A stretch of 64,000 bases of DNA from an uncultured Planctomycetaceae bacterium (GTDB lineage Bacteria; Planctomycetota; Planctomycetia; Isosphaerales; Isosphaeraceae). Location of the stretch: positions 1,184,001-1,248,000 of the forward strand of contig CAWIAD010000001.1 of NCBI GenBank assembly GCA_963833985.1, in the 5' to 3' direction. A model generated the notes under the pieces. It saw only the letters and a list, made by a program, of their open reading frames with translations, ran no database searches and was not told the DNA's origin. This document shows positions 1-64,000 of the stretch, one piece after another; positions within the stretch are counted from its first letter, which is position 1, and the number at the start of each line of letters is the position of its first letter. Made by a program: the position numbers and the translations under genes.

Positions 1-1
1 G

Positions 2-2764
2 GTGCCCGGCCTGTCGCGGGACATCGACACGATCGCGCTGAAGTGCCTTCAGAAGGAACCCGAAAGGCGCTATGATTCGGCGGCCGCGCTCGCCGACGAC
101 CTTCTCCGCTGCCTCAACGGCGAGCCGATCCACGCCCGGCCGGTGGGCGACCTGGAGCGCCTGGTCCGGTGGGCCCGCCGCCATCCGTTGCCGGCCGGCC
201 TGACTGCCCTTGCCGTGCTGTCCCTGGCGGCCGGGACCGTCGTATCGACCTACTTCAAGATCCAGGCCGACGCGCGTGCTACCGACGCCCATAACGCGGC
301 CGTGCAGGCGAAGGCCAGCGCCATCGAGGCCGATCGCCGCCGGGGCGAGGCCGAGGCCGCCGGGGCAGAAGCACGCGACCGGCTCAGCCGCCTGAACATC
401 GCCACCGGCACTCGGTACCTCGACGCGGGCGATGCCGACAGCGCCCTGCTCTGGTACGCCCGGGCCTGGAGCACGGACAAAGACCCGGCGGCCGAGGAGA
501 GCCATCGACTGCGGGTGGGCGCGGCGCTGGCGGCGCGGCCGGAGCTCGTTGGCCTTGGAGTCCACAACGGCCTGGTCTCCGACGCCGTCTTCAGTCCTGA
601 CGGCACCCGCATCCTGACCCGACTGGAGGGGCCGGAAGCGTACATCTGGGACTACGAGCGAGGGCGCCTGGCGGTGCCGCCTCTGCGGCATGACGCCAAG
701 GTCTGGCACGCCGCCTGGAGCCACGACGGCACCGTCGTGGCGACCGCGTCGGACGACGGCACCGCCCGGATCTGGAGCGCCCGCGACGGTCACCGTATCC
801 GGAACCTGTGCCATCCCGGCCCTGTCCGCTGGCTCGCGTTCGCACCGGGCTCTGCCCGGCTGGCAACCGCGTGCACCGACGGCAAGGTGCGGACCTGGGA
901 CACGGTGGCCGGCACTGAGGCCGGACCGCCGCTGGAACTGACGCAGGCGGTCCAGTACGTCGCCTACAGCGGCGACGGGACGAAGCTCCTCACGGCCGAT
1001 CAATCGGGCTCCGCCCGCGTCTGGGACGCCGGCACTCGCAAGCCGCTGACACCGTCCCTGCCGCACGCCGCCCAGGACGCGATCGACCTCGAGTACGGAT
1101 ACCGCCGCTACCCCGCGTTCAGCCCGGACGGTACGCGCGTCCTCACCGCCGAGAAAGCCGTGCACGTCTGGGACGCGGCCACCGGAGAGCGCCGGCTGGG
1201 CCCTCACGCCGTGAAGAACCGCGTCACGTCGCTGGGCTGGAGCCCCGACGGGACGCGCATCGTGCTTACCCTGGACCCGGTCTTCTCGGCGACAATCCTC
1301 TCGGCGCACGACGGCTCGGTGGAGGCTGAGTTGCGGCACCCTCGTGCCGTCCAGAACGCCGTCTTCGACCCTCGGGGTGAGCGCCTGCTGAGTTGCAGTT
1401 CCGGCGCGGTCGTCCACCTCTGGGACCTCCGTAGCCGGCTGCCTCTGTGGTCGGGTCAGCGGTGTGCCTCGTGGGGCCGGGCGCTGGCCTTCACGCGGGA
1501 CGGCCGGCGCTGCCTGGCGTCGAGCGAGGACGGGACGGTCCGCGTCTGGTCGCTGGAGCCGACGGGGGGATTCCGGCCTTACGATTTCTCGGATGGCCAG
1601 GCGCACCGGCTGAGAGCCGTCGTGGGCCCGGACGGGAGGCGCCGGGCCTTCGACCCTTCCGGCCGGATCGAGGCGCGGTTCGGGGGTGCCACACCGAAGG
1701 TCGTGGAGATTGCCGGCAGGGACGCGGCCGGGCCGATCCGCCGCTTCGACCACCCCGGCCCGGTCCAGGCCGCCTTCTTCACCGCGGATGGCCGCACGCT
1801 CTTCGCGGTCATGAAGGATCACGGCATCCTCCGGTGGGATGTCGCGCGGGGCGAGGCGTCGGGGCCCCTCTTCCGGCCGGAAGCACTTGAGACCGGCGAC
1901 CTGCCCCACCTGATCTTCAAGCGGGACAGGTTCCGCACCAGCCGTGACGGGGCCGTCCTCATCCTGGTCGACGATGCCGAAGCACTTCAGGTCTGGGATG
2001 CGACGGCCGGCCGTTGCCTGCTGGGCCCCCTGCGGACCTCGAAGGAGGTTCCGGTCGTCTTCGGCGCCCGGGAGAGCGCTGGGCGGGTCACGAACGCGGC
2101 GGTGAGCCCGGATGGCCGCCGGGTGGCCGCGGCGTCCGCCAGCACCGGGACGCTCGCTGTCTGGGACGTCCCGGGCGGTCGGCTCTTACACGAACATCCG
2201 CAACGTTTCCGGGGCGTGCCCGACGGCCTGGAGTTCAGCCCGGATGGCCGGTGGGTCCTCGTCACCGCGAGCGACACGGTCGCGCGGGTCTGGGACGCCG
2301 AGACCGGGCAACTGGCCGGTCGGCCCTTGCACCATCCCTCCTCGGTCCGCGCCGGCGACCTCGCGCCGGACGGGCGACGGGTCGTGACCCAGGCGAAGCT
2401 CGGGATCTATCTCTGGGACCGGACCACCGGGGACCTCTTGTCGCGTCTCGCGTTCCCCGGGGGCGTATTCGCCAGGACCGATGAAGTTCAACCCCGGTTC
2501 GGCGCCGACGGTCTTCGCCTCAGCTTGACCGATGGGACCACGACCGTGGCGTCCAGGTTCCCCGAGTTCCGTACCCCCGAGACCGCACTGGCTCCGCTGG
2601 CGGAACTCTTGACCTGCCAGCGGCTCGACGAATTCGGCGGGGCCGAGTACCTGGATCAAGGCGCGATCCTGGCCAACCCGGGCCGGTATCGCCGAGCGTG
2701 GCTCACACTGCGCGAGCGTGAAGACGACCCGGCGGCTCAGCCCGCGGGTACCAGGATCCCTTGA
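2..2764 (+). CDS. Ser/Thr protein kinase (C-terminal end only) with WD40 repeats; 5'-truncated by window edge
   Basis: Starts with kinase tail DIDTIALKCLQKEPERRYDSAAALADDL, then a TM segment and many WD40 units (FSPDG...ARVWD). Confidence 0.9.
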   Translation: MPGLSRDIDTIALKCLQKEPERRYDSAAALADDLLRCLNGEPIHARPVGDLERLVRWARRHPLPAGLTALAVLSLAAGTVVSTYFKIQADARATDAHNAAVQAKASAIEADRRRGEAEAAGAEARDRLSRLNIATGTRYLDAGDADSALLWYARAWSTDKDPAAEESHRLRVGAALAARPELVGLGVHNGLVSDAVFSPDGTRILTRLEGPEAYIWDYERGRLAVPPLRHDAKVWHAAWSHDGTVVATASDDGTARIWSARDGHRIRNLCHPGPVRWLAFAPGSARLATACTDGKVRTWDTVAGTEAGPPLELTQAVQYVAYSGDGTKLLTADQSGSARVWDAGTRKPLTPSLPHAAQDAIDLEYGYRRYPAFSPDGTRVLTAEKAVHVWDAATGERRLGPHAVKNRVTSLGWSPDGTRIVLTLDPVFSATILSAHDGSVEAELRHPRAVQNAVFDPRGERLLSCSSGAVVHLWDLRSRLPLWSGQRCASWGRALAFTRDGRRCLASSEDGTVRVWSLEPTGGFRPYDFSDGQAHRLRAVVGPDGRRRAFDPSGRIEARFGGATPKVVEIAGRDAAGPIRRFDHPGPVQAAFFTADGRTLFAVMKDHGILRWDVARGEASGPLFRPEALETGDLPHLIFKRDRFRTSRDGAVLILVDDAEALQVWDATAGRCLLGPLRTSKEVPVVFGARESAGRVTNAAVSPDGRRVAAASASTGTLAVWDVPGGRLLHEHPQRFRGVPDGLEFSPDGRWVLVTASDTVARVWDAETGQLAGRPLHHPSSVRAGDLAPDGRRVVTQAKLGIYLWDRTTGDLLSRLAFPGGVFARTDEVQPRFGADGLRLSLTDGTTTVASRFPEFRTPETALAPLAELLTCQRLDEFGGAEYLDQGAILANPGRYRRAWLTLREREDDPAAQPAGTRIP

Positions 2765-2840
2765 ACCGGGCAGGCTTGCTGCCGGGCCACACCGGTTACG
2801 ACGCGTCGATGGCGACTATCCTCTCCTTCAGAAAGAGAAC

Positions 2841-3971
2841 ATGCACATTTGCCGTGGAAATCGGAGTGGCGGCCGGGGGTTCACGCTGATCGAGCTGCTG
2901 GTGGTCATCGCGATCATCGGCGTGCTGATCGCCCTGCTCTTGCCGGCCGTGCAGGCGGCACGCGAGGCGGCTCGCCGCACCCAGTGCACCAGCAACCTGA
3001 AGCAACTGGCCCTGGCGGCGAGCAACTACGAGTCCGCCAACGGCTGCCTCCCCGGCGGGTCCTACTCCAACTATAACGGGGGCACGCCGGCAAAGGGCTG
3101 CGCCAACAGCGTGGCCCCGTGTGCCTTCCCGGAGAACTTCAGCGTCTTCGTGCGGATGCTGCCCTACACCGAGCAGTCGGCGATGTATAACGCGGTCAAC
3201 TTTCACTTCACGTCTTCAAACTTCGAGAATATCACCATCGCCGGCGTGCACCTGAACATCCTGACGTGCCCGAGCGACACGCGTAATGACCCTGTGCCAC
3301 TGGTCGAGGGCGCCGCGGACTCCTCGTTCAACCTCATCGCAGGCACCCCGCCCCCCGGCAACTGGCTCCAGTGCTACAGCAGCTATGCCGGCAACGCCGG
3401 GACGTGGGACTACGGGACCACCACGCTGACCAATCGCGCCGTGCGAGCCATGTACAACGGCGTCATTTACAACGATAGTAGCACCTCCATCGCCCAGGTG
3501 ACCGACGGCACCAGCAACACGATGCTCTTCGCCGAGCACAGCCACTTTCTGGAGACTCTGAACGACCCAGGTTTCTACGTCTCCGACAATTCGTGGCAGT
3601 CGGGCCGCTGGTACGACACGCTCTTCTGCACGCTCTACCCGATGGGACTGAATCTCCAGGCAATACCCGCTCAGATCAACGGCCCGTTCGGCTATTACTC
3701 CAGCACCGTCGCGAACAGCTTGCATCCCGGCGGCGCCAGTTTCGCCTTCTGTGATGGATCGGTGCGCTTTCTCAAGTCCACGATCAACACATGGATTGTC
3801 AGCGGGAGCAGTACCGACCCCGGCCGTAATGCCATCCCTGACGGCTCGACAACCCTGGCAGTCAGCAACCCCAGCGGGACGGTCCACCTGTTCGGCTCAG
3901 CCCAGCTCGGAGTCTACCAGAAGCTCTCGACACGGGCTGGGGGCGAGGTCGTCAGCTCCGACCAGTATTGA
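2841..3971 (+). CDS. DUF1559 prepilin-type N-terminal cleavage/methylation protein
   Basis: GFTLIELLVVIAIIGVLIALLLPAVQAAREAARR; DGTSNT; HPGGASFAFCDGSV (H-X9-DG); ATG at 2841 chosen as start. Confidence 0.93.
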   Translation: MHICRGNRSGGRGFTLIELLVVIAIIGVLIALLLPAVQAAREAARRTQCTSNLKQLALAASNYESANGCLPGGSYSNYNGGTPAKGCANSVAPCAFPENFSVFVRMLPYTEQSAMYNAVNFHFTSSNFENITIAGVHLNILTCPSDTRNDPVPLVEGAADSSFNLIAGTPPPGNWLQCYSSYAGNAGTWDYGTTTLTNRAVRAMYNGVIYNDSSTSIAQVTDGTSNTMLFAEHSHFLETLNDPGFYVSDNSWQSGRWYDTLFCTLYPMGLNLQAIPAQINGPFGYYSSTVANSLHPGGASFAFCDGSVRFLKSTINTWIVSGSSTDPGRNAIPDGSTTLAVSNPSGTVHLFGSAQLGVYQKLSTRAGGEVVSSDQY

Positions 3972-4216
3972 TTCCGACCACTCGCGGCAACGAAGGGCCG
4001 GCCGAGGTACTTCCAGGAACCGACGGTGGAGCCTCCGGCAGCCCTGACCTGGGCACGCAGCCATTGCGCGTCCGGTCTGGTCGTCTGGAACCAGCGACAC
4101 GCGTCATTGAAGAAGTGTGCCGGAATCAACTCACAGTCGGTCGAGCGCGGCCAGGGTCAACCGATCGCCAGGGTCCGGTTCGTCGCATAAGCACACGCCG
4201 GATGGACTGGCCTCCC

Positions 4217-4603
4217 CTATGCCTCGAGACTGTCCGAGGGGTCGGCCAGGTAGAGACCAACGATTTCCAGCTCTCGCCCCTGGCGGACGTCCGTGCCTGG
4301 CTGGCCGCAGCGCGGGCAGTAGAAGCTCTGAGTTCCCGGCAGCTGCACCTCGGCCTGGCACGATTCGCAGAAGATGATGACCGGCACTTCCTCGACCACC
4401 AGCCGCGTTCCGGCCAGCGGCGTGTCTGCCGTCACCAGGTCATAACAGAAGAGCAGCGAGTCTTTCACGACACCGGCGAGCGGTCCCAGCCGCAGGTGAA
4501 TCTCGGTGATTCGCCGGCCCGCGATCTGCGCGCGGCCGGTCTCCGATTCAATGGTATCGAGCGCGGTCGTGACCAGGCTCTCGGCAATGGCTAGCTCATG
4601 CAC
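4217..4603 (-). CDS. hypA: Hydrogenase maturation nickel metallochaperone HypA
   Basis: GTG start giving (M)HELAIAESL; two CxxC motifs (CESC, CPRC); GRELEI. Confidence 0.88.
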   Translation of the reverse strand: MHELAIAESLVTTALDTIESETGRAQIAGRRITEIHLRLGPLAGVVKDSLLFCYDLVTADTPLAGTRLVVEEVPVIIFCESCQAEVQLPGTQSFYCPRCGQPGTDVRQGRELEIVGLYLADPSDSLEA

Positions 4604-4757
4604 GATCCACCTCGAAGTCCAAGGACCTGCGACAGAACGCAACTCCACCCGTATCATCTCCGGGAGCGGCCGACTCCCCGGTCGTCGCCGTGTCGGCCCT
4701 GTTGTCGCTGGCCGACCGGCTCAGGCAACGAAAGCAATCGACCCCAGGATATCACTC

Positions 4758-4952
4758 ATGCGCGACCGCCTGGACCAATCAGTCCCCCCCCCGCGCTGCG
4801 TGACGCCGCCCGGCCCACGCCCCGGCGTCTCGATCTGGCCGACGCTCACGACGGATCAGCAACAGATCCTGCTCCACGCCCTCAGCCGACTGCTCGCCCG
4901 GCGCCTGCCCGTCGCGCCCGACGCCAAGGAGGTGCGCGATGAGCGAAACTGA
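4758..4952 (+). CDS. Small protein overlapping the start of the recombinase gene
   Basis: 64-aa ORF (IWPTLTTDQQQILLHALSRLLARRL...KEVRDERN); its 3' end carries AAGGAGG, the recombinase RBS. Confidence 0.45.
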   Translation: MRDRLDQSVPPPRCVTPPGPRPGVSIWPTLTTDQQQILLHALSRLLARRLPVAPDAKEVRDERN

Positions 4953-6571
4953 ACCCACCCTGCGGCCCCGGCCCTTCGAGTCCGGGAAGATCACCGACGC
5001 CCATTGGGCCAGGCTGGCTGTCGTCTACGTCCGCCAGTCCACGCCCCAGCAGGTCGCCGAAAACCGCGAGTCACTCGTCCGCCAGTACGCCCTGGCCGAG
5101 CATGCCCGCGCCCTGGGCTGGCCTGCCGATCGGGTCCTCGTCATCGACCCGGACCTCGGGCAGAGCGCACGCACCGCCGAGGCCCGGCTCGGCTTCCAGC
5201 GCCTGCTGGCCGAGGTCAGCATGGACCATGTCGGGCTCGTCCTGGGACTGGAGATGAGCCGCCTCTCCTGGTCCTGCAAGGACTGGCACCAGCTCCTGGA
5301 GCTCTGCGGCCTCTTCGGCGCCCTTCTGGCCGACCAGGACGGCGTCTACGACCCGTCCGACGCCAACGACGGGCTCGTGCTCGGCCTGAAGGGCCAGATC
5401 TCGGAACTGGAGCTGCATACGATTCGTAGCCGCCTGGTCCGCGGCAAGCTGAACAAGGCCCGCCGCGGCGAGCTGATCATCAACGCTCCGATCGGCTACG
5501 TCAAGACACCGGCCGGCGGCCTGGCGCTCGACTCCGACGACCAGGTCCGAGCCGTCGTCCGGCTCCTCTTCGAGAAATTCGACGAGCTGGGGACCGCCCA
5601 TGCTGTCACGCGCTACCTGAGGCTCAATCACATCCGGCTCGGCATCCGCCCCCACGACGGGCCGAATCGCGGCAACCTCGAATGGCGCCCGGCGCTGGTC
5701 AGCACCGTCTATCGCATCCTCACCCATCCGGCCTACGCCGGGACAGACGCTTACGGTCGCACCCCGATTGAACCGAGGCGCCGCCGCAATGACCAGCCGG
5801 GCATCCGCCGCGCCCCCATGGCGGAATGGGCCGTCACCCTGCACGATCGCCTGCCGGCGTACATTTCGAGGGGGCAGGACCTCCGCAACACCGAGCGCAT
5901 CCGCCTGAACCGCACCACCGCTTCGACCCCGGGCCATGTGCGCCGGGGCGGCGCCCTGCTGTGCGGGATCGTCTTCTGCGGGCGGTGCGGGCGACGGATG
6001 GGCGTGGTCTACAGCTCCAAGTCCTGGCCGCGCTACCATTGCGGCGCGCACCATCAACCCGGAGAGTCCTGGGCCTGCCGCGGGATCTCGGCGGCGGCCC
6101 TGGACGCCGCCGTCGCCGATCACGTCCTGCAGGCGCTGGCGCCCGCCGGGATCGAGCTGAGCCTCACCGGCACCGGGGATATCGAGCGGGAGCGGGCTCG
6201 GCTGGATGCCCACTGGAAGGCCGATCTGCAGCGCGGCGGGTACGAGGCCCGGCTCGCCGAGCGGAGCGACCGGGCGGTCGATCCGGAGAACCGCCCTCGT
6301 GGTGCGCACGCTGGAGCAGCGGTGGGAGGAAGCGCTGCGGCGCGAGCAGCAGTTGCAGGAGGGGTACGATCGCTTCCGGCGGGAATCGCCACGGCGGCTG
6401 ACCTGGGAGGAACTCGACCGCATGCGTGCGCGGGTCGCCGATATCCCTTCCCTCTGGTACGCCGCCGAGACCCCGGCGGCGGACCGAAAGGAGATCATCC
6501 ACGCCCTGGTTGAGCGGGTGACCGTGACAGTCGCCGGGGACTCCGAGAGCGTCCTCGTCCACCTCTGGTGA
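4939..6571 (+). pseudogene. Large serine recombinase (resolvase, recombinase and Zn-ribbon domains), frameshifted and C-terminally truncated; mobile element relic
   Basis: YVRQST catalytic Ser; LEMSRL; CGRCGRRM Zn ribbon; extra C near 6295 (ENR/LVVRTLEQRWEEAL continues in the next frame); stops at VHLW*. Confidence 0.85.
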
Positions 6572-6755
6572 CTCTCGCCACTCGGCGCTGGTGCGACGAG
6601 CGTCCCTGCGCGGTATCATCTGAAGCTGGCGATCACCGGATACGTATACGTCTGACGACCGCCCGACGAGCGGCTGATCATTGTCCGATGTGTGAAGGGC
6701 GAATATTTCCATCGCATCAACAAGGCCGGCGATGCTAGTTAATAATCTACGTGTG

Positions 6756-6770
6756 TGATTCATAGAATCA
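6756..6770. promoter_or_regulatory. Palindrome TGATTC-ATA-GAATCA in an AT-rich region upstream of the aldo/keto reductase
   Basis: Perfect 6-bp inverted repeat seen directly; operator role is inferred. Confidence 0.35.
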
Positions 6771-6855
6771 TATCGATCTAAAATGTCTTAACGAGATCAA
6801 TGCTCATCTGGGATATTGTGGCCGAGAGCATGCATGCAACACGAGGAGGCAACAC

Positions 6856-7838
<983 letters not shown>

Positions 7839-7883
7839 ACCGTACGCCATCCCCACTTCTATAATGATGCCGGGGAGGACTTC

Positions 7884-9419
7884 ATGAGCACCATTGCTGC
7901 CCCCGATCGATTGCCTGCAACATCCTCGCGTTCGGCTCACGCGCTGAACCTGATCGGCGGAGTCTGGGTCGAGGGACGTGGGGAGACGAGCCGGGACATC
8001 TACAATCCGGCGGACTCGGCCGAGATGTTGGCGCCGGTGCGCGAGGCCGCGCCGGAGCAGGTGGACGAGGCATGCGCCGCCGCCGCCCAGGCCTTCCCTG
8101 GCTGGCGCGCCACTCCGGCGCCGGATCGCGCCCACGTCCTGTTCAAGTTCCGGGATCTGCTGGAAAAGAACTTCTCGGACGTGGCACACAGCATCGTCCG
8201 CGAAAACGGCAAGCTGTTGAGCGAGGCGCGCGGCTCGCTGCGGCGCGGGCTCGACGTCGTCGACTTCGCCTGCGGCATCCCCTCCCAGATGATGGGACAG
8301 AGCCTGACCGACGTTTCGCGGGATATCGACTGCCTCACCACCCGCGAACCCATGGGCGTGGTGGTCGGCATTCCGCCGTTCAATTTTCCGGCCCTGATTC
8401 CGCTCTGGATGATGTCGGTCGCTGTCGCCTGCGGGAACACGTTCCTCCTCAAGCCTGCCGAGAAGGCGCCGCTCACTGGCACCCGACTCGTGGAGATGTT
8501 CGCCGATGCCGGCTTGCCGACCGGCGTCGTCGGCGTCGTGCAGGGGAGCAAGGAAGTCAGCGAACGTCTCATCGCCAACCCGCATGTCCAGGCGGTTTCC
8601 TTCGTCGGCACCTCGGCTGTGGCGGAGTCGGTCTACCGCACCGCAGCGACTCACGGCAAGCGAGTTCAGGCGCACGGCGGGGCGAAGAACCATCTGCTCG
8701 TCCTGCCCGATGCCGACCTGGAGCGCATCTTGCCCGACCTGATCGGGTCGTGCTTCGGCTCCGCGGGACAGCGCTGCCTCGCCGGGAGCGTGCTGGTGGC
8801 GGTCGGAGATCGAGCGCGACAGGACGCCGTCGCCGACGCCTTCATTCGCGCGGCGGGTAAACTGAATCTGGGAGACGGCCTGGACGAGGACGCGACGCTC
8901 GGCCCCGTGGTGAACCCGGTCGAAGAAAAGCGGATCCGGGCCGCGATCGAGCGAGGGGAGGTGGAAGGGGCCCGGCTCCGCCTCGACGGCCGTTCCCAAA
9001 CCGTACCCCACAGACCGCGGGGTTGCTTCATCGGGCCGACAATCCTTGACGACGTGACACCGGAGATGTTCGTCGGCCGGGAGGAGATTTTTGGTCCGGT
9101 GGTGAGCCTGATGCGCGCCCCGGACCTGGATACGGCGATCACGTTGGCGAACCGCAGCCGATACGGCAACACGGCTTGCCTCTTCACGCAATCCGGGGCG
9201 GCGGCCCGCACGTTCCGCGAACGCATCCAGGCCGGAATGCTCGGCCTCAATGTCGCCGTGCCGGCACCGATGGGGTTCTTTCCGTTCGGCGGCTGGAAGA
9301 ATTCAATATACGGATATTTCAATACGCAGGGTGCTGACGCCGTTGCTTTCTACACGCGAAAGAAAGTGATGACGGAACGCTGGTTCGGCTCTGAGGCGCC
9401 GAAGGATGGATGGGTTTGA
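7884..9419 (+). CDS. CoA-acylating methylmalonate-semialdehyde dehydrogenase (MmsA/IolA family)
   Basis: PFNFPA, SFVGTS, GGAKNH, GSAGQRCLA, EEIFGPV, FPFGGWK. Confidence 0.9.
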   Translation: MSTIAAPDRLPATSSRSAHALNLIGGVWVEGRGETSRDIYNPADSAEMLAPVREAAPEQVDEACAAAAQAFPGWRATPAPDRAHVLFKFRDLLEKNFSDVAHSIVRENGKLLSEARGSLRRGLDVVDFACGIPSQMMGQSLTDVSRDIDCLTTREPMGVVVGIPPFNFPALIPLWMMSVAVACGNTFLLKPAEKAPLTGTRLVEMFADAGLPTGVVGVVQGSKEVSERLIANPHVQAVSFVGTSAVAESVYRTAATHGKRVQAHGGAKNHLLVLPDADLERILPDLIGSCFGSAGQRCLAGSVLVAVGDRARQDAVADAFIRAAGKLNLGDGLDEDATLGPVVNPVEEKRIRAAIERGEVEGARLRLDGRSQTVPHRPRGCFIGPTILDDVTPEMFVGREEIFGPVVSLMRAPDLDTAITLANRSRYGNTACLFTQSGAAARTFRERIQAGMLGLNVAVPAPMGFFPFGGWKNSIYGYFNTQGADAVAFYTRKKVMTERWFGSEAPKDGWV

Positions 9420-9487
9420 TCGAGCGGGCTAGCCGGCAGCGTCAGCGACCGGACACCGACGGGCTCTGTAATCGGAGGGATGGAACA

Positions 9488-10435
9488 ATGGTAGAGAGCG
9501 ACAACCTTCGCGATACGAGGATAGCCCTCAACAACGGATCCGGTGCGATCCCCGCCCTCGGTTTTGGCACACTGATTCCCGACCCCGTGGCAACCAGAAC
9601 CGCGACCATGGCGGCGCTGGAGGCAGGATTTCGCATGCTCGACGCTGCGGAACGCTATCGAAATGAAAAGGAGGTCGGCGAAGCGATGCAGGAGGTGTTC
9701 GCGGCGGGGAAGATCAAGCGGGAGGACGTCTTTATCGCCACGAAACTCTGGAATAACAATCATCGTCCCGAACGCGTTAAACCCGCCTTCGAGGCCAGTC
9801 TCAAGAAACTCCAAATCGACTACGTCGATCTCTATCTCATCCACACGCCCTTTGCCTTCCAACCCGGAGACGAGCAAGATCCGAGGGATGCGAACGGCGA
9901 TGTGATTTATGACAAAGGGGTGACATTGCTGGATACATGGAGGGCGTTGGAGGATCTCGTGGACGAGGGCAAGTGCAAGGCGATCGGATTGTCCGACGTC
10001 AGCCTGGATCAGACGCAAGAGATCTTCGAGGCGGGGAGGATCAAGCCCGCCGTTGTTCACGTGGAATCCCATCCGTATCTCCCGCAATGGGACCTCTTGG
10101 ACTATTGCAGGAAGAATGGCATCGTGTTGCAAGCGTTCGCAGCGCTGGGGCATAGTAGCGAGCCCAAGTTGCTGGAAGATCCTGTGATTACCGCGATCGC
10201 CAAGCGAGTCAACAAGACCCCGGCGCAGGTCTTGCTCGCCTGGGCCATCCAGCGCGGCACGGCCCTCCTGACCACCTCGAAGACCCCCAGCCGGATCAAG
10301 GAGAACTTTGAAGTCTCCACCCTTCCTCAAGACGCCATGCGGGAGATTAGCGAAGGAATCAAGTCGCGGGTCAGGTTTAATGCCGTTGTAGAGACCGGCG
10401 TTCCCGGATTCATTCCGAGGGCGAAGGGAAGTTGA
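9488..10435 (+). CDS. Aldo/keto reductase (AKR1/DkgA-like)
   Basis: IPALGFGT, DAAERY, ATKLW, DLYLIHTP, KAIGLS, AQVLLAWAIQRG. Confidence 0.9.
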   Translation: MVESDNLRDTRIALNNGSGAIPALGFGTLIPDPVATRTATMAALEAGFRMLDAAERYRNEKEVGEAMQEVFAAGKIKREDVFIATKLWNNNHRPERVKPAFEASLKKLQIDYVDLYLIHTPFAFQPGDEQDPRDANGDVIYDKGVTLLDTWRALEDLVDEGKCKAIGLSDVSLDQTQEIFEAGRIKPAVVHVESHPYLPQWDLLDYCRKNGIVLQAFAALGHSSEPKLLEDPVITAIAKRVNKTPAQVLLAWAIQRGTALLTTSKTPSRIKENFEVSTLPQDAMREISEGIKSRVRFNAVVETGVPGFIPRAKGS

Positions 10436-10436
10436 G
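10294..10436 (+). repeat. 143-bp direct repeat, copy 1 (3' end of the AKR gene)
   Basis: Aligns without gaps to 12185-12327 at roughly 90% identity by eye. Confidence 0.9.
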
Positions 10437-10560
10437 GCGGCAATCACTCCCACAGATGAGCGTTCAAGTTTTCAGGCTTGGGCATTCGAGGTGTCGAGCG
10501 AGGGGCCGAGCTCCCCAGACCACCTATGATAGGAGCGTATCTTTGAGAAATCGACGAGTG

Positions 10561-12138
10561 ATGCTCCTCGTGGCGGTCCTGCTCCCCGTCGCCGCGGCCT
10601 GCGTGCAACGGGCCCTATTCGGCCTGCCGCAGGTGCCCGTCGGTCCCGAGGTGGCTCCCGAGGCCGCCACGCCCCACGGCTTCCCGGCGTGGCTCCGGAT
10701 CACCCATTACGTCAACTTCCTGTTCCTCATCCTGCTCGTCCGCAGCGGCCTGCAGATCCTCATGGACCACCCTCGGCTGTACTGGAACGTCCACTGCACG
10801 CCCGACACCGAGTGGCTGCGGCTGACGCCGATCGACGTGCCGAAGGACCGCGTGTGGACGGCCAACGACGACAACCGCTACCTCTCTCCCTGGATCGGCC
10901 TGCCCGGCTACCGGTTCACCGTCGGCATGGCCCGGCACTGGCACTTCCTGAGCGTGCTGTTCTGGGTGGGCAACGGCTGTGTCTTCGTAGCCCTGCTCTT
11001 CGGGACTACGCAATGGAGGCGGCTGGTGCCGACCTCCTGGTCGATCGTGCCTGATGCCTGGGCCGTCTTCGTCCATTACGCCACGTTCCACCTGCCGCCC
11101 GAGCCGAACGGGTGCTACCGCTACAACGCTCTCCAGCAGTTGTCCTACTTCGCGGTGGTTTTCCTCCTGGCCCCCCTGGCGATTCTGACCGGGCCCTCTA
11201 TGTCGCCGGCCCTGACCAGTCGATTCGCGTGGTATCCGAAGCTGCCCGGCAACCGCCAGATCGGCCGGTCACTCCACTTCCTCATCATGTGCGCCTTCGT
11301 CGCCTTCCTCATCGGCCATGTGACCATGGTGGTCCTTACCGGGCTCATGCGGAACATGAACCATATCGTTCTCGGCACGGACGATACCGGCCCGCTCGGG
11401 CTGTACCTGGGCCTGGTGGGCCTCGGCGTGGTCCTGGCGCTCAACGCGCTGGCCAACGGAATGTCGTGGTGGTATCCCCGGACCGTCCAGCATCTCGCTC
11501 GGGCGATCGTCACGCCCGTCATGGAGCTCCTGCTCGATCGCGCCGTTCCGGTCGCGGAGTTCCGCCGTGAGGACATCTCGCCCTACTTCTGGCCGAACGG
11601 CAAGCTGCCCACCAGCGACGAATGGAAGACCCTCGCCGCCGATGACTTCAGGGACTACCGCCTCAAGGTCTCCGGCCTGGTGGAGAACCCGGTCGAACTG
11701 TCGCTGGACGAGATCCGCGCGATCGGCAAGAAGACCCAGATCACGCTGCATCACTGCATTCAGGGCTGGTCGGGCATCGCCGAGTGGGGCGGGCTTCCCA
11801 TGGCGGAGTTGATCAAGCTGGTCCGGCCGAAGCCGGAGGCGGGGGTGGCCGCGTTCTACTCGTTCGGCGAAGGCAAGGATGGGGGCCAGTACTACGACTG
11901 CCACTCGCTGGAGAACCTCATGCACCGCCAGACGTTGCTGGCCTACGAGATGAACGGCGAGCCGCTCAAGACGCTGCACGGGGCGCCCCTGCGGCTGCGG
12001 GTCGAGAACCAGCTCGGCTTCAAGATGGTCAAGTGGATCCGGGATATCGAGTTCTGCGAGAGCCACAAGGCTTTCGGCGAGGGGGAGGGCGGCCACCACG
12101 AGGACCATGAGTTCTTCGGCGAGCTGGCCAATATCTGA
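10561..12138 (+). CDS. Membrane cytochrome b domain fused to a molybdopterin-dependent (sulfite oxidase family) oxidoreductase
   Basis: TM helices with His residues (THYVN, RHWHF, SLHF); HCIQGWSG; LAYEMNGEPL; HGAPLRL; GFKMVKWI; start uncertain. Confidence 0.85.
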   Translation: MLLVAVLLPVAAACVQRALFGLPQVPVGPEVAPEAATPHGFPAWLRITHYVNFLFLILLVRSGLQILMDHPRLYWNVHCTPDTEWLRLTPIDVPKDRVWTANDDNRYLSPWIGLPGYRFTVGMARHWHFLSVLFWVGNGCVFVALLFGTTQWRRLVPTSWSIVPDAWAVFVHYATFHLPPEPNGCYRYNALQQLSYFAVVFLLAPLAILTGPSMSPALTSRFAWYPKLPGNRQIGRSLHFLIMCAFVAFLIGHVTMVVLTGLMRNMNHIVLGTDDTGPLGLYLGLVGLGVVLALNALANGMSWWYPRTVQHLARAIVTPVMELLLDRAVPVAEFRREDISPYFWPNGKLPTSDEWKTLAADDFRDYRLKVSGLVENPVELSLDEIRAIGKKTQITLHHCIQGWSGIAEWGGLPMAELIKLVRPKPEAGVAAFYSFGEGKDGGQYYDCHSLENLMHRQTLLAYEMNGEPLKTLHGAPLRLRVENQLGFKMVKWIRDIEFCESHKAFGEGEGGHHEDHEFFGELANI

Positions 12139-12184
12139 CTCGGCGCGTCAGTAGGCCCCCGGTCGGACGGGAGGCCCCCTCGCA

Positions 12185-12327
12185 GATCAAGGAGCACTTT
12201 GAGGTCTCCACCCTTCCCCCAGACGCCATGCGGGAGATTAGCGAAGGGATCAAGTCGCGGATCCGGTTTAATGCTGTTGTAGACACCGGCGTTCCCGGGT
12301 TCATTCCGAGAGGAAAGGGAGGTTGAG
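12185..12327 (+). repeat. 143-bp direct repeat, copy 2 (orphan AKR 3' fragment)
   Basis: Encodes IKEHFEVSTLPPDAMREISEGIKSRIRFNAVVDTGVPGFIPRGKGG*. Confidence 0.9.
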
Positions 12328-12424
12328 ACGGGGTGGCTGTCAGGGAGTTGTCGCGCCTCAAGGATACCCGCATTGAGGGGGCGCGTGGCCTCCAACATGG
12401 ATTCTTTCGGCGGGAGGAGTCACC

Positions 12425-13075
12425 ATGTACGACCTTGAGCAGGTGATCCGAGAGCGCCATTCGACGCGGCTGTTTTTGCCACGGCCAGTGCCGCGGGCAT
12501 TGGTCGATGAGGCTCTCGTCCTGGCCCAGCACGCGCCGTCGAACTCCGACATCCAGCCCTGGCACATGGTGTTCGCATCCGGGCCGCCTCGCGACCGGCT
12601 CGTCAAGGCCCTTCTCGAGGAGGCCCAGCGTCGGCCACCCAACATTCCGCCCCTGCCCGAGGCGTTTCGGCACTATCGCCGCGAGCTGGGCGCCCAAGTC
12701 TACGGGGCGATGGGAATCGCCCGCGAGGACAAGGCGGGCCATGACGCCGCTGTCTTGCGCAACTGGGAATTCTTCCGCGCACCGCTTGCCGGCATCGTCT
12801 GCATGCACAGGGACCTCGGCCTGGCGGACGCCCTGGGTGTGGGGATGTACCTGCAGACGTTGCTGCTGGCCTTGACTGCACGAGGCCTGGGCACTTGCGT
12901 CGAGGTCTCGATCGCAGGGTATCCCGAGATCGTCCGCGCGCAGTTGTCGATCCCGGCGGAACTATCGATCCTGTGTGGCCTGGCAGTCGGCTACCCCGAC
13001 CCCGACTTCCCCGCCAATAAGCTGCACATCGGCCGCGAGGCCATCGAGAAGAACGTGGTGTTCCTCGACAACTGA
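12425..13075 (+). CDS. Nitroreductase family protein
   Basis: RHSTRLF, APSNSDIQPW, ARGLGTC, GLAVGYPD; GGAG RBS. Confidence 0.9.
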   Translation: MYDLEQVIRERHSTRLFLPRPVPRALVDEALVLAQHAPSNSDIQPWHMVFASGPPRDRLVKALLEEAQRRPPNIPPLPEAFRHYRRELGAQVYGAMGIAREDKAGHDAAVLRNWEFFRAPLAGIVCMHRDLGLADALGVGMYLQTLLLALTARGLGTCVEVSIAGYPEIVRAQLSIPAELSILCGLAVGYPDPDFPANKLHIGREAIEKNVVFLDN

Positions 13076-13216
13076 TCCGGAGGAGAACTCGGACAGGCAT
13101 TCTTCATCGTATGTGCGGAGGTGTATCACGACCATGAATTCCATCAATCCGGGTGTGTCACTCCGACCGGAGGTCCCTTCCTGACGGGTTGCCACTGACC
13201 TCCCATGATCGGACCC

Positions 13217-15136
13217 TCACGCGGGGTGCGGATCGAAGCCCAGCCCGATCAGGCGCATCCGCGTCTCATCCTCGCAGAGCAGTTTCCGGAACGCGGCGAC
13301 CGCCGGCAGCTCCCAGCGGTCGGCCGGGACCGCGAAATCGTACCGCTCCGTCCGCAGTGGCTGGAACTCCAGGCCGTACAGCCTGGCCACCGGCTCGATG
13401 GCCACGCCCCAGTCGGCGCACTCCTGGCTCACGGCCGCGGCGACGGCATTGTGCGACCGTACCTCGACCGCCCAACCCGCCGGCCGGCGTCCGCGCAGCA
13501 AGCCATCCAGCAGGACCCGAGTTCCGGAGCCTCGGTTCCGGTTCACCATCAGGCAGGAGGGAAGCGAGCATGCCAGGTCCACGGCCTCGGCCACGGAGCG
13601 CCCGGCGAATCGATCGTCCTGGTGGCGGAAGACCAGCCCCTGCATCCGCCCGTATCCCGGAAGCAGGCGCACGCCGTCGGGCAGGAATGGGACGTTATAT
13701 GTGTCGGTTTCCGGGTCCAGCAGGTGCACGCCGGCCAGGTGGCATTCGCCTCGTGCGGCCGCGTCGAGCCCTCCCTGCGAGCCAACCCAGAGCGTCTTGG
13801 AACGAAAATGGCGCCGGGCCATCTCACCCAGCAGGTAGTCCAGTCCGACGCAGTGCGAGCCGATCACGATGAGGCTCGCGGGCTCCACGTCGCGCCCCAG
13901 CGGCGTGACCTGCACCCGCTCACCGGCATCCACGAACTCCTGCCGGCGGGGAATGACAATGAAGCCGTCGGCCCGGCTGAAAGTCGTGACCGAGCCCGAT
14001 CCCTTGCCCATGGGATACGCACTCAATCCGTCGCCCAGCGGAACAAGACTCACCAGCAGATACTCCGTGCGGCCCCGCTCGCTGTTGCAACGCACGGCCA
14101 TGGTGGCGTCAATGGCCGCCCGTGCTGAGCCTCCGCGGCCGGCAAGCTGGCGGAGCACCGGAGCGACGAACTCGTGAAACGTGAAGATCGCCGAGGTGGG
14201 AAAGCCCGGCAGGATCGCAACGGGAGTGCTTCCCACGGCACCCAGGCAGACGGGCTTGCCGGGCTTGAGGGCCACCCCGTGCACGACGATTCCCGGTGCC
14301 TGCCTGGCGATGACGCGATAGGACAGATCGCCCCCGCCCTTGCTCGTCCCACCGCTGAGGATGACCAGGTCTGCCTGCTCCCGCCCGCGCTCCACGGCAG
14401 CCGCGAGCGCAGGCTCGTCGTCGCCCACGATCCCCAGGGGGATGGGCAGTCCGCCAAGCTCCCGCACGGCGTCGGCCAGCAGCGTGGCGTTCGCGTCATA
14501 CACGGCCGCGGGCCTGGCAGGCGAGCCGGGTGCGATTATCTCATCACCCGTCGACACGATCGCCACCCGCGGCTGTCGTACGACGCTCACACGGCAGCAT
14601 CCAATGGCGGCGAGCAGCCCGGTCTCGCGCGCCGTCAGGCTGGTCCCGCGCCGCAGTACGGTCTCGCCGCGCGCCACGTCCGAACCCGCGAAGCTGAGAT
14701 GCGCGCCCGGGGCCGCGGGGCGGGTGACGGCCAGGATGTCGCCCTCGATGCGGGCATGTTCGACCATGAGCACCGCGTTGGCCCCGCGCGGCAGCATGCC
14801 TCCGGTCGCAATGGGCATCGCCGTGCCCGACTCCACTGGATGGGTCGGCACAACCCCCGCGGGCACTTCCTCGCGGGTCAGCCGCAGCCGAATGACCGCG
14901 TCCTCCGAGGCCCCGAAGGTCTCCTCGGCGCAGAGCGCATAGCCATCGACGTTCGAGCGGTCGAAGGCCGGCACGTCCACCTCGGAGGCCAGGTCCGCGG
15001 CCAGCACCCTGCCCAGTGCCGCGGACAAGGGGACCTGCTCGGAACCAAGCGGTTCGGGGCCGATGGCATCCCACCAGCGCCGTTCCGCCGTGTCCCGGTC
15101 CACCACCTCCAGAAACTGCTGCTGCTCGCGTGCCAT
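13217..15136 (-). CDS. moeA: Molybdopterin molybdotransferase MoeA fused to a C-terminal periplasmic-binding-type (LysR substrate-binding) domain
   Basis: FDRSNVDGYA, STGDE, SGGTSKG, LKPGKP, LPGFP; C-terminal GSHC...NRNRGSGTR. Confidence 0.88.
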   Translation of the reverse strand: MAREQQQFLEVVDRDTAERRWWDAIGPEPLGSEQVPLSAALGRVLAADLASEVDVPAFDRSNVDGYALCAEETFGASEDAVIRLRLTREEVPAGVVPTHPVESGTAMPIATGGMLPRGANAVLMVEHARIEGDILAVTRPAAPGAHLSFAGSDVARGETVLRRGTSLTARETGLLAAIGCCRVSVVRQPRVAIVSTGDEIIAPGSPARPAAVYDANATLLADAVRELGGLPIPLGIVGDDEPALAAAVERGREQADLVILSGGTSKGGGDLSYRVIARQAPGIVVHGVALKPGKPVCLGAVGSTPVAILPGFPTSAIFTFHEFVAPVLRQLAGRGGSARAAIDATMAVRCNSERGRTEYLLVSLVPLGDGLSAYPMGKGSGSVTTFSRADGFIVIPRRQEFVDAGERVQVTPLGRDVEPASLIVIGSHCVGLDYLLGEMARRHFRSKTLWVGSQGGLDAAARGECHLAGVHLLDPETDTYNVPFLPDGVRLLPGYGRMQGLVFRHQDDRFAGRSVAEAVDLACSLPSCLMVNRNRGSGTRVLLDGLLRGRRPAGWAVEVRSHNAVAAAVSQECADWGVAIEPVARLYGLEFQPLRTERYDFAVPADRWELPAVAAFRKLLCEDETRMRLIGLGFDPHPA

Positions 15137-15258
15137 CACCGACACCCCGCTCCCGGCCCTCGGCATTCATGTCACCGCAGACCACTCTAAATAGATCCTC
15201 GCCTCTTGGAATGTGGGCCAGTCGCCCTCGGCTGGCTCGCTTTCCTTCGTACGGGGAG

Positions 15259-16503
15259 CTATTGGGAATCATACCGCCAGACTGTCACGCTGGCTCCGGC
15301 GGCGTAACCTTCCAGGTCGGCGGGGACGAGCACGAACCCATCGGCGCGGGTGGTGCTGGAGAGGATCGAAGCACCGCCGATCGCCAGGGGCTCGGCCTGG
15401 CCGTCCACCAGACGTACCCGGGCGTAATCGACGCGTCCCAGCTCCGACGAGAGCTTGTGGCGAAGCGGCAGCGTGACGGCGTGATACGGCCAGTCCGCGG
15501 GCCGCCCGCCCAGGCGGCGGATCATTCGGCCCGCGAACAGGTCATAGGCGCACAGGCAGCTCACCGGATTGCCCGGCAGCAGGACGACCGGGACGCCCCG
15601 CACGAATCCCAGGCCGGTCGGACTGGCGGGCCGCAGCGCCACGCCGTGCACCTCCAGGCTGCCCAGCCGCGCGACGATTCCCGGGGCATGGTCCTCGGGA
15701 CCCGTCGAGCTGCCACCGGAGACGAGCACCACGTCGGAGCACCCGGCGGACTCGGCCAGTGCCGCCTCGATGAGCTCGACGCTGTCTGTGAGGGGACCGA
15801 CCACGCGCGGCAGGCCGCCGTCGCGGCAGGCGAGGGCCGCGAGCATCACGGAATTCATGTCGGCGATCCGATCGTCCCGGGGCGGTGTCCCCGGCGGCAG
15901 CAGCTCATCGCCGGTGACGACGATGGTCACGATCGGCCGACTGACGACCGGAATCGATGACTTCCCCAGTGCGCTCAGCAGCCCCAGGTCCTGGGGACGC
16001 AGGACCCTGCCGGCGGTGAGCACAGGTGCTCCTTCGGACAGGTCCTCCCCTTTACGGCTCACGTGCCGGGCCGGCGGGATGGGCTCGACAACCCGGATCT
16101 CGCCCCCTTGCCGGCGCGTGACCTCCACGGGCACGACCGCATCGGCGCCGGGGGGCATCGGAGCCCCGGTGGCGATCTCCACGGCCTGGCCCGGCCCGAC
16201 GTTTCCCGCAAACCGCCGGCCGGGCCGGGAACGCCCCACGACCTGGAAGAGCGCCGGCGTGTAGCCATCGGCGCCGAAGGTTTCCTCACCGCGGACCGCA
16301 TAGCCATCCATCGCGGCCCGGTCGAACGGCGGCACCGCCGAGCACGCCCGGATGTCCAAGGCCAGAACGCGACCCGACGCCGCGGCAAGCGGCACCTGCT
16401 CCGTGTCGAGCCCGCTGGTCCGCTCGTCGATCAGCGCCAGGACCTCGTCCACGGAGCTCCGGCTGCGGAAACCTCTCCATCTCGGGTCGTGCTGTTGCTC
16501 CAT
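15259..16503 (-). CDS. moeA: Molybdopterin molybdotransferase MoeA (gephyrin-like)
   Basis: FDRAAMDGYAV, IATGAPMP, TGDEL, SGGSSTG, LPGNPVS. Confidence 0.9.
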   Translation of the reverse strand: MEQQHDPRWRGFRSRSSVDEVLALIDERTSGLDTEQVPLAAASGRVLALDIRACSAVPPFDRAAMDGYAVRGEETFGADGYTPALFQVVGRSRPGRRFAGNVGPGQAVEIATGAPMPPGADAVVPVEVTRRQGGEIRVVEPIPPARHVSRKGEDLSEGAPVLTAGRVLRPQDLGLLSALGKSSIPVVSRPIVTIVVTGDELLPPGTPPRDDRIADMNSVMLAALACRDGGLPRVVGPLTDSVELIEAALAESAGCSDVVLVSGGSSTGPEDHAPGIVARLGSLEVHGVALRPASPTGLGFVRGVPVVLLPGNPVSCLCAYDLFAGRMIRRLGGRPADWPYHAVTLPLRHKLSSELGRVDYARVRLVDGQAEPLAIGGASILSSTTRADGFVLVPADLEGYAAGASVTVWRYDSQ

Positions 16504-16774
16504 CGGCAATCCCACCCGTTCGTCGCACCCGGTGCGCGCCCGGCGCCGCAGAGCGCAAGGCTCGATCGTCTGTCATTCTAAAGGACATTCTCGGCCGGCA
16601 AGTGCCCTTTTCCCGACCCAGTGCTTGCAATCGTGATGAACAGGAGTCACGTTGGACATCGTCTGACCCGCCGCGCTGCTTAGAATGTCCGGCGGGCACT
16701 ACCGGCGTGCTGCACGGGATCGACGATCGAGGAAGCTTCGCCTCGGAAAACCGAGGCCAGACAGCGAGGGTGCC

Positions 16775-17833
16775 ATGCGTGGCGACACGCCGATCGCGCG
16801 TCAGTGGAAGCTGCTCAGGATGCTTGGCTGTCGGCGTCTCGGCTTGACCATACAAGAGATGAGCACAGAAACGGGAGTCGGGATCAAGACCATCCGGCGC
16901 GATCTGGACTTTTTCCGCGGCCTTGGCTTCCCCTTGACGGAGCACGTGTGCGAACGGGGCCTCAAGCGGTGGCGACTGGCGGGTGCGCACGTGGAACCGC
17001 CCCTGGCATTCAGGCTCGACGAGGCGATTGCCCTCTACCTGGGCCGGCACCTCATGGACCCGCTGGCAGGAACGCCTTTGTGGGACGCCGCGCAGAGTTC
17101 CTTCCGCAAGATCAAGGCGACGCTCGGCGAAAAGGCCCTCGAGTACATCGAGTCCTTTCGCGGCTTTTACCACCAGACGTCCGTCGGCACCAGCTCCTAC
17201 GCCGCCAAGGCCGAGGTGATCGACGCGATCATGGTCGCACTGGAGGACCGGAAGGCAGTACACATTGCCTACCAGTCCCTCAGGGCCACGGAGCCGGCGA
17301 CCCGAGACATCTATCCCTATGGTTTCATCTACCACCGCGGTAGCCTCTACCTGGCGGCCTTCGCACCCGAGCACGACCGGGTCAAGACCTACAAGGTCGA
17401 TCGCGTCGAGAGCGTCGAGGTCAGCAACCGGCGCTTCGAGCGACCCGCGGACTTCGACCTCGACCGGTTTCTCTCAGGCTCGTTCGGGGTCTTCGAGGGC
17501 GAGGGCGATCTCCTGACGGTGTGCGTCCGCTTTGCGCCGTGCGTGTCGCGGTACGTCAGGGAAGCGCACTGGCACTCCAGCCAGGAGCTCACCCCTCAAA
17601 CCGATGGCAGCCTGCTCGCCCGGTTCCACCTCAACAGCCTCGAGGAATTCAGGGCCTGGATCCTCGGCTTCGGCTCGAACGCTCTCGTGTTGCAGCCGAC
17701 CTCCCTGCGCACCGAGATAGCGGCGGAGGTCGGGCTCATGCTCCGTATGTACGGGCAGGAAGTTGGTGCTGGAGATGACATGAAAGCGTTCGATGATGGG
17801 AATCAGGTCAGGTCTGTGCCAGCGGACAAATGA
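16775..17833 (+). CDS. HTH-WYL-WCX transcriptional regulator directly upstream of the cas genes
   Basis: N-terminal HTH (KTIRRDL); YPYGFIYHRGSLYL; YKVDRV; WILGFGSNALVLQP. Confidence 0.9.
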   Translation: MRGDTPIARQWKLLRMLGCRRLGLTIQEMSTETGVGIKTIRRDLDFFRGLGFPLTEHVCERGLKRWRLAGAHVEPPLAFRLDEAIALYLGRHLMDPLAGTPLWDAAQSSFRKIKATLGEKALEYIESFRGFYHQTSVGTSSYAAKAEVIDAIMVALEDRKAVHIAYQSLRATEPATRDIYPYGFIYHRGSLYLAAFAPEHDRVKTYKVDRVESVEVSNRRFERPADFDLDRFLSGSFGVFEGEGDLLTVCVRFAPCVSRYVREAHWHSSQELTPQTDGSLLARFHLNSLEEFRAWILGFGSNALVLQPTSLRTEIAAEVGLMLRMYGQEVGAGDDMKAFDDGNQVRSVPADK

Positions 17834-17897
17834 GGACGATCGATCCTCAGCGTCATTGCCTTGCGCGAAAGCAGTGCGATCCCGAGGGAGTCATTCC

Positions 17898-18524
17898 ATG
17901 CCAGTCGTTGACCTTGCCTTCGAGCTTGCAGGCAACTCGCTGCCCGTGGACCACGGTTATGAGCTTTTCTCCGCCATTTGCCGCGTCGTCCCGCGTCTGC
18001 ACGGCGACCGGCACATCGGCGTGCATGCCATTCGTGGTCAGGCGGCGAGCGCGGGAACAATCTTGCTCGGAGGCCGCTCGCGCTTGCGGGTGCGCTTGCC
18101 CTCGGAGGAGATCGCGGCTTACCTGGCGCTGGCCGGTTCGGCTCTCGACGTGAACGGCCATCGGCTCCGCGTCGGCATCCCGCACGTCGAGTCACTGATC
18201 CCTACCGCGAACCTGTCCGCACGCATCGTGACCTTCAAGGCCATGGTCGAGCCCGACCCGTTCCTGGCCTGTGTGCGCCGCCATCTGACCGCGCTCGGCG
18301 TTTCCGGCGACCCTCAGCTCGTCCCCTCGACGCGGGAACCCTGGACCGGCCGCCCTTTCCGCCGCGTCCTCCGCGTCAAGGGCCGAGCCATCGTCGGCTA
18401 TGCCCTGCGAGTCCTCGCCTTGACGGCGGAGGAGTCGGTCCTGATCCAGGAGCGCGGTCTCGGGGGGCGAAGGCGATTTGGATGCGGCGTCTTCCTGCCA
18501 TTGAAGGAGGTGAACCCTCGATGA
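17898..18524 (+). CDS. cas6: Cas6 (Cmx6, Myxan type), copy A
   Basis: VDLAF...PVDHGYELFSA; C-terminal glycine loop GLGGRRRFGCGVF. Confidence 0.92.
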   Translation: MPVVDLAFELAGNSLPVDHGYELFSAICRVVPRLHGDRHIGVHAIRGQAASAGTILLGGRSRLRVRLPSEEIAAYLALAGSALDVNGHRLRVGIPHVESLIPTANLSARIVTFKAMVEPDPFLACVRRHLTALGVSGDPQLVPSTREPWTGRPFRRVLRVKGRAIVGYALRVLALTAEESVLIQERGLGGRRRFGCGVFLPLKEVNPR

Positions 18525-20920
18525 ACACAGACATTTTGTGGGCCAAGAGCAAGCAGCACGAGGAGCAATACCACCCGTCCATGTCGCTCTCCGGTCACCT
18601 GTCGGATGTCCTTGAGGCGGCGATCCGGATCATAGACTCCACCGGTGACGAGCAGCTTCGGGCACTTGGTCTGGACCCGGAGCGGTACGGAGATCGACTG
18701 AGGCGATGCGTGCGGTTGGCCGCGGCCCTCCACGATATCGGCAAGGCAAACGACCATTTTCAGGGAATGATTCGCGGCAAGCGCGATGTGCGTCAGAACC
18801 CGCAGGGCGTACGGCACGAATGGGTGTCGGTTCTGATGCTACGGACACTCAGGGACTGGCTTCTACCGGTATTCGATAAGGCCGAATGCGACTTCGACAT
18901 CGTGGAATGGGCCGTATCCGCACACCACCCAGCTCGCGATCACCAAAGCCCTCCCCCCTCGTGTCCGCCAGGGGCGGGTCCGGAGATAACGCTCCTCACA
19001 GGTCATGACGAGATCCAAGGAATTCTCGACTGGGTTCAAGAAACATTCGAGATTGCCGCCCTCCAACCGAAGCACGGCTCCGAGAAGCGACCACTCGTTG
19101 GCCCGGAAAACGCGTTCACGGAGCTTGCGATTTGGGCGAAGTCGGCTCGCCGCACCTGGAATCGAATGCGTGGCGATAAAGAGGCCTCGCGGTTCGTCGC
19201 CGCGGTCAAGGCCTGTCTGATCGCCGCCGACGTGGCGGGCTCGGTGCTGCCGAGGTCCGGGGTGGACGGATCGACGGATTGGAATTGGATTGCAAGGGCC
19301 TTATCGAACCTGCCGAAATCGGGCGACGTCCAGAAGATCGCCGATCATCGCCTGGACGGCAAACCACCCCGCGAATTCCAGCAAGCGGTCGGGGCTTCTC
19401 ACTGGCCGGTCACTTACGTCAAGGCGGGTTGCGGGACCGGCAAGACCGTGGCCGCATACCTCTGGGCCGCTGTCAACCACCCGACACGCCGGCTCTTCTT
19501 CTGCTATCCCACGACGGGCACGGCCACGGAGGGGTTCAAGGATTACCTGTTCGAGCCGGACGGAGAGCTGGGAGATCTCGGCGCCAGGCTGTTCCACAGC
19601 CGGCGGGACGTGGACTTCGACATCATCCTCGGCACGGGTGCAGACTCGCCGCATGCCGAGGCTGACTCGGCCGCGCGGCTGGAAGCGCTGGAAGCCTGGT
19701 CCACACCCATCGTCGCCTGTACGGTCGATACTGTCCTTGGGCTGGTTCAGAATAACAGGCGCGGTCTCTTTGCCTGGCCCGCTCTCGCCCAGTCGGCCTT
19801 CGTCTTCGACGAGATCCACGCCTACGACGACCGGCTCTTCGGAGCACTGCTCCGGTTCCTTCGAGACCTCCACGGGCTCCCTTGCCTGTTAATGACTGCC
19901 AGCTTGCCGAAGCCGCGCGAGGAGGCGCTCTTTCGGACGATCCGGGATGTCCACGACCTGGACCTGCGGCCGATCGAGGGCCCGCGGGAGCTCCAATTAC
20001 TGCCGCGCTACCATAGGCTGAACGCACCCGGCAATGACCCGCTTCCCCTCGTACAGGCCGAGCTCAGGGCCGGCGGCAAGGTGCTCTGGGTCTGCAACAC
20101 GGTGAGCCGTGTGATGGATGCGGCCGACCGCGCCAGCCAGCTCAATCCGCTCATTTACCATAGCCGGTTTCGCTACGTGGATCGTGTTGAGCGGCACAAG
20201 CGAGTTGTCGAGGCCTTCACTCCCGAACACCATGGCCCCGCGCTCGCGATTTGCAGCCAGGTCGCCGAGATGAGCCTGGATCTGAAGGGTTGCACGCTGC
20301 TCGTCACCGACCTGGCGCCGGTTCCGTCCCTGATCCAGCGGTTGGGAAGGCTGAACCGCCAGGCCGCGCCTGGCAACCCGACCAGGCCATTCGTCGTGGT
20401 GGAGCAAGACGAGAGCTCGCGCGACAGGCACCTTCCTTATGCCGCAGGCGACCTGGACGCGGCCCGGACCTGGCTGGAACGTCTGCCGGAATCGGAGATC
20501 AGCCAGCAGCATCTTGCCGATCACTGGGAGCAACTGGCCGAGAAACCGCCAGAACTCGTGCCGAGCGCCTGGCTCGATGGCGGCCCGTCGACAATTGTCA
20601 CGGATCTGCGCGAACCGTCGCAGGGGATCACGGTGATTCTGGATACCGCGGAGTACCCGGATCACCGTGCGCTCCTGCGTTACGATAACCGGATCCGCGA
20701 GTTGCGTCGCAGGGCGCGCGCCGACCAGCGCAGCCTGAGCCGAGAAGAACGGAAGCCACTCCCGGGGGAGCAGGATCGCCTGGCAGCCGTGACGCTGCCA
20801 ATGCCTCCACCTCACGCTCACATCAGGTGGCGCGAGTGGACGCGCTACAAGAGCATACCGGTCGCGCCAGCCGAAGCCATCCACTATGACCTCGAACGAG
20901 GTGCCCGATGGAACGCCTGA
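18521..20920 (+). CDS. cas3: Cas3 HD nuclease-helicase
   Basis: LHDIGKAN; AGCGTGKT; DEIHAYD; MTAS; HSRF; QRLGRLNR; ATGA overlap with cas6. Confidence 0.95.
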   Translation: MNTDILWAKSKQHEEQYHPSMSLSGHLSDVLEAAIRIIDSTGDEQLRALGLDPERYGDRLRRCVRLAAALHDIGKANDHFQGMIRGKRDVRQNPQGVRHEWVSVLMLRTLRDWLLPVFDKAECDFDIVEWAVSAHHPARDHQSPPPSCPPGAGPEITLLTGHDEIQGILDWVQETFEIAALQPKHGSEKRPLVGPENAFTELAIWAKSARRTWNRMRGDKEASRFVAAVKACLIAADVAGSVLPRSGVDGSTDWNWIARALSNLPKSGDVQKIADHRLDGKPPREFQQAVGASHWPVTYVKAGCGTGKTVAAYLWAAVNHPTRRLFFCYPTTGTATEGFKDYLFEPDGELGDLGARLFHSRRDVDFDIILGTGADSPHAEADSAARLEALEAWSTPIVACTVDTVLGLVQNNRRGLFAWPALAQSAFVFDEIHAYDDRLFGALLRFLRDLHGLPCLLMTASLPKPREEALFRTIRDVHDLDLRPIEGPRELQLLPRYHRLNAPGNDPLPLVQAELRAGGKVLWVCNTVSRVMDAADRASQLNPLIYHSRFRYVDRVERHKRVVEAFTPEHHGPALAICSQVAEMSLDLKGCTLLVTDLAPVPSLIQRLGRLNRQAAPGNPTRPFVVVEQDESSRDRHLPYAAGDLDAARTWLERLPESEISQQHLADHWEQLAEKPPELVPSAWLDGGPSTIVTDLREPSQGITVILDTAEYPDHRALLRYDNRIRELRRRARADQRSLSREERKPLPGEQDRLAAVTLPMPPPHAHIRWREWTRYKSIPVAPAEAIHYDLERGARWNA

Positions 20921-21014
20921 CGGCATCAATGAATGGGGACTTACCCCGAGATTCGGTTATTTCGCAAGTACCTCATTGCTCAACGCCTTGCGGCGATCCT
21001 GGTACAGATTGCGG
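20906..21014 (-). CRISPR. Antisense mini-CRISPR: two degenerate repeats and one 34-35 nt spacer; probable crRNA-like regulatory RNA
   Basis: Minus strand reads ...ATCGCCGCAAGGCGTTGAGCAA (18/20 match to the 3' end of the main repeat), spacer TGAGGTACTTGCGAAATAACCGAATCTCGGGGTA, then AGTCCCCATTCATTGATGCCGTCAGGCGTTCCATCG; both hairpins are kept. Confidence 0.82.
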
Positions 21015-21025
21015 TCCTTTCTTAG

Positions 21026-21052
21026 TTGACACCAAGGGGGCTCGAATGTCAA
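21026..21052. promoter_or_regulatory. TTGACA-N15-TGTCAA inverted repeat (two facing consensus -35 hexamers)
   Basis: Seen directly between the mini-CRISPR and its target; no clean -10 at 17 bp on either strand. Confidence 0.55.
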
Positions 21053-21057
21053 TAGTT

Positions 21058-21079
21058 ATGTGAGGAACCTGAGAAATAA
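21058..21079 (+). promoter_or_regulatory. ATG PAM plus 19-nt partial protospacer for the mini-CRISPR spacer (putative Cascade operator)
   Basis: ATG-TGAGGAACCTGAGAAATAA versus spacer TGAGGTACTTGCGAAATAA; runs into the RBS AAGGAG (21078-21083). Confidence 0.78.
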
Positions 21080-21091
21080 GGAGCCACCCCG

Positions 21092-21337
21092 GTGAGAGAC
21101 ATAGACCTCGTTGACGAGATTACCATGTTCCTAAGGTCCACGACAGCCTATCGGATCTGTCGGCCATACGGTGCTGAGCCGCGTGATGCACTTGGCGAAA
21201 TCTACCTCCGCTTGCTCGGCGGCGCCAGTAAGCCGATTCGAAAGCCGACGGCATGGGTGAGGACGAACGCGACTTTTCTTCTCCGGAATTACCTGCGGCG
21301 CGAGAACAGCCGACTCTACCAGCCCTCGGAGATCTAA
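21092..21337 (+). CDS. Sigma-70 region-2-like small protein (81 aa)
   Basis: DALGEIYLRLL...IRKPTAWVRTNATFLLRNYLRRE resembles the ECF region 2 pattern; AAGGAG RBS and GTG start. Confidence 0.6.
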   Translation: MRDIDLVDEITMFLRSTTAYRICRPYGAEPRDALGEIYLRLLGGASKPIRKPTAWVRTNATFLLRNYLRRENSRLYQPSEI

Positions 21338-21338
21338 C

Positions 21339-21617
21339 ATGCCCCTCTTTTCTCTCCAATCGCTTCAATCTCTGGGAACTGACTTTAAGGACGAGGCCAG
21401 GTATGCCCTTGAGTCATTCGAGCTTCGCGATCTTGTGGCTCGGGAGCTCATGCGACTCCCCCAGCGGGAGAGGGAAGCCATAACGGCCCTCGCCGGTCTC
21501 AGCACCGAGTCATGCCGATCTGTTGCTCGAAAACACGGCGTGTCAGCGCAGACGGTTTCCAATTGGGCCAAGGAGGCTCAGCGCAAGTTGCGTCCCAAGC
21601 TGGAGGCTTACGCGTGA
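21339..21617 (+). CDS. Sigma-70 region-4-like HTH protein (92 aa)
   Basis: LMRLPQREREAI...SVARKHGVSAQTVSNWAKEAQRKLR; GGAG 7 nt upstream; stop overlaps the cas6 copy B GTG. Confidence 0.78.
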   Translation: MPLFSLQSLQSLGTDFKDEARYALESFELRDLVARELMRLPQREREAITALAGLSTESCRSVARKHGVSAQTVSNWAKEAQRKLRPKLEAYA

Positions 21618-22219
21618 GGTTCGTACTCGATATTTGTTGGCCGCTCTTACCTCCAGGGCGATTCCCCGTTCACTACCAATATTATCTGCTAGCCAGTCTC
21701 TCGCGAATAGTGCCCGAGATTCACTCCACCCCCACCCTGGGTGTCCATCCGATTCGTGGAATGAAGTCCGCCCTCGGGTTTCTGGAAATCGATCGGCGCA
21801 GTGCGGTAACACTCAGAGCACCTGCCGAGGTTCTTCCGACGCTGGTCCCGTTAGGAGGAAAGAAACTCGACATCGGCGGGTGTCAAGTCCGGCTGGGCGT
21901 TCCACGACTCACCGCCCTGGCGCCCGCAGAGCGCCTTCGAGCCGACCTCGTCACTATCAAAGGATACATGTCGATGCCCGAATTCGAGTCGGGGGTAAGG
22001 AGACAGCTGTCCGCGCTTGGGATGAGCGATGAAGTCCGTGCGGAGGTTGGGCGTCGACGGGTCGTCCAGATACGGGGACAGACCATCGTCGGCTTCGGCC
22101 TTCGCCTCTCCGGTCTCTCCGAGGACGAGTCGGTCCGAGTTCAGCAGTACGGACTCGGGGGACGGCGACACTTCGGCTGCGGCCTATTCCAACCTGACTT
22201 GACGGAGATAACGTCGTGA
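21614..22219 (+). CDS. cas6: Cas6 (Cmx6-like), divergent copy B
   Basis: GVHPIRG; LVTIKG; GLGGRRHFGCGLF; GTGA overlaps at both ends. Confidence 0.88.
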   Translation: MRFVLDICWPLLPPGRFPVHYQYYLLASLSRIVPEIHSTPTLGVHPIRGMKSALGFLEIDRRSAVTLRAPAEVLPTLVPLGGKKLDIGGCQVRLGVPRLTALAPAERLRADLVTIKGYMSMPEFESGVRRQLSALGMSDEVRAEVGRRRVVQIRGQTIVGFGLRLSGLSEDESVRVQQYGLGGRRHFGCGLFQPDLTEITS

Positions 22220-23910
22220 AGGGCGCTGAAAAGAAAACGAGGTTACAAGAGGGTCCAAGCCATTTGACCATGCGCCTCTTCGCCCCGGGTATGTCGGTCC
22301 TGCACCGCGCTGGGCTGGGCGGGCTGGCCTGCACGCTGAATGCGGTGGAAGATCGGCATCGAAGCGGGCTGTTGCGCCCCGAGCGATTGCCCGCGCCGTT
22401 CGAGGGCGACAAGCCCCCCTGGGAGATCGACGAGCAGTCGGTGACGCTCCGGTTCGGCAAGCCCGAGAACGCGGGCGAGTACCTGAGGAAGCTTTTCGAG
22501 TTTGCCTTTCAAATTCGCAAGGACGGCCTGATCAGCCTGCCTGGGCAATTCCAAGGGGAGTTATCGGCAGCCGTGCTCGCCGACTTGCAATTGGGGCTCA
22601 CGCTGACGTTCTTGCAGCACGGCCGGGTTCGGGCTCTTGCGAAGGAGGCCACCGTAGCCAGCTATGATACTGACGGAGATGGTGTTCCCGGAGTCGTGGT
22701 CCAGTACAAGAAGTGCTCGGCGTTCAAGCACCAGAAGGGCTGGGAATCGCTGGTTGGCGGCAGTGGCGCCCTGGTATCCGGTTCCATCGCTGTCGATGGG
22801 CCCATCAGTCCCGGCTCGGTCGTGAGGCACGTGGCATACACCGGCGATACGGGTATCGAGGATCCTCCGGAGCGGATGCTTCCTCTGTACTTCGCGCTCG
22901 TCGGCTGCCTGGCCCTGCCCGTGAACCGTGGCGTCGCGGCGCTCATCGTTCCGGATGTCACGGACCTCTCCGAGTTCGTCCTCGATCGTGCGGCGATGAC
23001 CCCGACAACAGCAACGCAGTGCCAGATCGCCGGTGCCGCCGACGCCGCCTTCAGCGCCCAGGTGCGAATCCGCCGCAATCCAAGGAGATCCGCCGAGGTG
23101 GAGTCGAGGGCTCGCCAGGCGCTGTCTGGGTCCGCAATCCCGGCATGCTACGCCATGACCTTCACGCCGACTCCCTGGGCCAGTCAGCAGAAGTCTCGCG
23201 TGGCGACGATCATCGTTCCTCAGGGAGAGAAGCGAACGCTGGACCTCTACGAGCGAGCCGCCACTCACCTGCCCGCAAGGATTGCGACTCGCACGGTCCG
23301 AGAATCGACCGGGCGTGGCAAGCAGCGCACGGTGACCGAGCGCCAGGAGTCGTTCCGAGCCGATAGCATTGTCCGCCCCCTGGTCGCCGAGAACCTGGCA
23401 TTGGGCCGCCCCTGGTATTCCGGGTTCGTGAAACTACTGACCAAGACAAACCCAGCGACCGGCAACCCTTACCGCAACCAACTTCCCTTCGAGCGCGGAG
23501 GATTGAATGCCATGATTTCAGATCCCCAGATGTGGGACGACCGGGGAGAGGAGCTTATCGTCAAGGCCGTCCACGAGGCCATCCGGCAGACCCTTGGCCG
23601 GATCAAGCAGGAGACCGATGGGCCGGGGAACAAGCCGCCCTCACAGGCGACCAAGAACCGCTGGACGAGGTTCCAGGAGAAACTGCGGCTCTCGCTGGCC
23701 GAATCGAAAACCCCAAACGACGCCCGCCATGCCCTGTGCAATCTGTTCAGCCGGGCTGGCCGCGTGCCCGCTCTGGCCGAGTATTGGCAGCTTGTGCTGC
23801 CCAAGCTCGCCGACCGCCGCTGGCAACTGACGCGCGACCTGGCCTTGCTCGCCCTCGCGAGCTATTCCGGCAGATCCAGCGAAAACGGTGACGAACAACC
23901 TCAACAGTGA
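22216..23910 (+). CDS. cas8: Cas8 large subunit (Cmx8/Cas8a1 Myxan type)
   Basis: MSVLHRAGLGGL; TFLQHG; WASQQKSR; RDLALLALASY; position before cas7 and cas5. Confidence 0.88.
   Translation: MKGAEKKTRLQEGPSHLTMRLFAPGMSVLHRAGLGGLACTLNAVEDRHRSGLLRPERLPAPFEGDKPPWEIDEQSVTLRFGKPENAGEYLRKLFEFAFQIRKDGLISLPGQFQGELSAAVLADLQLGLTLTFLQHGRVRALAKEATVASYDTDGDGVPGVVVQYKKCSAFKHQKGWESLVGGSGALVSGSIAVDGPISPGSVVRHVAYTGDTGIEDPPERMLPLYFALVGCLALPVNRGVAALIVPDVTDLSEFVLDRAAMTPTTATQCQIAGAADAAFSAQVRIRRNPRRSAEVESRARQALSGSAIPACYAMTFTPTPWASQQKSRVATIIVPQGEKRTLDLYERAATHLPARIATRTVRESTGRGKQRTVTERQESFRADSIVRPLVAENLALGRPWYSGFVKLLTKTNPATGNPYRNQLPFERGGLNAMISDPQMWDDRGEELIVKAVHEAIRQTLGRIKQETDGPGNKPPSQATKNRWTRFQEKLRLSLAESKTPNDARHALCNLFSRAGRVPALAEYWQLVLPKLADRRWQLTRDLALLALASYSGRSSENGDEQPQQ
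23512..23910 (+). CDS. cas11: Putative Cas11 small subunit from an internal in-frame start in cas8 (132 aa)
   Basis: GGAGGA at 23497-23502, 9 nt before an in-frame ATG; internal Cas11 translation is known for I-B, I-C and I-D. Confidence 0.65.
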   Translation: MISDPQMWDDRGEELIVKAVHEAIRQTLGRIKQETDGPGNKPPSQATKNRWTRFQEKLRLSLAESKTPNDARHALCNLFSRAGRVPALAEYWQLVLPKLADRRWQLTRDLALLALASYSGRSSENGDEQPQQ

Positions 23911-23931
23911 ACTTCCTGGAGAAAAAAACCC

Positions 23932-24819
23932 ATGAGCCTGCACGTATTCGCGAACTTCGTGACACCCTTTGGCGCGGCGGCCAATAACCGGGCCGAGACC
24001 GAGGGCAACATCACGACCCTTCAAAAGCTCGTCTGGATGGGGGAGACACACACCACCGTGAGCGCCGAGGCCATCCGCTTTGCTCTTCGAAGGCGACTCG
24101 CTTCCCTTGATGAGCGGGGTTCGAACCGCAAGTGGGACGAGGACGAGAGGAACAACACCTGGCAGGACTGGACATTCAAGGGATGGACCTCGAAGGGCGG
24201 CGAGACATTCATCGACGACGACCTGCTCGGCTTCATGACCGCCGAGGCCGCGAAGGAAGAAGGCGAGTCGGGCACCGCCAACGTCCGCCGGGCGGTGCTG
24301 GAGGTGACGCGGGCCGTATCGCTCACCCCGTGGTCGGGTGACGTCACGTTCAATGCAGCATCGCCGGGCGCCACACCCTCGGCACAGAAGAAAGGGAGCA
24401 ACCCGGTGCCATACGGCACCGAGGTCCACGCGACTCGCTACCAGTACGGCATCGCGCTGACGCCCGAGCGGCTTCGCGACAGCTCCCGGGCGGCGAAGGC
24501 CATCGAGGCGCTCTGCAATCTCGGCACGGTCGCCGGTAATCACGGCCGTTTTCTTTTCGACTTCTCACCCGACGCCGTCGTCTTCCGCATCACCCAGGAT
24601 CCCGCGCCACGCCTGCTGTACTGCTTCGAGACAGCGGATGACGGCAAGAGCATCATCGCCCCGCGCCTGGAGGCCCGCGTCAGCGCTGGCGACATCGACA
24701 GCAGCGAGCTGATCATCGCGGGGGTCAAGGTCCAGGGTGTCGATACGGAAAAGGGCGTGAAGGCCGCCTGCGCCCAGGCCGTCACCAGGATCAACGAGTC
24801 CTTGAAGGCCAAGAGGTAA
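23932..24819 (+). CDS. cas7: Cas7 (DevR/Cst2 type)
   Basis: AANNRAETEGNITTLQKL; VSAEAIRFALR; FIDDDLLGFM; EVHATRYQY. Confidence 0.93.
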   Translation: MSLHVFANFVTPFGAAANNRAETEGNITTLQKLVWMGETHTTVSAEAIRFALRRRLASLDERGSNRKWDEDERNNTWQDWTFKGWTSKGGETFIDDDLLGFMTAEAAKEEGESGTANVRRAVLEVTRAVSLTPWSGDVTFNAASPGATPSAQKKGSNPVPYGTEVHATRYQYGIALTPERLRDSSRAAKAIEALCNLGTVAGNHGRFLFDFSPDAVVFRITQDPAPRLLYCFETADDGKSIIAPRLEARVSAGDIDSSELIIAGVKVQGVDTEKGVKAACAQAVTRINESLKAKR

Positions 24820-24822
24820 TCC

Positions 24823-25458
24823 ATGCTCGGCTTGTACGTTACCGTTCCGATCGCCTGCTTCCGGAAAGGTCTGGCGCGGGAGTATCTCGAGACCGAGCCC
24901 CTGCCACCGCCCGCGACGTGCTACGGCTTCCTGCTCTCGTTGGTCGGTGAAACCGATCGGCGGCGGCACATCGGTGCTCGCGTTTGCCCCGCCCTGCTCA
25001 ACAAGCCGGAGATGAGCGTCGTCATCAGGACCGTCTGGCGCGTCAAGAAGACGCCCCTGGGCTCGTCGGGAAATACCCGGCCTGACTATCAGCAACTTCT
25101 CTCGCCGATCCGTCTGCTCATCTGGCTCGACTCCTCCGAGGAAAAGGGCGAGCAGCCAGGGCTGGAAGACCGCGTATCCGTCGCGCTTGACGAGCCTGGC
25201 CGCATTTCCCGGTTCGGCGGCCTCTCCCTCGGCGAGAGCACGCACCTGGTTGATGAGGTTCGGCGCCCACGCGCCGGCGACGACGAAGACGTTCCAGCGC
25301 GGGCGTATCTCCTGGCCGAACGGGGACGCCTGTCGCTGCCGGTCTGGGTTGACCATGTCGGATCGGCCGGCACCCGCTTCGCGGTCGGGGAGCTTGTCGA
25401 TCAGCACGGAATGAAGCCGCCGGATCGAATCCGGATGCCCATCATTACTCCAACATAG
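24823..25458 (+). CDS. cas5: Cas5 (DevS/Cmx5 type)
   Basis: VPIACFRKGLAREYLETEPLPPPATCYGFLLSLVGE; GGLSLGESTHLVDE. Confidence 0.93.
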   Translation: MLGLYVTVPIACFRKGLAREYLETEPLPPPATCYGFLLSLVGETDRRRHIGARVCPALLNKPEMSVVIRTVWRVKKTPLGSSGNTRPDYQQLLSPIRLLIWLDSSEEKGEQPGLEDRVSVALDEPGRISRFGGLSLGESTHLVDEVRRPRAGDDEDVPARAYLLAERGRLSLPVWVDHVGSAGTRFAVGELVDQHGMKPPDRIRMPIITPT

Positions 25459-25491
25459 ATCGGGCCTGTACGGTCCCGAGAAGGAGCTTCG

Positions 25492-27150
25492 ATGCCAGAA
25501 CAACCGCTCGACGGTCGCGCTACCCGTCTGCGCGTGATGTCCCTGCACGCCCTGGCCTACTGCCAGCGTCTTTTCTACCTGGAGGAGGTCGAGGAGATTC
25601 GCGTCGCCGACGAGCGCGTCTTCGCCGGTCGCGAGCTGCATGCGTCGCTCGAGGCCGGTGAGGACGGGGAGCGAACGCAACTTGAACTCGAAGACCGCGA
25701 CCTGGGACTGGTGGGCAAGGTCGACGCCCTCCGGAAACGGGATGGATCGCTGGTGCCTTATGAGCACAAGCGAGGGAAGTCGTGCAAGCTTGACGGGCAG
25801 GCCCATGCCTGGCCGTCCGACCGGCTCCAGGTCATCGCCTATGCCGTGCTCATCGAGTCCGCCTTCGGTCAGACCATTCCCGAGGGCCGGGTTCGCTACC
25901 ACGCCGACCACGCCACGGTGCGCATTCCCATCGACGCGCAGGCCCGCCAGGACCTGGACGATGCCATCGCGACGGCACGCCGGCTGAGCGAGTCGACCGA
26001 GCGACCCCCTGTCACCGACAACGAGCGGCTCTGTGCGAAGTGCTCGCTGGCGCCGGTGTGCCTGCCCGAGGAGAGCCGGCTCGTCGAGGACAACGGACGT
26101 CAGCCGGTCCGGCTCTTCCCGCCAGATCGCGATGGGACGACGCTTCATGTCGTGACGCCGGGCGCCCGCGTCGGCCGCAGCGCGGAGACACTCACGATCA
26201 CCTTGCCCGACGTCACCCCTCCCTCGCGCCACCCGATCCGCGGCATCGACTCCGTGCTCCTCCATGGTCATGTCCAGGCGACGACCCAGGCACTGAGCCT
26301 CTGTGTCGATCACGACATTCCCGTTCACTGGTTGACGACAACCGGCCGCCATGTCGCGAGCCTGACCGCCTCGGCCGGCCAGGTCCAGCGCCGGGTGCGG
26401 CAGTATCGCGCCCTTGCGGATGAGGCGGCCTGCCTGCGGCTCGCCCGCGCCCTGGTGCGTGCCAAGATCGAGGGCCAGCACCGCTACCTCCTCCGCGCCT
26501 CGCGTGGCGACGACTCCCAGCGCGACGCCATGGAGGCCGATCTCGTCCTGCTTCGCTCGGCCCTCTTGAGCCTGGACCAGGCAGCGGATCGCGACTCTCT
26601 TCGAGGTCACGAGGGCTCCGCCGCCGTGGGATACTTCGGCGGGCTCGGCCGGCTTCTGGTCGCCTCGGTACCCGACTCGCTGCGGTATTCCACCCGCAGC
26701 CGGCGGCCTCCCCTGGACCGCTTCAATGCCCTGCTCAGCTTCGGCTACGGCCTGCTGCACACGGCCGTCATGCGGGCCATCCTGGCAAGCGGCCTGGAGC
26801 CCTCGCTGGGCTTTTTCCACACCCCGCGCAGCGCCGCGTATCCGCTGGTGCTCGACCTCATGGAACTGTTCCGGGTCATCCTCTGGGACATGGTGGTCAT
26901 CGGCTCCCTGAACCGCGGCCAGTGGGATCCGGACGCCGACTTCCTCGTCACCAAGGCGAAGGTCTGGCTTTCCGAGGACGGCCGCAAGAAGGCGATCAAC
27001 CTGTTCGAGTCGCGCCTTGACGAGACCTGGAAGCACCCGGTCCTCGGTTACTCGCTCTCCTACGCACGGACCCTGGAACTGGAGGCCCGGCTCCTGGAGA
27101 AGGAGTGGAGCGGCGAGTCCGGACTCTTCGCACGCCTGCGGATTCGCTGA
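25492..27150 (+). CDS. cas1: Cas4-Cas1 fusion
   Basis: YCQRLFY, GKVD, EHKRG and CAKCSLAPVC (Cas4 Fe-S/RecB); LRGHEG, NALLSFGY, GFFH and DLMELFR (Cas1). Confidence 0.95.
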   Translation: MPEQPLDGRATRLRVMSLHALAYCQRLFYLEEVEEIRVADERVFAGRELHASLEAGEDGERTQLELEDRDLGLVGKVDALRKRDGSLVPYEHKRGKSCKLDGQAHAWPSDRLQVIAYAVLIESAFGQTIPEGRVRYHADHATVRIPIDAQARQDLDDAIATARRLSESTERPPVTDNERLCAKCSLAPVCLPEESRLVEDNGRQPVRLFPPDRDGTTLHVVTPGARVGRSAETLTITLPDVTPPSRHPIRGIDSVLLHGHVQATTQALSLCVDHDIPVHWLTTTGRHVASLTASAGQVQRRVRQYRALADEAACLRLARALVRAKIEGQHRYLLRASRGDDSQRDAMEADLVLLRSALLSLDQAADRDSLRGHEGSAAVGYFGGLGRLLVASVPDSLRYSTRSRRPPLDRFNALLSFGYGLLHTAVMRAILASGLEPSLGFFHTPRSAAYPLVLDLMELFRVILWDMVVIGSLNRGQWDPDADFLVTKAKVWLSEDGRKKAINLFESRLDETWKHPVLGYSLSYARTLELEARLLEKEWSGESGLFARLRIR

Positions 27151-27184
27151 CGAGAATGACCGCCAGATCAGCAAGGAACGACCC

Positions 27185-27484
27185 TTGAACGACGCACGGT
27201 GGTGGCTGGTTTGCTATGATGTTCGCGACCCGGTTCGATTACGCCGCACCGCCCGGATTTTGGAGGGCGCGGGGGAGCGGATTCAGTACTCCGTCTTCCG
27301 CTGCTGGCTGAGCCCCACCCAGATGAACGAGCTGCGCTGGAACCTGACCGAGGTCCTGGAGCCCGAGGACGATGTATTGCTGATACCGCTCTGCCCGCGC
27401 TGTGTCCGGGGCATGGCCACGACCCACACCGCGACCAAGGTTCCGGACTGGCCCGCGGGTCCGGAATCCCACTCGATCGTCTAA
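27185..27484 (+). CDS. cas2: Cas2
   Basis: LVCYDVRD; IQYSVFRC; LCPRC; TTG start inferred. Confidence 0.92.
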   Translation: MNDARWWLVCYDVRDPVRLRRTARILEGAGERIQYSVFRCWLSPTQMNELRWNLTEVLEPEDDVLLIPLCPRCVRGMATTHTATKVPDWPAGPESHSIV

Positions 27485-27749
27485 CTTCGATTTCGCGGAT
27501 TCAAGCATCTGGTTCCGTGCCCCGGCTGACGCGGCAATCCTCGCCTGAAGTATCCAGCACAAAAGGGTTTACGTCTCTTTGGCAATTCGGAAGATCCATG
27601 ACTTTCCCGAAAGTCTTGCAGTACAAGCATTTGGGGAGGCTCTTCGGGAAGAAGCTTGAACGAGGGGAGCCCCACGATCATGTATCTCGCTGATGCGCTT
27701 GATCGACTGAGTCGCAAGTCGTTATCATGGTACAGGATATGATGGGGGA
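27485..27749 (+). promoter_or_regulatory. CRISPR leader
   Basis: Non-coding, lower-GC stretch between cas2 and repeat 1; TTCAAGC (27500) is inverted against GCTTGAA (27654) and GCTTGA (27697). Confidence 0.75.
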
Positions 27750-30700
27750 CCGCCCTCGACCATGACGCCGAAAGGCGTTGAGCACTCATGGCCTCATCGG
27801 CGTCGATCTCCGAAAAGCCCCGCCCTCGACCATGACGCCGAAAGGCGTTGAGCACAAGGCCGGCGGCTGGGACCACAGCCGAAATCACCCCCGCCCTCGA
27901 CCATGACGCCGAAAGGCGTTGAGCACGAATACCCGACGAGATCATCGTGCTGGTGCCCTATCCGCCCTCGACCATGACGCCGAACGGCGTTGAGCACATG
28001 GCAATAGCTTCTGGTCGCGCCAGGTCGAGATGCCGCCCTCGACCATGACGCCGAAAGGCGTTGAGCACCCCTTTTTCTCGCCGTGCTGAATCGCCGTGGC
28101 GATCCGCCCTCGACCATGACGCCGAAAGGCGTTGAGCACAGAACGGGATGCACCCATAGTCGTGCGGCTCCTGGCCGCCCTCGACCATGACGCCGAAAGG
28201 CGTTGAGCACACCCGGCCGCGGCTGCGGTGCGGTCGAACCCGGATTGACCGCCCTCGACCATGACGCCGAAAGGCGTTGAGCACGAAACCGCCCCTGGGC
28301 CCTTACCACCAAGTAACGCCCGCCCTCGACCATGACGCCGAAAGGCGTTGAGCACATCGAACAGACCGCCGATCACGCCAAGCCGGCCGACCGAGCCCGC
28401 CCTCGACCATGACGCCGAAAGGCGTTGAGCACATCCTAACGACCCGAGCACATATAACACCGCGGACATCCGCCCTCGACCATGACGCCGAAAGGCGTTG
28501 AGCACACCGGCCGGCGGCGATCCGGTCGCGGACGCACGGTGACCGCCCTCGACCATGACGCCGAAAGGCGTTGAGCACGTTGAGGAACATCACCCCGTCG
28601 TCCCGCAGCACTCGCCCGCCCTCGACCATGACGCCGAAAGGCGTTGAGCACACGGCACGCCGAACAACGCCAACCCCATCAATGTGCCCGCCCTCGACCA
28701 TGACGCCGAAAGGCGTTGAGCACCGGCCTCGCCCTGGCGGACGTGGAGATCAGCGCAGCCCGCCCTCGACCATGACGCCGAAAGGCGTTGAGCACAACGT
28801 GAACGTCCCGGTGGTCAACACCGGCGACGCCCCGCCCTCGACCATGACGCCGAAAGGCGTTGAGCACGTGCTATTATTGAGTCAGTGGAGATGAGTCCTG
28901 AACCGCCCTCGACCATGACGCCGAAAGGCGTTGAGCACGAGCTGCGTGCGGATGCGCGTGTGGCGGAGCTGCCGTTCCGCCCTCGACCATGACGCCGAAA
29001 GGCGTTGAGCACGCTACCGCACCCACATTGTGCCGCTGGCCCACGAGGCCGCCCTCGACCATGACGCCGAAAGGCGTTGAGCACTCTACCGTTCGATGAT
29101 TCCCGGCGGCGCGTTCCTGCCCGCCCTCGACCATGACGCCGAAAGGCGTTGAGCACGGTGATCGGCGACGAGATCATCCCCGGCTCGAAGCTCCGCCCTC
29201 GACCATGACGCCGAAAGGCGTTGAGCACGTCTCCTTCGCCACGAAGCGGGGGACAGTGATGCTCCGCCCTCGACCATGACGCCGAAAGGCGTTGAGCACG
29301 TCAACCAGCGCGCGCTTCATACTCTGGAACAGCGACCGCCCTCGACCATGACGCCGAAAGGCGTTGAGCACCAATTGCTGCCCGCCGCCGATCAGAGGCC
29401 GGTCCTCCGCCCTCGACCATGACGCCGAAAGGCGTTGAGCACCGGCCTCGATGGTCGGATGAGTCCCCAGGCTCGCCCGCCCTCGACCATGACGCCGAAA
29501 GGCGTTGAGCACGCCCCGTCCGGCCTGCACTGGGGTGCAAGCCAGCATCGCCCGCCCTCGACCATGACGCCGAAAGGCGTTGAGCACGCTCGCCGTTGCG
29601 CGGGCGATGGCAATCACAGGCGCCGCCCTCGACCATGACGCCGAAAGGCGTTGAGCACACGCTGGCCCGTCTTGGCCTCGGCCTGGTCGAGATCCCGCCC
29701 TCGACCATGACGCCGAAAGGCGTTGAGCACCCGAGATCGCCGGCATTGAGGTAGACGCCCGCAACCGCCCTCGACCATGACGCCGAAAGGCGTTGAGCAC
29801 CACCTACCTCACTTTCTCGTCAATCTGATAGGGTCCGCCCTCGACCATGACGCCGAAAGGCGTTGAGCACAGATCGAATCCAAGAGAGTCTCCTGGCTCT
29901 GGCAACCGCCCTCGACCATGACGCCGAAAGGCGTTGAGCACTACGGCAGTTCGTCCCATGTTCCCACTAATACATCCGCCCTCGACCATGACGCCGAAAG
30001 GCGTTGAGCACCACCCGATGTCCTCAAGGTCACTCGAACCCTGGTTCCGCCCTCGACCATGACGCCGAAAGGCGTTGAGCACTCCCCGAGATGCTCGTGA
30101 GCTTCGGCAATGAGATCCGCCCTCGACCATGACGCCGAAAGGCGTTGAGCACCCAGTGATTTTGATGGCGTGCGGCATCAGGTGAACAGCCCGCCCTCGA
30201 CCATGACGCCGAAAGGCGTTGAGCACCCCCCAGGCCGTGCAAGCTCCCGGGGACGTGGGCGCCGCCCTCGACCATGACGCCGAAAGGCGTTGAGCACTAC
30301 CTACACGCGGGGCGGCACCGGGATCACCTTGACCGCCCTCGACCATGACGCCGAAAGGCGTTGAGCACGGGTTGGTGGCGGTGACCGAGAGCGTGGTCGA
30401 GGTCCGCCCTCGACCATGACGCCGAAAGGCGTTGAGCACACCCGCAAGGGCCGGAACGTCGCGGCCTACCCGCCCGCCCTCGACCATGACGCCGAAAGGC
30501 GTTGAGCACTCGCCGGCAGTGTGCTGGATCCGCTGGATGCCGTTCCCGCCCTCGACCATGACGCCGAAAGGCGTTGAGCACAACTGCGGATCTTCATGCC
30601 CCGCGTGAGCCCGAAAGCCGCCCTCGACCATGACGCCGAAAGGCGTTGAGCACCAGAACCCCGACGCGCGGGTTGATGGCGAGCTGGGGCCGCCCTCGAC

Positions 30701-33700
30701 CATGACGCCGAAAGGCGTTGAGCACTATCGGCGGCCAAGGGCCAGGGCGGCAACGCCCGTCCGCCCTCGACCATGACGCCGAAAGGCGTTGAGCACAGCC
30801 GCCGGCGGACGGACCGCCGCAGAACGGCAAGCCGCCCTCGACCATGACGCCGAAAGGCGTTGAGCACACGATCCTCGGGCACTCGCCCGACATCGCGGAC
30901 CCGCCCTCGACCATGACGCCGAAAGGCGTTGAGCACATCCGCGTCGGCGACACGATCATCGCCGTGACGGTCCGCCCTCGACCATGACGCCGAAAGGCGT
31001 TGAGCACCTGGGCAGGCTGCCTCTTCGTCCCGTACTCCGGACCGCCCTCGACCATGACGCCGAAAGGCGTTGAGCACCCGAGACGATGGTCCAGGAGTTG
31101 CCAGTCCTTCAGCCGCCCTCGACCATGACGCCGAAAGGCGTTGAGCACCAGGAGCTGTCTCGTCCGACTCCCTCACCCAGATCGCCGCCCTCGACCATGA
31201 CGCCGAAAGGCGTTGAGCACGCGCTGGGCGTGGCGAGGCTCTTGAACGACCCCGGCCGCCCTCGACCATGACGCCGAAAGGCGTTGAGCACAGTTCACCC
31301 CGAGCCCAGACGACCTTGCTGACTACCCCGCCCTCGACCATGACGCCGAAAGGCGTTGAGCACATCGGTAAGGACTTCTGGATCGGCCGGCTGATCTGGT
31401 CCGCCCTCGACCATGACGCCGAAAGGCGTTGAGCACACCGTGCCGCCGCCCGGCCAGGCCGTCGGAGCGCCATCCCGCCCTCGACCATGACGCCGAAAGG
31501 CGTTGAGCACACCAGTTCGTGCAGCTCCCAACGGCCGTCAACCAGGCCGCCCTCGACCATGACGCCGAAAGGCGTTGAGCACACGGTAATAGCTTCTGGT
31601 CGCGCCAGGTCGAAATGTCCGCCCTCGACCATGACGCCGAAAGGCCTTGAGCACACATATTCGGCGCAGCGTGCCAGCGCAGCTTGCGCCCGCCCTCGAC
31701 CATGACGCCGAAAGGCGTTGAGCACCACTTCGACACCAGGCGGGATGCGCTCGCGGATCGCCCGCCCTCGACCATGACGCCGAAAGGCGTTGAGCACAAG
31801 GAGCTGGAGGAGAACCCGCCGGCCCGGCTGCCCCGCCCTCGACCATGACGCCGAAAGGCGTTGAGCACGGCGCTGGACGCCGCGGCGGTCGCCGTCGTCC
31901 TTCTGGCCCGCCCTCGACCATGACGCCGAAAGGCGTTGAGCACCGGTTTATCCGGCTGAAGAAGGCCGGGACAATCGGCCGCCCTCGACCATGACGCCGA
32001 AAGGCGTTGAGCACTCGTCCACGACCTTGCGGCCGTAGAGGACGGGAATCCGCCCTCGACCATGACGCCGAAAGGCGTTGAGCACACCACGCACCAGCAT
32101 GAAGCCAAGAGCCGATCGGAGCCACCCCGCCCTCGACCATGACGCCGAAAGGCGTTGAGCACTCCAGATCGGCATCCTTGTCATCGACCGAAACTGTCCG
32201 CCCTCGACCATGACGCCGAAAGGCGTTGAGCACATCCGCAGCATCCCCGGCGCGTGCCGTCTGGCGGGCCGCCCTCGACCATGACGCCGAAAGGCGTTGA
32301 GCACCCGAGCCCCAGAAAGGCGCATGGCGCCAACGGGTCCCGCCCTCGACCATGACGCCGAAAGGCGTTGAGCACAGCACTGAGCCGAAACACAGGAGAC
32401 GAGACGATGCCGCCCTCGACCATGACGCCGAAAGGCGTTGAGCACTTTCCCGGAGTGCTCTGGCTATTTACGCCCCGTCCGTCCGCCCTCGACCATGACG
32501 CCGAAAGGCGTTGAGCACCGGCCCACTCCGAGCGCCCGCCGCCAGTCGGTCACGAGCCCGCCCTCGACCATGACGCCGAAAGGCGTTGAGCACCCAAGCG
32601 AAAAACGCAGAATCTCCCTGACCGTGAACGACCGCCCTCGACCATGACGCCGAAAGGCGTTGAGCACCAGCCCATTCCAGATCGCCTACTCCGTGACCAG
32701 CGACCGCCCTCGACCATGACGCCGAAAGGCGTTGAGCACCTCGTCATCGCGGCCTGCGCCGCACCGATCATCGCGCCGCCCTCGACCATGACGCCGGAAG
32801 GCGTTGAGCACTCCCAGGCCGTGAACGACATTAGCAGCTCTGCGTTCCGCCCTCGACCATGACGCCGAAAGGCGTTGAGCACATCCGGGTACGAGCGTAC
32901 TCTGGCTCAGTCCGGCTGCCGCCCTCGACCATGACGCCGAAAGGCGTTGAGCACGGGTAACGCCTCCGGCTTGCGGACGGGCGACGGTTCCGCCCTCGAC
33001 CATGACGCCGAAAGGCGTTGAGCACTCACTCTGAATAGCGGCACCGGTGGCGCCACCCTGCCGCCCTCGACCATGACGCCGAAAGGCGTTGAGCACTCTG
33101 GCGATCGTCGCCTGGACATCAGCCAGTTGCGCCCGCCCTCGACCATGACGCCGAAAGGCGTTGAGCACTCGTTGCCGTTGAGCAGCGTGTCAATCCCCTG
33201 GTCCAGGCCGCCCTCGACCATGACGCCGAAAGGCGTTGAGCACCTCGATGCGCGCGACGAGTCCAACGCGGGGGCGACCGCCCTCGACCATGACGCCGAA
33301 AGGCGTTGAGCACTCTATGTTTCGACGGGCAAGCCCGTCCCGGGCGACTTCCGCCCTCGACCATGACGCCGAAAGGCGTTGAGCACTCCATGAGCCGCAG
33401 CTTGCCGCGCTCCAGAGCCATGGCCGCCCTCGACCATGACGCCGAAAGGCGTTGAGCACAGCAGCAACAAGCCGCGTCAGATCCCCACCGTGTCCGCCCT
33501 CGACCATGACGCCGAAAGGCGTTGAGCACCGGCCTGGTCAAGGGTGACGGTGAACGCCGAGCTGGCCGCCCTCGACCATGACGCCGAAAGGCGTTGAGCA
33601 CCGCGTGTCGGACTGGACCACGCCCGGGCCGTAGGCCGCCGCCCTCGACCATGACGCCGAAAGGCGTTGAGCACGGGTTCTACGTGTTGCGCCACGACGG

Positions 33701-34182
33701 CAATTTCGGCACCGCCCTCGACCATGACGCCGAAAGGCGTTGAGCACCTGACTGAGGCTGCTGACGTGGCGTGGCCACAGGAAGGCCGCCCTCGACCATG
33801 ACGCCGAAAGGCGTTGAGCACTCAGGCTCGGCTTGCGTCCCTCGGGGAACCGATCGCCGCCCTCGACCATGACGCCGAAAGGCGTTGAGCACAAGCTCTC
33901 GATCCTCGTCCCTGTCCGCGAACGCACGCCGCCCTCGACCATGACGCCGAAAGGCGTTGAGCACCGGGTCTCCTCGCTGATCCACGAGCGGTCGTTCAAG
34001 AGCCGCCCTCGACCATGACGCCGAAAGGCGTTGAGCACGAGCACCTGCCGGCGACCGGTCTGCCGGCGCTCCTGCCGCCCTCGACCATGACGCCGAAAGG
34101 CGTTGAGCACACCAAGAGGCCGCACCATTCGGGCTCCCTCGGACGACCGCCCTCGACCATGACGCCGAAAGGCGTTGAGCAC
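27750..34182 (+). CRISPR. CRISPR array with about 90 repeats and 89 spacers (33-41 nt); repeat CCGCCCTCGACCATGACGCCGAAAGGCGTTGAGCAC
   Basis: 36-nt repeat counted by hand; ACGCC-GAAA-GGCGT hairpin and TTGAGCAC handle; orientation from leader position and repeat family. Confidence 0.99.
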
Positions 34183-34247
34183 TCTGGGAGTCGCGGGCGG
34201 GACGGGCTACTGGGCGATGGGCGGGCGGGATGGAAGTCGTCAGGGGG

Positions 34248-35243
34248 TCATCGGTGGTCCGTTCCGGGGGCGGTTTCTGAGGCTTTTTGCGGGCGGTGGG
34301 TGGCGATGAAGAGGTTGTCGTGGCGGCGCGCGACGGCGAAGATGCCGCGATCCTCGGCCAGCCTCCAGTAGCCTTCCAGCTCGTCGTGGGGATCAAAGGT
34401 GAGCTGCCGGATGCGCACGCCGGGGCCGGTGGCGCGGCCGTCGCACAGCGCCTTGTTCAGGTCCAGCTCGTCGAGCCGCCAGCCACGGCCGGCGATCACG
34501 TTCTGCACGCAGATCAGCCGCAGGGACGCCGCGTCCCAGTGCAGGTTCTGGTTGAAGCCCCCGCAGAGCACGCGGTGCACCACCACGCCGGGCGCACTGG
34601 TCCGCCCGGCCGCCAGCAGCGCCTCGGGATCGCAGAGGCGGATCTCCGGGCGGATGTCGCCGTAATCGGCGGTGGCCAGCAGGCTCCGGCCGTTCCACTG
34701 CACGAACTCGGGGCGGCAGCCGTTCACGGCCGCGTCGTCTTCCAGGACGTTCACAATGGCGTCGTCCAGGTTGCCGCCTTGCCAGGCCTTCTGCCAGTCC
34801 AGCCGGTAGATCACGGCCCGCGACTTCGCCGGGTCCGCCGTCTTGATCGTGTCGCCGAGGAAGGTTCCCGACCGCGCGTCCCAGGTGAGCCCGGTGGGAT
34901 GAATGATGAGCGGCTTGCCGGCGCGGCTCAGCCAGACCACCCGGCCCGTGGGCTCGAGCTCGAGGTTGTACTCGCGGATGACCCCGACGCGCGGGTGTGC
35001 CTGCACGACGTCGCCGTAGGCGTAGATCTTGCCGTCGCGCACGACCACTCCCTGAACCGCCCCGAGCCCCAGATCCGTGATCGATTTCTCCACCCGCAGC
35101 GATGCATCGGCCATCCAGGTGCCGTCCGGCGGGGGCTGCTGGGCTGGGGACGAGGCCGCCAGGAACAGGGACAAGAGGCACGACGCCAGGACCGGCCCGC
35201 CCGACTTCGGGCCAACGCGTACCAGCTTTTGAACACGCTCCAT
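34248..35243 (-). CDS. Hypothetical, probably secreted protein
   Basis: Long ORF with a signal-like N-terminus (LLSLFLAASSPAQ); start uncertain. Confidence 0.6.
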   Translation of the reverse strand: MERVQKLVRVGPKSGGPVLASCLLSLFLAASSPAQQPPPDGTWMADASLRVEKSITDLGLGAVQGVVVRDGKIYAYGDVVQAHPRVGVIREYNLELEPTGRVVWLSRAGKPLIIHPTGLTWDARSGTFLGDTIKTADPAKSRAVIYRLDWQKAWQGGNLDDAIVNVLEDDAAVNGCRPEFVQWNGRSLLATADYGDIRPEIRLCDPEALLAAGRTSAPGVVVHRVLCGGFNQNLHWDAASLRLICVQNVIAGRGWRLDELDLNKALCDGRATGPGVRIRQLTFDPHDELEGYWRLAEDRGIFAVARRHDNLFIATHRPQKASETAPGTDHR

Positions 35244-35547
35244 GGACCGATCGCTCCGTGTTTCCTGGTGAATCGCACCGGTTTTCACCCGCGAGGGGCT
35301 TCGTGCGATCATCGGCGGTCGGGCCGTAGCTGTCGAATGAACTTCCCGTGAAGGTCGCCGCGCGGTCCCGGAAGCTTCCCGGGCAGTCATCGTCGGCCTC
35401 GCCTGCTGCCGCGCGGGCCGTCACACATCCGGCGTGAACCTCATGAGTGGTCCGGCGTTTCCCGTTTCACTCTTTACGCACCTTGCCAAAGCCCAGGAGC
35501 GGCATGAGAATACAGACGTCGGCTTGCCTCCCGCCGCTCCTCCCGAG

Positions 35548-37149
35548 ATGAACCCCATGGCGATCGACAGCTTCCGGCGGACCGTGCCGCGGTTCTTCAT
35601 CGCAGCCGCATGGCTGACCCTGAGCTTCCTGCTCCGCGGTGCCGCCGGGTATGCCGGCGTGCCGGACCCGGCGGGGCCGCAGGATCCGGGCGGAGGGCAG
35701 ACTCCCGGCACGCCGCCGGCGGGCAACGGCGGCGATCCCGCACGCCCCGACCGCGGAGCCCGGACCAGACCCCTTCCGGCGCGGAAGGCCCGGCGGGCCG
35801 CCAGGGCCAGGGCCGATGCGTCCGGCGCAGCGACGAAGGCGGAGAGTGCGAAGAACCCCGAACGTACCGCGGGAATCAGCTTCGCCAGCGACGTGGCGCC
35901 CATCCTTGTTGCCAACTGCGTGGGCTGCCACAGCCCGGGACGGCCCGGAGTGACGCGCGGCAAGCTGGAGCTCAGCTCGTTTGCCAGGCTCATGCAGGGG
36001 ACGAGCGCGGAGAAGGTGATCGAGCCAGGCAAGCCGGACGAGAGCCACCTGGTGCTCCGGGTCAAGGGCGAGGAGACGCCGCGGATGCCGCAAGGAGGCA
36101 ACAACAACGGGCTTTCCGAGTCCGCGATCGGCAAGATCGAGGAATGGATCAGGGCAGGGGCCAGGCTGGATGCGGGGCTGGATCCGAATGCCGCCATGGC
36201 CAGCTACGCGGCATCTCCGGACCAGGTGCGGCGCAGCCAGCTCGCCCGGTTGAGCTCGAAGGAGCGCGACCAGAAAGTCATCGCCGCCGGCCAGGATCGC
36301 TTCCGGCGCACCAACCCCGCGCTGGCTCCCGAAACCGCGGCGGGTGAGCACTTTGTCGTCTTCAGCAACTTGCCGAAGGAACGCGCGGCCGGATTGCTGA
36401 AGTCGGCGGAAGCCGTGCACGGCCAGCTCAAGCGACTGCTGGGCGCACCGGCCACCGAATGGGTGGAGAAGGTCGGCGTCTATGTGTTCAATGATCCGAA
36501 AGACTTCATCGAGTTCGCCCGCACGATCGAGAATCGGGAGGTCGAGCCGGCCGTGGTCTCGGCCGCCAACCTGCGAACCGCGCAGCCCTACATTGCCCTG
36601 GTCGATCCCCTGGCGGGAAAGAAGGAAGAATCGAACCCTCCCCGGCACCGGCCGCGTGCCCGGCGCGGCAGCCAGGCGAAGGATGAGAGCGGCACGGGCC
36701 TGGGGGGCGGCTCGGCCCGCTCGCTCGCCGGTTTGCTGGCGGACGCGCTGGGCGAGGCGGCGGTGCTGGCGCAGGGCAGTTCCCCCCGCTGGCTGGCGTA
36801 CGGTGTGGGTTCCTTGCTGGCGGCGCAGGTCGATCCCCGGAACCCCGCCCTCGAGAGGCTGCACGCCATCGCCCTGGAAAAGTGCCGTGAGGGCTGGCCG
36901 ACCAGGGCCGCGCAGGCGCTCGGCGAGGGCGACGACGTCAGCGCCGAGGAGATCCGCGCCGTCGGCTTCGCGATCGTGGAGTTCCTCATGAGCCCGCCCT
37001 ACCGCGCGGCCTTCCCCGCACTGGCGCAGGGCATGAGCAAGGGCAAGGAAAAGCTGGACGACGTGCTCCGCGACGTCTACCGGGCCGACCGCGACACGTT
37101 TCTGAACCGGAGCGGCGAGTGGTTCCTCTCGCGTTATGGAATGAACTGA
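35548..37149 (+). CDS. Planctomycete cytochrome c domain protein
   Basis: SFASDVAPILVANCVGCH...PGKPDESHL...RMP...WIRAGA. Confidence 0.8.
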   Translation: MNPMAIDSFRRTVPRFFIAAAWLTLSFLLRGAAGYAGVPDPAGPQDPGGGQTPGTPPAGNGGDPARPDRGARTRPLPARKARRAARARADASGAATKAESAKNPERTAGISFASDVAPILVANCVGCHSPGRPGVTRGKLELSSFARLMQGTSAEKVIEPGKPDESHLVLRVKGEETPRMPQGGNNNGLSESAIGKIEEWIRAGARLDAGLDPNAAMASYAASPDQVRRSQLARLSSKERDQKVIAAGQDRFRRTNPALAPETAAGEHFVVFSNLPKERAAGLLKSAEAVHGQLKRLLGAPATEWVEKVGVYVFNDPKDFIEFARTIENREVEPAVVSAANLRTAQPYIALVDPLAGKKEESNPPRHRPRARRGSQAKDESGTGLGGGSARSLAGLLADALGEAAVLAQGSSPRWLAYGVGSLLAAQVDPRNPALERLHAIALEKCREGWPTRAAQALGEGDDVSAEEIRAVGFAIVEFLMSPPYRAAFPALAQGMSKGKEKLDDVLRDVYRADRDTFLNRSGEWFLSRYGMN

Positions 37150-37523
37150 TGAGCAAGTCCGACGGATCGTCCCATGGCGGCCCCGGCGCTCCGGGGGTCG
37201 AGTACTTCCTGGCAGCCGGCGCCGGCTCGCACCATGTCATTTTTCCGGGCGTGGAGATCCGTACCACCGCCGGAAAAGGGCTCATGCTCTCGGTCGTGCA
37301 CCTGGAGCCTCGCTCGGTGGTTCCCGAACACGCGCATCCGCACGAGCAGATGGGGATGATGATCTCCGGCCAGCTCGAGTTCACCGTGGGGGGCATCACC
37401 CGGGTGCTCGGCCCCGGCGCCATCTGGCGGATCCCCGGCGGCATCCCTCATAGCGTCCGGGCCCTGGACGAGCCGGCCGTGGCGCTCGACGTTTTTCACC
37501 CTGTACGCGAGGACTATCTCTGA
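37149..37523 (+). CDS. Cupin domain protein
   Basis: PEHAHPHEQ; IPGGIPHSV; DVFHPVREDY. Confidence 0.85.
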   Translation: MSKSDGSSHGGPGAPGVEYFLAAGAGSHHVIFPGVEIRTTAGKGLMLSVVHLEPRSVVPEHAHPHEQMGMMISGQLEFTVGGITRVLGPGAIWRIPGGIPHSVRALDEPAVALDVFHPVREDYL

Positions 37524-37540
37524 CCGAGGCTTTTCGCTCC

Positions 37541-38406
37541 ATGCCCCGCGTTGTCGTGGTGGGCTCCTGCTCGACCGTTCTGACGGTGCACGTCCCGGTG
37601 TTGCCTGCCCCGGGGCAGACCATGCTGGGCGATTCGTTCGCGGTCAGGCTCGGGGGCAGGGGATGCCTGCACGCCCGCGCTGCGCTCCGGGCCGGTGCGG
37701 ACGTCGTGCTGGTCTCGGCCATCGGCGCTGACGACCTGGGTCGGCGGGCTCTGGAACTGCTGCGCGGCGAGGGGATCGGCAGCCAAGCGATCAAGACGGT
37801 CCCGGACGTTTCCTCGGCAGTCTCCATGAGGATGATCGGGAAGGAAGCCGAGGAGCTGGCCGGCGCAGCGCCGGGCGCGAACCTGCGTTTTTCACCCGGC
37901 GACATCGACCGCCTCCCGGATTCGGTGTTCACGCGTGGCGCGGTGCTGCTTGTGGCCCTGGAGGTTCCGATACCGACGGCGATCCGCGCGATGCGCCGCG
38001 GCAGGGCGAGCGGCATGAGGGTGATCCTCAACCCCGCGCCCGCTCCTTCGCTTTCCGAGCTTGAGGTGGGGATCTTGCTGGAACAGGTGGACATCGTGGT
38101 GTCGAACAGGCTCGAGGCGATCATGCTGGCGGGTATCCGGCGTGGCGAGCGCCCGGAGCCGGCGGTGACGGCCCGCCGGCTGCTGGAGCTGGGACCGCGG
38201 GCCGCGGTGATCACTCTCGGACCGGACGGCTGCCTGATCGCCGAGGGGACGCAGACGCAGCACTTGCCATCCGCGTGCCTTGCGGACGCCGGCCGCGACG
38301 CGTTCCACGGCGATCTGGCCGCGGCCATCGGGACCGGGCTGCCGCTTTCGCAGGCCGTCGCACGCGCGTTGCAGGCCTCTGGCCAGGAACCACAGGGAGA
38401 TGTTGC

Positions 38407-38410
<4 letters not shown>
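37541..38410 (+). CDS. PfkB/ribokinase-family protein with divergent motifs
   Basis: VVVVGS; AIGADDLG; ILNPAPA; ITLGPDG; AGRDAFHG in place of GAGDxF. Confidence 0.75.
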
Positions 38411-40134
<1,724 letters not shown>

Positions 40135-40259
40135 GACGGATACGGAGCTGAGATGGTGCCAGCGGAACAGGGTGCTGCCGGCGAGCCTCACCACTTGCCC
40201 AGGTTCCCCCGCGGAACCGGATCCGAACCCCACAGGTGGGGCAAGGTTTCATCCTCTGA

Positions 40260-40610
40260 CGTGGGACAGGAGTCCCATCTTGTTACTTAAACGCAATACC
40301 GTCATAATGTACATAAGATCATTTTATACATATGTATGCCCCTCGTTCCCACGCTCCGCGTGGGAATGCTCTCTGCGACGCTCCGCGTCGATTGGGCCCG
40401 TGCTGAGACTGGGAAATCGATGGGACGCAGAGCGTCCCGACCGGTGTTCCCACACGGGAGCGTGGGAACAAGTCACTTGCAAATCTCTTGACCCGTTTTT
40501 TTTAACGGTATTTCAACGCTATTTTACTTAAACCAATTTAACCATCTTATGTTATATATAATAATTATCAGTAGATAAAAACAGTGACAAGATTGGAATC
40601 TTGTCCCACG
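40260..40610. repeat. Nested palindromic element: outer 27-bp inverted repeats around AT-rich DNA and an inner REP-like doublet (40342-40472)
   Basis: CGTGGGACAGGAGTCCCATCTTGTTAC matches the reverse complement of 40584-40610 at 23/27; inner TTCCCACGCTCCGCGTGGGAA...TTCCCACACGGGAGCGTGGGAA. Confidence 0.75.
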
Positions 40611-40693
40611 AAAGAGGGCGGACCTTGTGCGACTTCCGACCTGGGGGCTGACGCAGCCAGGCGAGGCGGGTCCTGAGACCCGGGGCGATCCGT

Positions 40694-40966
40694 TCAGACG
40701 CGCTGGCGGTGCAGGCGGCCGCCGAGCTTGCGGCAGATCTCCTCGGCGCGCGTGAGCATCCTGTCGTCCTTGCAGCCAATCGAGAGGATCATCCCCTGGC
40801 CGCCTTCGATCTGGTCGGGCGGGGTGACGCCCAGGCGGTCGTTCAGGATGCCGATCGAAGTGAGGATCTGGATGGCGAGGTTTCCCTCGGCCGCGTTGTG
40901 GAAGAAGGCGACGACGCGCAGCTTGCTATCGGGGCTGGTCACGGCGCCGGGGCGGACCTGGGGCAT
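40694..40966 (-). CDS. Small hypothetical protein
   Basis: 90-aa ORF with coding-like composition (LRVVAFFHNAAEGNLAIQIL). Confidence 0.55.
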   Translation of the reverse strand: MPQVRPGAVTSPDSKLRVVAFFHNAAEGNLAIQILTSIGILNDRLGVTPPDQIEGGQGMILSIGCKDDRMLTRAEEICRKLGGRLHRQRV

Positions 40967-41281
40967 TTCCATGGACTTTGGCGTCTCAGCGGGGAGTCTT
41001 GTGGCTCGGGATGCCCGAGAGGCACCCTGGGGAAACCCAATTTCGACCAAGTTTGACGCTCCGGCGACGGTTTCGCAAGCCGTCTCCCATCCGCAACCCG
41101 GCGCGCCTTCATGATGCGCGAACGCATCGGCAGGGGTGAGCGGCCGCAACACCGGATCGAATCCTGACACCCCGGGTCTCAGTCCGGGCCCGTTCGCGTA
41201 GTCAAATCAGGTAGCGGGCCTGACGTTGAACCGGCACATCGCTTGCCCCGGTGCCAGTCACTTACCGCGAGAGGGCTCGAG

Positions 41282-41737
41282 ATGATTCTCAGAACGCACG
41301 GGCCGTTGCGCTGCCGCAGGGGAGTTGCCGTCGTCGAGACCGCGGTCTTTCTGGGCATACTGCTTGTTGTCTTGCTGGGTGTCTTCGAGTACGGGCGGAT
41401 CGTGATGGTCCGCCAGTTGATGAACAACGCCGCCCGGGAAGGAGCGCGCCTGGCGATCGTTGGCACCGCCCAGCCCGTGGTGACCACGCAGCAGATCGAG
41501 CAGACCGTCAGCGGTTACCTGGCCGGTCAGTCGATGCAGAACCTGGCGATCCAGGTTTACCAGACCGATCCCCAGACCGGGGCCAACCTGGGCCTCTGGA
41601 ACCAGACGCCCTACGGCGGCGCCATCGCCGTGCAGATCGACGCGGACTATGTGCCGATTCTCCCCGTCAACCTGGGCGTGATCCCGAACCCCATCCATTT
41701 CACGGCCATCTCGATGATGCTCAGCGAAGCGAACTGA
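41282..41737 (+). CDS. TadE family pseudopilin
   Basis: RRGVAVVETA...NAAREGAR. Confidence 0.88.
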   Translation: MILRTHGPLRCRRGVAVVETAVFLGILLVVLLGVFEYGRIVMVRQLMNNAAREGARLAIVGTAQPVVTTQQIEQTVSGYLAGQSMQNLAIQVYQTDPQTGANLGLWNQTPYGGAIAVQIDADYVPILPVNLGVIPNPIHFTAISMMLSEAN

Positions 41738-41952
41738 GCCGGCAGCCGCGCCGGCCCGTTCCCGGGCGGGCTCCGGCCATGTGCGCGTCCAACCCCGAAA
41801 CGGGCCGATTGCTGCAAGAAACCAACATCCGCGTTGCGGATGATCCCCGGGGCCCGTGTGCCGCGTGTGCCACTGAGTCAAGCATATCCGAACGTGTCCT
41901 AGGCTCTTTGTGAGGTCACGTTCGGGCGACTGGTTCCCCAACGTCGAGGCCC

Positions 41953-42468
41953 ATGATGACGATCCGTACTCTCGGGAAACAAATCAGGACTTCTCCGGGG
42001 GTGGCGGCGGTCGAGTTGGCACTGACCCTGCCGCTCTTGATCCTGCTGCTCACGGGCACATGGGAGGTCGGGCGCATCCTCGAGGTCCAGCAGATGCTCA
42101 ACGTCGCGGCCCGTGAGGCGGCCCGTCAGGCGGGCTCCGGGCTCTTGACCAACAGCCAGGTCCAGCAGGTCGCCGTCAACTATGTCCGCTGTGGCCTGCA
42201 AGATGTCACCGGCGCCATGACGGCGAACATCGCGGTGAACGTGACGGTCTACGCCGCCGGCAGTCCGGGGATACCGGAACAGATCGACGTGAGCCAGGCC
42301 AGCTCGCTGGACCAGATTGTCATCTCGGTGTCCGTGCCGTTTCCGGACGTGCGCTGGATCTCCTTGCCCTCGATCACCGGCGCGCAGCTCCTGCAAGCCC
42401 AGGCGAGCTGGGTTTGCCTGAAGGACTATCCGTTCCCCACCACGCCTCCACAACCGCCGGCCGGTTGA
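41953..42468 (+). CDS. TadE family pseudopilin
   Basis: GVAAVELALTLP...AAREAAR. Confidence 0.88.
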   Translation: MMTIRTLGKQIRTSPGVAAVELALTLPLLILLLTGTWEVGRILEVQQMLNVAAREAARQAGSGLLTNSQVQQVAVNYVRCGLQDVTGAMTANIAVNVTVYAAGSPGIPEQIDVSQASSLDQIVISVSVPFPDVRWISLPSITGAQLLQAQASWVCLKDYPFPTTPPQPPAG

Positions 42469-42519
42469 GCCGTTCGCCGGCCAGCCGTCCCATCCGCCGC
42501 AGACAAGGGTGGTTTCCAG

Positions 42520-45075
42520 ATGATGACGCAAGGTGCTGGCAGCACAGCCCGGCAGGAGATTGACTTGATCGACGCTCGAAACAAACATCGACGTGCGGGC
42601 AGCATCACGCCCGTGGTGGCCCTCAGCCTGGTGGCGCTCTGCGGCGCGGTCGCACTGGGAATCGACGTGGGCAGGGTCGCCGTGGCCAAGCTGGAATGCC
42701 AGAGCGCCGCGGATGTCGCGGCCATGGCCGGAGCCCGGTCGCTCAACGGAGTGATGCCTCAGAACCTGAGCCTGGCCACCTCCAACGCGCTGGCCGCGGC
42801 GCAGCAGTACGCGATCATGGGCCAGCCGGTCGGGGCGGCCGACGTCACAGTGCAGCATGGTACTTATCACTACGATTCTACGTCACAAGCATTCGTCCCC
42901 TCGATGACGCTGGCCGCCGGCGAGAACTACAACCTGACCCAGGCGACCGTGAACAAGTCATGCCCGACCACCTTTGCCCGGATCCTGGGATTCTCCGCGT
43001 TCAGCGTCAGCGCCAGCGCCACCGCCGCCCACCGGCCGCGAGACGTCGCCATCGTGCTCGACTACTCGGGCTCGATGAACAACGAAAGCGACCTCTGGAA
43101 TGACGAGAGCTACCTGGACAATGGCCAGGCCGCACCGAACAACACCAACCTGACCTCGAATAACCAGGAGTCGGTCTACCCCACGTTCGGCCACTATTCG
43201 AACCAGCAGAACTACTCGAACTACACCAGCTACGCCAACCTGCTCTGTCCCGTGGCCGCCGGGTCGAACCCGCTGTCGGGAAACCCGGTCGTGGGCAAGT
43301 GCAACATCACGATCTCGGCGCTCGGCGTTCCGCCACTGGTCAACGATTTCTGGAGCAACAACCGCGGCGCCACGGCGGGATCAGCCTTCACGGCCGCTGC
43401 CGACACGGCGCTCGACACGTACAACCGCGCCGGTGGAGATACCTACCTCTGGAAGCACAATACGACCTCCACGTTTGCGGCCACCCTGGCCGACGCGCTG
43501 GGAAGTACCACCAAGAATGCCTCCTTCGAGGCCAGCGGGTATCAGTCGATCCAGGGAACGTCCCTCCAGGGATATATCCAGGGGCCGCGGTACTGGGGAA
43601 AGACGTTCTTCGTCTGGCCGCCCGACCCTACCAACGACTGGCGGCAGAACTTCTTCGGCACGAACAACAACACCAAGCTCTGGAGCGGATCGGGCGCCTG
43701 GAACCAGCCCACCGGCAACTACACCATCAACTACAAGGCCATCCTGGCGTGGATCCGGAGCACCGGCCCGAACCCCTTCCCGAGCCAGCTCCGGTCGGGC
43801 AACATCCTCTACTATGACCAGATTCCCAGCGATGTTCCCGCCTCGGCCTACGTTCACACGAACCTGAACTCGGCCATCAGCGACCCGAATCAGCGGTTCT
43901 GGAAGGAATACATCGACTACATGGTGGGTGTCTGGCGCGATCCGTCCGGCGCGGTGCAAACTCCGGCCAACCCGTCAATGAGCTACGGCAACGACTACAC
44001 GTTCGGGACCGTCAAGGTCACCGCGCCGCCCACGGGCACTGGCGCCGCGTTCATGGCGTATGATGACAACCCCCAGCGGCCGCGGCATCGCTTCTGGTTC
44101 GGCCCCATGACGATGATCCAGTTCATGTCCGATACCGGCATCCTCCCCGGCACCGCCCACGACATCTCGATGTACCCCATGAAGGTCGGGATCGGCGAGG
44201 CCCTCCAGGACATCCAGAACAACCATCCCAACGACCTGGTGGCGATGATCCTCTTCAACCGCCCCCTCTACACGGGCGGGGCCAGCGGAACGGGCGCTTT
44301 CAACCTGGCGCAGTACAGCCTGACGAACAACATGCAGCCGATGATCAACTCGCTCTGGATCCCCCCCAACAGCGGCACGAACGACGTCCGTCCCTGGGAC
44401 GCCAACGGGGCGCAAACTCCCCGCGCGTTCGGCGACTGGACTGCGAACACGGCCTCCAGCTATGGGTTCATGCTGGCCTACAACCAGTTCAGCGCCAGCG
44501 GGACGCTCCAGGCGCTCGACCAGTCGACGGCGCCGGGCACCGGTGGCAACGGGCGCGTCGGCGCCGAACGGCTGCTCATTTACGAGACCGATGGGATGGC
44601 GAACCAGGGCTCGACGCCCGGCAGCTTCGGTTACGGCAGCTATTACAACTCGAATTACTCGATCCAGCCGGGGCAGTCGCTCTCCTCGGCCGGTTACAAC
44701 CAGACGGGCCTGCTTCAGGTCGTGCAGAATATTTGCAACGACAACAACGGCAACCGCGTGCCCGGGCCCGGCATCACGCCGTTTTCGCCCAACCTCGGTT
44801 ATCCCGGCTTCGGCGCGCAGGGCAAGCCGGTGACCATCCAGTGCATCGCGTTCGGCGGCATCTTCGAGACGCCCTCGTCCACGCTCACCAGCTCGGTGGG
44901 CCTGCTTCAGCAGATCTCGGCGATTGGCGGCACGGTGTTCCCAGCGACGGCCGCCGACCCGGCCAATGGCTACAAGTGGTGCATCGGCACCATGGCCCAG
45001 CGGCAGAGCCGGCTCACCTCGGCTTTTGAAACGATCATGAACCAGACGCCCGTGCCCATCACGCTGATTCGCTGA
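42520..45075 (+). CDS. TadG-like protein with an interrupted vWA domain
   Basis: ALGIDVG...QSAADVAAMAGA; DVAIVLDYSGSM; YETDG. Confidence 0.85.
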   Translation: MMTQGAGSTARQEIDLIDARNKHRRAGSITPVVALSLVALCGAVALGIDVGRVAVAKLECQSAADVAAMAGARSLNGVMPQNLSLATSNALAAAQQYAIMGQPVGAADVTVQHGTYHYDSTSQAFVPSMTLAAGENYNLTQATVNKSCPTTFARILGFSAFSVSASATAAHRPRDVAIVLDYSGSMNNESDLWNDESYLDNGQAAPNNTNLTSNNQESVYPTFGHYSNQQNYSNYTSYANLLCPVAAGSNPLSGNPVVGKCNITISALGVPPLVNDFWSNNRGATAGSAFTAAADTALDTYNRAGGDTYLWKHNTTSTFAATLADALGSTTKNASFEASGYQSIQGTSLQGYIQGPRYWGKTFFVWPPDPTNDWRQNFFGTNNNTKLWSGSGAWNQPTGNYTINYKAILAWIRSTGPNPFPSQLRSGNILYYDQIPSDVPASAYVHTNLNSAISDPNQRFWKEYIDYMVGVWRDPSGAVQTPANPSMSYGNDYTFGTVKVTAPPTGTGAAFMAYDDNPQRPRHRFWFGPMTMIQFMSDTGILPGTAHDISMYPMKVGIGEALQDIQNNHPNDLVAMILFNRPLYTGGASGTGAFNLAQYSLTNNMQPMINSLWIPPNSGTNDVRPWDANGAQTPRAFGDWTANTASSYGFMLAYNQFSASGTLQALDQSTAPGTGGNGRVGAERLLIYETDGMANQGSTPGSFGYGSYYNSNYSIQPGQSLSSAGYNQTGLLQVVQNICNDNNGNRVPGPGITPFSPNLGYPGFGAQGKPVTIQCIAFGGIFETPSSTLTSSVGLLQQISAIGGTVFPATAADPANGYKWCIGTMAQRQSRLTSAFETIMNQTPVPITLIR

Positions 45076-45198
45076 CGCCGGAGGATGGGCGGGGACGCGG
45101 CCGTGCCGAAGGGCCGGCCATGTTGTTCCCGGTGGCCAGCGGCCTGGGGAGTTTGCTACGATTCAGGCTGACACGTTCTCCAGGAGAGCGACCAGCCG

Positions 45199-46070
45199 AT
45201 GCCTGTGGTTCTGAGCCTGGGACTCTTGCTCGCACCGATCCTGAGCCAGTCCGAGCTTCTGGTAGAGCATCTCGGGAACTTCGACACCCGGCGCATTCCC
45301 GAGGCCTCCGGCGTGGCCGCGAGCCGGCGTTATCCGGGCATCTTCTGGGTGCACAACGACTCGGGCAACCCGTCCTCCATCTTCGCGATCCGCAAGGACG
45401 GATCGATCGTCCGGGAATTCCCCGTGGCGCTGGCGAATGTCGACTGGGAGGACATCGCGGCCGATGACCAGGGCCACCTGTACCTGGGAGACATTGGCAA
45501 CAACGGCGGGCTGCTGGCCCTCCGGGCCATCTACCGGCTCGATGAGCCGGACCCGGCGGGGCCGGCCAGGGAGCCCCTACGGCCGACCGGTTCGTGGTTC
45601 TATGCGCTGCCGAGAGAAGGCGCTTCGACGCCGAGGGGCTGTTCCTGGACGCCAGGACACACTCCGCGGTTGTCGTCTCCAAGCGGTTCGACGGCCGCGA
45701 CGCCGAGCTCTTCAGCATTCCGCTCCAGCCACCGGCGCCGCTGCTGAGGCCGGCCTTGCCCCGGCAAGTCGGCCGGCTGCCGGGATTCGTCGAACCGGCC
45801 ACGGGCGCCAGCCTGTCGAACGACGGGCGGCTGCTGGCGGTCTGCGCCGCGACGGTGACCAGGATCTACCAGCGGGACGCGCTGGGCGGATGGGCTCCGC
45901 TTGCCTCGGTGCGCTATGATTCCCTGCCGGTGGAAGGGGTCGCCTGGGATGGGATGGACCTGATCCTGGTGAGCGAGGGCCGCGGCGTGGACCGCATGAC
46001 TCAGGCGGCCTGGAAGCGGCACACCACCACGCCGGCGCCGCGGCGATCCGCCCCTGGCGATTCGCGCTGA
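45199..46070 (+). pseudogene. Hypothetical beta-propeller-like secreted protein, frameshifted near 45610
   Basis: EASG...WVHNDSG...DWEDIA in the first frame; continues RRFDAEGLF in the next frame. Confidence 0.6.
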
Positions 46071-46104
46071 GCCGCTTGCGGTCTGGAATTTGAGGTGCGT
46101 ACGA

Positions 46105-47250
46105 ATGACCGGGACGCCAGATGTCGCGATCGTGGGCGGTGGAGTGATCGGATTGTCGATCGCCTGGGCCCTGGCGCGAGGGAATCACCAGCGCCGTACT
46201 GGATCGCCGCGAGCTGGGCCGCGAGGCGTCGTGGGCCGGCGCGGGTCTGATCGCTCCACTGAGCGAGCCGCAAGCGGGAGCGCTGCACCCCATGGTCGAG
46301 GCTCAGGTCCTGGAGCGCCGAGCTCTTCCCTCGCTGGTCCGCCGCACTGCGGGAAGAGACCGGCATCGATAACGGCTATCGGCGCTGCGGGGGAGTTGAT
46401 GTTGCCGGGACGGCCGGCGAGGAGCAAGAGCTGCTCTCCAGCGCCGGCCGCTGGAAGGTGGAGGGAATCGTCCATGAGAAGCTGGCTGCCGCCGACCTGC
46501 GCAAGGTCGAGCCGGCGTTGAACCCGGAACTGCGGGCGGTCTATTTCCTGCCCGACCGCGCCCAGGTGCGGAACCCCCGGCACATGCGGGCGCTGGCCGC
46601 CTCGGCGGCGCAGCGCGGCGTGCGGCTGCTTCCCTGGCACGCCGTCGATGGCTTCCAGACGCGCGGCGACCGGGTCAGCGCGGTTCGCACGAGTGCGGGA
46701 GAGATCGCTTGCGACTGGGTGATCCTGGCGGCCGGTCCGTGGTCCGAGCGGCTGCTCGGGACGCTGGGCGTGCACGCGCCCACGCCTCCCGTCAAGGGTC
46801 AGATCGTGCTCTTGCGGGAGGATCGGCCGCTCCTCTCGCGGATCGTCGAGCATGGCAAGAACTACCTCGTCCCACGCGGCGACGGGCGGGTGCTGGTCGG
46901 TGCAACCGAAGAGCAGGCCGGCTTTGACACGCGCAGCACTGCCAGCGCCGTGCGCGGCCTGCTCGATGAAGCCATCTTCCTGTGCCCTGCGCTCGGCGAG
47001 GCCGGGCTCGAGGCCGCATGGGCCGGCCTGCGGCCGGGGAGCATTGACACGCGGCCATACATCGGCCAGGTGCCGGGCTATGCCAACCTGGTCGTGGCCA
47101 CGGGACACAGGCGCGCGGGCTTGCAGCTCTCGCCCGCGACGGCCGAGCTGGTTGCGGACCTGGTTCTTGGCCTGCGCACCGCGCATCGACCTGGCCCACT
47201 TCCGGATCGATCGCACGCCCGATCTCGCGGCCGGGACCATCCGGTCATGA
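46105..47250 (+). pseudogene. thiO: Glycine oxidase ThiO-like FAD oxidoreductase with several frameshifts
   Basis: IVGGGVIGLS; EASWAGAG in another frame; PVKGQI; WAGLRP; ATGHRRAGLQLSP. Confidence 0.75.
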
Positions 47251-47931
47251 GCTGGCGTGATTGGACCCTTGCAGCGTTTGCACCAGCACCTTGGCCGCGG
47301 CCGCCAGACCCAGGGCGACGCTCCGCCCGCCCAGCTGACAGACCACCGCTGCGGCTTCCGGGCGGTTTTCCTGGACCAGTCCAGCGGCATGCAAGGCGAG
47401 CCCGCTTTCCGAGAGGTAGCGCAGGAACGCCGGGTCCTGGTCGATCACGCGGATGACGCGGAAGTGCTGGCCGCCCGGACATTGCGAGAGCGGCAGGCCC
47501 TCGGGCTCGGTGAGCGATCCATCGGCCCGGGGGATGGGGTCACCGTGCGGGTCCACCGCGGGAAAGCCGAGGTAAGCCTCGATCCGGTCGATGAGCCGCT
47601 CGGAGGCCGCGTGCTCCATGTTCTCGGCCTCTTCGTGGACCTCGTCCCAGGACATCTGGAGGGTCCGAACCAGGAACAGCTCCAGCAGGCGATGGCGGCG
47701 AATCACCTTCAGGGCAAGCCGCTGGCCTGAAGTCGTGAGCCGTGCACCTTCATACGGCGTGTAGGTCGCCAGGCTGGCCTCTGAGAGCGTCTTGAGCATT
47801 CCCGTCACGGTGCCTGGAGAGACCCGCAGCGCCTGAGCGAGCTCACCGGTGCTCACCGGCCCGCCGCCCGGCTTGCGGGCGGTGATGAGGGCGATCGTCT
47901 TCACGTAGTTCTCGACGGTCAGGCTGGGCAC
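47245..47931 (-). CDS. DtxR/MntR family metal-dependent regulator with FeoA domain
   Basis: TVENYVKTI; RRHRLLELFL; VHEEAENMEH; DPHGDPIP. Confidence 0.92.
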   Translation of the reverse strand: MPSLTVENYVKTIALITARKPGGGPVSTGELAQALRVSPGTVTGMLKTLSEASLATYTPYEGARLTTSGQRLALKVIRRHRLLELFLVRTLQMSWDEVHEEAENMEHAASERLIDRIEAYLGFPAVDPHGDPIPRADGSLTEPEGLPLSQCPGGQHFRVIRVIDQDPAFLRYLSESGLALHAAGLVQENRPEAAAVVCQLGGRSVALGLAAAAKVLVQTLQGSNHASS

Positions 47932-47998
47932 GGCTGTCTCTCGAGCGGGCCGAAATGGACGCGAGCGATCGCTGTCGAGACGCATTATCCCGAAAATG

Positions 47999-49294
47999 TC
48001 ATTCGCTCACCAGCGGAGGAACCGGGTCGCCGACTCGCAGCCAGGCCGCCTTCAGGTAGGCGCCTTCGGGGGCGTCCAGCGCGACGGGATGGTCGGCCGA
48101 GGCACCAGTCATCGCCAGCAACTGCACGCTCCGGCTCGCCTTGCGGGCCGCGGCCCTGAGCAGTGCCTGGAAGTCCGGCGCGGGGAGCAGGCCCGAGCAC
48201 GAGCAGGTCAGCAGCAGCCCGCCCGGCTCCACAAGGTTCATGCCCAGGACGTTCAGGTCAAAATACTTGCGCTTCCCCGCCGAGACGTCGTCGCGGTCGG
48301 CAATGAGCTTGGGCGGGTCCAGCACCACCACGCCGAACCTGCGCTCGTTGACGGCCATCTGCCGCATGTAGCCGAAGGCGTCCGCGTGCACGGCGTTCAG
48401 CCGCACATTGTTGGCGTTGCCGTTCTCGCGGGCCAGGGCCACGGCCTTCTCGTCGAGGTCCACGCAGATGACCTCGCGCGCCTGGCCCCGGATCAGGGCG
48501 TTGAGGCCGAAGCCTCCGGTGTAGCAACAGGCATCGAGCACCGCCTCTCCGGCGCAGTAGCGCGCGAGTTCCCTGCGGTTGTCGCGCTGGTCGCAGAAGA
48601 AACCCGTCTTGTGGCCCTCTTCCAGGTGGATCCGATAGCGGATGCCATGCTCTTCGATGGTGATCCGGGGGGGCAGCCTGGGGCTGGCGACGGTCCTGCC
48701 CGGAAAGTCTTCCTGAAGCGCGACCCGCTCGTCCACGCGAACGCGAAAATGCCGGGTGTCCAGCAGCTCCGCGCAGATGCCGGCAATCGGCCCGATCCGC
48801 TGGTACATGCCCAGGCTGAAGATCTCGAAGGAGAGCACATCGTCGTAGCGGTCGGCAATCAGGCCGGAGAGTCCGTCTCCCTCGGCGTGCAGCACGCGGT
48901 AGGCACTGGTCTGCTCGTCGAGCCTCAGCGCCTTTCGCCGCAGCTCCACGGCCTGGCTGATCTTCTGCTTCCAGAAGGCAAGGCCGGGAGGAGCCTCCTC
49001 CCGCGACAGCAGCCGCAGGCTGATCTGGGACCGCGGGTTCCAGAGGCCGTATCCCAGGTGCCGGCCGTCCCGGTCGACGGCGTGTACCAGGTCGCCCGGG
49101 TTCGGGACTGTCGCGCCCACCGGCCCGATGATCATCTTACGGAAAACAAAGGGATGCGCACCGCCGCGCGAATCGCCACGGTGGGCAGAGCGGTCCCCGG
49201 TTCCAGCTCGCGATCGGGAATCGGCGGTGGAGCGTCTTGCGAAGGAGCGGATGGGCGGACTCGTGGCATTGCGGAATCCCGGCGGCTGGATCAA
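47999..49294 (-). CDS. RlmI-like SAM-dependent rRNA methyltransferase
   Basis: GHKTGFFCDQRDNR; CCYTGGFG; VLDPPK; TCSCS. Confidence 0.88.
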   Translation of the reverse strand: MIQPPGFRNATSPPIRSFARRSTADSRSRAGTGDRSAHRGDSRGGAHPFVFRKMIIGPVGATVPNPGDLVHAVDRDGRHLGYGLWNPRSQISLRLLSREEAPPGLAFWKQKISQAVELRRKALRLDEQTSAYRVLHAEGDGLSGLIADRYDDVLSFEIFSLGMYQRIGPIAGICAELLDTRHFRVRVDERVALQEDFPGRTVASPRLPPRITIEEHGIRYRIHLEEGHKTGFFCDQRDNRRELARYCAGEAVLDACCYTGGFGLNALIRGQAREVICVDLDEKAVALARENGNANNVRLNAVHADAFGYMRQMAVNERRFGVVVLDPPKLIADRDDVSAGKRKYFDLNVLGMNLVEPGGLLLTCSCSGLLPAPDFQALLRAAARKASRSVQLLAMTGASADHPVALDAPEGAYLKAAWLRVGDPVPPLVSE

Positions 49295-49328
49295 TGAGCA
49301 GGACTTTCAGAGCGCGGCGTGCAGGAGA

Positions 49329-49709
49329 TCACTCATCGTGATCGTCTCCCTCGTCGGCCATGTCGTCATGGCCCTCCGCGTCGTCCGGGCCGGCATCGCC
49401 CTTCCGGAGCAGACGGCGAAGCCGGACCAGAAGCGCGGTGGCGTAGCGCTGCACCGACAGTTGCTGGGTGAGTACCTCATCGTCGACGGCACTCCGAGGA
49501 ATGGCGGCCATCAGCCGGTGCGCCTGCGCCAGGCTTTCCCAGCCCGCGTCCAGGACGGCCGCGACCATCGATGAATCATTCCTGGCGTGCTTCATGAGCT
49601 GCCGGACCTTCTTCAATCCCGCGCGTGCCGTACGAAGTTGCCGCAGCGCCGCCGCCGAGCTCATCTCTGCCATGAACCCCTCGCTTGGACCAGACATCCC
49701 GTGGGCCAT
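49329..49709 (-). CDS. Hypothetical helical protein
   Basis: 126-aa ORF filling the gap, with an acidic tail. Confidence 0.55.
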   Translation of the reverse strand: MAHGMSGPSEGFMAEMSSAAALRQLRTARAGLKKVRQLMKHARNDSSMVAAVLDAGWESLAQAHRLMAAIPRSAVDDEVLTQQLSVQRYATALLVRLRRLLRKGDAGPDDAEGHDDMADEGDDHDE

Positions 49710-49798
49710 TTTTCATTTCCCTTTGCGGGGTCATCCGCTATAGATATAGACTAAGATGGGGAAGGCAGCCCGCACAACGGCTTGCAGGAGCGTGTTCC

Positions 49799-50137
49799 AT
49801 GTCGGGTGAGTACGAGGCGATCAGCACCGTTGTCGAGCCCGAGGTCTCCGAGGAGACGAAAACCCGCCGCATACCGCCGTATCACGTGGTTGTCCTCAAC
49901 GACGAGGACCATACTTTTGAATACGTGATCGAGATGCTCATCAAACTCTTCGCACACAGTATCACCCGCGCCAAGGAATTGACATGGGAAGTCCATTCTC
50001 GAGGCCGGGCGATCGTCTACACGACGCACAAGGAGAAGGCTGAGCTGAAGTGCGAACAGGTCCTGTCGTACGGCCCGGACCCCCGCCTGAGCCGCTCCAA
50101 GGCCTCACTGCGCTGCTACATCGAGCCGGCCGTTTAG
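49799..50137 (+). CDS. clpS: ATP-dependent Clp protease adaptor ClpS
   Basis: PYHVVVLNDEDHTFEYV; EVHSRGRAIV. Confidence 0.9.
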   Translation: MSGEYEAISTVVEPEVSEETKTRRIPPYHVVVLNDEDHTFEYVIEMLIKLFAHSITRAKELTWEVHSRGRAIVYTTHKEKAELKCEQVLSYGPDPRLSRSKASLRCYIEPAV

Positions 50138-50138
50138 G

Positions 50139-50220
50139 GCGGTTTTCTGACGGGTTGCAGGCCGTTTCTGAGTTTTGGAAAGGGGGGCAGACATTCCTGT
50201 CTGCCAGGGCAGGCCTGCTC
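50139..50220 (+). repeat. REP/MITE-like element, copy 1
   Basis: Inverted copy of part of 53840-53946; contains GGCAGACATTCCTGTCTGCC. Confidence 0.75.
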
Positions 50221-50280
50221 CAGTTGAACCCCGCCCTGCGAACGAGCAAGGGCTGCCAGATTGGTGGATGGTGACGCGTG

Positions 50281-51162
50281 TCAGCCGTCGGCTTCCTGGC
50301 GACTGGCCTGGATCGCGGCCTCCAGGCCAGTGCTGATGTCAGGGAAATGCAGCGCGACTCCCAACCCCAATCGCAGGCGAGCGTTCGAGATCCGCCGGTT
50401 CGCGAAATCGGCGCTCTGCTCCCTGCCGGCGGCGCCTGCCGGCTCATAGCGCGGTGGGCGGGCTCCCAGCAGACGGGCGGCCAGGGTGTAGTATTCGCTG
50501 CGCGGAACGGGACGGTCGTCGCTCACAAGATAAAGCGGCTCGGGATGAGCGGCGTCGAGGGCGGCGACCGCAGCACGGGCCGCGTCATCGATATGAACCA
50601 GGTTGAGGTAGCACGCGGGGTCGACCGGGATCGGCTCGCCGCGCTCCAGCAGTGCCCGCCGGATGACGCGGCCCGGCCCGTACAGCCCTGCGAATCGGAG
50701 CACGACGAGTGCGCCTTGCCGCGTCCCGAAATGTTGCCGGGCCACCGCCTCGGCGAGGAGGCAAACGCGGCCTGCGTCGTGAAGCGGCTCGGCGGGAGAA
50801 TCCTCGGTGACCCATGACCCGTCGGACTGACCGTACACACTGGTGCTGCTGGCGTACACGAAACGATGGACCGCCGCGGGCAGTCTCTCGAGCACGTTCT
50901 TCAATCCCTGGACGTGAACCGTGCGCCGGTCGGCTCGGCTGGTGCGGTCGTATCCCACGCAATAGAGCATGTGTTGTGCTTCCGGAAAATCGAGCGTTTC
51001 CGGATTCAGGACATCCGCGACGATCGGCTCAATTCCCAGCCGGTCCAGTTCGGCGGCGCGGGGCCGCGAACGCACGGTTCCCAGCACCTGCTCCCCGCGC
51101 CGGACCAGCTCGATTCCCATCCGGGTGCCCAGGTATCCGCAGCCCACGATGAGCGTGCTCAC
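50281..51162 (-). CDS. NAD-dependent epimerase/SDR family protein
   Basis: IVGCGYLG; YASSTSVYG; RFAGLYGPGR. Confidence 0.88.
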   Translation of the reverse strand: MSTLIVGCGYLGTRMGIELVRRGEQVLGTVRSRPRAAELDRLGIEPIVADVLNPETLDFPEAQHMLYCVGYDRTSRADRRTVHVQGLKNVLERLPAAVHRFVYASSTSVYGQSDGSWVTEDSPAEPLHDAGRVCLLAEAVARQHFGTRQGALVVLRFAGLYGPGRVIRRALLERGEPIPVDPACYLNLVHIDDAARAAVAALDAAHPEPLYLVSDDRPVPRSEYYTLAARLLGARPPRYEPAGAAGREQSADFANRRISNARLRLGLGVALHFPDISTGLEAAIQASRQEADG

Positions 51163-51650
51163 GTCTTGTTTTCCTCGTCATCCGCGAGCGGCTTGTAGTC
51201 CCCCGCGCCTTCCGGGCAACCCGCGTCGAGGTAACCTTGAAGCAGGATCTGCGCGGCCAGCTTGTCGCGCAGGGCTTTCCGTTTCTGCCTCTTGAGCCCG
51301 GACTCGATCATGAGGTTGTCGGCCTCGATGCTGGTGTAGCGTTCATCGACATAGGCGACCGGCAACCCGGTGACCGAGGCCAGCCAGGCACCCCAGCGCC
51401 TCGCCAGGAGGGCCAGTTCTCCCTCACGACCGCTGGTGTGCACGGGCAGGCCGACCACGATGGTTGCGATGTCGTGCTCCCGCACCAGCGCACGGTAGTG
51501 CCGAGCGTCGAGCTCATCGTTCCTCCGCTCGTAGACCTCCAGCGGCGAAGCGAATTCACGAAGCGGGTCGCTGATGGCCCCGCCCACGCGCCGCAGGCCG
51601 AAGTCGAGTGCCAGGATTCGATTCATGCGTGGCTGTTCCTCGCGGGACAT
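51159..51650 (-). CDS. ruvX: YqgF/RuvX family nuclease
   Basis: ILALDFGLRRVG; VVGLP; VDERYTS; DKLAAQILLQ. Confidence 0.9.
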   Translation of the reverse strand: MSREEQPRMNRILALDFGLRRVGGAISDPLREFASPLEVYERRNDELDARHYRALVREHDIATIVVGLPVHTSGREGELALLARRWGAWLASVTGLPVAYVDERYTSIEADNLMIESGLKRQKRKALRDKLAAQILLQGYLDAGCPEGAGDYKPLADDEENKT

Positions 51651-51937
51651 TTGAGGTTTCCGAGCCGGGCAAATTCCATTGTGCCCGCTCTCACGTTGCG
51701 AAAAAGGCCGCAGCGCGTGTTGTTAAGAATGAACGGACCTGGAAAAGCCACAAGCTTTAAACTAGCCTCAGACACGGCACGACATTGATCGCCAGGGCGA
51801 GCGCACGGGGCAGCGTTCGAGTATGGGGATGAACCCAGCCTGGCAATATGGTCGACGCGTTACCATCCCTGAAGCGAAGCTGTCCTGGCCAGGCCTGGCC
51901 GCGATCGGCAAACCTGGCGTATCCCGGAGGTTGTTGA

Positions 51938-52645
51938 TGATTGATCTCGTCTTGTTGAAGCAGTGGAGAATGTGCGCTGGCGTGGCTGCACTGCTGGTTC
52001 TGGTCCTGTTTTGCTGTCCTGATGTGTCCCACGCGGGCACGGTTGTCCTGGATTTTTCGGGCCAGACCGATGCGGCCGTCACGGTGGGCGGGAATTCCAT
52101 TCCCAGCGGGAGCGTGTTCCAGGGGCAACTGAGCTACGATGCACCGCAGACCGCAGCAGTGACCTCTTTTTACGGGGGAACCCAGTCCGTCTTCTCCTTC
52201 AACTCGCTCACCTGGACCATTGGCGGGCAGACGGTCAGTGAGGGACCTGGCCAGCTCGGGTTGTACAACAACGTCACGCCGCCCAACGGCGTGCCTGTCG
52301 GCGATTCATTCTATACCTTCGTGCCGGGAATCTCGAATAACGCCCCGAATCCTTCCACCGGCAGCATTGACGGTGTCGCTCCGAACTACATTTATCTTGG
52401 CTTCGTGAGACTCGACGGGCACCGCGTTCAGCGGGCCCGATCTGCCGCTGAACTTGAACCTGGCGGAATTCACGCAGGCTTTCATCGGGGTCAACTACGG
52501 GCCGTTCGGCGCCGGCAACATCGACCGCATCTTCATGCTTTCCTCACTGGGTACGGCCGCCGTTCCCGAGCCCAGCTCGGTTCTCTTGCTCCTGGCCGGA
52601 ACGTGTGTGTCGGGTACGCTGCTGGCCAGACGCAAACGGCGTTGA
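51938..52645 (+). pseudogene. PEP-CTERM sorting-signal protein, frameshifted near 52408
   Basis: Signal-like N-terminus; VPEPSSVLLLL...RRKRR in another frame. Confidence 0.7.
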
Positions 52646-52943
52646 GCCAGGCCGCCCTTGAACTTGCGTGCTGCGGCGCCAGACCGCCGGGCGGCTGCCG
52701 CAGCACCCTGGGGCCCCCTTTCACAGGCATTCCCGGGCCGCGCCGGGCGGCTGCCGCGCCCGGGCACACGGGGCGGACTGGCGCGGCCGGGTTTTTCGTG
52801 CGGTTCGCCCCGCGGGCGTGTAGACTCGGTTCCCGCACCGTGCGGAAACGGGTTTCGAGACAATGTGGCGATCGCGGGGAAGCGAAGCCGGGGGCTGAGG
52901 TGGTCCCGTCCCGTTCCGGACCGGATCGGAGCGAGGGCCTCTC

Positions 52944-53795
52944 ATGAAACGACTACGGATCATCCACGCCACCAAGTACTGCTACCACGAGCCGGTCCGG
53001 CTCGGTCCCCATCGCGCGATGGTGCGGCCGCGCGAGGGCTACGACCTGCATATCACCGGCTCGCGACTGGAGATCCAGCCCCAGGCGGAGGTGCGCTGGG
53101 TGCGGGATATTTACGGCAACTCGATCGCGATCATCACGTTTGCCGGGACGGCTTCCTGGTTGAGCTTGCACAGCGAGGTCGACGTCGACCTCTACGATGA
53201 GATTCCCATCGATTGCCTGATCGACCCGGCGGCCCTTTCCTATCCGTTCCAGTACAGCGCCGACGAGCAAGTGGAGATCATCCCTTACCGGGTTCCCAGC
53301 TATCCTCACGACGGCCCATCCGTGCAGGAATGGCTGCTGGATCTGTATCGGCCTGGACAGCTCGTGGGCACCTCGGAGCTGCTGAACCGGTTGAACAGCC
53401 GGATCCATGACTCCTTCCGGTACAACGTCCGGTACGATCCGGGTGTGCAGCTACCCTGCCAGACCCTGGCGCTGGGCAGTGGTTCGTGTCGCGACTATGC
53501 CGTGTTCATGATGGAGGCCGCCCGGCACTGGGGGTTCGCGGCGCGCTTCGTCACCGGCTACATCCAGATGGCCGAGGGCCAGCACGGTGCCACGCACGCC
53601 TGGACCGAGATCTACCTCCCCGGCGCGGGGTGGCGCGGGTTCGACCCCACGAACAGCAAGCTCGCCGGATCCGAGCACGTCTCCGTCGCGGTCGCACGTG
53701 AGCAGGACAAGGCCATACCCATTTCCGGGTCGTGGGAGGGTCCACCCAACGCCTGGGACCGGATGGAGGTGTCGGTGCAGGTCGTGGCGCTGTGA
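52944..53795 (+). CDS. Transglutaminase family protein
   Basis: GSCRDYA; ARFVTGY; THAWTEIYLPGAGWRGFDPTN. Confidence 0.92.
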   Translation: MKRLRIIHATKYCYHEPVRLGPHRAMVRPREGYDLHITGSRLEIQPQAEVRWVRDIYGNSIAIITFAGTASWLSLHSEVDVDLYDEIPIDCLIDPAALSYPFQYSADEQVEIIPYRVPSYPHDGPSVQEWLLDLYRPGQLVGTSELLNRLNSRIHDSFRYNVRYDPGVQLPCQTLALGSGSCRDYAVFMMEAARHWGFAARFVTGYIQMAEGQHGATHAWTEIYLPGAGWRGFDPTNSKLAGSEHVSVAVAREQDKAIPISGSWEGPPNAWDRMEVSVQVVAL

Positions 53796-53839
53796 TGATC
53801 CAGCCAGAGCGGTTTTCACTCGGATCGCAGACTGAGACC

Positions 53840-53946
53840 GGGGGGCAGACATTCCTGCCTGCCCGAGCAGGCTTGCCCTGGCAGACAGGAATGTCTGCCC
53901 CCCTTTGAATGAATCAGAAACCGCCTGCAATGCGTCAGAAAACCGC
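53840..53946 (-). repeat. REP/MITE-like element, copy 2 (complete hairpin doublet)
   Basis: GGGGGCAGACATTCCTGCCTGCC...GGCAGACAGGAATGTCTGCCCCC between convergent genes. Confidence 0.75.
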
Positions 53947-53947
53947 G

Positions 53948-54730
53948 CTAGGCTGGACTGACCCGGCCGGCGGCAAGTTCGCGGGCCCACGCCGCATCTT
54001 CCTCGTTCAGGGGCGGGTCGGGCTCTTCATCGAAGATCGAGAATGCAAAGCCGCCCTCGTCGTAGACCCGGGTAAGCATGGCCTGAAGGTCCAGGGCGGC
54101 ACCCGGCTGGGCGGCATGAAGAGGCACGGGAATCATGGGCAGGCGATCACGCAGCAGGATCGGCCAGAAATCGGCCCGCGGACGGTTCTCGCTTCGGCTG
54201 ACCAGAACGCTGTAAGTACACGCGGGCCGGGGAGAGTCCGTGGGTAATGGCGCGGGACACCGCAAGAGATCGATCTCGACCAGGTTTGCAGGGCTCGTCA
54301 GGATCTCGGCCCGCTTCGCCAGGTATTGCTCGCAATCCGATCCGGGCCGCTTGTTCGATGGGCTGAGTAATTCGATGACCGTGATGAGCCGCCGATGGCG
54401 GCGGTCGCGGATCTCGATGGAGCGTTGCCGCTCGACGTCCACGGCGGGAAGCAAAACCTGGACAGGTGCCCGGAGGACGGCGGAAGCGGACGGATTCAAA
54501 CTTCCCGGCCAGGATCCGGGTGCGATGGCGACGTCGGCTCGGCCCAGAGATCCCCGTGCCTCCGCCGACTGCTCATGGATGTAGAGCTGCTCCTCCATCA
54601 GCACGATGTACGCTGGCGTGACCTGCGGCACAAGTTGCACCACGATGGCCGCGAGCGCTTGACCGTGAAAACCGTGCCAGACACCGGGATGTTCCAGGTA
54701 AGGATCCATCCCGGGAAAAGGGGACGGCAT
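53948..54730 (-). CDS. DUF4058 family protein
   Basis: MPSPFPGMDPYLE; IELLSPSNK; LVEIDLLR. Confidence 0.88.
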   Translation of the reverse strand: MPSPFPGMDPYLEHPGVWHGFHGQALAAIVVQLVPQVTPAYIVLMEEQLYIHEQSAEARGSLGRADVAIAPGSWPGSLNPSASAVLRAPVQVLLPAVDVERQRSIEIRDRRHRRLITVIELLSPSNKRPGSDCEQYLAKRAEILTSPANLVEIDLLRCPAPLPTDSPRPACTYSVLVSRSENRPRADFWPILLRDRLPMIPVPLHAAQPGAALDLQAMLTRVYDEGGFAFSIFDEEPDPPLNEEDAAWARELAAGRVSPA

Positions 54731-54754
54731 GTACGAGTTCTCCGGACCGGGCGA

Positions 54755-55834
54755 TCAAAGGTACTCGCCGTACCCTTTTTCCGCCAGGCTCTCCACCAGC
54801 CCCTTGAGCTTGTCCATCTGATCGCGGCGAGCCACCAGCGTGGCCTGGCCCGACTGCACGATCACCACGTCCTCGAGGCCCAGGGTGGCGATCAGGCCGC
54901 CATCGTCGCCGATGATGATCGAGTTCGAGGTCTCGCGGGCCAGCACGTTTCCCTGTGTGGCGTTGCCCCGGGAATCATGCGGGATGAGGCTGGCGAGCGA
55001 TCGCCAGTCGCCCACATCGTTCCAGTCGTACTGGACCTCGAGAACGCGGACGTTGGCGGCCTTTTCCATCACCGCCTTGTCGATGGGTGCGCGCTCCATG
55101 AGAGGATACTCGCGGGTGATCGTGTCGAGCTCCTCGGCGGTCCCCAGGGTGCGGCCGACGCGTGCGAGGCGCTCCGCGAGCTGGGGACGATGCTTCTGTA
55201 ACTCGTCCAGGATCGTGCGGGCCTTCCACAGGAAGATGCCGGAGTTCCAGGCGAAGTTGCCGGCCGCCAGGAACCGCTCGGCCGTGGGGCCGTCGGGCTT
55301 CTCGCGGAACTGGGCCACGCGGTTGACCGCGATCCCGTCACGGGTTTCCAGCAGCTCCCCGCGCTCGATGTAGCCGTAGCCGGTTTCCGGCCGGGTGGGC
55401 TTGATGCCGAAGGTGATGAGCGTGGTGGGGTCGTCCTCGATCACCGCGGCCGCGGCACGCGCGGTGGCCAGAAAGACCCCGGCCGGCTCAATCACGTGGT
55501 CAGCAGGCATGACCATCATGGTCGCGTCGGGATCGCGCGTGTGGACGATCCAGGCGGCCAGACCCACGCAGGCGGCCGTGTCGCGCGGGCAGGGCTCGGC
55601 CACGATGTTCTGCTCGGGAAGGTCGGGAAGCTGCGCGCGGGTGGCCTGTGCCTGGTCCGCTCCGGTGATGATGAGGATGCGCTCGGCGGGCACCAGCGGC
55701 TCGATCCTGGCCGCGGTTTGCTGGAGCATGGTGGCGTCGCCGAAGAGAGTCAGCAGTTGCTTGGGCCGGTCGCGCCGGCTCTTGGGCCAGAACCGTGTGC
55801 CACTTCCTCCCGCCATGATGATCGCGTACAGCAT
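54755..55834 (-). CDS. Mannose-1-phosphate guanylyltransferase
   Basis: MAGGSGTRFWPKSR; PADH; TGYGYI; FREKP; WNDVGDW. Confidence 0.92.
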   Translation of the reverse strand: MLYAIIMAGGSGTRFWPKSRRDRPKQLLTLFGDATMLQQTAARIEPLVPAERILIITGADQAQATRAQLPDLPEQNIVAEPCPRDTAACVGLAAWIVHTRDPDATMMVMPADHVIEPAGVFLATARAAAAVIEDDPTTLITFGIKPTRPETGYGYIERGELLETRDGIAVNRVAQFREKPDGPTAERFLAAGNFAWNSGIFLWKARTILDELQKHRPQLAERLARVGRTLGTAEELDTITREYPLMERAPIDKAVMEKAANVRVLEVQYDWNDVGDWRSLASLIPHDSRGNATQGNVLARETSNSIIIGDDGGLIATLGLEDVVIVQSGQATLVARRDQMDKLKGLVESLAEKGYGEYL

Positions 55835-55908
55835 GTGAGCTCCCTGCTTCTCGCACTCGCCACAAAGCGGCGCGTGCAATGAAAGTCATTTTCCATGGTT
55901 TCTTCCGG

Positions 55909-57333
55909 CTAGCGCAGGTAGATCGGCCGCTCGACGACCAGCCCCGGATCGATCCTGGCCTTCAGCTCCTGGGCGTCCAGCGCGAAGAGCGGGCTGATCT
56001 CGATGGCGAAGGGAATCGAGCCGTCGGGCCGGCGTGGAACGGTGGCCCCGGCTTGCTCGAGCCAGCCGGCAAACAGGTCGCTCATGCGCTGGTGCACCGT
56101 CGCGGGACTGTCCGGGCCGACCGCGTTCTTGAGCGGCTCGAACTCCGTGGCACGGTCGGTCTCGACAATCGCCCAGCGGCGCGCCTGGGGCAGGGCGTCG
56201 AAGATGAACTGCTCGAACTTGATCGCGTTGGGCTCGGCAGGCTTGACCGTCTCGCCACTCTCATTCACATACGGCACCTTCTTGACGGCCCGATGAAACG
56301 GCAACTGATGGTCGCCGACGATGCGCTCGATGAACGACCGCTCGAAAAGGTGAATGGCGATGCTGCCCGCCGAGAGCATGAGACCTCCGTCGGGATTGCG
56401 CAGGCCCGCCAGCTCGGGGGGCAGGTCGGAATACTCGATCACCTGCGGGACACCGTCGATCGTCACCACGACGCCGAGCTTCTCATCGGGGGAGAGCCGC
56501 TCGATGACCTTGAAGGACATCTCGGCCCCGGCCTGACGGTGCAGGCCCAGGAACTCCGGATCGGCAAGCTGGACCAGCGGGTTATCCACCTGGAAGTAGA
56601 AGAGCGATTCAATGCCGCGATCGCGCATCTCATCCAGGCAACCGGGCGCGCCGTCCGGACCCTGAGCGGCGAGCGCGGCGAGCGTGCCGCCATGGCCGTC
56701 CGGGCTGAGCGCGACCTTGTCCCTGGCCGCCAGCAATACTTTCCCGGTGGCCCTGTCGACCGCCGGCATCTGCCCCTGCGTGAAGAACCGCACGTGATCG
56801 AGCCCGAACCGGCCGTGCGCCTCGAAGAAGGCCATCGTCGCGGCGTGGTTGTCCGGGCTGGTCATGACGTAGAGCGGCAGCGGGCGGCCATGGCGGCGCC
56901 CAGCGCCACGATCTTCTCTGCGTGAATCTGGAACAGGCTGGCGGAGGAAACCGGGCCGATGGGGAAGGTCCCCTTCGGGCCGTCGAAGCCAAGCCGGGTG
57001 CCCGCGCCGCCGGCGACGACGACCAGCCCCACCTTGCCGGCCGCCAGCATCTCGGCGCCGATTTCGTGAGCCCGGCGGCAGGCCATCCGCTGGCTATCGG
57101 TCTGGGGGAGGCGCGTCACGTCGATGGGCCGGACGCGGCCGGGCTCGAGGGCTGGGGTGCTTTCCTCGGCAACCAGCTCGCGAACCAGGCGGCTCAACCG
57201 CTCGAAGATCGATCGCCGCGATCTCGGCCTGGAGCCGCTCCTGCTGGTCCGGGGCAAGCTCGGCCCACCAGGCGAGGAGCTGTTGCTGGCCGCAGCGCTC
57301 CAGGCGTTCCAGTAAGGCAGGGTCGGGAGACAT
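55909..57333 (-). pseudogene. UDP-N-acetylglucosamine pyrophosphorylase (UDPGP type 1 family) with two frameshifts, likely assembly errors
   Basis: AGGAGTRLGFDGPKG; PDGHGG; QVDNPL; VIEYSDL; KFEQFIFD; spread over three frames. Confidence 0.85.
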
Positions 57334-57466
57334 GGCGTCGTACACTCCTCACGGCTCGAAACGCCGGACCAGGGCTGCTGGGTCGGGCACTCAGGTAGTC
57401 GGCCAGGGGGGCTCTTCGTCGCTCGATCTCTGGCCGGGAACTCCGTGCACTGTATCCACCTGGACG

Positions 57467-58266
57467 TTAGAATTCCACGGCCAGCCCATCGTAGGCCAGT
57501 CGGACGTTCGCCGGCAGCGCGGCCTCGGTGGAAGCATGATCCAGATCGTGTGAGAGGTGCGTGAAGAAGGTGCGCCCGGCTTCAGCCGCTCGACCACCTC
57601 GAGAGCCTCCCGGAGCGAGAAATGCGTCGGATGCGGGTCAATCCGCAGCGCGTCGAGTACCAGCGTCTCCAGGTTCTCCAGCAGGGTCCAGCTCGCCTCG
57701 GGTATCCGGTTCACGTCGGTGCAGTAGGCCAGGCTGCCCACGCGGAACCCGAGTACGGAGAACGGCCCGTGATCCAGCCGGATCGGCAGCACGCGCTGCC
57801 CCAGGACCTCGAACGGCACGCCCGGCTCAACCCGCACGAACTGGATCTTGGGCACAAACCCGGGCGGCCAATCCTTGGTGGCGTCCTTGAATGCGTAGGC
57901 GAACACCCGCTTGATGCACTCCTCGGTCTGCGCCTCGCAGAAAACGGGAACCGGGCCGCCAATCCAGCGCGGGAAAAGTCGCGCGTCATCCAGGCCGAAG
58001 AGATGGTCGGCATGGTGATGCGTGAAGGCGATCGCGTGCACGCGCCGGACCTGCTCGCGGAGCAACTGCACGCGCATCTCCGGCGTGGTGTCGATGAGCA
58101 AGTTGCCGGCCGGAAACGCCATGAGCACGCTTGGCCGGGTGCGCTGGTTGCGCGGATCGCTTGACGTGCAGACCGGGCAATCACATCCCAGTACCGGAAC
58201 TCCCGTGGATGTGCCCGTGCCCAGGAAGATCAAGCGCCGCGGTCCATGTGATGGACTCTCGATCAA
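57467..58266 (-). CDS. MBL-fold metallo-hydrolase (PhnP-like), frameshifted near 57580
   Basis: FLGTGTSTGVP; THHHADH; YCTDV; C-terminus FTHLSHDLD...LAYDGLAVEF* in a shifted frame. Confidence 0.85.
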
Positions 58267-58395
58267 CTGTCATGGCCTCCAGGACGCGAACAAGCCGCGC
58301 CGGCGCTGCGGCTTCCGACATACCTGATCGCCGCGCGGCTTCCCATGCGACGAGTGTACGAAAAAATGCCGCCCGGCGACAGCAGCGCGGATCCT

Positions 58396-58486
58396 GCCCG
58401 GCCGCGGCTCCGCTCCAGCCCTTGCCGCGGCTCCGTTCCAGCCCTTGCCGCGGCTCGGTTCCGGCCCTTGCCGCGGCTCCGTTCCA
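58396..58486. repeat. Four tandem copies of a 23-bp unit (GCCCTTGCCGCGGCTCCGTTCCA)
   Basis: Units at 58396 (22 bp, degenerate), 58418, 58441 and 58464. Confidence 0.85.
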
Positions 58487-58492
58487 TCCCGG

Positions 58493-60043
58493 TCACGGTC
58501 TGGTCACGACCACGATCTTCTGGAATTTGACGCTCGGCAACGAGGTGTTGGGGGCCAGATGCGGATCGACCGTAACGAACGTGACCGTCGGTCCCTTTCC
58601 CGGCGCGTCCTGGCCCAGCAGGGCGGCCTTGCGGGTGATGTCCAGAGTGACGTTGTGCGGCCGATGGCGCTGACCGTGGGCCGCCGAGCTTGGCAGCAGG
58701 TGGATGGTTCCCACGAAATTCGGCCCCAGCATGTCCTTTGCCGTTGCATCGGGCTTGTTCAAGAACACGTGCAGGATGACCGGCACGTCGTGCGGCGCAG
58801 TCCAGGCCCTCGATGCGGAGCTGAACCTTGGGGTGGTGCCTGGCCGGCTCGGCAGCCGCCGTGGCCACGGCCGCGCTGCGCGCTGGCGCATGGCATCGGG
58901 AACCGGCAGGCCGACCAGCGACCTCGACGCGCCCCCCACCGCGATCTCCTGCGGTTGGGCGACGAGGGTGAAGGTCTGCTGCGGAGGCTGATAGTTGCCG
59001 GCCATGTGCGTCAAAGCGTCCTGGACCGTCACGCTGCACGGGCTGCCATTCTCATCCCAGAAATTGAACCACTGCGCGTACCAGAGGCTCGTGGCCGCCG
59101 GCAGCGTCGGGTTCTGCCCCAGCCAGAGCGTGAACTGGCGATCGACGTTGGCGTGGTGCAGGAAGAAGAGTAAATCGCGTGCCGCAGTCGTCAGGTTGCC
59201 CATGTCGGCCCAGGGCGATTGCGTGCTGCCGGTCCAGGTGTGAATACAATTATGCGGGTTCTGCTCCAGCTCACCGGCCCCGCGGCCGTTCGGATCGCCG
59301 GGCTCCGAACCGCAGAAATCAGTGAAATCGTCAGCCATGAGCTGGCTCAGGTAACCGGCGCTCGTGTAGTACGACGCGCCCGTCTGGAGCGGGTCTTCAT
59401 TCAGCGTGCTCATCGGCCCGGGCGTGCGATTCTCGTCGTACAGGGGACTCGTCGTGTCAAAGAACGGGCTGGCCTGACCCTGCGCCTGAAGCACGCGCGT
59501 GCCCGGCACCGACGGGTGATTCGACCAGTCCCAGTAGGGCAGGGCGAACGCCGCCGGGTTGCCGCTGAGCCTGGCGAGGATGCGCTCGTAAAAGAAGAGA
59601 TAGCAGCGGTGCCAGACGGTGAAGAACCAGCTATGGTGCACCTCCAGCTGATTGCCCCCGCAGTGCGCGGCGTGAATGCCCGCCTGGCTCAGCCACGATC
59701 GAGGATCGTTCGGGGGCAACTGCTTGAGCTGGCCGTACGCGGTGACCAGCAGGTTCAGGTCATCGGCCGTGTAGTCGTAGAAGCTCTTGCGCCGGGGCAT
59801 CGTCACGCGCTGGAACGAGAAGGGCGGCGCCTGGGCTTCTGCCTGCGGCATGAGCCCAGCCGCGGCATGGCCGTACGGCTGAACGGCGGGACCGGGGTGG
59901 CCGCCACTGCTCGCGGGATGCTGTGCCGCCGTCCGGGCCGTCAGCCCCAGCCCTCCGGCCGCGATGCTGGTGCGCAGCAGGAACGTCCGGCGATGAAGCT
60001 CGTGCTCCTGGTCCAGGCTGGGATGGCGGACGCGATGGCTCAC
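58493..60043 (-). CDS. Tat-exported tyrosinase/polyphenol oxidase
   Basis: RRTFLL Tat motif; CuA HAAHC...VHHSWFFTVWHR; PYWDW; CuB PHNCIH...FFLHHANVDR. Confidence 0.88.
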   Translation of the reverse strand: MSHRVRHPSLDQEHELHRRTFLLRTSIAAGGLGLTARTAAQHPASSGGHPGPAVQPYGHAAAGLMPQAEAQAPPFSFQRVTMPRRKSFYDYTADDLNLLVTAYGQLKQLPPNDPRSWLSQAGIHAAHCGGNQLEVHHSWFFTVWHRCYLFFYERILARLSGNPAAFALPYWDWSNHPSVPGTRVLQAQGQASPFFDTTSPLYDENRTPGPMSTLNEDPLQTGASYYTSAGYLSQLMADDFTDFCGSEPGDPNGRGAGELEQNPHNCIHTWTGSTQSPWADMGNLTTAARDLLFFLHHANVDRQFTLWLGQNPTLPAATSLWYAQWFNFWDENGSPCSVTVQDALTHMAGNYQPPQQTFTLVAQPQEIAVGGASRSLVGLPVPDAMRQRAARPWPRRLPSRPGTTPRFSSASRAWTAPHDVPVILHVFLNKPDATAKDMLGPNFVGTIHLLPSSAAHGQRHRPHNVTLDITRKAALLGQDAPGKGPTVTFVTVDPHLAPNTSLPSVKFQKIVVVTRP

Positions 60044-60290
60044 GGGTGCGCTCCTTCTTGAGAGACCGGAGATGGGCTTGCAAGGGCCGTACTGGCCAGA
60101 GTATTGATCATCAACCACGCTCCCTCACCGAAGCCGGCAGCCCCGGGGAAGCCGATCTCCCGGAGAACCGCCGTGATTTGTGCGCGCGTTTCGGCGAAGA
60201 TGAGCCGGTCGGGTGCTCCAGCCGGTACACAGGGCGACCCGGGCGCACGTTGGACATCAGGCATCGGCGGTCATCGAAACGAGGGATGAG

Positions 60291-61055
60291 GTGAGAGAAT
60301 CAATCTCGCGCAGGATGTGGATTGGCCGGACCGGCATCGTCGCCAGCGCCTCCGCTCTGGCCGCGCCGAGCGCAGGCCTGCACGCCGATGAGCCGGCGGC
60401 ACCGCAACGGAAGCTCAAGGTCGTGGTCACAGGCGGCCACCCGGGCGATCCGGAGTACGGTTGTGGGGGCACTGTCGCCCGCTACGCCGAACTGGGTCAC
60501 GAGGTGGTGCTGCTGTACCTGAACCGCGGCGAGTGGCCTCCCAGTGACGACCCGCGGGCGGGTGCGGCGCGCATGGGCGAAGCCAGGAAGGCGTGTGAGA
60601 TTCTCAAGGCGCGGCCGCTCGACGCGGGGCACCGGAACAGCCAGGCCATCGTCGATCGGGCCCATTATGATGCGTTCCGGAAACTCGTCGAGGCCGAGCG
60701 GCCCGACGTGCTGTTCACGCACTGGCCGATCGACAACCACGCCGATCATCGTGCCATCTCGATCCTGGCGTACGACGCCTGGATTCGCCTGGGCAAGAAA
60801 TTCGCCTTCTACTACTACGAGGTCTCCAGCGGCGAGGACACCCTCCAGTTCACGCCGACACACTACGTGGACATCACGCGGACCGAGCCGCTGAAGCGCC
60901 GGGCGTGCTACGCCCACGCCAGCCAGAGCCCGGACAAGTATTACGGGCTCCAGGAGCTGGTGATGAAGATGCGCGGGGTCGAGAGCGGCCACCAGCGGGC
61001 CGAGGCCTTCATCCGCCACGTTCAGAGCCCGGACTTCGGGCTGCCGGGTGCGTGA
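60291..61055 (+). CDS. PIG-L family deacetylase
   Basis: GGHPGDPEYGCGG; HADH; HASQ. Confidence 0.85.
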   Translation: MRESISRRMWIGRTGIVASASALAAPSAGLHADEPAAPQRKLKVVVTGGHPGDPEYGCGGTVARYAELGHEVVLLYLNRGEWPPSDDPRAGAARMGEARKACEILKARPLDAGHRNSQAIVDRAHYDAFRKLVEAERPDVLFTHWPIDNHADHRAISILAYDAWIRLGKKFAFYYYEVSSGEDTLQFTPTHYVDITRTEPLKRRACYAHASQSPDKYYGLQELVMKMRGVESGHQRAEAFIRHVQSPDFGLPGA

Positions 61056-61232
61056 GACCGCTACCGACGCATTCTCCTCGACCAGGTCCCGTCAGCGCCG
61101 CCCGAGTTCACCCCCTTGCCATGGCCGGGATGCCGGCCTCCGCGCGCCGGATCCGACCCGATCGGATCCCTCACCGGATCGGCGCTTTTGGGGACCCGTG
61201 AACGGTCACCCGTTGACCGGCCCGACCAATTA

Positions 61233-61256
61233 TGGATAATCGGACGCGGTTATCCA
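61233..61256. promoter_or_regulatory. Palindrome over a putative -10 upstream of hcp
   Basis: TGGATAATCG-GACG-CGGTTATCCA; TTGACC at 61213 and GATAAT at 61235. Confidence 0.45.
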
Positions 61257-61335
61257 CTTTTAGCTCCGGCCGTGGCGAATTGGGTGTCCCGGCGTGACAC
61301 GGAGCGATCCGGAGGGGGCCGGGGAGCGAGCTGCC

Positions 61336-62625
61336 ATGTTCTGTAATCAATGCGAGCAGACGTCGAAGGGGACAGGCTGCGTGATCAGTCCGGGTGTTTG
61401 CGGCAAGGACGAGGACGTCCAGTCGGTGCAGGAGCTGATTCTGTACGGGCTCAAGGGCATGGCCGCGTATGCGAGCCATGCGCGCCGGCTGGGCAAGTCG
61501 GACGAATCGGTGAGCGCTTATATCGAGGAAGCGCTTTTCGCGACGATGACCAACGTCAACTTCGACCTCGACAGCCTGCTCGAGATTGCACTCGAGCTGG
61601 GCCGCAAGAACCTGCGGGTGATGGAGCTGCTGGATGCCGGCCACGTCGAGCAGTTCGGCAAGCCCGAGCCGGTCGATGTGCAGCTTGGCACCAGGAAGGG
61701 TCCCGGAATCCTGATGACGGGGCACGACCTGGCGGACCTCCGTGACCTGCTTGCCCAGGTGGAGGGAACCGACATCAGCGTTTACACGCACGGCGAGATG
61801 TTACCGGCGCACATGTATCCGAACCTGAGAAACCATCCCAACCTGGCCGGTCATTACGGCGGTGCCTGGCAAAAGCAGAAGTTCGAGTTCGCGGCCTTCC
61901 CGGGGCCGGTCGTGGCGACCACGAATTGCATCCTGATCCCGCGCGAGTCGTACGCGGGCCGCCTCTTCACGACCCGGTTCACGGCCGTGCCGGGCGGGGA
62001 ACGGTTGACCGATGGCAACTTCGCGCCTGTGGTCGCCAGCGCGCGGCAGTGCTTGCCGCTGGTGGACGACCTGCGGGGAACGCTCCGGGTGGGCTACCAT
62101 CGAAGCGTGCTGCTGGATATGGCCGGCACGATCGTCGAGGCGGTGCAGCAGGGCAAGATCCGCCACTTCTTCGTGATTGGCGGCTGCGACGGGGCCGAGC
62201 CGGGGCGCAACTATTTCAGCGATTACGCCCGCGCCACACCGCCTGATTCGTTCATCCTGACGCTGGGATGCGGCAAGTTCCGGCTCCACGGCCATGATTA
62301 CGGCGAGCACCTGGGACTGCCCCGGCTCATGGATATGGGCCAGTGCAACGACGCCTACGGCGCCATCCAGGTGGCTCTGGCGCTCGCAAACGCCTTCCAT
62401 TGTGGCGTCAACGAATTACCGCTCACCCTGGTGATCAGCTGGTTCGAGCAGAAGGCCGTCGCCGTGCTCTTGACCTTGCTTGCGCTCGGTGTGAAGGGAA
62501 TCACGATCGGTCCCAACCCGCCAGGATTCGTGACACCTCGAGTCTTCCAGATCCTTCAGGAGCAGTTCGATCTCCGCCTCACCGGCCACGACGCCGAGGC
62601 CGACCTAGCACTGGCATTGGCGTGA
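61336..62625 (+). CDS. hcp: Hybrid cluster protein (hydroxylamine reductase), short form
   Basis: MFCNQCEQT...GVCGK; TGHDL; YTHGEMLP; GGCDG; GQCNDAY; SWFEQKA. Confidence 0.95.
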   Translation: MFCNQCEQTSKGTGCVISPGVCGKDEDVQSVQELILYGLKGMAAYASHARRLGKSDESVSAYIEEALFATMTNVNFDLDSLLEIALELGRKNLRVMELLDAGHVEQFGKPEPVDVQLGTRKGPGILMTGHDLADLRDLLAQVEGTDISVYTHGEMLPAHMYPNLRNHPNLAGHYGGAWQKQKFEFAAFPGPVVATTNCILIPRESYAGRLFTTRFTAVPGGERLTDGNFAPVVASARQCLPLVDDLRGTLRVGYHRSVLLDMAGTIVEAVQQGKIRHFFVIGGCDGAEPGRNYFSDYARATPPDSFILTLGCGKFRLHGHDYGEHLGLPRLMDMGQCNDAYGAIQVALALANAFHCGVNELPLTLVISWFEQKAVAVLLTLLALGVKGITIGPNPPGFVTPRVFQILQEQFDLRLTGHDAEADLALALA

Positions 62626-62860
62626 TCTGCCTTTGATTCTTACCATCCCGAACATCAGCCTCTCGATGGTATGATGATTCTCGGTCGGTCATGACCGTCG
62701 CGAACGTGGCTTGCCGACAGGTATTGATATCTGGCAACGGCACGATCTCGATGCACGAAACATCCAGATTCCGAGGGAAGACCAATTCGACCCCGGGGCC
62801 GGCCTCGAAGAGGCTCATCGAGGCCTGGCCCAAACTCACCAAAGAAATCCGGGATCTTCC

Positions 62861-63298
62861 ATGAATGAGCTACTGTCATTTCAGAACCGAATTCAGCGCG
62901 CACTTGAGCCAGACAGGCGTCCGGTCGTCGGCATGGCCAATCAACTTCTGGACATATGCCAGGAGCATGGTCTGCGTCTCGACTGGCAAGACGATCGGTG
63001 CTTTGTTCGTCCTGTCCCGGCTGGACCCCAGGAAGCAACGGTGATCACTCTGCCGAAATCCGTCTTGCGGGGGTTGCTGGCACGGATGGCCGCTCTTTGT
63101 AACGAGGAATCGCCCGGCTCCGTCTCACCGTACGGCGGCGAGGGCCAGTTTCGTATTGGCCGGGACGCTTCATCCGAATTTCGCGTGTCGTTCACGAACA
63201 CAGCAGACCAGATAGCCCTGGAAGTGAGACGCCTGATCCACGAAGGTGCAGCGATACCAGGCGATCCGGCTGCCCCTGGTTCAACTCTCCCAGAGTGA
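62861..63298 (+). CDS. Hypothetical protein
   Basis: 145-aa ORF from ATG 62861; no family recognised with confidence. Confidence 0.5.
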   Translation: MNELLSFQNRIQRALEPDRRPVVGMANQLLDICQEHGLRLDWQDDRCFVRPVPAGPQEATVITLPKSVLRGLLARMAALCNEESPGSVSPYGGEGQFRIGRDASSEFRVSFTNTADQIALEVRRLIHEGAAIPGDPAAPGSTLPE

Positions 63299-63334
63299 AT
63301 CAGGATCAGCGCTCCCTTCGTATGGAGCGACCCC

Positions 63335-63778
63335 ATGCCCGGCTGCGTTCTGCGAGCCTTTGGCCGGGATTTTCAGGTGGATGAATTCCTCGCTGAGTGC
63401 GACTGGGACCCCTGCGAGGTCTGGCGGCTGGGGGAACAGCAAGCGACGCGCCGGCCCCCTGATGAGACCTCCGGTTTCAATCTGGTCATCAGTGAGGCCC
63501 CTGGAACCGATCTGGAACGCCAGGTTGAGGATGCGATCGGCTTCCTCGTCAATTACCGAGACGAGCTGGAACGTCTCTCGGAGACCCCGGGCGTCGATCA
63601 CATTCTGCTGGATTTTGGAATCACGCGGCGCAACGTGCCACTCCAGAGCGACTTCTTGCCGGGGCGGCTGGTCCGCCTGGCCGGCAGGTTCGGCCTGGGT
63701 ATCGAATTGTCGCAGTATCCGGGCGAGGACGCGCACGTCCATCTGCTGCTGGGACTCAGGCCCGGAGACAGTGAGTGA
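63335..63778 (+). CDS. DUF4279-like protein
   Basis: CVLRAFGRDFQVDEFL...LVRLAGRFGLGIELSQY. Confidence 0.6.
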   Translation: MPGCVLRAFGRDFQVDEFLAECDWDPCEVWRLGEQQATRRPPDETSGFNLVISEAPGTDLERQVEDAIGFLVNYRDELERLSETPGVDHILLDFGITRRNVPLQSDFLPGRLVRLAGRFGLGIELSQYPGEDAHVHLLLGLRPGDSE

Positions 63779-63889
63779 CCACGCACCACCGCGCTGGCGC
63801 ACAAGGCTCACGGACCTACCCGGCAACCCGCGGCCTGGCTGGGAGGGAGAACCAGGCGGGGGTCGTCCAGGGAGTATCTCAAGCGCGCA

Positions 63890-64000
63890 TCACAGGTCGA
63901 AGTAGAGGAAGAACTCGTACGGCACGGGGCGTAGGTTCACTGGCGCCAGCTCGCGCTCGCGCTTGTAGGTGAGCCAGGTCTCGATGACGTCCTTGGTGAA
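63890..64000 (-). CDS. glnA: C-terminus of type I glutamine synthetase (partial; apparent indel near 63955)
   Basis: [34 protein letters not shown]. Confidence 0.8.

Follow-up and report, generated by a model that had tools for sequence, protein, structure and literature searches.

A candidate CreR-type mini-CRISPR between cas3 and the Cascade operon of a planctomycete type I-MYXAN locus

The gap between cas3 and the Cascade genes in this Planctomycetaceae CRISPR-Cas locus probably contains a CreR-type gene (we put the probability at about 0.8), that is, a degenerate one-spacer mini-CRISPR whose guide would park Cascade on the start of its own operon. Autorepression of the operon by Cascade is the function that our analysis suggests by analogy with CreR and CreA, as did a preliminary description of the same DNA. 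So far, CreR-type crRNA-like regulators have been shown experimentally in I-B, I-E and V-A systems. Moreover, mini-arrays have been predicted in about 18% of 1243 I-B loci, where they are enriched beside cas6 and pair through their seed-proximal part with sites in the cas6 promoter region that bear the cognate PAM (Shmakov et al., 2023, PMC10120712). Because CreR and regulatory mini-arrays, including I-B examples near cas6, are already described, we consider the element reported here a new member of the CreR class and not a new mechanism.

A degenerate mini-array between cas3 and the Cascade genes

The window, by which we mean the whole stretch of 64,000 nucleotides that was analysed, carries a type I-MYXAN (I-B) CRISPR-Cas locus (Table 1). 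Its proteins exceed the NCBIfam cut-offs for Cas6/Cmx6 (224 and 170.9 bits against 98.85), Cas8a1/Cmx1 (160.5 against 80.85 and 120.5 against 47.4), Cas7/DevR (147.5 against 72.75), Cas5/Cmx5/DevS (171 against 111.5) and Cas1_MYXAN (486.8 against 358.05). The genes behind the gap are tightly coupled through overlapping stops and starts. The likely start of cas6B is the GTG at 21614, which overlaps the stop of the preceding gene. A gene for a WYL-domain regulator is found upstream.

Table 1. Positions of the cas genes, the mini-array and its target in the window
Feature	Position	Strand	Remark
cas6A	17793-18524	+	Upstream, not behind the targeted site
cas3	ends 20920	+	Upstream, not behind the targeted site
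psiR2, degenerate repeat	20906-20941	-	Hairpin kept, handle part lost
cas3 stop codon TGA	20918-20920	+	Within the psiR2 hairpin
psiS, pseudo-spacer, 34 nt	20942-20975	-	16/19 match to 21061-21079
psiR1, degenerate repeat	20976-21011	-	18/20 identity to the 3' core of the array repeat
Palindrome TTGACA-N15-TGTCAA	21026-21052	.	Between psiR1 and target
Putative PAM ATG	21058-21060	+	ATG in four of five loci, ATA in one
Target (protospacer, non-target strand), TGAGGAACCTGAGAAATAA	21061-21079	+	16/19 match to the pseudo-spacer
Sigma-like N half (sigma-2-like, 81 aa)	21092-21337	+	First gene of the operon proposed to be controlled
Sigma-like C half (sigma-4-like, 92 aa)	21339-21617	+	Sigma70_r4 and TIGR02937 below cut-offs
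cas6B, second Cas6/Cmx6	21614-22219	+	TIGR02807 170.9 bits, cut-off 98.85
cas8 (Cas8a1/Cmx1)	22216-23910	+	NCBIfam above cut-offs
cas7 (DevR)	23932-24819	+	NCBIfam above cut-offs
cas5 (DevS)	24823-25458	+	NCBIfam above cut-offs
Main CRISPR array	27750-34182	+	90 repeats of CCGCCCTCGACCATGACGCCGAAAGGCGTTGAGCAC, 89 spacers

The preliminary description had claimed two degenerate repeats on the minus strand of the gap, and both are present. The end sequence of psiR1, CGCCGCAAGGCGTTGAGCAA, is the part that shares 18 of 20 nucleotides with the 3' part of the array repeat. It contains the hairpin CGCC-GCAA-GGCG, followed by the 8-nt 5' handle TTGAGCAA (20976-20983; the canonical handle is TTGAGCAC), so that the handle is indeed kept. 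The local hairpin folds with -6.5 kcal/mol, its stem comprising only four pairs in the window. Allowing indels extends psiR1 to 20976-21014, the span first given; Table 1 lists 20976-21011. On its side, psiR2 retains the hairpin GATGCC-GTCA-GGCGTT (20912-20927; -7.5 kcal/mol, z -2.5), which spans the cas3 stop codon, the overlap already described, and psiR2 supplies the last cas3 codons. This is the division of labour of CreR, with psiR1 bearing the 5' handle and psiR2 the hairpin or 3' handle. A fold of the whole precursor was not used, as it was no better than shuffles (z -1.29) and paired psiR1 with psiR2. An Rfam search of the gap matched no family, and weak CRISPR-DR matches were found in the array only.

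The mini-array is beyond chance and derived from the repeat. When the 20-mer repeat core was searched with up to four mismatches, psiR1 was the sole off-array site in the window, and one further site appeared at five. Across the whole genome (10.16 Mb), the 19-nt core occurs 90 times in forward orientation, all in the array, and once in reverse, at psiR1, which is thus its sole off-array match; the reversed-pattern control gave no copies. The ungapped identity of psiR2 to the array repeat (18/36) is weak alone, being reached by 0.39% of window positions. However, the hairpin motif GAYGCC-N4-GGCGTT is rare, with 10 off-array copies in 20.3 million strand positions, and the chance of finding such a hairpin in the orientation of psiR1 and 48 nt downstream of it is therefore about 2e-5. 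In addition, the psiR2 18-mer AACGCCTGACGGCATCAA forms the core of genuine repeats elsewhere. As a separate observation, stand-alone repeats are common in this family.

Guide, target and PAM in five related loci

The guide part of the pseudo-spacer, positions 1-19, runs from 20975 down to 20957 and begins TGAGGTACTTGCGAAATAA. It matches the target at 16 of 19 positions, just as originally noticed, with mismatches at positions 6, 9 (an rU:dG wobble) and 12, and positions 20-24 are unmatched. Spacer and target form an inverted repeat whose arms are 85 nt apart. The target lies directly before the GGAG ribosome-binding site (21080-21083). It ends 13 nt before the first operon gene, and a conserved -35-like box precedes it. 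At the target the guide RNA and the operon mRNA have the same sense, and pairing must therefore be with DNA and not with mRNA, which rules out RNA-RNA antisense control of the operon mRNA. A second genomic seed site with an AYR-type flank (ACA) is located on the minus strand of contig 2 at about 2986148; by chance, about two such sites are expected.

We compared the window with four further loci from Planctomycetota genomes and from metagenome contigs labelled Planctomycetota, namely L059 (on the same contig as L019), L066, L100 and L123. All five loci share the layout cas3, mini-array, target, sigma-like gene and cas6B, and psiR1 is kept in each of them. The loci are related by descent. Furthermore, L100 and L123 were retrieved through the psiR2 18-mer, so that its conservation in these two is not independent. 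In the window, L059 and L066 the 18-mer is identical. The Cas3 C-terminus reads WNA in the loci with a mini-array; in four sister loci that lack it, the protein ends in WRK, WRP or WRQ; since the sister C-termini differ while the 18-mer is identical, its conservation is not explained by coding. Sister systems were also found in Acidobacteriota and Verrucomicrobiota.

The comparison included a check named in the preliminary description, covariation of spacer and target in homologous loci, and covariation was found. Guide positions 2, 5, 7, 8, 10, 11 and 13 vary between loci, and each of these seven matches the target in all five. By contrast, positions 6 and 12 match in only two of five loci each, and positions 18-24 in none to two. 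In Cascade R-loops, the bases at positions 6 and 12 are flipped out. The first reading of this DNA had invoked such flipping of every sixth base, and in agreement with it, six of the eight mismatches within the paired stretches of the five loci fall at position 6 or 12. In every locus pairing ends after 14-19 nt, and 31-43 nt separate the target from the start codon. Handle and psiR2 hairpin are 48, 29, 34, 30 and 34 nt apart across the five loci, compared with about 49 nt in the array. Four of the five predicted mini-array RNAs would thus be shorter than a normal crRNA, which counts against a CreR-type function.

An ATG before the target had been pointed out as well, together with the statement that ATG is the PAM reported for Cmx8-type I-B systems. 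The triplet is indeed present, and the single ATA among the five loci also fits a published precedent. The I-B 'Myxan' Cascade of Synechocystis PCC 6714, whose large subunit was originally called Cmx8, binds AYG best and ATA almost as well (Lu et al., 2024, PMC11096372), an order consistent with four ATG and one ATA. Its repeat shares 19 of the 3' 22 nt with the repeat studied here and belongs to the same repeat family, and its Cas proteins are likewise I-MYXAN. The Cas8 encoded in the window is only a distant relative of solved I-B Cas8 chains (phmmer E 1.1e-8 to 8fcj, deposited as Type I-MYXAN CRISPR-associated Cas8a1/Cmx1). None of the 89 spacers yielded a convincing protospacer, which is why the PAM argument relies on a related published system. 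Against the own genome (blastn-short), the best matches were partial, of 22-24 nt, with no convincing self-target. In 121 genomes of the family we found almost only array-to-array matches, the best of the spacer matches having 4 mismatches of 35 and of 33, with unlike flanks (CTT, GCC). In phage and plasmid collections, all spacer matches had E values of at least 0.01 and came from unrelated hosts.

Between psiR1 and the target lies a palindrome that is conserved as TWGACA...TGTCWA in all five loci and is 10 bp shorter in L100. It may be a site for a regulator or else consist of two divergent -35-like boxes that overlap. A consensus scan of 20700-21300 returned no sigma-70-type promoter; the -35-like TTGACA is 19 nt from the best -10-like hexamer, a spacing that is again 10 bp shorter in L100.

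Altogether, these features point to the following mechanism. The mini-array would be read leftwards from a divergent promoter region at about 21015-21055, and Cas6 (A or B) would cut at both repeat-like hairpins. The product, composed of the 8-nt handle, the pseudo-spacer and the psiR2 hairpin, would be loaded into the I-MYXAN Cascade of the same locus. The first 14-19 guide bases are complementary to the template strand at the ATG-flanked site. Since pairing ends there, the R-loop should stay incomplete and fail to recruit Cas3. Cascade bound to the promoter or start region would then repress the genes from the sigma-like gene through cas6B, cas8 and cas7 to cas5, and the cas4/1-cas2 genes behind the operon would probably be repressed too. 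The 89 ordinary crRNAs may compete with the mini-array RNA for Cas proteins, as has been shown for CreR elsewhere. Output of Cascade would consequently rise with a higher crRNA load, or once Cascade is destroyed or blocked.

The sigma-like gene and alternative readings

The first gene or genes of the operon appear to be related to ECF (group 4) sigma-70 factors. Across loci, this gene is either fused or, often, split in two, as in the window. We call it sigma-like because its family-model scores are below the cut-offs and its fold matches are weak. The N half reaches 21.4 bits with Pfam Sigma70_r2 (cut-off 24), and the C half 20.7 with Sigma70_r4 (cut-off 24.1) and 28.9 with TIGR02937 (cut-off 42.9). 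The N half aligns to the N half of fused homologues of 158-167 aa. For one fused homologue, an AF2 model with a pLDDT of 84 retrieved ECF sigma factors as top Foldseek rows, but with an E value of 2.6e-3 and a TM of 0.35. A profile search for the sigma-like family gave about 40 close members; its weaker rows were mostly proteins of 170-240 aa matched at profile positions of about 20 to 140, which cover both halves. A word-based protein search with the fused protein returned one relative only. Among 400 further genomes of the phylum, five others reached E 1e-8 with the sigma-like family. All five were weak matches (E 1e-9 to 1e-11, both halves covered, ORFs of 181-1152 aa), which we took for ordinary ECF sigmas.

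The position of this gene permits a more elaborate reading, which we consider possible but rather unlikely. The mini-array RNA and Cascade would act together as a sensor, and its output would be a dedicated sigma factor of the ECF type, often made as separate sigma-2 and sigma-4 polypeptides. Titration of Cascade by a heavy crRNA load, or its inactivation by an anti-CRISPR, would free the sigma-like factor along with Cas6B and newly made Cascade. RNA polymerase might then be redirected to a defence or stress regulon, or growth might be arrested.

Less likely still, the element may be a guard comparable to CreA, in which RNA-loaded Cascade mainly silences the sigma-like gene or genes and repression of the Cascade genes is a by-product. 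On loss of Cascade, or its block by an anti-CRISPR, the freed sigma-like protein would arrest growth or start a back-up programme. In the case of arrest, RNA polymerase would be tied up in an addiction or abortive response, like those of CreT and other CRISPR-repressed toxins. In agreement with this reading, the sigma-like gene is the first one behind the target in all five loci, and sister loci have either all of mini-array, sigma-like gene and cas6B or none of them. Moreover, toxin-antitoxin pairs and transcriptional regulators stand behind mini-array targets in I-D loci (PMC10120712), and CreA represses both creT and cas8. However, evidence for toxicity is lacking, and the 77 nt between psiR1 and the start codon leave no room for a separate small toxin gene. 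In addition, the sigma-like gene is translationally coupled to cas6B and cas8, and both would therefore be controlled together, which counts against a guard. The binding step itself is common to the guard and to autorepression.

The sigma-like gene could also be taken as a sign of activation. A bolder form of the sensor, with Cascade recruiting the sigma factor for RNA-guided initiation as dCas12f does, deserves a probability of only a few per cent. We judge it equally improbable that the mini-array as such serves activation, the loaded Cascade recruiting the sigma-like factor and RNA polymerase to start transcription in the manner of dCas12f-sigmaE. We know of no contact between Cascade and a sigma factor. 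What speaks for activation is that an ECF-like sigma gene adjoins both guide and target, and that dCas12f-sigmaE guides also match sites upstream of their own rpoE-dcas12f loci (PMC12259090). Nevertheless, little or no room is left for a start site downstream of bound Cascade. In the window the target directly adjoins the ribosome-binding site, and in every locus it is close to the start codon, whereas the dCas12f start site is 46 bp from the TAM (PMC12259090). Both this geometry and the partial pairing fit the repressive CreR and CreA cases.

A protein that binds the inverted repeat as DNA, for example the WYL regulator, the sigma-4-like protein or another dimer, would make an RNA guide unnecessary and the flanking hairpins the relic of an old array. 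The arrangement of spacer and target around the conserved palindrome, and the WYL-domain regulator gene upstream, are in line with such a site. Still, freedom to vary at precisely positions 6 and 12 would not be expected of a protein site, nor would a one-sided ATG or ATA or a stop 14-19 nt from one fixed end. Furthermore, one arm always begins directly after a crRNA-type handle, and psiR1 and psiR2 are conserved across phyla. We regard binding of this kind as very improbable. Least likely of all is a non-functional relic, an inverted piece of an array that came along with the insertion of the sigma-like gene and cas6B: stand-alone repeats are frequent in this family and in CRISPR loci generally, but seven guide positions co-vary, and the psiR2 18-mer is identical even though the Cas8 proteins of the compared loci are only 58-74% identical.

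Relation to known crRNA-like regulators

The closest counterparts are the CreR and CreA systems described by Liu et al. (2023, bioRxiv 10.1101/2023.03.10.532045). They too consist of a degenerate psiR1-psiS-psiR2 unit within a cas locus, in which psiR1 retains the 5' handle and psiR2 retains the 3' part. Their partial complementarity to a PAM-flanked promoter site of the effector genes extends over 11-15 nt, compared with 14-19 nt here, at a site with a putative PAM and a predicted promoter. In those systems Cascade represses without cleavage and ordinary crRNAs compete, and we propose the same for the present locus. On the other hand, those systems belong to haloarchaeal I-B and enterobacterial I-E, while ours is I-MYXAN from Planctomycetota and their relatives. 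Our mini-array is antisense to the cas genes, its psiR2 lies over the cas3 stop, and the first gene controlled would be sigma-like. In the CreTA pair of the Haloarcula hispanica I-B system, the guide works on the same principle, and the promoters around the target are divergent. Unlike in CreTA, a small toxin RNA gene is not evident here, and the sigma-like gene is the sole candidate cargo.

Cargo genes such as regulators behind mini-array targets have been shown for I-D by Shmakov et al. (PMC10120712). The text of that paper contains neither 'sigma' nor 'Planctomyc', and two of its supplementary text files lack Planctomycetes, Gemmata, sigma and MYXAN, but the clade may yet figure in its large supplementary tables. 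Our full-text literature search returned no paper in which a sigma factor is connected with control of the CreR type. The CreR papers that it found do not use the term 'sigma factor', and 'sigma' has no occurrence in 10.1101/2024.10.29.618823. In dCas12f-sigmaE systems, too, the locus combines a guide, its target and a sigma gene of the ECF type, and targets are situated upstream of the locus itself (PMC12259090). Nonetheless, they activate by means of a single nuclease-dead Cas12f, whereas the geometry found here suggests repression by a complete type I system bearing Cas3.

The results of our study add a co-varying, well-supported example of crRNA-like self-regulation to the I-MYXAN branch of type I-B. 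At the same time, the five loci offer an unusually clean natural read-out of the pairing rules of Cascade: pairing is maintained in the seed, unconstrained at positions 6 and 12 and broken off after 14-19 nt, with ATG or ATA as the putative PAM. The wiring is also worth attention. The sigma-like gene, the second cas6 and the mini-array form one insertion between cas3 and cas8, and the two genes would be the first under the proposed control by Cascade. If the sigma-like protein is active, the status of the CRISPR system would feed into global transcription. Should the sensor reading be true, CRISPR occupancy would be read out as a sigma-dependent transcription programme.

A degenerate mini-array between cas3 and the sigma-like genes

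The window covers 1184001-1248000 of contig 1 in a genome of 10.16 Mb (66% GC), and its plus strand encodes a single, complete CRISPR-Cas system of type I-MYXAN (I-B). The Cas8 of this system is distantly related to a solved "Type I-MYXAN Cas8a1/Cmx1" chain (E 1.1e-8), and stop-to-start overlaps are found between the genes of the sigma-like-cas6B-cas8 operon. The Cas6/Cmx6 paralogues cas6A and cas6B share ~40% identity.

Features of the CRISPR-Cas locus in the window
Feature	Position	Strand	Remarks
WYL-domain regulator	16685-17833	+	
cas6A	17793-18524	+	Cas6/Cmx6, NCBIfam above curated cut-off
cas3	ends 20920, stop codon 20918-20920	+	
Gap, cas3 to sigma-like gene			171 nt
psiR2 (degenerate repeat 2)	in gap, after psiS	-	AGTCCCCATTCATTGATGCCGTCAGGCGTTCCATCG
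psiS (pseudo-spacer)	in gap, after psiR1	-	34 nt, TGAGGTACTTGCGAAATAACCGAATCTCGGGGTA
psiR1 (degenerate repeat 1)	in gap	-	CAATCTGTACCAGGATCGCCGCAAGGCGTTGAGCAA
Sigma-like ORFs (two, small)	21092-21337 and 21339-21617	+	
cas6B (second cas6)	likely start GTG 21614, end 22219	+	Cas6/Cmx6, NCBIfam above curated cut-off
cas8	22216-23910	+	Cas8a1/Cmx1, NCBIfam above curated cut-off
cas7	23932-24819	+	Cas7/DevR, NCBIfam above curated cut-off
cas5	24823-25458	+	Cas5/Cmx5/DevS, NCBIfam above curated cut-off
cas4-cas1 fusion	25492-27150	+	Cas1_MYXAN, NCBIfam above curated cut-off
cas2	after cas4-cas1 fusion	+	
CRISPR array	27750-34182		90 repeats and 89 spacers

The final 20 nt of psiR1 show two differences from the array repeat, and no other off-array site in the whole window comes within four mismatches of this repeat end. 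Throughout the genome, the 19-nt repeat core has 90 forward copies and a single reverse one (reversed control pattern, 0). On the other hand, psiR2 is identical to the repeat at only 18/36 positions, a score reached by 0.39% of window positions, but retains the repeat hairpin GATGCC-GTCA-GGCGTT, within which the cas3 stop codon falls. Because the motif class GAYGCC-N4-GGCGTT has only 10 off-array copies in the genome, the chance of a same-strand copy 48 nt downstream of psiR1 is ~2e-5. Local folds reach -6.5 (psiR1), -7.5 (psiR2) and -9.6 kcal/mol (true repeat). These data confirm the arrangement of two hairpin-bearing, degenerate minus-strand repeats reported in the preliminary description. 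The plus strand also contains a terminator-like hairpin with a T-rich tail (20993-21012), within the 5' part of the opposite-strand psiR1, which could stop cas3 transcription ahead of the operon promoter.

Distribution of the insertion and origin of psiR2

When 121 genomes of the family were searched with Cas8, relatives turned up in 10, the window's own genome included. Among the nine family loci compared, only L019 has cas3 and cas8 separated by the gap, sigma-like ORFs and a second cas6; cas3 leads directly into cas8 in the other eight. A one-genome-per-species scan yielded eight loci, labelled Planctomycetota, Vicinamibacterales and Verrucomicrobiota. Of these, L059 lies on the contig already found as L019, and L066 shares the layout of the window. 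L060, L063, L064 and L065 are without the gap, L061 has no cas3 upstream, and L062 is truncated within cas8.

An 18-mer of psiR2 (AACGCCTGACGGCATCAA, plus-strand reading, 20912-20929) is the same in the window, L059 and L066. Cas3 ends in WRK, WRP or WRQ in the four gap-less sister loci, which have no mini-array, and in WNA (window, L059) or WNNA (L066) where it is present; hence, the last codons, AAC GCC TGA, come from the psiR2 hairpin. The 9 nt that follow in the 18-mer do not encode protein, so its conservation is not due to coding constraint. A scan of a metagenome collection for the 18-mer returned 69 stretches, 17 of which are arrays whose true repeat has it as core. This identifies psiR2 as a bona fide repeat belonging to a sister system. 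The remaining 52 stretches have at most four matches to the 18-mer, and five of them carry a psiR1-like TGCTCAAYGCC close by. Two of these five, L100 and L123, contain cas3, the gap, a sigma-like gene and cas6B (also cas8 in L123); since they were detected via psiR2, its conservation there is not independent evidence.

Other repeat-like elements were also seen. Single stand-alone hairpins occur in L022 (11917), L024 (4958) and L026 (1700, 8487, 10624), all relatives from the family that lack the cas3-cas8 insertion, within the WYL-cas6A or the cas5-cas4/1 gap. In L115, another I-MYXAN locus, a two-repeat mini-array (~2950-3460) occupies the WYL-cas6A interval, antisense to the cas genes; a perfect TTGACA-17-TATAAT promoter is closely followed by an ATG-flanked site that its guide matches at 9/10 seed bases (chance within the locus ~0.006). 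A two-repeat mini-array of the window's repeat family is also present in L091 (~2200-2290) and L105 (~250-340), adjoining an array with another kind of repeat (GTTTCAATCCACAGC...) on an AT-rich metagenome contig.

Co-variation of guide and target

In all five loci with the mini-array, the handle TTGAGCAA or TTGAGCAT immediately precedes the guide (psiS positions 1-19 in the window), and the opposite strand carries a match to the guide at a distance of 74-85 nt, ahead of the sigma-like gene.

Guide-target pairing in the five loci
Locus	PAM	Pairing to position	Mismatches
Window	ATG	19	6, 9, 12
L059	ATG	14	6, 12
L066	ATG	17	6, 14
L100	ATG	17	none
L123	ATA	17	12

The window target (21061-21079, plus strand) agrees with the guide at 16/19 positions, as previously described; mismatch 9 is rU:dG, positions 20-24 are unpaired, ATG (21058-21060) precedes the target and a GGAG ribosome-binding site directly follows it. 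Guide positions 2, 5, 7, 8, 10, 11 and 13 take two or three bases each among the loci, with the target identical in 5/5. Agreement is 2/5 at position 6, 2/5 at position 12 and 0-2/5 at positions 18-24, and 6/8 mismatches within the paired stretches fall at position 6 or 12. It is established that R-loops of type I Cascade leave every sixth base unpaired, flipped out of the helix. The pattern seen is the one to be expected of an RNA-guided Cascade site. Neither a protein operator nor a decaying relic would give this pattern of mismatches and co-variation. The sole other genomic site with the guide seed (1-5, 7-11) and an AYR flank is on contig 2 (~2986148, minus strand); its flank is ACA, and chance alone would give ~2 sites of this kind.

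Protospacer searches with the 89 array spacers in the genome itself, in 121 family genomes and in phage and plasmid collections did not yield a PAM. The I-B system of Synechocystis PCC 6714 is described as "subdivided as Myxan", with a large subunit first named Cmx8, and as binding 5'-AYG-3' best, "ATA a close second" (PMC11096372). Its repeat (GTGTCCAAACCATTGATGCCGTAAGGCGTTGAGCAC) is of the same family as the window repeat and differs from the psiR2 hairpin in one loop base. ATG is also given as the PAM of I-B transposon Cascades (10.1101/2021.10.18.464778). Given these related preferences, the five targets, flanked by ATG in four cases and by ATA in one, fit the expected PAM, a support by homology. 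The published preference also backs the earlier assignment of ATG to Cmx8-type I-B systems.

Putative autorepression and the sigma-like cargo

The best reading of the mini-array, with a probability of about 0.8, is a CreR mechanism. A crRNA-like RNA would be transcribed from it, processed by Cas6 and loaded into Cascade, which would sit on the promoter/start region of the operon in a short R-loop without licence for Cas3 and thereby repress it. What the sequences show is how the mini-array is built, that it is unique, that guide and target co-vary and that the flank fits the PAM; the interpretation of the preliminary description is supported. The target follows a conserved -35-like TTGACA/TAGACA and precedes the ribosome-binding site, with 31-43 nt between it and the start codon, and the guide has the sense of the operon mRNA, so that it could pair only with the template DNA strand. 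Cas6B is confined, among the loci compared, to those with the mini-array and a sigma-like gene, and may therefore be the processing enzyme. The predicted RNAs are 14-19 nt below the normal crRNA unit in 4/5 loci. Mutation and reporter assays are reported to establish such repression, relieved by competing crRNAs, for Haloarcula I-B CreA, Salmonella I-E CreR and V-A CreR (10.1101/2023.03.10.532045). Regulatory mini-arrays are predicted in 18% of 1243 I-B loci, enriched beside cas6 with targets in the cas6 promoter (PMC10120712).

A consensus promoter scan of the gap and operon start found none; the best -10-like hexamer stands 19 nt away from the -35-like box, in a stretch that is 10 bp shorter in L100. 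A palindrome, TWGACA-N15-TGTCWA, lies between mini-array and target (window 21026-21052) and at the same place in L059, L066, L100 (spacer 10 bp shorter) and L123, with only two occurrences in the genome. It may represent two overlapping divergent -35 boxes or be bound by a regulator acting as a dimer, either the WYL protein or the sigma-4-like half.

Behind the target follow two ORFs with matches to the Sigma70 region 2 and region 4 models, both below cut-off. The halves are fused in L066 (5854-6357, 167 aa) and L100 (318-794, 158 aa), and split in the linker between them in the window (21092-21617), L059 (5360-5898; second ORF with its own ribosome-binding site) and L123 (3173-3763). A family profile search of 1.84 billion representatives retrieved 428 proteins at E<=1e-3 (40 at E<=1e-10), full-length forms of ~157-194 aa together with many N halves (~71-83 aa) and C halves (~87-113 aa), so the split form is common; weaker matches are mostly 170-240 aa, aligned over profile positions ~20-140. 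The split in three loci and the frequency of half-length forms suggest that the factor is naturally made of two sigma-like subunits and that the gene is not broken. For the fused form, the AlphaFold model (pLDDT 84) has ECF sigma factors (sigma L, H, E) as best Foldseek matches, with an E of 2.6e-3 and a TM of ~0.35, low because of the free orientation of the two domains. We therefore term these genes sigma-like.

In dCas12f-sigmaE systems, RNA-guided recruitment of an ECF sigma can initiate transcription (PMC12259090). By analogy, Cascade could recruit the sigma-like factor to the target and activate transcription; the target geometry in the window locus speaks against this, and we consider it very improbable.

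Altogether, the mini-array is most probably a further member of the known CreR/regulatory mini-array class, and the mechanism proposed for it is not new. Cargo genes behind mini-array targets, including transcriptional regulators, are described for I-D (PMC10120712). The two CreR papers found by a full-text search on Cascade autorepression contain no mention of "sigma factor", nor does "sigma" occur in the text of PMC10120712 or 10.1101/2024.10.29.618823. The local novelty is the sigma-like and cas6B cargo, together with the overlap of psiR2 and cas3.

Follow-up and report, generated by a model that had tools for sequence, protein, structure and literature searches.

A type I-B CRISPR locus in the window (the whole 64,000-nucleotide stretch of DNA analysed here) carries a two-repeat mini-array whose guide matches the promoter region that we infer ahead of its own Cascade operon, and the first genes behind this target encode what appears to be a rare two-piece, ECF-like sigma factor, followed by a second cas6 and the Cascade genes. 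This gene order, proposed in a previous sequence-only reading, is supported by conservation and by co-variation of guide and target in related loci. The repression follows the known CreR/CreA logic; what is new is that its output belongs to a sigma family of ECF-like type, mostly split, tied to CRISPR and lacking an anti-sigma. When CRISPR is disabled, a transcription switch would probably be released together with fresh Cascade, and this switch could, by analogy, possibly act as a growth brake.

Organization of the locus and the target of the mini-array guide

The locus is of the Myxan kind, with Cas8a1/Cmx1, DevR, DevS, Cmx6 and the Myxan Cas1 exceeding curated cut-offs, and every element named in the sequence-only reading was found in its place. 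On the plus strand, a transcription regulator of the HTH-WYL-WCX architecture (16685..17833, with the true start probably near 16775; its WYL and WCX domains exceed the cut-off, and HTH_11 spans residues 39-84) is followed by the canonical cas6a (Cmx6; 17898..18524) and by an intact cas3 with HD and helicase domains (18521..20920). The mini-array lies antisense to cas3 and consists of two repeat-like units flanking one spacer, the anatomy of CreR. Read on the minus strand, it comprises a leader-side repeat (21011-20976) that retains the stem-loop and shares 7 of 8 handle bases with the main repeat, a 35-nt guide spacer (20975-20941), and a degenerate distal repeat (20940-20905), also with its stem-loop retained, within which the cas3 stop codon lies. 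A palindrome, TTGACA-N15-TGTCAA (21026..21052, no strand assigned), is a candidate bidirectional promoter or operator. Next on the plus strand come the ATG PAM and guide target (21058..21079), 31 nt 5' of the ORF A start and abutting the ORF A ribosome-binding site; ORF A (81 aa, 21092..21337), whose domain resembles sigma region 2 and belongs to a CRISPR-tied family; and ORF B (92 aa, 21339..21617), a sigma region 4-like HTH protein with its own GGAG site. The stop codon of ORF B overlaps the start of cas6b (21614..22219), a second, fast-evolving Cas6 that travels with the sigma cassette and in which, in the window, Tyr replaces an otherwise invariant His. The same strand continues with cas8 (Cas8a1/Cmx1, Myxan; 22216..23910), cas7 (DevR; 23932..24819) and cas5 (DevS; 24823..25458), all three, like cas6, above the NCBIfam cut-offs, then a cas4-cas1 fusion (25492..27150), cas2 (27185..27484) and the main array of 90 repeats and 89 spacers (27750..34182).

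The 10-Mb genome was searched for repeats and guide targets. With the 23-nt conserved half of the repeat as the query and up to five mismatches allowed, four matches were detected outside the main array, and only that of the mini-array falls in the cas locus. Behind the ATG at 21058-21060 (+), the guide pairs with its target at spacer positions 1-19 except 6, 9 and 12; positions 6 and 12 are flipped out in the Synechocystis Myxan Cascade, and position 9 would pair as a G-U wobble. Scored by the AYG PAM and the 5+1 pairing pattern, both taken from Synechocystis and hence from another system than this one, the best ATG-flanked match of the guide in the genome is the adjacent promoter region, with 15 of 17 scored bases (runner-up, 11/17). 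Genome-wide, 56 sites combine an ATG with a 5-nt seed match, among about 248,000 ATG sites on both strands. A partial seed match beside a PAM, with mismatches tolerated every sixth base, is the CreR pattern, the PAM rule being the borrowed one; the main-array spacers have no full-length self match in this genome, so the PAM is not confirmable from it. A scan of positions 20700-21800 for the sigma70 consensus returned no promoter.

Identity and distribution of the sigma-like proteins

In Pfam, ORF A has a match to Sigma70_r2 (E 2e-4) and ORF B to Sigma70_r4 (E 3e-4), neither of which attains the cut-off; ORF B scores about equally with generic HTH families. Its recognition helix, QTVxNW, resembles generic HTH proteins more than ECF factors. 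The family profile matches AlgU, RpoE and SigL over both domains (E 2e-5 to 4e-3). The best fold matches are sigma2 domains, with a fold Z of just 6.5, and no Foldseek match reached E 0.001. The region 2 and region 4 domains that define ECF (group 4) sigma factors are both present, each with a sub-cut-off Pfam score, and in the window they are split over two polypeptides instead of residing on one. Between cas3 and cas8 there is neither room nor an ORF for an anti-sigma gene, a frequent although not universal neighbour of ECF sigma genes. In structure prediction, ORF A with the beta-prime clamp of its own genome scored 0.53, compared to 0.01 for the best of three controls, with runs agreeing in at least 92% of the contacts and a partner pLDDT of at least 73; this is weak support for binding, and the score may be memory because like complexes have already been solved. 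Of 157 solved pairs, 116 reached the mark for this score, and of 215 mismatched pairs, 2 did; among those that reached it, just 18 solved pairs, but both mismatches, lay at or below 0.60. ORF A and ORF B appear to be a rare two-piece protein of the ECF-like sigma type. Regions 2 and 4 also reside on separate neighbouring genes in Tn916 Sig7-8 (10.64898/2026.10.01.756105) and SigO-RsoA (PMC7826278), the likeness being one of gene arrangement; unlike those, the present family is CRISPR-linked and fused and split forms coexist in it. It would widen the sigma repertoire by a family, tied to CRISPR loci, in which ECF-like factors occur naturally in split and in fused form.

Neither ORF A nor ORF B, used singly in word-indexed homolog searches, retrieved anything but itself, and the sigma family was recovered by a full phmmer scan; ORF B alone gave just three weak matches, in longer proteins, across 61 related genomes. 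The sigma2 family profile detected no member outside cas loci wherever the context is known. Strong matches came from two of the 401 class genomes, two of the 121 family genomes and none of the 401 phylum genomes; the samples overlap, and the second strong match duplicates locus L015. The class genomes yielded 13 further weak matches, to full-length ORFs of 181-197 aa, and the one inspected is an ordinary ECF. There was no match in the plasmids, phages or viral contigs searched.

The order cas3, mini-array, sigma2-like gene, sigma4-like gene, second cas6 and Cascade genes beginning with cas8 recurs in 5 of 32 non-redundant related loci, the window included. In a sixth locus (L018), the mini-array precedes a different sigma-like gene, whose product is not alignable to the sigma family, has no Pfam hit and is called sigma-like from its Atlas neighbours and motifs judged by eye; two mutually non-alignable sigma-like proteins thus occupy the slot behind the mini-array. 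Neither a mini-array nor a sigma-like gene was detected in the remaining 26 loci, five of which have less than 500 bp of upstream sequence, and the six positive loci represent about three lineages. Guide and target co-vary in all six, always beside ATG and always ahead of the sigma-like gene, with 12-16 of 17 scored bases matching per locus and the cognate pair top or tied in each row of the comparison. That mini-array and sigma-like gene occur together suggests that the guide serves to hold the sigma gene in check. In the Cas7 tree (a quick version with weak support), locus L022 groups as sister to two loci that have the cassette, yet it has none itself, so the cassette can be absent or lost.

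Possible consequences of Cascade loss

Our preferred reading, held tentatively, is a dose-dependent, Cascade-repressed sigma guard that would amplify its own operon and throttle growth upon Cascade loss. The mini-array would be transcribed antisense and processed, perhaps by cas6b, and its guide would load the Cascade of the locus. By the precedent of CreR/CreA, Cascade would then very likely sit on the ATG-flanked site with which the sigma2-sigma4-cas6b-cas8-cas7-cas5 transcript begins, where about 19 paired positions would make it a roadblock without Cas3 cutting. There is a good chance that ORF A and ORF B are the two subunits of one ECF-type sigma that binds the RNA polymerase core; with no anti-sigma, Cascade would fill that role. 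Were Cascade inhibited, titrated or deleted, the sigma pair would rise first and probably feed back on its own promoter, refilling Cascade; at a high level it might, by analogy, slow or stop growth in competition with the housekeeping sigma. The cell would thereby gain anti-anti-CRISPR protection and become addicted to its cas genes. If so, Cascade-guided self-repression, so far known for cas genes and simple toxins, would also govern a global component of transcription, with Cascade as a stand-in anti-sigma that turns an anti-CRISPR attack into a sigma-factor response. Of the Cascade-activity sensor with a sigma output envisaged in the sequence-only reading, the circuit layout is borne out, the sensing part was already known from CreR/CreA, and the output is left to the readings weighed here.

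Toxicity of the pair is suggested by co-occurrence and by analogy. SigN, an intrinsically toxic sigma, offers a precedent for the guard, and the split sigma Sig7-8 of Tn916 autoactivates and kills when overproduced (10.64898/2026.10.01.756105). CreTA/CrePA (10.1101/2024.01.05.574328) likewise place a Cascade-repressed accessory gene within a cas locus, theirs being released by anti-CRISPRs and encoding tRNA-sequestering RNAs or a division inhibitor; here, in contrast, the payload is sigma-like, seemingly co-transcribed with Cascade, and its toxicity would follow by analogy only. The dev operon of Myxococcus xanthus, with the same cas families (DevR, DevS, Myxan Cas8a1), is described in the available portion of its report (10.1101/2023.07.26.550624) as repressed by its own Cascade subunits; loss of DevTRS raises the transcript 10-fold, and the overproduced first-gene product, DevI, is inhibitory and weakly autoactivates. 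Unlike the sigma pair, DevI has 40 residues and an unknown mode of action, and that portion names no guide; the present locus suggests a mini-array guide as a possible mechanism of the reported DevTRS autorepression. The apparent co-transcription of the sigma pair with Cascade counts against the guard, since basal levels must be tolerated.

The main rival, possible although we favour it less than the guard, is a harmless amplifier or regulon switch: repression would be the same, and the released sigma, non-toxic, would do no more than drive its operon, the guide or further (defence) genes. Co-transcription with Cascade fits such a feed-forward role. A palindrome of the form TwGAC-N17-GTCwA, shared by the window, L015 and L021 (three of the six loci), is a candidate cognate promoter of the sigma pair and, being the same on both strands, could drive both operon and guide. 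Against a wider regulon, the strict motif occurs at two sites in the genome, the second ahead of an unrelated-looking ORF; its spacing is not enriched (13 sites, versus 10-29 at other spacings); and no palindrome within one mismatch lies in the leaders or upstream of the WYL and cas6a genes in the related loci examined. The backup-defence switch that had been suggested for the module thus finds no regulon in the palindrome search of the genome. The amplifier has a parallel in the ECF sigma DdvS, which is tied to a Myxococcus CRISPR locus and, as far as the available part of that report goes (PMC6061681), drives a cas operon and, unlike the present pair, is restrained by an anti-sigma protein and not by Cascade-guided transcriptional repression.

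Doubtful, and behind the amplifier, is plain CreR autorepression of the cas genes, with the ORFs as passengers or working independently of RNA polymerase, for example through binding of the ORF B HTH to the palindrome as an operator. Type I-B mini-arrays aimed at a cas6 promoter have already been described, and the comparable fit of ORF B to generic HTH families accords with this view. The available portions of the CreR reports (10.1101/2023.03.10.532045; 10.1101/2023.03.03.530964) describe the same antisense two-repeat array beside cas3, with a seed match, a correct PAM, sixth-position mismatches and a target where the Cascade operon begins; they describe no sigma output, whereas the first repressed genes here are the sigma2/sigma4 pair and the second cas6. 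However, a mini-array was detected in none of the 26 loci devoid of a sigma-like gene, the sigma2 half is conserved as strongly as the HTH half, and fusions of the two halves occur in L021 and in 7 of 36 family representatives.

RNA-guided activation, in which the pair would dock on Cascade while it sits on DNA, or on its cas6b, and make a type I complex an activator, the mini-array in one variant setting the level of the activator itself, is unlikely, and markedly more so than passenger ORFs; it would be a first for class 1 systems. The precedent, dCas12f-sigmaE (10.1101/2025.06.10.658865), also combines a CRISPR effector, a guide and a degenerate ECF-like sigma in one locus and has autoregulating guides, and the confinement of the present family to cas loci wherever the context is known fits this scheme. 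That system, however, employs a nuclease-dead type V effector and starts transcription at a fixed 45-48 bp from the TAM with no promoter motif, whereas the present one is an intact type I system, cas3 included, in a repression geometry. The distance from PAM to the first start codon spreads over 22-105 nt across the six loci, a start 46 bp beyond the PAM would land inside the gene in four of them, and promoter-like motifs sit 5' of the PAM (TATAAT in L018). The guide has no second genomic target, and L018 employs a non-alignable sigma-like protein. The geometry thus speaks against the Cascade-recruited activation that the sequence-only reading had considered. CASP-sigma of type III-E is another CRISPR-locus sigma, restrained by an anti-sigma protein and not by Cascade-guided transcriptional repression.

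The split between ORF A and ORF B

That the split reflects the decay of an ECF gene by frameshift, or else a faulty assembly of this genome, is the least probable explanation, indeed a very improbable one, even though just one base lies between the stop of ORF A and the start of ORF B, a fusion would measure about 173 aa, like the fused relatives, and the relative L021 has frameshifts in three cas genes: the genes are adjacent and split, with a separate ribosome-binding site, in four of the five loci with this layout (fused in L021), the arrangement of two-subunit sigmas, and in P0041, a relative of 63% identity that comes from other assemblies, the stop falls at that very position. Purifying selection acts on both ORFs, with dN of 0.49-0.59 compared to dS of at least 2.1 or saturated in all eight pairs, and 29 of the 36 family representatives are sigma2-only; because of these observations and the co-variation of guide and target, the split is probably not decay. 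The outcome that would have told against the circuit, an arrangement unique to this genome and decaying, is contradicted by this selection and by the four other non-redundant loci. The tree of split and fused forms, built on few columns, implies six changes, just two of which are forced by well-supported branches.

Anatomy of the insert and its guide

The window contains a complete type I-B (Myxan) CRISPR-Cas system, in the order WYL regulator, cas6a (17898..18524), cas3, an insert, cas6b (the second cas6, 21614..22219), cas8 (Cmx1), cas7 (DevR), cas5 (DevS), cas4-1, cas2 and an array of 90 repeats. What stands out is the insert between cas3 and cas8, which encodes a mini-array, its target and two small sigma-like proteins, ORF A (21092..21337, plus strand; sigma2-like) and ORF B (21339..21617, plus strand; sigma4-like); no anti-sigma gene is present at the locus. 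In the main array, spacers 27998-28033 and 31583-31618 are near-copies of each other with a few changes, which suggests repeated acquisition from related invaders.

We take the main repeat to be read in the direction that ends with the 8-nt handle, which places the mini-array on the minus strand: a leader-side repeat (21011-20976), a spacer (20975-20941) and a degenerate repeat (20940-20905) that overlaps the cas3 stop codon. The stem-loop is retained in both repeats, and an ATG 5' of the seed is consistent with the assumed orientation. Following this ATG (21058-21060), the plus strand is matched by the spacer at every one of positions 1-19 other than 6, 9 and 12. In the Myxan Cascade of Synechocystis, AYG is the recognized motif and every sixth base is flipped out (PMC11096372). 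Among the 56 ATG sites in the genome that have a 5-nt seed match, the site attains 15/17 and the runner-up 11/17 when positions 1-20 minus 6, 12 and 18 are scored, so the guide has one clear target. This target lies 31 nt upstream of ORF A; a sigma70 promoter scan around it found none, and the TTGACA there is separated by 19 nt from the hexamer that most resembles a -10 element.

Recurrence in related loci

Searches with Cas7 and region fetches yielded 45 loci, of which five duplicates and nine fragments without the region were removed, leaving 31 loci, or 32 with the window; most of the related records are titled Planctomycetota. The arrangement of cas3, mini-array, sigma2, sigma4, cas6 and cas8 singled out in the sequence-only reading recurs: together with the target, and with a second cas6, it is found in 5/32 loci (the window, L015, L019, L021 and L030). 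L015 has a compressed mini-array (5185-5257), with 28 nt separating the first repeat and the distal stem vs 47 in the window, that nonetheless retains the seed match. The sixth locus, L018 (duplicate L036), shows a second layout, in the order WYL, mini-array, TATAAT, ATG target, a 144-aa sigma-like protein, cas6 and cas3, the part between WYL and cas6 lying at 1860-2511. This protein does not align with the ORF A/ORF B family; among its Atlas neighbors, sigma domains occur in a minority of members, and the top-ranking cluster has a phage label based on few records.

When a matrix derived solely from main-array repeats is used for detection, these 6 loci, representing about three lineages, have a two-repeat array accompanied by an ATG target, and no such array is detected in the remaining 26. 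Those 26 also lack matches to the two family profiles and to the L018 protein, with the reservations that fewer than 500 bp of upstream sequence are available for five of them, rearrangement affects a few, and other divergent sigma-like genes could escape. Guide and target co-vary: cognate pairs score 12-16/17, and no other pair in the same row of the comparison scores higher. Separate from cas6a, the second Cas6 proteins group into two clades on long branches (100/99 and 100/100), while on the weakly supported Cas7 tree the cassette loci occupy three positions, one of them next to a cassette-less locus; hence, the cassette seems to travel or disappear as one piece. Active-site changes affect cas6b: in the window, Tyr replaces the otherwise invariant His, and L019 and L030 have an altered glycine loop; such altered proteins are possibly specialized for the degenerate repeats.

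Just upstream of the PAM, the window (21026-21052), L015 and L021 carry the palindrome TwGAC-N17-GTCwA, in L021 with one change present on both sides. It is absent from the remaining three of the 6 positive loci and is not enriched across the genome. Candidate roles are a promoter read in both directions by the locus sigma factor, which would drive the operon as well as the guide, and an operator bound, for instance, by WYL. The sole other strict copy in the genome (G000:C2:1243416) lies upstream of an ORF that by eye is aminotransferase-like. Upstream of the WYL gene, the inverted repeat GGACAT-N25-ATGTCC (16654-16690), a candidate autoregulatory operator, has half-sites (GACA/TGTC) resembling those of the palindrome.

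Several related loci differ in other respects. Between WYL and cas6, L017, which has no mini-array, encodes a PIN-like ORF together with a small partner (3114-3810, minus strand); by eye, the two resemble VapBC. L053 (4380-8480) combines cas6-cas8-cas7-cas5 with a 3-repeat array and has no cas3 or cas1 match within 18 kb, and in L025 (6000-8400) transposase-like ORFs lie immediately upstream of cas8, cas6 and cas3 not being found in the flank.

The sigma-like pair

ORF A has a sigma2-like fold: its AlphaFold model (pLDDT 92) best matches the sigma2 domains of RpoE and related sigma factors (Z 6.5, middling for helical folds), and the two-domain family profile matches AlgU, RpoE and SigL. By eye, the two acidic residues for core binding and the Trp of region 2.3 are in place, but the basic residues of region 4.2 and the usual Gln are not. 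Co-folding of ORF A with the beta-prime clamp of the same genome gives 0.53 vs 0.01 for the best control (contact agreement at least 92%, partner pLDDT at least 73), and like complexes have already been solved. The mark was attained by 116/157 solved pairs and 2/215 mismatched pairs; at 0.60 or below, it includes only 18 solved pairs and both mismatches. The model lends weak support to binding of ORF A to the clamp.

The family is rare. A phmmer search with ORF A produced 37 matches among 1.84 billion representatives (36 after exclusion of one repeat protein), and wherever context was available, family members occur only in cas loci. Seven are fused sigma2-sigma4 proteins and 29 are sigma2 only, some of which may end early at contig ends. 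Three have N-terminal extensions that by eye are translated mini-array repeats, suggesting three further mini-array/sigma loci. ORF B has its own GGAG site, the split recurs in L015, L019 and L030, and a 63%-identical relative terminates at the same residue. The frameshifts in cas6a, cas8 and cas4-1 of L021 suggest assembly indels, and its fused sigma is therefore less certain; the representative P0019 is near-identical to it but sigma2-only. The genes are under purifying selection, with dN of 0.49-0.59 vs dS of at least 2.1 or saturated in 8/8 pairs (local alignments). Stand-alone clusters of 87-94 aa are among the Atlas neighbors of ORF A (21092-21337), at scores of 0.95-0.96, and one of them has 20% Sigma70_r2, which hints at a wider distribution of proteins with sigma2 alone.

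Readings of the sigma output

The locus is real and conserved, a variation on CreR/CreTA whose output is unusual. Our search of mainly open-access literature found no paper in which a sigma factor is controlled by a type I mini-array; none appears in the accessible portions of 10.1101/2024.01.05.574328, 10.1101/2024.10.29.618823 and PMC7826278, or in two small supplementary files of a mini-array survey, whose large tables may list such loci. By the repression logic of CreR/CreA (10.1101/2023.03.10.532045; 10.1101/2023.03.03.530964), Cascade would repress the putative promoter ahead of the sigma pair, and anti-CRISPRs or competing crRNAs would release it.

What the sigma pair then does can be read in several ways, among which we tentatively favor a dose-dependent guard, because the guide is found only in loci with a sigma-like gene, the payloads recruited there are sigma-like but not all alike, no anti-sigma or regulon was seen, and there are precedents. 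Sig7-8, a split sigma, activates its own expression and is lethal (10.64898/2026.10.01.756105), SigN kills via sigma competition (PMC10601692), and loss of DevTRS leads to overproduction of the inhibitor DevI, which is encoded first in a related operon (10.1101/2023.07.26.550624). A harmless amplifier, with DdvS as the precedent (PMC6061681), is a less likely output, and plain CreR with the sigma-like ORFs as a passenger is unlikelier again. Activation through a sigma pair recruited by Cascade is improbable, the geometry being unlike that described in 10.1101/2025.06.10.658865, and decay or an assembly error is the most improbable explanation of the locus.

Follow-up and report, generated by a model that had tools for sequence, protein, structure and literature searches.

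Autorepression by mini-arrays is known from the CreR and CreA guides, the anatomy of which (10.1101/2023.03.03.530964; 10.1101/2023.03.10.532045) matches an element of the window, i.e., the 64,000-nt stretch of DNA that was analyzed. Common to both are a pair of degenerate repeats, a spacer of partial complementarity and a target beside a PAM, located upstream of cas6 in a type I-B system; in the present case, however, a sigma-like gene or gene pair is located between target and cas6. Related arrangements are the CrePA/CreTA and CRISIS modules described for type I-F, haloarchaeal type I-B and type I-C systems (10.1101/2024.01.05.574328; 10.1101/2024.12.27.630466), in which the space between cas3 and the Cascade genes is likewise occupied by non-cas cargo, the promoter of which is targeted by a crlRNA mismatching at positions 6 and 12. 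Their cargo includes a KilAC protein, RNA toxins, Sir2, nucleases, TIR and membrane proteins (10.1101/2024.01.05.574328; 10.1101/2024.12.27.630466). The locus presented here differs in its subtype (I-MYXAN), its sigma cargo, a mini-array placed upstream and in antisense orientation, and an extra cas6; toxicity of its cargo is predicted by analogy.

Sigma regions 2 and 4 on separate small proteins are known from SigO-RsoA (YvrI-YvrHa), Tn916 Sig7-8 and T4 gp55-gp33 (summarised in 10.64898/2026.10.01.756105), to which the pair in the window is likened on the basis of architecture. In contrast to these systems, fused orthologues exist here and control by Cascade is predicted. Furthermore, sigma or sigma-like factors are tied to CRISPR loci in the cases of CASP-sigma (type III-E), CalpS, DdvS-DdvA (M. 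xanthus type III-B), MtvS1/2 (Francisella) and dCas12f with sigma-E. Some of these are freed from an anti-sigma through proteolysis or signalling, and others act upstream of cas expression or are brought in by the effector. For the factor in the window, by contrast, no anti-sigma is encoded, and it is the effector that appears to silence it, at its promoter. CRISPR-linked sigma factors are the subject of PMC10028731, PMC6061681, PMC11506125, 10.1101/2024.05.08.593097, 10.1101/2025.06.10.658865 and PMC13627669. Self-repression of the CreR/CreA/CRISIS type is a known mechanism that is predicted to operate here, and the sigma cargo seems to be new. No report of a crlRNA-repressed sigma was found in the literature searched, the word 'sigma' has 0 occurrences in the main texts of 10.1101/2023.03.10.532045 and 10.1101/2023.03.03.530964, the available part of 10.1101/2024.10.29.618823 does not mention it, and the covered part of the supplementary text of PMC10120712 gave 0 matches; locus tables of PMC10120712 and the bioRxiv supplements may list such loci.

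The window derives from a genome (G000) that is 96% complete and consists of two contigs. Its CRISPR-Cas locus was assigned to type I-MYXAN, a variant of I-B, based on Cas8a1/Cmx1, DevR, DevS, both Cmx6 copies and Cas3, all exceeding curated profile cut-offs, together with Cas4-Cas1, Cas2 and an array (Table 1). The genes follow the order WYL, cas6a, cas3, ORF1, ORF2, cas6b, cas8a1, cas7, cas5, cas4-cas1, cas2 and array, with 171 nt between cas3 and ORF1. Spacers of the array are 33–41 nt long, and a search of their own genome returned no convincing target. A first-pass annotation of this DNA had proposed a sigma-70-like module, apparently split into ORFs of 81 and 92 aa that are 1 nt apart, inside a type I cas operon. 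The curated Cas profiles confirmed this location, and the spacing of the ORFs, the GTGA overlap of ORF2 with cas6b, the SD-like sequence preceding each ORF (AAGGAG at 21078-21083 for ORF1, GGAG 8 nt 5' of the ORF2 ATG) and the frame of ORF2 being open from 21261 (118 codons) were all found as described. The mini-CRISPR and its target at 20905-21079, associated with the gap after cas3, had been absent from that annotation.

Table 1. Features of the type I-MYXAN locus, given as positions in the window.
Feature	Position	Strand	Remarks
WYL-domain regulator	16685..17833	+	start uncertain; Pfam WYL 4e-17, WCX 2e-17
cas6a (Cmx6), resident copy	17898..18524	+	TIGR02807 224 bits; clade distinct from cas6b
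cas3	18521..20920	+	last codons overlap psiR2
psiR2, downstream degenerate repeat	20905..20940	-	6-bp hairpin kept, 3' handle lost; core near-identical in G144
Spacer of predicted crlRNA, 35 nt	20941..20975	-	between psiR1 and psiR2
psiR1, upstream degenerate repeat	20976..21014	-	4-bp hairpin; 8-nt handle, last base unlike array handle
Inverted repeat T(T/A/G)GACA-N15-(T/C)GTC(A/T)A	21026..21052	.	candidate divergent promoter or operator
ATG PAM (21058-21060) and crlRNA target (21061-21079)	21058..21079	+	mismatches at 6, 9, 12 of 19
ORF1, sigma region-2-like	21092..21337	+	81 aa, GTG start
ORF2, sigma region-4-like HTH protein	21339..21617	+	92 aa, ATG start
cas6b, second Cmx6	21614..22219	+	cassette member; TIGR02807 172 bits
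cas8a1	22216..23910	+	TIGR03485/03486 above cut-off; cas8a1-cas7-cas5 block 22216..25458
cas7/DevR	23932..24819	+	TIGR02585 above cut-off
cas5/DevS	24823..25458	+	TIGR02586 above cut-off
cas4-cas1 fusion, then cas2	25492..27484	+	
CRISPR array	27750..34182	+	89 repeats of 36 nt

In Pfam, Sigma70_r2 was the sole match of ORF1 (E=2e-4) and Sigma70_r4 was found among 15 HTH-type matches of ORF2 (E=3e-4), both below the curated cut-offs. Reading through ORF1 and ORF2, with X at the junction, resulted in a match to TIGR02937 covering model positions 18-164 of 165 (E=1.5e-9; 37.7 bits, cut-off 42.9), and the fused relative P0012 passes this cut-off with 45.9 bits. Regions 2 and 4 are present without regions 1 and 3, corresponding to the domain composition of group-4 (ECF-like) sigma factors. 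The AF2 model of ORF1 (pLDDT 92) represents a four-helix bundle, and structure comparison ranked mostly sigma-2 domains highest, with a modest Z of ~6; values of ~6-7, as obtained for the models of ORF1 and of the cargo protein from locus L075, fall into the range that the tool deems common for helical proteins. Foldseek returned nothing at E<=0.001 for the ORF1 model. Taken alone, the structural match of ORF1 is suggestive of a sigma factor, not conclusive. Moreover, clusters of 87-94 aa similar to ORF1 were detected in the ESM Atlas, one set of them featuring Sigma70_r2 on 20% of its members. The first-pass annotation had named the lack of any sigma-fold hit as an outcome that would speak against its reading; with the matches in Pfam, TIGR02937 and structure comparison, this outcome did not occur.

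Within the ORF1 family, residues of the last helix are conserved (W55 in 33/35, N66 in 30/35 and R69 in 25/35 sequences). A classical ECF anti-sigma neighbour was not observed, the next gene being cas6 in 12 of the 13 genomes carrying the module; locus L114 is without cas6 within the contig examined. ORF1 and ORF2 probably constitute a working two-subunit group-4 sigma factor acting on core RNA polymerase. It is improbable, by comparison, that they represent a polymerase poison and not a true sigma factor; as a poison, the halves would occupy the beta' clamp and the beta flap, thereby preventing holoenzyme formation without initiating transcription, and ORF1 alone may suffice. Strong divergence from ECF models, frequent splitting, with 37 of 45 representatives lacking region 4 (see below), and the absence of a visible regulon are compatible with such a poison, but region 4 is kept beside region 2 in every locus read at the DNA level and its recognition helix in ORF2 is conserved across the window's clade, both of which point to a sigma factor.

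Separate genes encode regions 2 and 4 in four genomes analyzed at the DNA level, and their junctions comprise a 1-nt gap (window), a 17-nt gap containing GGAGG (G144), a 2-nt gap and an ATGA overlap (L114). G144, which belongs to another genus of the same family, features the order cas3-r2-r4-cas6-cas8 and 46-48% identity to the window; its ORF1 ends 17 nt before the following ATG, and the frame offset differs from that of the window. In L114, the two parts measure 87 and 84 aa, and in L079 a 108-aa protein is followed by a region-4 part in frame with Cas6. A programmed frameshift at the junction was rejected because the junction frames differ between genomes. A profile search among 1.84 billion representatives yielded 51 matches, of which 45 were kept after removal of six long multi-stretch matches (P0044, P0045, P0050, P0051, P0054, P0055). 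Eight of these contain fused regions 2 and 4 and 37 are without region 4, whereby 35 of the latter measure 74-102 aa once mis-called leaders are trimmed; the short representatives come without genomic context and some may be truncated calls. The proteins P0005 (77 aa) and P0004 (95 aa) were each recorded on a contig of 8829 nt, which is probably one and the same.

Based on its recurrence with different junctions in three other genomes, the split suspected previously is very probably real. It could otherwise be explained by pseudogenisation or an assembly indel in a passenger or decaying sigma gene within an ordinary CreR autoregulation circuit. The incompleteness of G000 and its two contigs would leave room for this explanation, similar assemblies contain frameshifts in cas genes (L144, L074), and P0018 looks like a frameshifted copy of the fused sequence in L099. 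An artefact or passenger is nevertheless quite improbable, since the four split junctions all differ, P0004 and P0005 appear to lie on one contig, the lengths of the 35 short representatives cluster, and a sigma-like gene occupies the slot in 13 genomes. The split is a variable trait of the family and does not define the system because close relatives occupying the identical cas3-[ ]-cas6b position encode a fused protein, as exemplified by the 167-aa gene in L099, and eight of the 45 representatives are fused as well. Sigma-like identity, cas linkage and split of the first-pass reading were supported. A region-2 tree calculated without P0018 and P0030 requires seven changes between split and fused states; its resolution is weak, it performs no better than shuffles, and it is compatible with a single origin.

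Alignment of the gap with the corresponding region of G144 uncovered two conserved blocks resembling the array repeat on the minus strand. An alignment score of 49 was obtained for psiR1 against the array repeat, the best of 542 control windows reaching 39; a tile covering only part of the psiR1 region scored 37. The spacer lies between degenerate repeats that both keep a hairpin, the handle being kept in psiR1, as expected for a crlRNA. Its first 19 nt match the site directly following the ATG, 31 nt before ORF1, save at the three positions given in Table 1. This target ends at the SD and lies 5 nt past the conserved palindrome. Spacer and target agree at 14 of 15 scored positions, a value reached by 0 of 100,000 shuffled spacers. 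Ignoring positions 6 and 12, only two non-self sites with at most one mismatch exist in the genome, the window site being the sole one with an ATG PAM; sites within two mismatches number 26, and among the 25 listed the window site alone features an ATG PAM. In both the window and G144, the terminal part of psiR2 (20905-20920) doubles as the last cas3 codons, tying the cassette to the 3' end of cas3.

In G144, spacer and target both differ from those of the window, yet they pair over 14 nt except at positions 6 and 12. Likewise, in the class-level genome sample introduced below, the best or tied-best non-self seed match was an ATG-flanked site located between the mini-array and the start of the sigma gene in 6/6 loci, the spacers of which are all different, so that a partial seed match beside the subtype's PAM co-varies across loci. 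The related Syn I-B Cascade prefers an AYG PAM and flips every sixth base (PMC11096372). Among the profile matches, the over-long N-termini of four proteins include translated traces of the mini-array element, which agree with both repeat motifs in P0009 and P0034 (control 0/1500) and with one in P0008 and P0014. By its anatomy, the antisense mini-array is capable of giving rise to a crRNA-like guide directed against the PAM-flanked site just before ORF1. What defines the system, as read from the DNA, is that a CRISPR-like RNA targets the promoter region in front of the sigma gene or genes.

Following the CreR/CreA precedent, guide-loaded Cascade very likely binds before ORF1 and, the match between guide and target being too short to trigger Cas3, represses the ORF1-ORF2-cas6b-cas8-cas7-cas5 transcript. 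RNA-guided activation, in which target-bound Cascade would recruit the sigma factor and polymerase in the manner of dCas12f with sigma-E, was considered as well. The Cas12f precedent and co-translation of the sigma genes with cas6, in L079 even with region 4 in frame with Cas6, fit this explanation, but the location of the target, its end at the SD and its occurrence on either strand, depending on the locus, fit occlusion and not activation from a fixed distance. The same geometry is moreover found in loci without sigma, and activation is regarded as very improbable.

The palindrome between mini-array and target is a candidate promoter. Its 15-nt spacing is fixed in six clade members, among them G144 and L099, its second base is variable, and mis-translated leaders of P0008, P0009 and P0014 fit a motif composed of palindrome and PAM (control 0/1000). 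It contains the sigma-70 -35 hexamer, occurs once per locus and is confined to the window's clade, other sub-clades being without it. A canonical sigma-70 promoter or -10 box was not found upstream of ORF1. Due to its symmetry, the palindrome could drive both the operon and the guide. Alternatively, it could be an operator; a function as WYL operator is less likely because G144 keeps the palindrome and no WYL match was obtained on the G144 contig. Genome-wide, the motif occurs at five sites in G000 versus ~3 expected by chance (hand estimate), so that no sigma regulon is visible via the palindrome, and neither cas6a nor cas1 nor the leader was found to be preceded by it.

The proposed model assumes a mobile cassette composed of mini-CRISPR, promoter, sigma and cas6b, which would have been inserted between cas3 and cas8. 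Once an anti-CRISPR or the loss of a subunit disables Cascade, sigma would accumulate, this being the least certain step. The released sigma probably fires its own palindromic promoter, establishing positive feedback that would also yield more guide and Cascade, so that the loop can shut again. If repression is not restored, sigma may out-compete the housekeeping sigma for RNA polymerase and the cell would arrest. The outcome would be a CRISPR-supervised abortive-infection and addiction module with a sigma factor as effector, which may raise an alarm upon inactivation of CRISPR by a virus. A precedent is Tn916 Sig7-8, a split sigma factor that activates itself and is lethal when expressed alone; SigN likewise kills when expressed alone (10.64898/2026.10.01.756105). 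The role thereby assigned to the sigma factor is the one played by CreP and the CRISIS cargo (10.1101/2024.01.05.574328; 10.1101/2024.12.27.630466). As a whole, the model of a Cascade-silenced, auto-activating sigma alarm ending in growth arrest is put forward tentatively, its probability being placed somewhat below one half.

An amplifier that does not kill would be based on the same repression circuit, the sigma factor merely boosting cas genes or crlRNA from its own promoter or a host regulon in a switch-like anti-anti-CRISPR response. Translational coupling of the sigma genes to cas6b at the head of the Cascade operon, the fixed spacing of the palindrome in place of a canonical sigma-70 promoter, and the known sigma control of cas loci by DdvS and CASP-sigma are in line with amplification. 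On the other hand, a burst is already obtained from a CreR promoter without cargo (10.1101/2023.03.10.532045), the palindrome was not found at the other positions of the locus named above, and the same slot in other phyla holds small Zn-ribbon-like or membrane proteins, looking more like exchangeable effectors. Overall, a pure amplifier is considered rather unlikely.

If the alarm model is true, a global transcription factor joins the cargo supervised by CRISPR effectors, linking anti-CRISPR sensing to RNA polymerase, and a sigma factor would be governed by a guide RNA in place of an anti-sigma protein. The family includes natural split and fused versions of one sigma, providing a way to ask what the two-subunit form gains. 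The circuit is also compact and could be reconstructed in Escherichia coli to serve as a reporter or to screen for type I-B anti-CRISPRs.

In order to describe the coupling of mini-array and sigma, a class sample of 401 genomes was screened, 28 of which encode Cas8a1 (type I-MYXAN loci). An antisense repeat precedes a cas6 in six of these 28 loci, and a sigma-like gene or pair is located in between in 6/6; of the 17 remaining loci in which 800 nt or more precede cas6, none showed a sigma profile match at this position. Five loci were not assessable (two truncated, three without a cas6 match), and an extra one-mismatch repeat match inside WYL in L062 was disregarded. When 185,579 species genomes were scanned for the pattern, 64 loci resulted, in which the best local spacer match was ATG-flanked for 25/42 solitary repeats versus 0/22 array-embedded repeats. 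Of 14 planctomycete solitary mini-arrays beside cas genes, ten are accompanied by sigma-like cargo; four are without (L095, L102, L112, L121), and the circuit would therefore work without sigma. In the six loci inspected from other phyla, no sigma was found; instead, the slot holds a small protein rich in Cys in three of them and a small, membrane-like one in two, and it is empty in the sixth.

In total, the module, i.e., a mini-array and non-cas cargo behind a targeted promoter as in supervised-cargo systems, was recorded with split or fused sigma sequences, often barely alignable, in 13 genomes, whereby the loci are related and the counts are not independent. The concern raised in the first-pass annotation that homologues might never occur near cas genes was dispelled by these loci, and its question of whether homologues are also split and cas-linked can be answered in the affirmative for G144, L114 and L079. 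A word-index search with the read-through protein found no homologue. Protein-pattern scans gave no locus in viral_contigs and two in metagenome_contigs, both false positives on inspection, and mini-array DNA patterns had 0 matches in viral_contigs. The ORF1 profile matched in 2/121 genomes of the family; in 401 genomes of the phylum, it gave six weak non-self matches (E ~1e-5 to 1e-6) in frames of 181-540 codons, which were taken for ordinary sigma factors.

The cargo is diverse. Sub-cut-off matches to TIGR02937 (E=3e-10 to 3e-5) were obtained for L139, L135, L136, L064, L099 and the region-4 part of L079, and L058, L074, L075 and L106 gave no NCBIfam match. HHalign against the fused family returned merely 3-7% for L058, L074 and L075. 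Against a profile of the other cargos, values of 2.5e-5 (L058) and 9e-10 (L074) were reached, the latter helped by the relative L136 in the profile. For the L075 model, the top seven structural matches are sigma-containing chains covering both halves, at Z 7.0-7.4, within the range noted above as common for helical proteins. The nearest Atlas clusters of L058 mostly comprise phage proteins, some with Sigma70_r2. The nearest identity is 54%, which together with the scatter of the sequences could reflect decay instead of selection.

Phylogenetically, cas6b clades with the cas6 genes behind the sigma gene in G144 and L099 (SH-aLRT 98), apart from cas6a. Its GC3 of 0.64 resembles that of ORF1/ORF2 (0.68/0.63), other cas genes showing 0.76-0.84. 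Furthermore, L056 represents an empty site, its cas6 being nearly identical to those of L058 and L106 with the cassette absent. Together with the diverse cargo, the common cas6b clade, the low GC3 shared with ORF1/ORF2 and this empty site indicate that the unit moves as a cassette with exchange of its cargo. More speculatively, and with a probability of perhaps one in three, planctomycete type I-MYXAN systems may have repeatedly captured unrelated, partly phage-like sigmas into one crlRNA-guarded slot, where Cascade would replace the anti-sigma by keeping an auto-activating sigma off through RNA-guided repression. An anti-CRISPR attack would then flip a bistable switch, with the consequence that host transcription is reprogrammed or shut down and Cascade is armed anew. 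In this reading, the window's lineage would possess a CRISPR-gated alternative sigma factor with two subunits.

Several further observations were made at individual loci. In the window itself, two copies of a 160-nt direct repeat (10281-10440 and 12172-12331, 88% identical) border an ORF resembling molybdopterin oxidoreductases, and a tandem repeat with a period of 23 nt is present at 58401-58490. In L079 (1570-2544, minus strand), the sigma region-4 part shares one open frame with Cas6, a possible sigma4-Cas6 fusion that could also be an assembly error, and a truncated cas6 (residues 1-87) precedes the cassette. The ATG of the sigma-like gene in L139 (before 2805, minus strand) is followed by an in-frame stop two codons on. 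In KSB1/Acidobacteriota, a 50-75 aa protein with two CxxC motifs occupies the crlRNA-targeted slot (L078:692-916, minus strand; L123 ~3190-3383, plus strand; L131:3172-3324, plus strand); it is a candidate new supervised effector, and the proteins of L078 and L131 had no NCBIfam match. Small hydrophobic ORFs, likewise without NCBIfam match, separate the mini-array from cas6 in Polyangium and in one bin of proteobacterial origin (L113:3292-3660, plus strand; L100:2565-2798, minus strand). Cargo-free mini-arrays in L112, L121 and L092, the ATG PAM of which overlaps the end of a sigma-70-like -10 box, correspond to plain CreR. Moreover, a second geometry, with the mini-array on the same strand as cas6-cas3 and an ATG-flanked target upstream, was observed in L080, L088, L097, L104, L105, L119, L122 and L125, the hosts of this arrangement being Pyrinomonadaceae, gammaproteobacteria and others.
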